Source: Fidelibacterota bacterium (GTDB lineage: Bacteria > Fidelibacterota > Marinisomatia > Marinisomatales > UBA2128). Taken from it: a stretch of 20,614 nucleotides of DNA. The notes below the pieces were generated by a model. It saw only the letters and a list, made by a program, of their open reading frames with translations, was not told where the DNA came from and made no database searches. This document shows, piece by piece, positions 1 to 20,614 of this stretch; the first letter of the stretch is position 1, and every line of letters starts with the position of its first letter. Location of the stretch: positions 1 through 20,614 of the forward strand of contig JBHHUM010000036.1 of NCBI GenBank assembly GCA_046861645.1. Direction: 5' to 3'. The position numbers were made by a program, and so were the translations under genes.

Positions 1-1
1 C

Positions 2-1189
2 CGCTTCAATCCCTACTTCGCCCAGGAACTTTATGCTTACCAGCCACTATATTCACCAGAACCTACGCAGAACTCAACTGACCACCGTCCTCTGGAAGGT
101 TTTATCTTTGCAGTCACCCCCTTCAATTTCCTGAGTATTGCTGGAAATCTTCCCACTGCTCCTATCCTCATGGGAAACGTAGCTTTATGGAAACCAGCCT
201 CCAGTGCGGTTTACCCTGCTTATTATCTAATGAAACTCTTCCAGGAAGCGGGGATACCCGATGGTGTAATCAACTTTATTCCCGGGCCAGGATCTAAGGT
301 AGGGCCAAACCTTATCCCCCATTCTGCTCTGGCAGGAATTCATTTCACCGGTTCAACAACTGTTTTCCATCGAATGTGGAAGACAGTCGGAGAGAATATT
401 TCATCTTACCAGAACTACCCTAGGATTGTCGGAGAAACAGGGGGAAAGGATTTCTGCATAGCCCATGAATCTGCAGATCTGGACGCCCTGGTCACAGCCC
501 TGATTCGAGGGGCATTTGAGTATCAGGGTCAAAAGTGCTCAGCGCTTTCCCGGGCTTACCTTCCCTCTACTATCTGGAGTGAAGTTAAGAGTCGTACCTT
601 AGCCCAGGTTGAGACAATCCAAATGGGTGGCGTGGAAGATTTCTCTAACTTTATGAATGCAGTTATTGACAAAGCTGCTTTCGATTCCATAGTAGAGTTT
701 ATTGAATATGCTAAAAATTCTTCGGATGCTGAAATCCTCGCAGGTGGAAACTATGATGATTCTACAGGATACTTTATTGAACCGACCATCATCCTTACGA
801 CTAATCCTCATTTCAAAACGATGGAGGAGGAAATTTTCGGTCCCGTGTTAACCATTTTCGTTTACGAACCCGAGCAATGGTTGGAGACATTAGAATTGGT
901 GAACAGTACCTCCATCTATGCCCTAACTGGGTGTATATTTTCACAGGACCAGAAAGCTTTGAAGGAAGCTAATGATGTCTTACGTCATGCTGCAGGAAAC
1001 TACTATATCAACGACAAACCCACCGGTGCAGTAGTGGGTCAACAACCTTTCGGAGGAGGACGAGCATCTGGAACTAACGACAAGGCAGGTTCCATGTGGA
1101 ATTTAGCTCGATGGGTTTCCCAGCGGACAATTAAGGAAAACTTTAATCCACCTAAAAGTTATCGCTATCCATTCATGGATGATGAATGA
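2..1189 (+). CDS. pruA: L-glutamate gamma-semialdehyde (1-pyrroline-5-carboxylate) dehydrogenase, ALDH4 family; 5'-truncated by the window edge
   Basis: The frame is open from position 2 (RFNPYFAQEL...HRPLEGFIFAVTPFNFLSIAGNLPTAPILMGN), upstream of the tracked ATG at 170. ALDH motifs: FTGS, GETGGK (catalytic Glu), FEYQGQKCSA (catalytic Cys), EEIFGPV, and the ALDH4-type GQQPFGGGRASGTNDKAGS. Confidence 0.95.
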   Translation, partial: RFNPYFAQELYAYQPLYSPEPTQNSTDHRPLEGFIFAVTPFNFLSIAGNLPTAPILMGNVALWKPASSAVYPAYYLMKLFQEAGIPDGVINFIPGPGSKVGPNLIPHSALAGIHFTGSTTVFHRMWKTVGENISSYQNYPRIVGETGGKDFCIAHESADLDALVTALIRGAFEYQGQKCSALSRAYLPSTIWSEVKSRTLAQVETIQMGGVEDFSNFMNAVIDKAAFDSIVEFIEYAKNSSDAEILAGGNYDDSTGYFIEPTIILTTNPHFKTMEEEIFGPVLTIFVYEPEQWLETLELVNSTSIYALTGCIFSQDQKALKEANDVLRHAAGNYYINDKPTGAVVGQQPFGGGRASGTNDKAGSMWNLARWVSQRTIKENFNPPKSYRYPFMDDE

Positions 1190-1265
1190 TCAAATTCCTC
1201 GCTAAAATTCTTTCCTATAAACAGACCTTCGGATTTAGCTAAAGTCACAAGACTGCTTATCAAGT

Positions 1266-1287
1266 TAAGGAATTAAATAATTCCTTA
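1266..1287. promoter_or_regulatory. Perfect inverted repeat TAAGGAATTA-AA-TAATTCCTTA, candidate operator
   Basis: 10-bp arms with a 2-nt spacer, ending 32 bp before the 1320 start. It lies just upstream of AT-rich -10-like hexamers (TATAAA 1293-1298, TAATAT 1299-1304) and an AGGAGA RBS at 1310-1315. Confidence 0.55.
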
Positions 1288-1319
1288 GAGTCTATAAATA
1301 ATATTACTTAGGAGAGAAA

Positions 1320-2642
1320 ATGAGAAAGAATAGAAAACGAATTTTAATTATGGGGGCTGCAGGCCGAGATTTTCACAACTTCAATACAGTTTACCGCAAT
1401 AATCCCAACTACCACGTTGTTGCTTTTACAGCTACACAAATTCCAAATATCGAGGATCGTAATTATCCGCCAGAATTGTCTGGCAAATATTATCCTAATG
1501 GGATACCCATTCACGATGAAAAAGATCTCACCCAGTTGATAGCTGAACTTGATGTAGAGGATGTCATCTTTGCTTATAGTGATATTTCCCACGAATACGT
1601 TATGCACAAAGCTTCAGAAGTCATTAAGTGTGGAGCCAACTTCGTGTTATTAGGTAGCGAACCCACTATGATAAAATCTACTAAGCCAGTAATAGCCATC
1701 GGAGCGGTTCGAACTGGTTGTGGTAAAAGCCAGACTACCAGACGTATAGCACAACTCCTGATTACTGCCGGAAAACAGGTTGTGGTGATTCGACACCCTA
1801 TGCCCTATGGGGTTTTAGGTAGACAGAAAGTGCAACGATTCGCTACAGTTGAGGATCTATCACTTCACAACTGCACTATTGAGGAAATGGAAGAGTATGA
1901 ACCCCACATCACCCGGGGGACTATCGTCTATGCAGGTGTGGATTATCAAGCTATCTTAGACGAGGCTGAAAAGGAAGCTGACATTATCTTATGGGATGGT
2001 GGAAATAACGATCTTCCTTTCTACAATCCTGATCTCTATATAGTCGTTATGGATCCGCATCGGGCTGGACATGAAATGGCATACTATCCCGGTGAGTCTA
2101 ACCTGCGCATGGGAGATGTAATTATTATTAATAAGATGGATACAGCTCATTCTGAAGACGTGGCTAAACTAAGGAAAAGTATTTCCATTGCTAACCCGGG
2201 CGCTACGGTCATCGAAGCTAACTCTCCTGTAACTATAGAAGATTCTTCAATTATTACAGGGAAGCGATGTTTGGTTGTCGAAGATGGACCTACCCTTACA
2301 CATGGTGAGATGAAGTTTGGAGCAGGAACAGTAGCTGCTGAAATGTTTGGCGCCACTGAAATCATCGACCCTCGCCCATGGATTGTGGGAACTATTGCAG
2401 AAACATTTGAGCACTATCCTAATATTGGCAAAGTACTCCCAGCTATGGGTTATGGTGGTCAACAGATTAAGGATCTGGAAACTACTATTAATTCTGTCGA
2501 GTGCGACGTAGTAGTAATTGGGACACCTATCGACCTGCGGCGGATTATCACCATTGAGAAACCCTCTGTCCGGGTTACCTACGAACTCCAAGAAATCGGT
2601 CATCCTACTCTTGATGAAATAATAGAACCCTTTACTAAATAG
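1320..2642 (+). CDS. COG2403-family P-loop NTPase (often annotated 'cyclic 2,3-diphosphoglycerate synthase'/GTPase); probable arginine synthetase (ArcE-like)
   Basis: N-terminal GAAGRDFHNFN, Walker A AVRTGCGKSQT, RHPMPYG, CTIEEMEEYEPH, WDGGNND, INKMD, VEDGPTLTHG and LPAMGY. AGGAGA RBS. Family assignment is confident; the specific activity is inferred. Confidence 0.8.
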   Translation: MRKNRKRILIMGAAGRDFHNFNTVYRNNPNYHVVAFTATQIPNIEDRNYPPELSGKYYPNGIPIHDEKDLTQLIAELDVEDVIFAYSDISHEYVMHKASEVIKCGANFVLLGSEPTMIKSTKPVIAIGAVRTGCGKSQTTRRIAQLLITAGKQVVVIRHPMPYGVLGRQKVQRFATVEDLSLHNCTIEEMEEYEPHITRGTIVYAGVDYQAILDEAEKEADIILWDGGNNDLPFYNPDLYIVVMDPHRAGHEMAYYPGESNLRMGDVIIINKMDTAHSEDVAKLRKSISIANPGATVIEANSPVTIEDSSIITGKRCLVVEDGPTLTHGEMKFGAGTVAAEMFGATEIIDPRPWIVGTIAETFEHYPNIGKVLPAMGYGGQQIKDLETTINSVECDVVVIGTPIDLRRIITIEKPSVRVTYELQEIGHPTLDEIIEPFTK

Positions 2643-2805
2643 AAGACCAATTAAAGACACTCTTCGTTGGACAAAGGGCTTGCTTCTGCTGCAGGTAGAC
2701 ACGAAATTGACACAACTTAATTGTTCAAGAACAAAGATGTTTCAAACATTATCCTCAAAAAGTTTCCACCGGCCTGGGTAAAATAATCCACGGAAAATAG
2801 TTGTT

Positions 2806-3975
2806 TTGAAGCTTCACGAATATCAGGCCAAGGAAATTCTTAGAAAACACAAGGTGCCTACCCCCAGAGGCCTCCCTGCCTTTACTGCTGATGAAGCTGT
2901 GGAGGTTGCGGAAAATCTGGGAGCTAAAACTATCGTTATCAAAGCACAAATCCACGCTGGTGGTCGTGGTAAAGGTGGTGGTATTAAGCTTGCTCACTCT
3001 ATACCAGAGGTTAGGAAATTAGCTGAACAGATGCTGGGGATGAGATTGGTTACACATCAAACTGATTCTGCAGGTAAGGAGGTCAAACGACTACTGATTG
3101 AAGAAGGCATCAATATTGCCACAGAGCTATATGCAGGTATAGTCCTTGATCGTTCAGCTGAACAATACGTGTTTATGGTTTCAACAGAAGGTGGAGTGGA
3201 AATTGAAAAAGTGGCGGCAGAAACACCGGAGAAGATTGTCAAGGCATGGATTGATCCAGAACTTGGTTTAACTCATCAACAAGCTCAACTTCTAGCCCAA
3301 TCACTCCATCTTTCTGGCAGAAGCGCTAACTTGGGAGTGGACACCTTATTAGCCCTCTGGAATGCTTTTATAAAAAATGATTGCTCACTGGCAGAGATTA
3401 ATCCGATGGTGATAACGGATTCAGGAAATATTATCGCTTTGGATGCCAAGATGAATTTTGACGATAATGCTCTCTTTCGCCACCCTGAGATTGTTGAAAT
3501 GAGGGACCTTTCCGAAGAATTGTCCAGTGAGATTGAAGCTTCCAAGTATAATCTTAATTACATCAAGTTAGATGGTAACGTGGGTTGTATGGTTAATGGT
3601 GCAGGACTGGCCATGTCCACTATGGATATTATCAAACTTGCCGGTGGTGAACCCGCCAATTTCCTCGATGTAGGTGGTGTGGCAAGTTCCGAAACCGTAG
3701 CTAAAGGTTTTCAAATAATATTGAGTGACCCAGCGGTAAAGTCAATTCTCATCAACATTTTCGGGGGTATAGTACGTTGCGATCGGGTAGCGCAAGGGGT
3801 CATTGACGCTCTCTCAGAAATAGTTGTAAAAGTTCCTGTGGTGGTACGATTGGAAGGCACCAATGCAGTTCAAGCAGCAGAACTACTTGAAAAATCATCC
3901 CTGGATTTTATTGTTGCATCCAGCTTGAGCGATGGCGCTGAAAAGAGTGTACAGGCTGCACAAGGTAATGCATGA
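2806..3975 (+). CDS. sucC: Succinyl-CoA synthetase beta subunit
   Basis: [72 protein letters not shown] start. Confidence 0.97.
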
Positions 3976-4859
3976 GCATTCTGATTAATAAAGAGACACG
4001 CCTGTTGGTTCAAGGAATCACTGGAAAGGAAGGTTCCTTCCATACTAGCCAGATGCTCGCTTATGGTACAACCATCGTGGCTGGAGTGACGCCAGGTAAA
4101 GGAGGACAAGAACATTTAGGTCTTCCGGTGTTCAATACCGTAAGTGAAGCTAAAGAAGCCAAGGAGTGCAACACTTCCATCATTTTTGTCCCCCCAAAGT
4201 TTGCTGCTGCCGCCATCATTGAAGCTGCTGACGAAGGATTGGATCTTATCATTTGCATCACGGAAGGAATTCCAACTGCTGACATGGTGAAGGTTAAGAA
4301 TCACCTTCGAAACACTGACACGAGGTTGATTGGTCCCAACTGTCCCGGGGTAATTACTCCCGGTCAGGCTAAAGTAGGCATCATGCCAGGTTTTATTCAC
4401 ACACCAGGATCAATTGGAGTAATCTCCCGCAGTGGAACTCTGACTTATGAAGCTGTTGATCAACTTACGAAGCAGAGCCTCGGTCAGTCGACCTGTATTG
4501 GTATTGGGGGAGATCCTATCATAGGTAGTACCTTTGTTGATCTGTTAACACTCTTCGCCGAGGATAATAGTACCGAAGGGATAGTTCTTATCGGAGAAAT
4601 AGGCGGTACAGCTGAAGAAGAAACCGCCCAATGGGTAATCGACAACAATTTTGAAAAACCTATTGTAGCTTTCATAGCTGGTCAGACAGCGCCACCAGGC
4701 CGGAGAATGGGACATGCCGGTGCTATCATTGCTGGAGGTAAAGGTACAGCAGCAGAGAAAATGAACTCTCTTGCTGAAGCCGGTATTACTGTGATAAAGA
4801 GCCCAGCAGAAATTGGTAAAACCATGAAAAGAGTTGTTAAGGAAAGGGGAATTATTTGA
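3972..4859 (+). CDS. sucD: Succinyl-CoA synthetase alpha subunit
   Basis: [38 protein letters not shown] and the phospho-His motif MGHAGA. ATGA overlap with sucC. Confidence 0.97.
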
Positions 4860-5278
4860 ATAATAGAACACTGGCTATAATTAAACCTGACGCCATAGGA
4901 AAACGGTTAACTGGGAAGATCATTGATCATATCCTCCGCTCAGGTTTTGAGATTGTTGCTATGAAAAAAATCCGTATGTCCGTCGAAGAAGCACAACGAT
5001 TTTATGAAATACACAGGGAGCGTCCCTTTTTTCATGATTTGGTTAAGTTCATGAGTTCTGGACCATGTGTAGTAGCTACTCTACAGAAAGAAAATGCCGT
5101 TGAAGCCTGGAGAGAAACTATTGGTACTACAAATCCAGCTGAAGCAGCCCAAGGTACCATCAGAAAATTATATGCAGATAACGTACAAAATAACGTTGTT
5201 CATGGATCTGATTCGGATGAAAATGCAGCAAAAGAGATTGCATTTTTCTTTTCTGACGACGAAATTCTCTCACTCTAA
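4856..5278 (+). CDS. ndk: Nucleoside diphosphate kinase
   Basis: [25 protein letters not shown] and catalytic [11 protein letters not shown] start overlapping the sucD stop (TTGA). Confidence 0.97.
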
Positions 5279-6192
5279 TGAATGACTGGGGATTTAAAGT
5301 CTATGCGAAAAGAATAAGTAGGGTTCTGGCCTTCCTGGTTTGCCTAATAATCTTTTCTTCTTGTAGTCGGGACATTACTCATGAAGGAAAAGTTAACCAC
5401 TATTATTCCATCCTGGTACAGCCACCTTACAAGGTCATGGCACCTTCTTATGATTGGATTATCCATGAATTCCCTGAAAATAGTCAACTCTCGTTTTCCG
5501 ACCTGCTCATATCTTCCAGTGGTAATGAGCTGACTTTCCTGCCCGATGTCACTGGTGATTATATATTCGAGGTAGTTGTATTCGATGGTAATAAACAAGC
5601 AGGAAGTAAAAAATACGTCTTCAATATTTCCTCACCTGAAATTGTTGAAAGCCCTGTGCCTGAAATTCCCGACCTAGAGGTTATCGAGCCAGAATCGATC
5701 GAAATAACTGAGCAACCTAAGGAAGATCTCGTCGATACTTTAGAAATATTATCTGCAAACAGTGAACAATTCGAGCCTGAAGCAATAACAACAGAAATTG
5801 AATCTGTTCCCGAGGAAACTACCCTGACTGAAATACCGTCAGCAGATGAAAATGCAGAAACAGTTATCGAACCACTTATAGAACCAATAACATCAGTTGA
5901 AACTAAACTTGAAAAGGAGACTCCCTCTACTCTGACAAGAGGTCAACATTACACTATTCAGATTTCAGCCTGGCCTATTCTTGAAAAAGCGGAAGCTGTC
6001 GTTGACACACTTGAAGACTTGGGATTCGATACCTATATTCAGAAAGGTTATTTAGACAATAATGATGCTATTTGGTACCGTGTACGAGTAGGTACTTTTT
6101 CTACAATGACTGAAGCAAAAAATGCTTCCAACGCAATACAATCAATAACCAAATACGATACGTGGATTGACCGCGTACGTGAGGATCTATAA
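5278..6192 (+). CDS. Putative lipoprotein: PKD/Ig-like N-domain, acidic Pro/Glu-rich linker, C-terminal SPOR peptidoglycan-binding domain
   Basis: Basic then hydrophobic signal ending FSS-C29 (lipobox-like). W...P..S....F.PD..G.Y.F.V.V.DG pattern. Low-complexity acidic middle. C-terminal YTIQISAW...A...L...GF...WYRVRVGTF...EA is typical of SPOR. TAATG coupling to ndk. Confidence 0.8.
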   Translation: MNDWGFKVYAKRISRVLAFLVCLIIFSSCSRDITHEGKVNHYYSILVQPPYKVMAPSYDWIIHEFPENSQLSFSDLLISSSGNELTFLPDVTGDYIFEVVVFDGNKQAGSKKYVFNISSPEIVESPVPEIPDLEVIEPESIEITEQPKEDLVDTLEILSANSEQFEPEAITTEIESVPEETTLTEIPSADENAETVIEPLIEPITSVETKLEKETPSTLTRGQHYTIQISAWPILEKAEAVVDTLEDLGFDTYIQKGYLDNNDAIWYRVRVGTFSTMTEAKNASNAIQSITKYDTWIDRVREDL

Positions 6193-6212
6193 GCAAGATC
6201 AAGGAGGGAAAC

Positions 6213-7460
6213 ATGGGACCTGTGAATCTTTACTTTGATGTCCGAGATATTTTCCGAGCACCACGACTGGCGCTGAGTGGAAAGAAAATCTGGACAATGA
6301 TGGAGGCTACTTTTGTCGGTTTCATCATATACGGATTTTTCTCCTATATTGCACTAATGGCACAAGGAGAATCTTTCGGAGAAATTTGGGATACGTTTGG
6401 GATTTTACCACATCCTGTAGCTATAGGTGTATTCTTTTCAGGTATTCAAGAGGTAAGCTGGGGAGCAATGATCCTTTCACTAATAGGCATCCTCGGTGGA
6501 CTGATGTGCTTGGTACTCGGAGCTACAGCTGTAGTTCGTATTACTTACAAACAACTGAAGGGAGATGAATTTTACTCCTCAAGTGATGCCTGGCGGTTTG
6601 TTAAGAAACACTGGCACGCTCCAGTTTTTTCACATATTTCCATTCTTATCATTGCCGCATTTTTTGTAATTATGGCCATCATTTTTGCTCTAATTGGCAA
6701 AATACCTTACTTGGGTGAGTTATTTTTTGGAATTCCGTATCTCCTCTGGTTTGCTGGTTCGGTTTTCGTAGTATATACCCTAGTTGTTTTTGCCATCTCT
6801 ATTTTCTTCACTCACGCCATCGTAGGAACCATGGAAGAAGATACAATGGGTACAGTATTCCAAAACTATTCCATCACCTGGTCACAAGCCTGGCGTATTG
6901 CACTTTACCTACCTTTAATTTATTCCCTGGTAGCCATGGGTATAGTGGTCTTTTACTTTTTTATGACTGAAGGTTACAATCTAATAAACTATGTCTTTGG
7001 TCAGGATTGGTTAATGGGAGACAAGTTAGCTCGCATGGTCGGTTGGGTGATTGGTGATACCTTTATGTCTGTTCCTGCGAACCTTATTGGTTGGGAAGCT
7101 CCCGACTTTTTTATCCTCGAACCTGAAGGAGCTCTTGAATACATTGGGGGAGCATTTATAGCTGTATCACTTTTCATCATCTTTTGGTCAATCATTTCTT
7201 ACGCTTTTTGTATCGAGGTAGCCGGACAGACCCTGGCTTTAGTGATTTTCAAAAAACGCTCCGATGATGATAATCTCCTGGAAAGGAAGGACGAGGAGGA
7301 ATTAGAAGCAGAGGAAAAGGAAGAGGAATGGTCCTCAGATTTAGAAGAGGATACCGAAGAGAAGGAAACTGAAGAGGAAAAAGAAACTGGGGACGAGACA
7401 TCTTCTGAGGATGAAGAGAGTAGTACCGATTCTCGAGAAGATGATAATACAGAAGACTGA
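6213..7460 (+). CDS. Uncharacterised multi-pass membrane protein with a very acidic C-terminal tail
   Basis: Strong AAGGAGG RBS, 415-aa ORF, about 6-8 hydrophobic segments. The last 65 aa contain 37 Asp/Glu by manual count. Confidence 0.85.
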   Translation: MGPVNLYFDVRDIFRAPRLALSGKKIWTMMEATFVGFIIYGFFSYIALMAQGESFGEIWDTFGILPHPVAIGVFFSGIQEVSWGAMILSLIGILGGLMCLVLGATAVVRITYKQLKGDEFYSSSDAWRFVKKHWHAPVFSHISILIIAAFFVIMAIIFALIGKIPYLGELFFGIPYLLWFAGSVFVVYTLVVFAISIFFTHAIVGTMEEDTMGTVFQNYSITWSQAWRIALYLPLIYSLVAMGIVVFYFFMTEGYNLINYVFGQDWLMGDKLARMVGWVIGDTFMSVPANLIGWEAPDFFILEPEGALEYIGGAFIAVSLFIIFWSIISYAFCIEVAGQTLALVIFKKRSDDDNLLERKDEEELEAEEKEEEWSSDLEEDTEEKETEEEKETGDETSSEDEESSTDSREDDNTED

Positions 7461-7484
7461 TCTCAAAACTTAATAAACCTGGGT

Positions 7485-7510
7485 GAGGGGGCATTTTGCC
7501 CCCTCTTTTT
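7485..7510 (+). terminator. Rho-independent terminator
   Basis: GAGGGGGCA-TTT-TGCCCCCTC stem-loop followed by TTTTT, 24 bp after the stop at 7460. Confidence 0.85.
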
Positions 7511-7536
7511 ACTCTACAAAGTATCTTAGGGATTGC

Positions 7537-7565
7537 TTGTACGGGCGAAACAAAACGATTAATTT
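7537..7565 (+). promoter_or_regulatory. Putative sigma70 promoter for the yceD-rpmF-plsX-fab operon
   Basis: TTGTAC (7537-7542), 17 nt, TAATTT (7560-7565), lying between the terminator and the ATG at 7576. Confidence 0.45.
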
Positions 7566-7575
7566 CAGCACCGTT

Positions 7576-8088
7576 ATGAAGCTCAGAACTTCTGATTTAG
7601 TATCTTTGGGTCCAACAGCTGTTGTGAACGTAAGTACCCGGGACATTACAACTGAAGATGAAATTGCAGTTGATTCTGTTCCGATTCAACTTTCTGTCAG
7701 TCCAATTGGTAACGACCTGAGAGTACAGGGTAAACTTTCTGCCCCAGTCAGAAAAACTTGTGATCGATGTTTAATTCAATTTGAAGAAGATATCGAAACT
7801 GATTTTGAGGTGTTAGTGGTCTCTTATCAATCACCCTTAGTTGAGACAACAGAGACAGAAGTTCTAGAGTTGAGTCCGGGGCAACTGGAGGTAGATCTAG
7901 GACCTTACATCAGGGATGCCATAGTAGTGGGTCAAAGCATGAAAAATCTTTGTCGTGAAGACTGTAAAGGTTTGTGTCCACAATGTGGTAAAAATCTGAA
8001 CCAGGAAGATTGTTCTTGTTCAGAGAAGACTACTGATGAACGGTGGGCACCTTTGAAAGAAATCAACTTTTCAACAGTGGAGCATTAG
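7576..8088 (+). CDS. yceD: YceD/DUF177 family protein (large ribosomal subunit accumulation)
   Basis: CDRCL and LCREDCKGLCPQCGKNLN...C.C...DERWAPL motifs, directly upstream of rpmF. Start moved to ATG 7576 because the tracked 7483 start lies in the terminator region. Confidence 0.92.
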   Translation: MKLRTSDLVSLGPTAVVNVSTRDITTEDEIAVDSVPIQLSVSPIGNDLRVQGKLSAPVRKTCDRCLIQFEEDIETDFEVLVVSYQSPLVETTETEVLELSPGQLEVDLGPYIRDAIVVGQSMKNLCREDCKGLCPQCGKNLNQEDCSCSEKTTDERWAPLKEINFSTVEH

Positions 8089-8089
8089 A

Positions 8090-8269
8090 ATGGCATTACC
8101 AAAACGTAAACAATCAAAAGCAAAGGGGCGTAAACGGCGCACCCATTGGAAGGCAAAAGCACCTCAGTTGACAAATTGTCCCCAATGTCACCAGGCCAAA
8201 TTGCCGCACCGAGCCTGTCCTAATTGCGGCTACTATCGGGGTCGGCCTGTTATTTCCTCATCTGAATAA
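8090..8269 (+). CDS. rpmF: 50S ribosomal protein L32 (Zn-ribbon type); not in the ORF track
   Basis: Manual translation: MALPKRKQSKAKGRKRRTHWKAKAPQLTNCPQCHQAKLPHRACPNCGYYRGRPVISSSE (59 aa, two CxxC). Canonical position between yceD and plsX. Confidence 0.97.
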   Translation: MALPKRKQSKAKGRKRRTHWKAKAPQLTNCPQCHQAKLPHRACPNCGYYRGRPVISSSE

Positions 8270-8283
8270 TAACTCTTACTCGC

Positions 8284-9294
8284 ATGATAATCGCCGTTGA
8301 CGGAATGGGTGGAGACCATGCTCCTCCCGTAATCGTACGGGGAGCTGTCCAAGCTATCAAGGAAAGTCAAGATGATCTGCAGATCATCCTCACTGGGCAA
8401 TACCAACAAATCGAGAGAGAACTGGAAAAACTTGACTGGGATAGCGACAAGATTATGATACACTCTGCTCCTCAAGTAGTGAACCATTCCATAAGACCCT
8501 CTCAGGTTGTAAAACAGCTCCCTGATTCATCCATAGTACAGGGAATCAAGTTGATAAAAGAAAAAGAGGCTGATGCCTTCGTGAGTGCTGGCCATACTGG
8601 TGCAATTCTCTCTACGGCACTTCTTCTTTTAGGACGAATTGAAGGGGTTAGAAGACCAGCCATCTCAGTATATTTACCTGTCCGTACCCGGGGCCTGGTG
8701 CTTTGCGACGTAGGAGCCAATACTGAGGTTAAACCTCGCCATCTTCTTCAATTCGCTATAATGGCTTCAGAATACATTAAGCATATGCACGGGGTAAAAG
8801 TACCAACCATAGGATTACTTAATATCGGGGCAGAAGCCAATAAAGGTCGTGATGAATACGTGGAAGCTCATGCCCTTCTTTCTGAAATGTTACCTAATTT
8901 TGCAGGTAATATTGAAGCCAGATACATCTACGATGGCAAGGTTGATGTATTGGTCTGTGATGGTTTTGTTGGAAACAACCTGCTCAAATTTGCAGAGGGA
9001 TGGATTCATCATATTCATCGGGAAATCTCAAAACAACTTTCAGTAAACAACAGCAATAAAAAATCTGCTCTAAACAAAATATTTGATGATATCATTCGGG
9101 AATATGAATACGAAGAATCAGGTGGTAGCTTTCTTCTTGGTGTAAACGGTGTCTGCATGATTTGCCACGGAGCATCTCCGGTTCGAGCCATAAAAAACGC
9201 TATTCTATCAACTGCCCAGAGCGTCAAAGAACAACTGGTCGAGTCCATACGCGAAGGCATCTCCCAAACTGTAGCCCAAATAGAGAAAACATAA
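8284..9294 (+). CDS. plsX: Phosphate acyltransferase PlsX
   Basis: IAVDGMGGDHAP, SAGHTGA, GVRRPA, DVGAN, LLNIGAEANKG, VCDGFVGN, LLGVNG..ICHG. Confidence 0.96.
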   Translation: MIIAVDGMGGDHAPPVIVRGAVQAIKESQDDLQIILTGQYQQIERELEKLDWDSDKIMIHSAPQVVNHSIRPSQVVKQLPDSSIVQGIKLIKEKEADAFVSAGHTGAILSTALLLLGRIEGVRRPAISVYLPVRTRGLVLCDVGANTEVKPRHLLQFAIMASEYIKHMHGVKVPTIGLLNIGAEANKGRDEYVEAHALLSEMLPNFAGNIEARYIYDGKVDVLVCDGFVGNNLLKFAEGWIHHIHREISKQLSVNNSNKKSALNKIFDDIIREYEYEESGGSFLLGVNGVCMICHGASPVRAIKNAILSTAQSVKEQLVESIREGISQTVAQIEKT

Positions 9295-10295
9295 TGTCAG
9301 AACAAATAAAAGCTGCCATAACTGCCACTTCAAAATATCTTCCAGAAAAAGTGGTTACTAACCATGATCTTGAGAAAATCATCGATACCAATGACGAATG
9401 GATCGTATCACGTACAGGGATTTCCGAACGTCGTATTGTAGAAGATGGCCAGGTTACCTCTCATATGAGCATACAGGTGGCCGAGGAACTCTTACAGAAG
9501 AGAGGTATTTCAGCTCAAGAAATAGATGTAATTATCATCGGCACAGTAACCCCAGACATGCTCTTTCCTTCTACTGCAGCTCTTGTTCAAGATGCCATTG
9601 GGGCATCGAAAGCCTGGGGGTTCGACCTTTCTGGCGCTTGCTCTGGCTTCCTCTATGCCCTGGAAAGCGGTTCCAATATGATTGCATCAGGAAAGTACCA
9701 AAAGATTATCGTCATTGGCGCTGACACAATGAGTTCCATAATTGATTATCAGGATAGAGCTACTTATGTCTTATTTGGGGATGGTGCTGGAGGTGTACTC
9801 TTGGAACCTTCTCAGGATGAAAGTGGAATTATCGACTCCTCCCTCTTCACCGATGGCAGTGGCGGAAAACATCTCAATATGCCTGGTGGTGGAAGCTTAC
9901 ATCCAGCCACAGAAGAAACCGTAAAACAAAGAATGCACTTTATCAAGCAGAATGGCAAAAAAGTTTTCAAGTTTGCCGTTAAAGGTATGGCAGATGTCTC
10001 TGTTGAGATTCTGAAAAAGCACGGTTTAACCGGCAAAGATGTCAAATTATTTATCCCTCATCAGGCAAACAAACGTATCATTGATGCTAGTGTAGAGCGC
10101 CTGGGTTTATCATCGGAACAAGTCCTGATAAATATCGACAGGTACGCCAATACAACTGGAGCTACTATTCCCATTGGACTGGCAGAAGCGGTAGATGAAG
10201 GACGTATTTCAGCTGGAGATTACATCCTGCTGGCTGCCTTTGGAGCAGGATTCACCTGGGGAAGTACTCTTATCCGGTGGGGAAATACACATTGA
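9294..10295 (+). CDS. fabH: Beta-ketoacyl-ACP synthase III
   Basis: True start MSEQIK at ATG 9294 (TAATG overlap with plsX). DTNDEWIVSRTGISERR, ACSGF (Cys), FGDGAG, PHQAN (His), YANT (Asn), FGAGFTWG. Confidence 0.96.
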   Translation: MSEQIKAAITATSKYLPEKVVTNHDLEKIIDTNDEWIVSRTGISERRIVEDGQVTSHMSIQVAEELLQKRGISAQEIDVIIIGTVTPDMLFPSTAALVQDAIGASKAWGFDLSGACSGFLYALESGSNMIASGKYQKIIVIGADTMSSIIDYQDRATYVLFGDGAGGVLLEPSQDESGIIDSSLFTDGSGGKHLNMPGGGSLHPATEETVKQRMHFIKQNGKKVFKFAVKGMADVSVEILKKHGLTGKDVKLFIPHQANKRIIDASVERLGLSSEQVLINIDRYANTTGATIPIGLAEAVDEGRISAGDYILLAAFGAGFTWGSTLIRWGNTH

Positions 10296-11218
10296 GCAAC
10301 TTAGCTTTCCTTTTTCCCGGCCAGGGATCCCAAAAAGTGGGGATGGGATTAGATTTATATACCGATTCCCTAACAGGTAAGAGACGTTTCGAGCAGGCTA
10401 ATGATATCCTGGAGATGAATCTATCATCACTGATTTTTAATGGACCTGAAAGCCAGCTTAGACAGACTAAATACACTCAACCAGCTCTATATGTTGTCAG
10501 TTTTATTCTTGGTGAGCTGTTACGGGAAGAAGGTGTACTCCCTTCCCTCTCTGCTGGTCACAGTCTCGGGGAATATTCAGCTTTAGCTGTAGCCGGGGCC
10601 TTATCCTTTACCGAGGGACTAAACCTGGTAAAAATCCGCAGCGAGAGTATGATGGCAGCAGGTAAAACACGACCAGGGAGTATGGCTGCTATTATTGGTC
10701 TCAACCAGGAAACAGTAGAAAAAATTTGTAACGTGGCAAGAAAAAATGGCATTGTTCAGCCAGCTAATTTTAATTCTCCCAATCAAATTGTAATTTCCGG
10801 AGAAGTCAAAGGTATTAATCAGGCTGTTATGTTAGCTGAAGAGGCGGGGGCACGTAGAGTAATAAAGCTCAATGTTAGTGGAGCTTTTCACTCATCACTC
10901 ATGAAACCAGCTAAAGAAAAATTGCTGACTGCACTTCAGAAACATATCATCAGTGAACCAGATTATCCTGTTGTGATGAATGTTACGGCACAACCCACTC
11001 TAGACCCAGTAGAGATTCGTAATAATCTTATCGACCAATTGGACCACCCTGTATTGTGGACGGCAACAGTTGAAACCTTGCGAGACGCTGGGATAATGGC
11101 CATGGTTGAGGTAGGACCAGGACGAGTATTACAAGGCTTGGTCAGACAGATTGATAGATCCATGGAAACTCGAGGTATCTCGACAATCTCCGAAATCAAG
11201 GAGAGAGTTCATGTCTGA
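10292..11218 (+). CDS. fabD: Malonyl-CoA:ACP transacylase
   Basis: FLFPGQGSQ, TQPA, GHSLGEY (catalytic Ser), ANFNSPNQIVISG, VSGAFHS, EVGPG. Likely TTG start at 10292 overlapping the fabH TGA. Confidence 0.96.
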   Translation: MSNLAFLFPGQGSQKVGMGLDLYTDSLTGKRRFEQANDILEMNLSSLIFNGPESQLRQTKYTQPALYVVSFILGELLREEGVLPSLSAGHSLGEYSALAVAGALSFTEGLNLVKIRSESMMAAGKTRPGSMAAIIGLNQETVEKICNVARKNGIVQPANFNSPNQIVISGEVKGINQAVMLAEEAGARRVIKLNVSGAFHSSLMKPAKEKLLTALQKHIISEPDYPVVMNVTAQPTLDPVEIRNNLIDQLDHPVLWTATVETLRDAGIMAMVEVGPGRVLQGLVRQIDRSMETRGISTISEIKERVHV

Positions 11219-11954
11219 GTGGGATGGAAAAGTCGCTTTCATTACCGGGGCCTCTAAAGGGATAGGGCGAGCAATTGCAGAAATTTTTGCAGCAAAAGGG
11301 ATAACAGTAATTTGTGCCAGCCGAACCGTTGCCGATCTGGAAACCTTAGTGAAAAATATTGAGGAAAATGGGGGGAAGGCTTCCCTTATACGCCTCGATG
11401 TATCTAATACAAAAGATTTCCAGGAAGCAGTAAAGGAGGTTGCCGACAACTTCGGAAGTATTGATATACTGATAAACAATGCCGGTATAACCAGAGATAA
11501 GCTTATTTTAAGAATGTCCGTAGAAGATTGGGATACGGTTCAAGCGGTGAACCTGAAGGGCTGTTTCAATGGTATCAAAGCTGTTACTCCATTCATGATG
11601 AGAGCTCGTTTTGGCAGGATAATTAATATCACCTCTGTTGTTGGGATTACCGGTAATGCAGGTCAATCAAACTATGCCGCATCAAAGGCGGGAATCATAG
11701 GTTTGACTAAATCCGCAGCCAAGGAATTAGCCAGTAGAAATATATGTGTAAATGCAATTGCACCCGGTTATATTGAAACCGAAATGACGGCAAAACTTAC
11801 CGAATCTGTAAGGGAAAAACTATTGAAGCAAATTCCCATTGGAAAAATTGGCCAACCGGAAGATGTAGCTCAGGTAGCACTCTTCCTGGCCTCCGATAAA
11901 GCCGGTTATATTACTGGCGAGGTGATTTCAGTTAATGGTGGATTACATACATAA
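11211..11954 (+). CDS. fabG: 3-oxoacyl-ACP reductase
   Basis: ATG 11211 after AAGGAG. TGASKGIG, NNAGITRD, GNAGQSNYAASKAG, VNAIAPGYI. Confidence 0.96.
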   Translation: MSEWDGKVAFITGASKGIGRAIAEIFAAKGITVICASRTVADLETLVKNIEENGGKASLIRLDVSNTKDFQEAVKEVADNFGSIDILINNAGITRDKLILRMSVEDWDTVQAVNLKGCFNGIKAVTPFMMRARFGRIINITSVVGITGNAGQSNYAASKAGIIGLTKSAAKELASRNICVNAIAPGYIETEMTAKLTESVREKLLKQIPIGKIGQPEDVAQVALFLASDKAGYITGEVISVNGGLHT

Positions 11955-12203
<249 letters not shown>

Positions 12204-12205
12204 TT

Positions 12206-13450
12206 TTGAGTCGCCGTGTAGTCATAACCGGCATGGGAGTAGTCTCTCCTGTCGGAGCCGATTTGAGAACATTCTGGGATAATCTGACCTCAGGACGAAG
12301 TGGTATCAGGTCCGTTACCAAATTTGATACTTCTGATTTCCCTGTAAAAATTGGAGGTGAAGTTTCTTCTGATTTTAAACCTGAAGACTACCTTGAGAAA
12401 AAGGAACTCAACAGACTTGATGATTTCTCAATTTATGCTTTGATCGCTGCAGAGCAAGCCCTTCAACAAGCAGGTCTAACCAATGGAATCTCCGATATGG
12501 ACCGGTTCGGGGTTGTTGTAGGATCTGGTGTGGGGGGTCTGCTTACCATGGAGGAACAGAATAAACGTCTCCTGAAGCGGGGTCCGCGGGGTGTGTCACC
12601 CCTATTCATTCCCATGTATATTCTCGATATCGCTGCCGGACATATCTCCATGAAGTGGGGATTGAAAGGACCTAACTATGCGGTTGTTTCTGCATGTGCA
12701 ACAGGATCCACAGCGATTGGAGATGCATTTCGGCATATCCAATACGGTGATGCAGAAATCATCATTGCTGGAGGAGCAGAAGCCTGCATCACACCTATAG
12801 CTTTTGCAGGATTTGCAAACATGAGAGCTCTTTCCCGTCGTAACGACGAACCTGAGAGAGCATCACGACCATTTGATGCTGATCGTGATGGATTCGTTAT
12901 GGGTGAAGGGGCTGGTCTGGTTATTCTGGAAGAGCTTGAGCACGCCCGAAATCGAGGAGTTGAAATTATTGCTGAGCTTATCGGATATGGTGCTACTGCT
13001 GACGCCTTTCATATTACCGCTCCAGCCCCCGGCGGGGAAGGCGCGATTCGCGCCATGAGCAGAGCCATTAAAGATGGCGGACTTGACCCTGAAGACGTGG
13101 ACTATATCAATGCCCATGGAACCTCAACTCCGTTTAATGACAGGAATGAGACTCAAGCCATAAAAACTTTGTTCAATAAACATGCCTATGAATTGAATGT
13201 CAGCTCAACTAAGTCCATGACAGGACATCTGTTAGGGGCTGCCGGAGGAATTGAAGCAATTGCAGCGATAATGGCAATCAAGGAGAATAAAATTCCTCCT
13301 ACTATCAACTACGAAAAACCTGACCCAGATTGTGACCTGAACTATACACCTAACGTTGCTGAAAATAGATCAGTACGAGTGACTATGTCGAACACCTTTG
13401 GTTTCGGTGGTCACAACGCCGTGCTATTGTTCAGGGAGTGGATGAGCTAA
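12206..13450 (+). CDS. fabF: Beta-ketoacyl-ACP synthase II
   Basis: RRVVITGMG, SACATG (Cys), SRPFDADRDGFVMGEG, NAHGTST, KSMTGHLLGAAG, SNTFGFGGHN. TTG start. Confidence 0.97.
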   Translation: MSRRVVITGMGVVSPVGADLRTFWDNLTSGRSGIRSVTKFDTSDFPVKIGGEVSSDFKPEDYLEKKELNRLDDFSIYALIAAEQALQQAGLTNGISDMDRFGVVVGSGVGGLLTMEEQNKRLLKRGPRGVSPLFIPMYILDIAAGHISMKWGLKGPNYAVVSACATGSTAIGDAFRHIQYGDAEIIIAGGAEACITPIAFAGFANMRALSRRNDEPERASRPFDADRDGFVMGEGAGLVILEELEHARNRGVEIIAELIGYGATADAFHITAPAPGGEGAIRAMSRAIKDGGLDPEDVDYINAHGTSTPFNDRNETQAIKTLFNKHAYELNVSSTKSMTGHLLGAAGGIEAIAAIMAIKENKIPPTINYEKPDPDCDLNYTPNVAENRSVRVTMSNTFGFGGHNAVLLFREWMS

Positions 13451-13454
13451 TCTT

Positions 13455-14171
13455 TTGCAATTAATCCGTCAGTTTCTTTCCCGTATCTCCTCAAATCATA
13501 CCGAACTTAATGAACTCCAGAGAGAGTTAAATTACTTTTTCAGAAAACGGGAATATTTGGTGCAAGCTGTTACCCACAAATCAATCAGTTCTGAACCCAG
13601 AAAAAATTATGAACGGCTGGAATTCCTGGGTGATGCCATCATAGATCATATTATCTCGAAAAAACTCATTAAGGAATTCCCATTTGGTGACGAAGGTTTA
13701 CTCACACAGAAAAGATCAGCCCTGGTGCAAAAAAGCTTCCTGGCCAAAACGGGAGAAAGACTAAATTTACTGAAATACCTTGCCGTCAGAGGGTCCGTTG
13801 ATCTTACTCAAAAAAAAGTGTCTGAAAACCAGTTAGCTAACGTTTTTGAATCTATTATTGGTGCTATCTATCTTGATGGAGGGATCTCACCTTGTAAAAA
13901 AATAATTGATCGCACGTTATGGCAATATCGGTCTAAAGCATGGGAGTCAGTCAATTACAAAGGACGTTTGATTGAGAAGTGTCATTCCCATCAGCTCAAA
14001 CCACCCAGGTTCGTGGTAGAATCCACCCGTGGACCTGAGCATCGAAAAACATTTCAGGTGGCAGTCATCATTGGAAGCAAACGCTACTCGCCCGGAATTG
14101 CAGACAATAAAAAAACCGCTGAACAGGAAGCGGCTCGGTTAGCATTAGAGTCTTTGGCTTATACCGATTAA
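13455..14171 (+). CDS. rnc: Ribonuclease III
   Basis: THKS, the signature YERLEFLGDA, EGLLTQKRS, FESIIGAIYLD, and a C-terminal dsRBD (NYKGRLIE...GPEH...F...KKTAEQEAA). TTG start. Confidence 0.95.
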   Translation: MQLIRQFLSRISSNHTELNELQRELNYFFRKREYLVQAVTHKSISSEPRKNYERLEFLGDAIIDHIISKKLIKEFPFGDEGLLTQKRSALVQKSFLAKTGERLNLLKYLAVRGSVDLTQKKVSENQLANVFESIIGAIYLDGGISPCKKIIDRTLWQYRSKAWESVNYKGRLIEKCHSHQLKPPRFVVESTRGPEHRKTFQVAVIIGSKRYSPGIADNKKTAEQEAARLALESLAYTD

Positions 14172-14732
14172 CTATCCTTTTTTCTCCAGTTCCATAATTT
14201 TATCCCGAAGAATGGCAGCCTGTTCATATTCCTCCTCATCAATTGCTTTCTGAAGTTTCTCCTGCAGTATTTTATGAGTAAGACCACGAGGACGAGATCG
14301 GGAATCAAAATTCTGCTCCTCTTCCACATCTTCTTCAAGACCGGCCGCGTCCATGACGCTCTCAGCCACAAAAATCGGAGCATCCAAACGCAGGGCAACT
14401 GCTATGGCATCGCTGGGTCTTGAGTCTACCGTTCTCTCACCTGTACTTTTGGAGTTTATTTTCATCTCTGCAAAAAAAGTCCCATCAGACAGATCAGTAA
14501 TGGATACGGCAGATAATCCCGCATTTGTCTCTATCAGGATGCTACATACCAGATCATGTGTCATGGGACGGGGAGTATCAACATTTTCCAGGGCCAGAGC
14601 GATGGATTGAGCTTCAAAAGAGCCCACAATTACGGGTAATCTTCGATTTGCTCCGCCAATTTCCTGGAGAACAACCGCATATCCCTTACTGGGGGGATAA
14701 AATGATATGCGTGTAACTTCTACGGGTATCAT
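14172..14732 (-). CDS. Bifunctional nuclease family protein (DUF151) with a C-terminal UVR coiled coil
   Basis: LPVIVGSFEAQSIA, RPMTHDL, GTFFA, DSRPSDAIAVALR. Tail LQEKLQKAIDEEEYEQAAILRDKI matches a UVR motif. ATG at 14732 preferred over TTG at 14738. Confidence 0.92.
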   Translation of the reverse strand: MIPVEVTRISFYPPSKGYAVVLQEIGGANRRLPVIVGSFEAQSIALALENVDTPRPMTHDLVCSILIETNAGLSAVSITDLSDGTFFAEMKINSKSTGERTVDSRPSDAIAVALRLDAPIFVAESVMDAAGLEEDVEEEQNFDSRSRPRGLTHKILQEKLQKAIDEEEYEQAAILRDKIMELEKKG

Positions 14733-14757
14733 AATCAACAGGTAGGTTTCCTATTCA

Positions 14758-14786
14758 AATTTATATTCTCGACCAACATATTGCAA
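14758..14786 (-). promoter_or_regulatory. Putative sigma70 promoter for the DUF151 gene
   Basis: Minus strand TTGCAA (14786-14781), 17 nt, TAAATT (14763-14758), in the intergenic gap upstream of the DUF151 start. Confidence 0.45.
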
Positions 14787-14814
14787 CCCCTAAACTCGCA
14801 CTCAGTGAGTTCCA

Positions 14815-15867
14815 TCACTCTAAAAGTAACTTTTTCAATTGTACTATATTATCTACTGGAGTGGGATTGGTTTTATGTAAAATCGCACACCAATAACTGA
14901 CCCAATCCCCTAAATGTATCAGGTAAAACAACCGCTCCATATAGCTATTACCTTTTCCCTTCACTTCGATTTGGTAAAGACATTTATTACCAATAATTGA
15001 TTTCGTCAATTCTCTTCTCTTCTGATTCCTCTCATGATCTGAAGAATCTGAAAGCCAGATAATGCCCAGTTGGTCAAGTAGATTAGGATTGTTATGATAA
15101 CCGACAATTTCATTGTGATTCATCTCGGGCAATACATTGTGGAAAGCCACCATTTTAGCATTTTCTTCTAACTGGCCTCGCCACCGCAAAGCTACTGCTG
15201 CAGTAGTTCGTGCTTCACCATAAATTACCGGTACTGAAGTATGAATAGCATTTGCCAAAACCCAAGCGTGACCATCAGAATTCCCTTGGGACAGTATATT
15301 ACGTTCAGTCTTCAGTAAATCAATCGTTGAGGTCAGAGTTTTCTCATTCCCTAGATTCAACACACCGTACTTCTTCAGGATGGAGAGAAGGGGTACAACC
15401 AAATATCCCAGGGCTGCACGAGGAGGCAGCCTATCGGGAATTATTACCACGTCGCTGTCCTGCTCCTCTAATTCCGCTGCCAATTGTCCACCAGTAGTAA
15501 TTCCCAGGGTTGTTGCACCACGTTCAAAGGCATCATGCAAACAGCTTAGAGTTTCCTCGGTATTCCCCGAATAACTCAAGCAGATCACCATCGAAGATGC
15601 ATTTACCCACTCTGGTAGGGAATAATTTCTGATTACAACTATGGGAATCCTACACTTTGATCCAATGATTGCGGCTGCTACATCACCAGCAATGGCTGAT
15701 CCACCCATTCCAGCTATTATTACATTCCTGACTTCTGTAACATCACCTTTGAGCTTGATATACTGCCCTACTTTCATGGCGGATTCTAGTTGCTCTGGGA
15801 AATCAAATATGTAACCGAACATATTATCGGGATCCAATTGTCTGATCTTATTGTCAGGTGACCTCAT
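14815..15867 (-). CDS. Bifunctional phosphoglucose/phosphomannose isomerase (SIS family)
   Basis: GMGGSAIAGD, SYSGNTEET, ITTGG, PPRAA, RWRGQLEENAK, LPEMNHNEIVG, GDWVSY, PTPV...LK. Confidence 0.92.
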   Translation of the reverse strand: MRSPDNKIRQLDPDNMFGYIFDFPEQLESAMKVGQYIKLKGDVTEVRNVIIAGMGGSAIAGDVAAAIIGSKCRIPIVVIRNYSLPEWVNASSMVICLSYSGNTEETLSCLHDAFERGATTLGITTGGQLAAELEEQDSDVVIIPDRLPPRAALGYLVVPLLSILKKYGVLNLGNEKTLTSTIDLLKTERNILSQGNSDGHAWVLANAIHTSVPVIYGEARTTAAVALRWRGQLEENAKMVAFHNVLPEMNHNEIVGYHNNPNLLDQLGIIWLSDSSDHERNQKRRELTKSIIGNKCLYQIEVKGKGNSYMERLFYLIHLGDWVSYWCAILHKTNPTPVDNIVQLKKLLLE

Positions 15868-15868
15868 T

Positions 15869-16846
15869 TCAATTCCGTCTCTGCAGGATCATTTCGGCTA
15901 ATTGGATAAGATTGCTTTTATCACTAACCTGTACTTCAGCCAACTCTCCTCTCGCCTTCTGCAACAATTCCTCTACCTTGGACTCAGCTTTTGACTTAAT
16001 GCCCTCCCTGGCCATGTACTCCCGAAGGGTGGGAATAATCTCGGACTCCATATCCTTCCCCGACAAGGAAGCCATTAACTCACTCCACGCCATCGTGTCA
16101 TAATCTCTTGCGGCGCAACTCAGATATGTAACTTTACTTGTTGCCACATCACTGCCCAGGCTTTTACCCATCGTTTTAGCATCGGAAAAAATTTCCAGCA
16201 CATCATCCTGTATCTGAAAAGATTGGCCCAGGTAACGACCGAATTCCGAGAGATGTATTAAATTATCTTCAGTTGCCCCTCCCAGGAGCCCACCAAGCTG
16301 ACAACAGAGCGAAAGTAAAGTTCCAGTCTTCAAAGTAATCATTTCGAGGTAATCATCAATATGGACATCTGTGCGGGTTTCAAAGGACTTGTCCATTGCC
16401 TGACCTTCACAAAGTTTAAGGGTGGCTTCATTGAACATACGGATCGCATCCAGAGCACCCTGATGTAGATGTGTCAGGTGGGAATATGCCATGACGAAGA
16501 TGGCATCACCAGCTAATATTGCAGTTGATTCATCCCACTTCTTATAGACAGTGGGCATGCCGTGCCGAAGATCATCCTGGTCCATAATATCGTCATGAAC
16601 CAGTGAGAAGTTGTGCAAGATTTCCACAGCCAGGGCGGCTGGCAAAACATCTTCTTTATTTACCAAGTACATCTCTGCAACGAGAAGTACCAGGATGGGT
16701 CGGAGTCGTTTCCCTTTCCCCCTGAAAACATATTGAATGGGATCATAAAGATAAGCCGGGTTATTCTTATTCACCAAAGCCAGCATTTTTTGATCAATCC
16801 ACTGGCGATAGTCATCTATTTTTTTCTGAAAATCGTCAGTCATCAT
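15869..16846 (-). CDS. Short-chain trans-polyprenyl diphosphate synthase (GGPP/FPP synthase family)
   Basis: GKRLRP, FARM HNFSLVHDDIMDQDDLRHG, AILAGD, GQAMD, KT, SARM FQIQDDVLE, GKSLGSD. Start at ATG 16846 or 16843, overlapping the stop of the upstream mutase. Confidence 0.93.
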   Translation of the reverse strand: MMTDDFQKKIDDYRQWIDQKMLALVNKNNPAYLYDPIQYVFRGKGKRLRPILVLLVAEMYLVNKEDVLPAALAVEILHNFSLVHDDIMDQDDLRHGMPTVYKKWDESTAILAGDAIFVMAYSHLTHLHQGALDAIRMFNEATLKLCEGQAMDKSFETRTDVHIDDYLEMITLKTGTLLSLCCQLGGLLGGATEDNLIHLSEFGRYLGQSFQIQDDVLEIFSDAKTMGKSLGSDVATSKVTYLSCAARDYDTMAWSELMASLSGKDMESEIIPTLREYMAREGIKSKAESKVEELLQKARGELAEVQVSDKSNLIQLAEMILQRRN

Positions 16847-18206
16847 CCGGCATGGTGAATTCACCAAGCTCCTGAAGTTTAGAAAGTACCGTGGCTTTAA
16901 TCTCTTCCATCCTCTCCTCAGTCTTTGCTTCGAAGCGGACCACTATGACTGGTTGAGTATTCGAAGCTCTTACTAAACCCCAACCATCATCAAAACGGAT
17001 ACGGACACCATCTACATCGAGACAATCGTAGTGAGCTGAGAAATACTTAGTAGCTGCTTCCGCTAATTGGAACTTAGCTTTATCATCTGGACACTCTAAT
17101 CGCATTTCAGGAGTAGAAACATACTGCGGCAGGCGGGAAACCAACTGGGAGAGAGATTGATTCTGACGGGAGAGCATTTGTACTACTCGAGCTGAAACAT
17201 ATATAGCATCATCAAAACCGAAAAAGTTGTCCCCGAAAAACAGATGTCCACTCATCTCACCACCAAACTTGCAATTCAGCTCCTTCATCTTTTGTTTGAT
17301 GAGTGAGTGTCCCGTTTTCCAGATTACTGGTTTGCCACCCAAGCGACGGATTTCTTCTTCCAGTGCTTGTGAACACTTAACATCAAACAAGATTTCATCT
17401 CCCGGTTCAATAATTTCCGGCAGGAGAAGGGCCATAAGCACATCTGCCCATACAACTTGACCATCATCGGCAACTATTCCGACACGATCAGCATCGCCGT
17501 CATAAGCCACACCACAATCAAACTCTCCTTCCTCGACCGTCCTAATCAGCTCAGAGAGATTAGCAGGGATCGTAGGATCGGGGTGATGATTGGGAAAAGT
17601 ACCGTCCACATCACAAAAAATTTCCGTCAAATCAATTCCCAACTGGCGAAAGATCTGGGGTGCAGCCAGGCAGGCAGCAGCATTACCGCAGTCCATGGCT
17701 ATTTTCATGGGCCGATCAAAATTGATTTTTTCTAAAACCATGGAAATGTACTCGGGAAGTAGATTATAAGAAACTTCTGTCCCCTCTCCCTTCTCGTAAT
17801 TATCATCCTCTATTATTTTGAGAATCTCCTGGATCATTTCCCCGTAAACTGCTCCTTTCTGGAAGGAGAGCTTAAAGCCGTTCATTTCGGGTGGATTGTG
17901 GCTCCCGGTAATCTGTGCTGCACCAGCTACATCTAACTTAAACATGCTGTAGTAATTGGCAGGTGTGGGCAGAATACCAATATCAATCACGTCCACCCCA
18001 GACTTTAACACACCAGCTTTAAAATTATCTTTAAGCATAGGGGTTGTCAGGCGCACATCACCACTGAGACTAATTTCCTGGCCCCCCTTCCGTTTCACAT
18101 AGGTACCGAAACCCAGGCCCAAGGCACGAGCGAACTCTGGAGAAAAATCCTCAGTTACTACTCCTCGAATATCGTACTCACGAAAAACGTAAGGATTTAC
18201 TTGCAC
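16836..18206 (-). CDS. Phosphomannomutase/phosphoglucomutase (AlgC-like alpha-D-phosphohexomutase)
   Basis: FREYDIRG, phospho-Ser ITGSHNP, metal loop DGDADR, KTGHS, sugar loop GEMSGH, VRASNTQP. GTG start after AAGGA. Confidence 0.95.
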   Translation of the reverse strand: MQVNPYVFREYDIRGVVTEDFSPEFARALGLGFGTYVKRKGGQEISLSGDVRLTTPMLKDNFKAGVLKSGVDVIDIGILPTPANYYSMFKLDVAGAAQITGSHNPPEMNGFKLSFQKGAVYGEMIQEILKIIEDDNYEKGEGTEVSYNLLPEYISMVLEKINFDRPMKIAMDCGNAAACLAAPQIFRQLGIDLTEIFCDVDGTFPNHHPDPTIPANLSELIRTVEEGEFDCGVAYDGDADRVGIVADDGQVVWADVLMALLLPEIIEPGDEILFDVKCSQALEEEIRRLGGKPVIWKTGHSLIKQKMKELNCKFGGEMSGHLFFGDNFFGFDDAIYVSARVVQMLSRQNQSLSQLVSRLPQYVSTPEMRLECPDDKAKFQLAEAATKYFSAHYDCLDVDGVRIRFDDGWGLVRASNTQPVIVVRFEAKTEERMEEIKATVLSKLQELGEFTMPDDD

Positions 18207-18218
18207 TTTATTTCCTTG

Positions 18219-19349
18219 TCAAACAGTTAATTTTCCCAGTACTACCGGGTGATTTGCTCCCGTTACCGCAGGTAGATTTCCGGGGATTCCTTTCAAATAT
18301 GCCGCTCCGAGAATGGCAAACCCTAAAGCTTCTTTCGTATCAGGATCGATGCCATACTGATCTGAAGTGATCACCGTGATCGGAGCAAACTCCTTTTTCA
18401 GCCATCTCATGACTGCCTGGTTATGGACTCCACCTCCACTTACAATGACTTCACTGACCTTATCCATTGATAGAAACTTATGGCAATTTACCGCAACCGC
18501 ACGGGCAGTAAAAAGAGATAATGATGCCAACAGATGGGAAGGTTCCCAATTCGATAAATTCGAGACGTATTTCTCTAACCACACAGCCCCAAAATAATCA
18601 CGACCGGTGGATTTTGGGGGGTGTTCCAGAACAAACCTATCGCTCATCCAACTGCTTACAGATTTTTCATCAGCTGTGCCCGATAGAGCCTTGCTGCCCC
18701 CAGCGTCGAGTGGTTCATGCAGAAGTTTCCCAGCTACTTCATCGAGAAGTGACATTCCGGGTCCGGTATCGAAGCCCATTATCTCCAGGCCACTATCCGT
18801 GGGAGGAAGGAAAGTCACATTTGCAATCCCACCGAGATTCAGACAGATTACGGCCTTGGTCTCCTGTTGCAACAACCATTTATCCACCACGGGGATCAAC
18901 GGAGCCCCCGTTCCTCCCGCAGAAATATCCCGAGCCCGGAAATCGGAGATCACAGGTAGCCCCAGCACCTCGGCCAGAAAGGAGGGTTCACCGACTTGCA
19001 ACGTCGCCACACCGCTAATATGATGTATAGTCTGCCCATGCAAAGCCACAGCATCGATATCTTTTATTGAAGCTTCTGACCGTAAAATATGTGTTTGATC
19101 GGCATAATACCGACCCAGTTCATAATGAATACGGGTTACATGATCGGTAGAGCCAGTGAGAGCCTGGCGAATTTTCTGACGCAGTGCCTGTGGAAAAGAA
19201 ACAGATTTAGTTTTAACCAGCTCACATTGTACTGAGTTATCAGAAAAGGTAACATCAGCAACGCATATATCGAGACCATCCATGGAAGTCCCCGTCATCA
19301 GGCCCATCATCCGAAGTGTCTGCTTATCTTTCAGATCAGTCAGGTTCAT
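18219..19349 (-). CDS. anmK: Anhydro-N-acetylmuramic acid kinase
   Basis: GLMTGTSMDGLD, HGQTIHH, DFRARDISAGGTGAPLIP, NLGGIANVT, FDTGPG, PPKSTGRD, SGGGVHN, KEALGFA. Start at ATG 19349 (MNLTDL), overlapping the murQ end by 14 nt. Confidence 0.95.
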   Translation of the reverse strand: MNLTDLKDKQTLRMMGLMTGTSMDGLDICVADVTFSDNSVQCELVKTKSVSFPQALRQKIRQALTGSTDHVTRIHYELGRYYADQTHILRSEASIKDIDAVALHGQTIHHISGVATLQVGEPSFLAEVLGLPVISDFRARDISAGGTGAPLIPVVDKWLLQQETKAVICLNLGGIANVTFLPPTDSGLEIMGFDTGPGMSLLDEVAGKLLHEPLDAGGSKALSGTADEKSVSSWMSDRFVLEHPPKSTGRDYFGAVWLEKYVSNLSNWEPSHLLASLSLFTARAVAVNCHKFLSMDKVSEVIVSGGGVHNQAVMRWLKKEFAPITVITSDQYGIDPDTKEALGFAILGAAYLKGIPGNLPAVTGANHPVVLGKLTV

Positions 19350-20250
19350 TTTCCAGAAAAGGTCTGAGAAATCCTCCCTGTTCATCCAAAAGGGCTTTCG
19401 CCTGTTGATAATTACAGTTTTGCGAATACATAACAATGGCTGTTTTCACTTCCATGTTAGCCTGCTGGAGAAGTTCCCCGGCTTCGTTGTAAGAGAGGGT
19501 AGTAATTTGAGATATAATCCGGATACCACGATCAACCAATTTCTCATTCACGGCACTGAGGTCCACCATGAGATTACCATAGACTTTCCCCAGACGAACC
19601 ATGGTGGCCGTGGAAATCATGTTGAGGACCATTTTAGTGGCTGTTCCGGATTTCATCCGAGTCGAACCGGTGATGACCTCCTGCCCAACGTTTACGGGAA
19701 TCAGTACATCGACTTCGATTTCTATCAGCGGTTTGGGGTTACAGATGAGGAAAACCGTTCCACAGTTGGACTCCCGGCCATATTCCAGAGCCCGCAATAC
19801 ATACGGAGTCGTGCTGCTACTGGCAATTCCCACAACTAAGTCTCCGGAGGACAAACCAGCTTCCTTAAGATCACGTACTGCATCTTCCGGTTTATCTTCG
19901 GCTCCCTCGATGGAACGGGTTAGAGCTTCCTTACCCCCCGCTATGATCCCGGTGAACCATTCCGGTGGCGCTGAAAATGTTGGCGGGCACTCAGTCGCAT
20001 CCAGAACGCCCAGGCGACCACTGGTACCGGCACCCACGTAAAAGACCCGGTGTCCTCCCCTGATAGCCTCCACTGCCAGCACTACTGCCTCCTCCACTGC
20101 TGAGAGGACCTCCCCTACGACACCAGCCACCCCGGCATCTTCGGTATTGATGATCGTCAGTATTTCAGCTATGGAACGGGAATCCAGATCGAGAGAATGG
20201 ACGTTCTGCTGCTCGGTGGTAAGTTGTTCTCTATTCAGCTTAACGGTCAT
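19336..20250 (-). CDS. murQ: N-acetylmuramic acid 6-phosphate etherase
   Basis: LTTEQQN, YVGAGTSGRLGVLDATECPPTF, EGAED, GQEVITGSTRMKSGTATKMVLNMIST, GKVYGNLMVD, NEKLVDR. Start at ATG 20250 (MTVKLN). Confidence 0.96.
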   Translation of the reverse strand: MTVKLNREQLTTEQQNVHSLDLDSRSIAEILTIINTEDAGVAGVVGEVLSAVEEAVVLAVEAIRGGHRVFYVGAGTSGRLGVLDATECPPTFSAPPEWFTGIIAGGKEALTRSIEGAEDKPEDAVRDLKEAGLSSGDLVVGIASSSTTPYVLRALEYGRESNCGTVFLICNPKPLIEIEVDVLIPVNVGQEVITGSTRMKSGTATKMVLNMISTATMVRLGKVYGNLMVDLSAVNEKLVDRGIRIISQITTLSYNEAGELLQQANMEVKTAIVMYSQNCNYQQAKALLDEQGGFLRPFLENEPD

Positions 20251-20401
20251 GGCAGTGGATAAAGTTACGGAAGAGAGACTAAGGAGGGAAATAGATTGGA
20301 TCGACCTAAATTCTAAAAAAATTGACCTGACAAAAACCAGCCTGGCCATCCTTCAATGTACTTTGCAAAATCCAGAAAAATTAATTGATGCTTTCATGGT
20401 A

Positions 20402-20426
20402 CTTGAATTCAACTACTAAGTGCAAC
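20402..20426 (+). repeat. Candidate left terminal inverted repeat of the IS30-family element
   Basis: Its reverse complement GTTGCACTTAGTAGTTGAATTCAAG matches the GTTGCA...TTGAAT pattern I recall at IS30-family right ends. The exact boundary is unverified. Confidence 0.55.
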
Positions 20427-20502
20427 TCAAAGACTGTTTGTGAAATAAGCGGAGCCGCTGTAGGCTTCTTGCTTTTCTCACCGACAAAAATGAGGTGCAC
20501 AA

Positions 20503-20614
20503 ATGAAACACTACAGCCAGCTCACGCTGGAACAAAGGTACGGAATATATTCGTTGCTTAAAACAGGACAAACGCAAAAGAAGATTGCTGAAGTAATTGG
20601 TGTCCACAAATCGA
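20503..20614 (+). CDS. IS30-family transposase, N-terminal HTH (3'-truncated); not in the ORF track
   Basis: GAGGTG RBS at 20492-20497. MKHYSQLTLEQRYGIYSLLKTGQTQKKIAEVIGVHKS matches the Y.QLT.EQR..I..L...G..Q..IA..IG.HKS pattern of IS30 transposases. Confidence 0.85.
   Translation, partial: MKHYSQLTLEQRYGIYSLLKTGQTQKKIAEVIGVHKS

What the first reader, a model, noticed from the sequence alone, without database searches (positions are those of the whole stretch)
2..5278. Possible ATP-conserving arginine catabolic module: P5C dehydrogenase, ArcE-like NTPase, sucCD and ndk
Seen: a COG2403 NTPase lies directly after a P5C dehydrogenase and before succinyl-CoA synthetase and NDK, all on one strand. 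Knowledge (recalled, should be verified): a COG2403 member from Thermococcus kodakarensis (ArcE) is an arginine synthetase, Arg + ADP + Pi <-> citrulline + NH3 + ATP, and P5C dehydrogenase is the last step of ornithine/proline breakdown to glutamate. Inference: this bacterium may degrade Arg via citrulline, ornithine and P5C to Glu with substrate-level phosphorylation, and SucCD/Ndk may add or interconvert NTPs downstream. The link to sucCD-ndk may be adjacency only, since a 163-bp gap with its own motifs separates them.
Basis: partly seen in the sequence, partly recalled or inferred. Interest (0 to 1): 0.7.

Follow-up and report, generated by a model that had tools for sequence, protein, structure and literature searches.

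The report
Arginine synthetase operon with leader peptide
This marine bacterium carries the recently discovered enzyme that makes ATP while breaking down arginine, inside a gene cluster conserved across its phylum, and just in front of it lies an overlooked 18-amino-acid gene that may act as an arginine-responsive switch.

Summary
The five genes are as described. The 1320-2642 protein is an ArcE (arginine synthetase) orthologue: 65% identical over 438 ungapped residues to the Thermococcus gene matching both TK2200 primers, against 24-28% (partial) to cDPGS. In this Marinimicrobia order the usual layout is P5CDH-arcE-arcC(carbamate kinase)-sucC-sucD-ndk (P5CDH 43, arcC 33, sucC 45 of 49 loci). 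Four arcE-less relatives carry an arginine deiminase in exactly the arcE slot. This genome lost the in-cluster arcC; it has OTC and another carbamate kinase elsewhere, and no deiminase, arginase or ArgG was found. So ATP-yielding Arg-to-ornithine catabolism is well supported. Two steps are weaker: no ornithine aminotransferase or cyclodeaminase was found here, and sucCD-ndk has its own promoter-like site. It precedes arcE in 47 genomes of the order and 8 in other classes, is under purifying selection and travels with arcE, not P5CDH. It is a candidate TnaC/SpeFL-like arrest peptide, untested. The scan noted this ORF before in another Marinimicrobia genome (e1-5254729). Verdict: known enzyme, new operon variant with a plausible new regulator.

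The parts
2..1189 (+). 3' part of L-glutamate gamma-semialdehyde (P5C) dehydrogenase, TIGR01236 type; 5' part on contig C104
   Evidence: E 1e-177, just under cut-off because truncated; C104 covers residues 3-151, this contig 152-546 of the G003 orthologue
1186..1242 (+). 18-codon ORF MIKFLAKILSYKQTFGFS, start overlapping the P5CDH stop (ATGA); candidate leader/arrest peptide of arcE
1243..1319 (+). 77-nt spacer with an A/T-rich hairpin (about 1266-1287) and a GGAG ribosome-binding site before arcE
   Evidence: sequence; fold. Not C-rich in this genome (8 C, 8 G), unlike most relatives
1320..2642 (+). arcE, arginine synthetase (ATP-forming arginine deiminase) orthologue, 440 aa, P-loop GCGKS at residues 133-137
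   Evidence: 65% over 438 aa, no gaps; 148 of 150 ArcE-invariant columns kept
2643..2805 (+). 163-bp gap where relatives carry arcC (carbamate kinase); holds a promoter-like TTGCTT-17 nt-GAAATT site at 2680-2708 shared with G003
2806..3975 (+). sucC, ADP-forming succinate-CoA ligase beta subunit
3972..4859 (+). sucD, succinate-CoA ligase alpha subunit
4856..5278 (+). ndk, nucleoside diphosphate kinase; a second promoter-like site lies in its 3' end
5278..6192 (+). SPOR-domain protein, conserved member of the same gene string
6213..7460 (+). 415-aa hypothetical protein with several hydrophobic stretches, conserved member of the string
   Evidence: (no family)
7485..7505 (+). intrinsic-terminator-like hairpin, likely end of the unit before yceD-rpmF-plsX-fab genes
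   Evidence: 9 pairs, 7 G-C, T tail; consensus match only

Best explanation
The locus is the Marinimicrobia form of the arginine synthetase pathway. ArcE converts arginine + ADP + Pi to citrulline + NH3 + ATP (inferred from orthology; not assayed). OTC on contig C46 gives ornithine and carbamoyl phosphate. A carbamate kinase gives a second ATP: in most relatives it is the gene right after arcE, here that copy is lost and a kinase in a purine-catabolism-type cluster (C160) is the only one found. The ancestral unit P5CDH-leader-arcE-arcC-sucC-sucD-ndk groups this with the P5C-to-glutamate step and with the succinyl-CoA step of glutamate oxidation (glutamate dehydrogenase and 2-oxoacid oxidoreductases are elsewhere in the genome). 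The 18-codon ORF is a real, selected peptide tied to arcE; the likeliest job is a nascent-chain sensor that stalls at its stop codon when arginine or a product is high and so lets transcription continue into arcE. Shown by sequence: orthology, gene order, deiminase swap, arcC loss, peptide conservation. Inferred: catalysis, catabolic direction, flux from ornithine to P5C (enzyme not identified here), and the peptide's mechanism.
For: 65% identity over 438 aa without gaps to L048, whose gene matches both published TK2200 primers with 0 mismatches; cDPGS paralogues 24-28% over 75-250 aa. Tree: one clade with the Thermococcus rows, SH-aLRT 100, about 10 changes per site from 8 cDPGS rows (quick tree). 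148 of 150 columns invariant in 9 other ArcE rows are kept. Carbamate kinase directly follows arcE in 33 of 49 same-order loci (one a remnant), 13 of 20 and 14 of 20 loci of other orders/classes. Full-length deiminase matches (E about 1e-61) occur in 4 of 41 genomes, all arcE-negative, and in all 4 the gene sits between P5CDH and arcC. Two P5CDH subfamilies fill the upstream slot: TIGR01236 here, TIGR01237 in the 3 distant loci scanned. No ArgG, no ArgB/ProB-type kinase found in G000, which argues against biosynthesis. sORF: 32 of 49 loci; a pattern for codons 11-19 hit 33 of 401 phylum genomes against 2 control hits, and all 15 hits in genomes not seen before that came with loci had an ATG exactly 18 codons before the stop and arcE next; pS 1.0 against pN 0.21 in codons 11-18; 9 of 40 loci of other orders/classes carry a 16-21-codon ORF ending G-F/Y-x-stop against 0.18 expected, 8 of them convincing; Rho is present; C exceeds G in the 40 nt after the stop in 29 of 37 against 52 of 105 control gaps.
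Against: No activity or expression data. No RocD-like gene in G000 or its genus; only 14 of 41 genomes have one, its slot before pcd-lat is empty here, and no cyclodeaminase was found. The candidates left are a lysine 6-transaminase and two other class III transaminases; a fungal LAT accepts ornithine (PMC9854754, passage), but M. tuberculosis, which has LAT, is described as a natural rocD mutant needing another gene for growth on arginine (PMC12910592, passages). P5CDH-arcC-sucC-sucD-ndk persists in 4 genomes with neither arcE nor deiminase, and arcE-arcC sits next to ndk without P5CDH or sucCD in other classes, so part of the order is positional. sucC has its own promoter-like site here. The sORF is absent from 17 of 49 same-order loci at the score threshold (one of these is N-masked) and from 30 of 30 Thermococcus loci; the C-rich spacer is modest, kin are not independent, and this genome's own spacer is not C-rich.
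Confidence: 0.75

Rival explanations
1. ArcE works as described, but in this genome arginine is taken only to ornithine (2 ATP, carbamoyl phosphate) and ornithine is exported or used otherwise. P5CDH serves proline oxidation with ProDH, and sucCD-ndk is a housekeeping neighbour with its own promoter, so there is no single Arg-to-Glu-to-succinate module here.
For: No RocD or cyclodeaminase found; ProDH present; promoter-like site before sucC, of a motif class seen in 41 of 710 upstream regions against 2.9 in shuffles; the string persists without arcE.
Against: P5CDH stays directly upstream of arcE or the deiminase in 43 of 49 same-order loci and 21 of 40 other loci, through a subfamily replacement; ProC is present without ProB, which hints at an ornithine-derived source of P5C; three class III transaminases remain unassigned; the genome is 94.5% complete.
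Confidence: 0.4
2. The 18-residue product is a trans-acting small protein that binds ArcE (or P5CDH or the membrane) and tunes or assembles it, rather than a cis-acting arrest peptide.
For: Amphipathic N-terminal half and fixed length of 18-19 residues; translational coupling to P5CDH through an ATGA overlap in many genomes; found only with arcE, never with the deiminase that replaces it (0 of 10 arcE-negative loci); no conserved RNA structure.
Against: Always immediately upstream of arcE, also when P5CDH is displaced or absent, and no second copy in G000; the invariant F-G-F lies exactly one residue before the stop, like termination-arrest peptides (SpeFL effector Phe residues, 10.1101/604074, passages); ArcE is active alone in T. 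kodakarensis (PMC11032458).
Confidence: 0.35
3. ArcE runs mainly in the biosynthetic direction (citrulline + NH3 + ATP to arginine), replacing ArgG/ArgH, or mainly supplies carbamoyl phosphate for pyrimidines.
For: ArgG not found in G000 and in only 9 of 41 genomes; CPS and OTC present; both roles are discussed in PMC11032458 and PMC13260591; 6 of 29 arcE-positive genomes showed no CPS match.
Against: No acetylglutamate or glutamate kinase found, so no route to ornithine from glutamate; the usual partner is carbamate kinase and the in-place substitute is an irreversible deiminase; this genome has CPS, so it does not need ArcE for carbamoyl phosphate.
Confidence: 0.1
4. The protein is a cyclic 2,3-diphosphoglycerate synthetase or a generic GTPase, as public annotations say.
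For: Only PDB sequence match is a cDPGS (E 3e-5); best fold matches are cDPGS and LpxK; public names read 'GTPase'.
Against: No ArcE structure is in the PDB copy; true cDPGS rows are 24-28% identical over partial lengths and form a separate clade; the ArcE paper reports the same distant cDPGS and LpxK (4EHY) likeness for TK2200.
Confidence: 0.03

Closest known systems
Arginine synthetase ArcE (TK2200) and the ArcE-ArcB-ArcC pathway of Thermococcus kodakarensis (PMC11032458, PMC13260591)
   Same: 65% identical, colinear protein; OTC and carbamate kinase in the genome; no deiminase; mutual exclusion with deiminase; frequent arcE-arcC clustering.
   Different: Bacterial and untested; clustered with P5C dehydrogenase and sucCD-ndk; OTC unlinked; CPS present; preceded by a conserved 18-codon ORF that Thermococcus loci lack (0 of 30).
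Arginine deiminase pathway (arcA-arcB-arcC)
   Same: Same overall route; an ArcA-like gene occupies the same slot in G018, G025, G032 and G037.
   Different: Hydrolytic, one ATP per arginine; unrelated fold; no 18-codon ORF found before these deiminases.
Termination-arrest leader peptides SpeFL (ornithine), TnaC (tryptophan), PepNL/NanCL (10.1101/604074, PMC11890864)
   Same: Short ORF just upstream of an amino-acid catabolic gene; invariant aromatic residues next to the stop codon; any stop codon tolerated; Rho present and a C-over-G bias downstream in most relatives.
   Different: No sequence likeness was tested or seen beyond the Phe-rich end; 18-19 residues against 34 (SpeFL) and 14 (PepNL); often sits inside an operon coupled to the upstream gene; no conserved pause hairpin; stalling untested.
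Cyclic 2,3-diphosphoglycerate synthetase (cDPGS/CpgS; PDB 8ORU, 9SXB)
   Same: Distant homologue with the same P-loop core.
   Different: 24-28% identity over partial lengths; separate clade; lacks the N-terminal GAAGRDFHNFN segment of ArcE.

Membership tests
ArcE arginine synthetase | Full-length high similarity to TK2200 (the paper's set used BLASTP E < 1e-100) | tested here: met
   65% over 438 aa, 614 bits, to L048, which matches both TK2200 primers exactly
ArcE arginine synthetase | Groups with ArcE to the exclusion of cDPGS in a tree | tested here: met
   40-row clade, SH-aLRT 100, quick IQ-TREE search without bootstrap; outgroup identity checked for 1 of 8 rows
ArcE arginine synthetase | P-loop NTPase core resembling LpxK (4EHY) | tested here: met
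   model pLDDT 87; Foldseek ranks cDPGS first and 4EHY third
ArcE arginine synthetase | Co-occurs with OTC and carbamate kinase, complementary to arginine deiminase | tested here: met
ArcE arginine synthetase | Catalyses Arg + ADP + Pi = citrulline + NH3 + ATP | not testable with these tools
   needs an assay; catalytic residues are not defined in the sections read, so only overall conservation (148 of 150 columns) could be checked
cDPGS/CpgS | Full-length orthology to solved cDPGS enzymes | tested here: not met
   E 3e-5 over 150 aa against E 4e-190 for a true Thermococcus cDPGS
Complete Arg-to-Glu route (ArcE-OTC-OAT-P5CDH) | An ornithine aminotransferase or cyclodeaminase in the genome | tested here: inconclusive
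   no RocD over cut-off and no cyclodeaminase; three other class III transaminases of unproven range; genome 94.5% complete
Sensory ribosome arrest peptides (TnaC/SpeFL type) | Short ORF directly upstream of the regulated gene, conserved at amino-acid level near the stop codon | tested here: met
Sensory ribosome arrest peptides (TnaC/SpeFL type) | Rho and a rut-like or attenuator element downstream | tested here: inconclusive
   Rho present; C > G in 29 of 37 against 52 of 105 controls but not in this genome; no consensus RNA structure; no Rfam match
Sensory ribosome arrest peptides (TnaC/SpeFL type) | Ligand-dependent ribosome stalling that changes downstream expression | not testable with these tools
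   needs toeprinting and reporters
Classical codon-sensing attenuator leaders | Run of codons for the controlling amino acid plus a terminator hairpin | tested here: not met
   at most one semi-conserved Arg (20 of 33 at position 12); no terminator-like site between the ORF and arcE

The most novel reading that the evidence does not exclude
The 18-codon ORF is a new class of bacterial metabolite-sensing arrest peptide that detects arginine (or citrulline/ornithine) inside the ribosome tunnel, stalls at its stop codon through the F-G-F end and switches on an ATP-conserving arginine operon in mid-transcript, across a whole uncultured marine phylum; the operon channels arginine carbon through P5C and glutamate to succinyl-CoA with three substrate-level phosphorylation steps.
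Probability: 0.35. Interest if true: 0.8.

Novelty: new variant of a known kind. Interest (0 to 1): 0.55.

Why it matters
ArcE has been characterised only in one archaeon in the papers found. Here it is in 197 of 401 Marinimicrobia-phylum genomes searched, annotated as 'GTPase', and natural in-place swaps with arginine deiminase give a direct genomic test that bacterial ArcE does the same job with one more ATP. That changes the energy budget drawn for these abundant marine heterotrophs. The leader ORF gives a small, cheap, testable candidate for how bacterial arcE is regulated; few small-molecule-sensing arrest peptides are known in bacteria (own knowledge: TnaC, SpeFL and antibiotic sensors), and the search listed no bacterial arginine-sensing one by title or abstract opening.

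Tried and rejected
Exact forward TK2200 primer in genome contigs: 0 matches; a degenerate pattern gave 7 loci and led to the Thermococcus reference. RNA runs: no RNA holder listed, so no reads were laid; this is no evidence either way. Rfam: nothing above chance in 900-8300. tRNA/tmRNA: none. arcC remnant in the 163-bp gap: best blastx E 0.63, not significant. rocD lost at a contig edge: rejected, since another gene and about 400 bp of non-coding DNA precede pcd on C183. Generic sigma-70 scan: 20 sites against 15 expected, uninformative; a genome-derived motif was used instead. Two pattern hits outside the order, G182 and G201, are chance. Recalled-motif regex screen for GDH, OGDH, ArgC/J/H, ProA, SDH missed genes later found by profile (GDH), so its blanks are not used. 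The careful tree did not finish; the quick tree is reported. In one search, 10 of 80 metagenome loci and 1 of 40 genome loci were dropped by my ORF filter; the genome locus was recovered. Large NAD-GDH: 0 of 4 genus genomes. Atlas search of the 415-aa neighbour gave only unnamed clusters. Peptide-ArcE binding was not modelled because the complex tool needs chains of 30 residues or more. Look-ups of earlier findings by sequence, place and further words were empty.
Full report
Setting. The window is the whole of contig C155 of a 2.51-Mb genome, 94.5% complete. The closest named relatives of the 1320-2642 protein are from Candidatus Marinimicrobia and are annotated 'GTPase'.

Observation. P5CDH is cut by the contig edge; residues 3-151 of the G003 orthologue match contig C104 and 152-546 match this contig. 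sucC, sucD and ndk pass curated cut-offs. The 440-aa protein has only a weak CobW hit and no NCBIfam family; 'COG2403' is recalled, not tested.

What the 440-aa protein is. I read parts 1-4 of 6 of PMC11032458 and searched its supplement: TK2200/ArcE catalyses Arg + ADP + Pi = citrulline + NH3 + ATP, resembles LpxK 4EHY, and is distantly related to cDPGS. To get a real reference I found a Thermococcus locus, searched 62 genomes of that genus (60 with a match) and picked the gene matching both published primers without mismatch (L048; L050 also does; 30 loci checked). The window protein is 65% identical to it over 438 residues without gaps. Eight weak Thermococcus paralogues are 24-28% identical over 75-250 residues; the one checked is cDPGS (E 4e-190 to 9SXB). 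A 48-row quick tree puts the window protein inside the ArcE clade, support 100. It keeps 148 of 150 columns invariant in nine other ArcE rows; only 35 of those are shared with both cDPGS rows. The model (pLDDT 87) matches cDPGS and LpxK best, as reported for TK2200. It is an ArcE by every test that sequence allows.

Gene order. ArcE matches were found in 30 of 41 related genomes at E 0.001, one of them a weak CobW hit, and in 197 of 401 phylum genomes at E 1e-40. Among 49 same-order loci, 43 have P5CDH within 1 kb upstream, 33 have carbamate kinase directly downstream (one only a remnant), and 45 have sucC and ndk after that. In two sets of 20 loci from other orders and classes, P5CDH is upstream in 12 and 9 and carbamate kinase downstream in 13 and 14. 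In three distant loci scanned the upstream enzyme is the other P5CDH subfamily, TIGR01237, so the function rather than the gene has been kept beside arcE. Outside Marinimicrobia-like contigs, metagenome loci show arcE with OTC or carbamate kinase but rarely this string (70 of 80 loci readable).

A natural swap. Full-length deiminase matches occur in 4 of 41 genomes (G018, G025, G032, G037), all arcE-negative. In all four a 427-aa gene sits between P5CDH and arcC. The two scanned match arcA models at E 1e-70 to 1e-73, below the curated cut-offs; the three inspected keep the recalled deiminase motifs FTRD, EGGD, HLD and GGPRC. Four further genomes have P5CDH-arcC-sucC with neither gene.

The rest of the pathway in this genome. 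OTC is on C46. The only carbamate kinase is on C160, 41% identical to the in-cluster type, beside an unusual transcarbamylase; in relatives this block lies among ygfK, ssnA and xanthine dehydrogenase genes. Of the eight arcE-positive genomes in the first set that lack the in-cluster arcC, seven have a carbamate kinase elsewhere and G006 shows none (G024 is cut by a contig end). Not found: deiminase, arginase/agmatinase, ArgG, ornithine cyclodeaminase. The three amino-acid-kinase-family genes are aspartate kinase, UMP kinase and carbamate kinase, so no ArgB or ProB. Found: ProDH, ProC, CPS, a GDH fragment at a contig edge, two 2-oxoacid oxidoreductases. The weak link is ornithine to P5C: RocD-like genes (E below 1e-108) are in 14 of 41 genomes, none in this genus. 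In G022 the gene lies before pcd-lat; that slot is empty here and in 13 of the 14 pcd-lat loci fetched. A lysine 6-transaminase could stand in; passages of PMC9854754 report ornithine use by a fungal LAT only 26% identical to bacterial ones, and passages of PMC12910592 speak against it in M. tuberculosis. Parts 1, 3 and 4 of 6 of PMC13260591 show ArcE supplying carbamoyl phosphate in CPS-less archaea; this genome has CPS, so that role is not needed.

sucCD-ndk. In arcC-bearing relatives arcE, arcC and sucC mostly abut, so they were one unit. Here the gap holds TTGCTT-17-GAAATT, with both hexamers and the spacing kept in G003. This motif class occurs in 41 of 710 upstream regions against 2.9 in shuffles and 6 of 1785 coding stretches; I chose the pattern after seeing the site, so it is suggestive only. 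The first terminator-like hairpin in a gap is at 7485-7505.

The overlooked ORF. An earlier scan note (e1-5254729) mentioned an 18-codon gene before arcE in another Marinimicrobia genome; I tested this independently. Here it is 1186-1242, MIKFLAKILSYKQTFGFS, overlapping the P5CDH stop. It is in 22 of the first 29 arcE loci, one with an internal stop, and in 0 of 10 arcE-negative loci; 32 of 49 in the larger tally. A DNA pattern for codons 11-19 hit 33 of 401 genomes, control 2. For the 15 hits in new genomes with loci, the features not in the pattern held every time: ATG exactly 18 codons before the stop and arcE 55-75 nt on. That makes 47 genomes of the order. Across 33 distinct sequences F15 and G16 never change, synonymous sites in codons 11-18 are saturated (pS 1.0, pN 0.21), and all three stops occur; 15 of these were selected by the pattern, which inflates conservation, but the first 22 show the same. 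Diverged 18-19-codon versions ending W-x-x-W/H-F-G-F-C/K occur in 8 of 40 loci from other orders and classes, plus one doubtful hit, against 0.18 expected, and 10 of 74 metagenome loci against 0.22; none in 30 Thermococcus loci. It stays with arcE when a gene is inserted after P5CDH (G019, G031), when P5CDH is absent (G136, G243, G239) and in a different context after citrate synthase (L215). There is no second copy in G000, no consensus RNA structure and no Rfam match.

Mechanism of the ORF. Passages of the SpeFL preprint (10.1101/604074) describe C-terminal Phe residues that block release at the stop codon and mask a rut site; passages of PMC11890864 describe 14-residue peptides that stall at their stop. 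The fixed F-G-F-x-stop end, strict cis position, Rho and a C-over-G bias downstream (29 of 37 against 52 of 105; absent in this genome) fit that model. I put it at about 55%, a trans-acting small protein at 35%; that the ligand is arginine or a product is a further inference from the downstream gene.

Literature. Searches (listings only) showed no paper on Marinimicrobia arcE, this cluster or this ORF. 'Marinimicrobia' does not occur in the text of the ArcE supplement, but its trees and some tables are pictures that could not be read, and most subscription journals are not in the library.

Verdict. Observation confirmed; interpretation partly supported. The enzyme is a new bacterial member of a known family; the operon layout, the in-place deiminase swap and the leader ORF make it a new variant. 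The scan has met ArcE clusters several times, and this ORF once, on other DNA. Interest 0.55.

Noticed in passing
G000:C160 (L038, L040); L144-L149: Cluster with two unusual transcarbamylases, carbamate kinase, a threonine-synthase-like and another PLP enzyme among ygfK, ssnA and xanthine dehydrogenase genes; looks like an anaerobic purine-catabolism block. Its presence tracks loss of the in-cluster arcC.
   Followed up: partly
L215:4883-5836: Metagenome locus where leader ORF and arcE follow enolase and citrate synthase and an arginase-like gene (TIGR01229 220.5 bits, cut-off 227.6) follows arcE.
   Followed up: partly
L138, L140, L142, L143, L139, L141: Genomes that keep arcC, four of them between P5CDH and sucC, with neither arcE nor a full deiminase found; source of carbamoyl phosphate for the kinase is unclear.
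   Followed up: no
window 6213-7460 and 5278-6192: A 415-aa hypothetical membrane-like protein and a SPOR-domain protein follow ndk in nearly all relatives; no family found, Atlas look-alikes are unnamed clusters including Planctomycetota.
   Followed up: partly
L080, L086, L087 (between P5CDH and arcE): Independent-looking insertions of a 147-158-aa gene resembling four-helix-bundle (bAvd/23S IVP-like, label recalled) proteins at the same spot in G005, G031 and G033; G019 holds a partial copy.
   Followed up: no
L153:1411-2739 and related loci: RocD-like transaminase with an extra N-terminal segment sits directly before pcd-lat in some relatives, linking ornithine and lysine catabolism.
   Followed up: partly
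G004, G019, G033, G039, G270, G296, G254: arcE-sucC gap: In several other arcC-less relatives the short gap holds a G+C-rich hairpin, some with a T tail, instead of a promoter-like site.
   Followed up: no
window 7483-14171 and 14172-20349: Ordinary strings: yceD-rpmF-plsX-fabH-fabD-fabG-(acp)-fabF-rnc on +; murQ, anmK, phosphomannomutase, polyprenyl synthase, PGI/PMI and a 188-aa gene on -. The listed yceD start overlaps the terminator-like hairpin, so the true start is probably later.
   Followed up: partly
G013 (L096:9701-9757): Leader ORF with GTG start and an in-frame stop at codon 13 in a 99% complete genome; recent decay or a sequence error.
   Followed up: no
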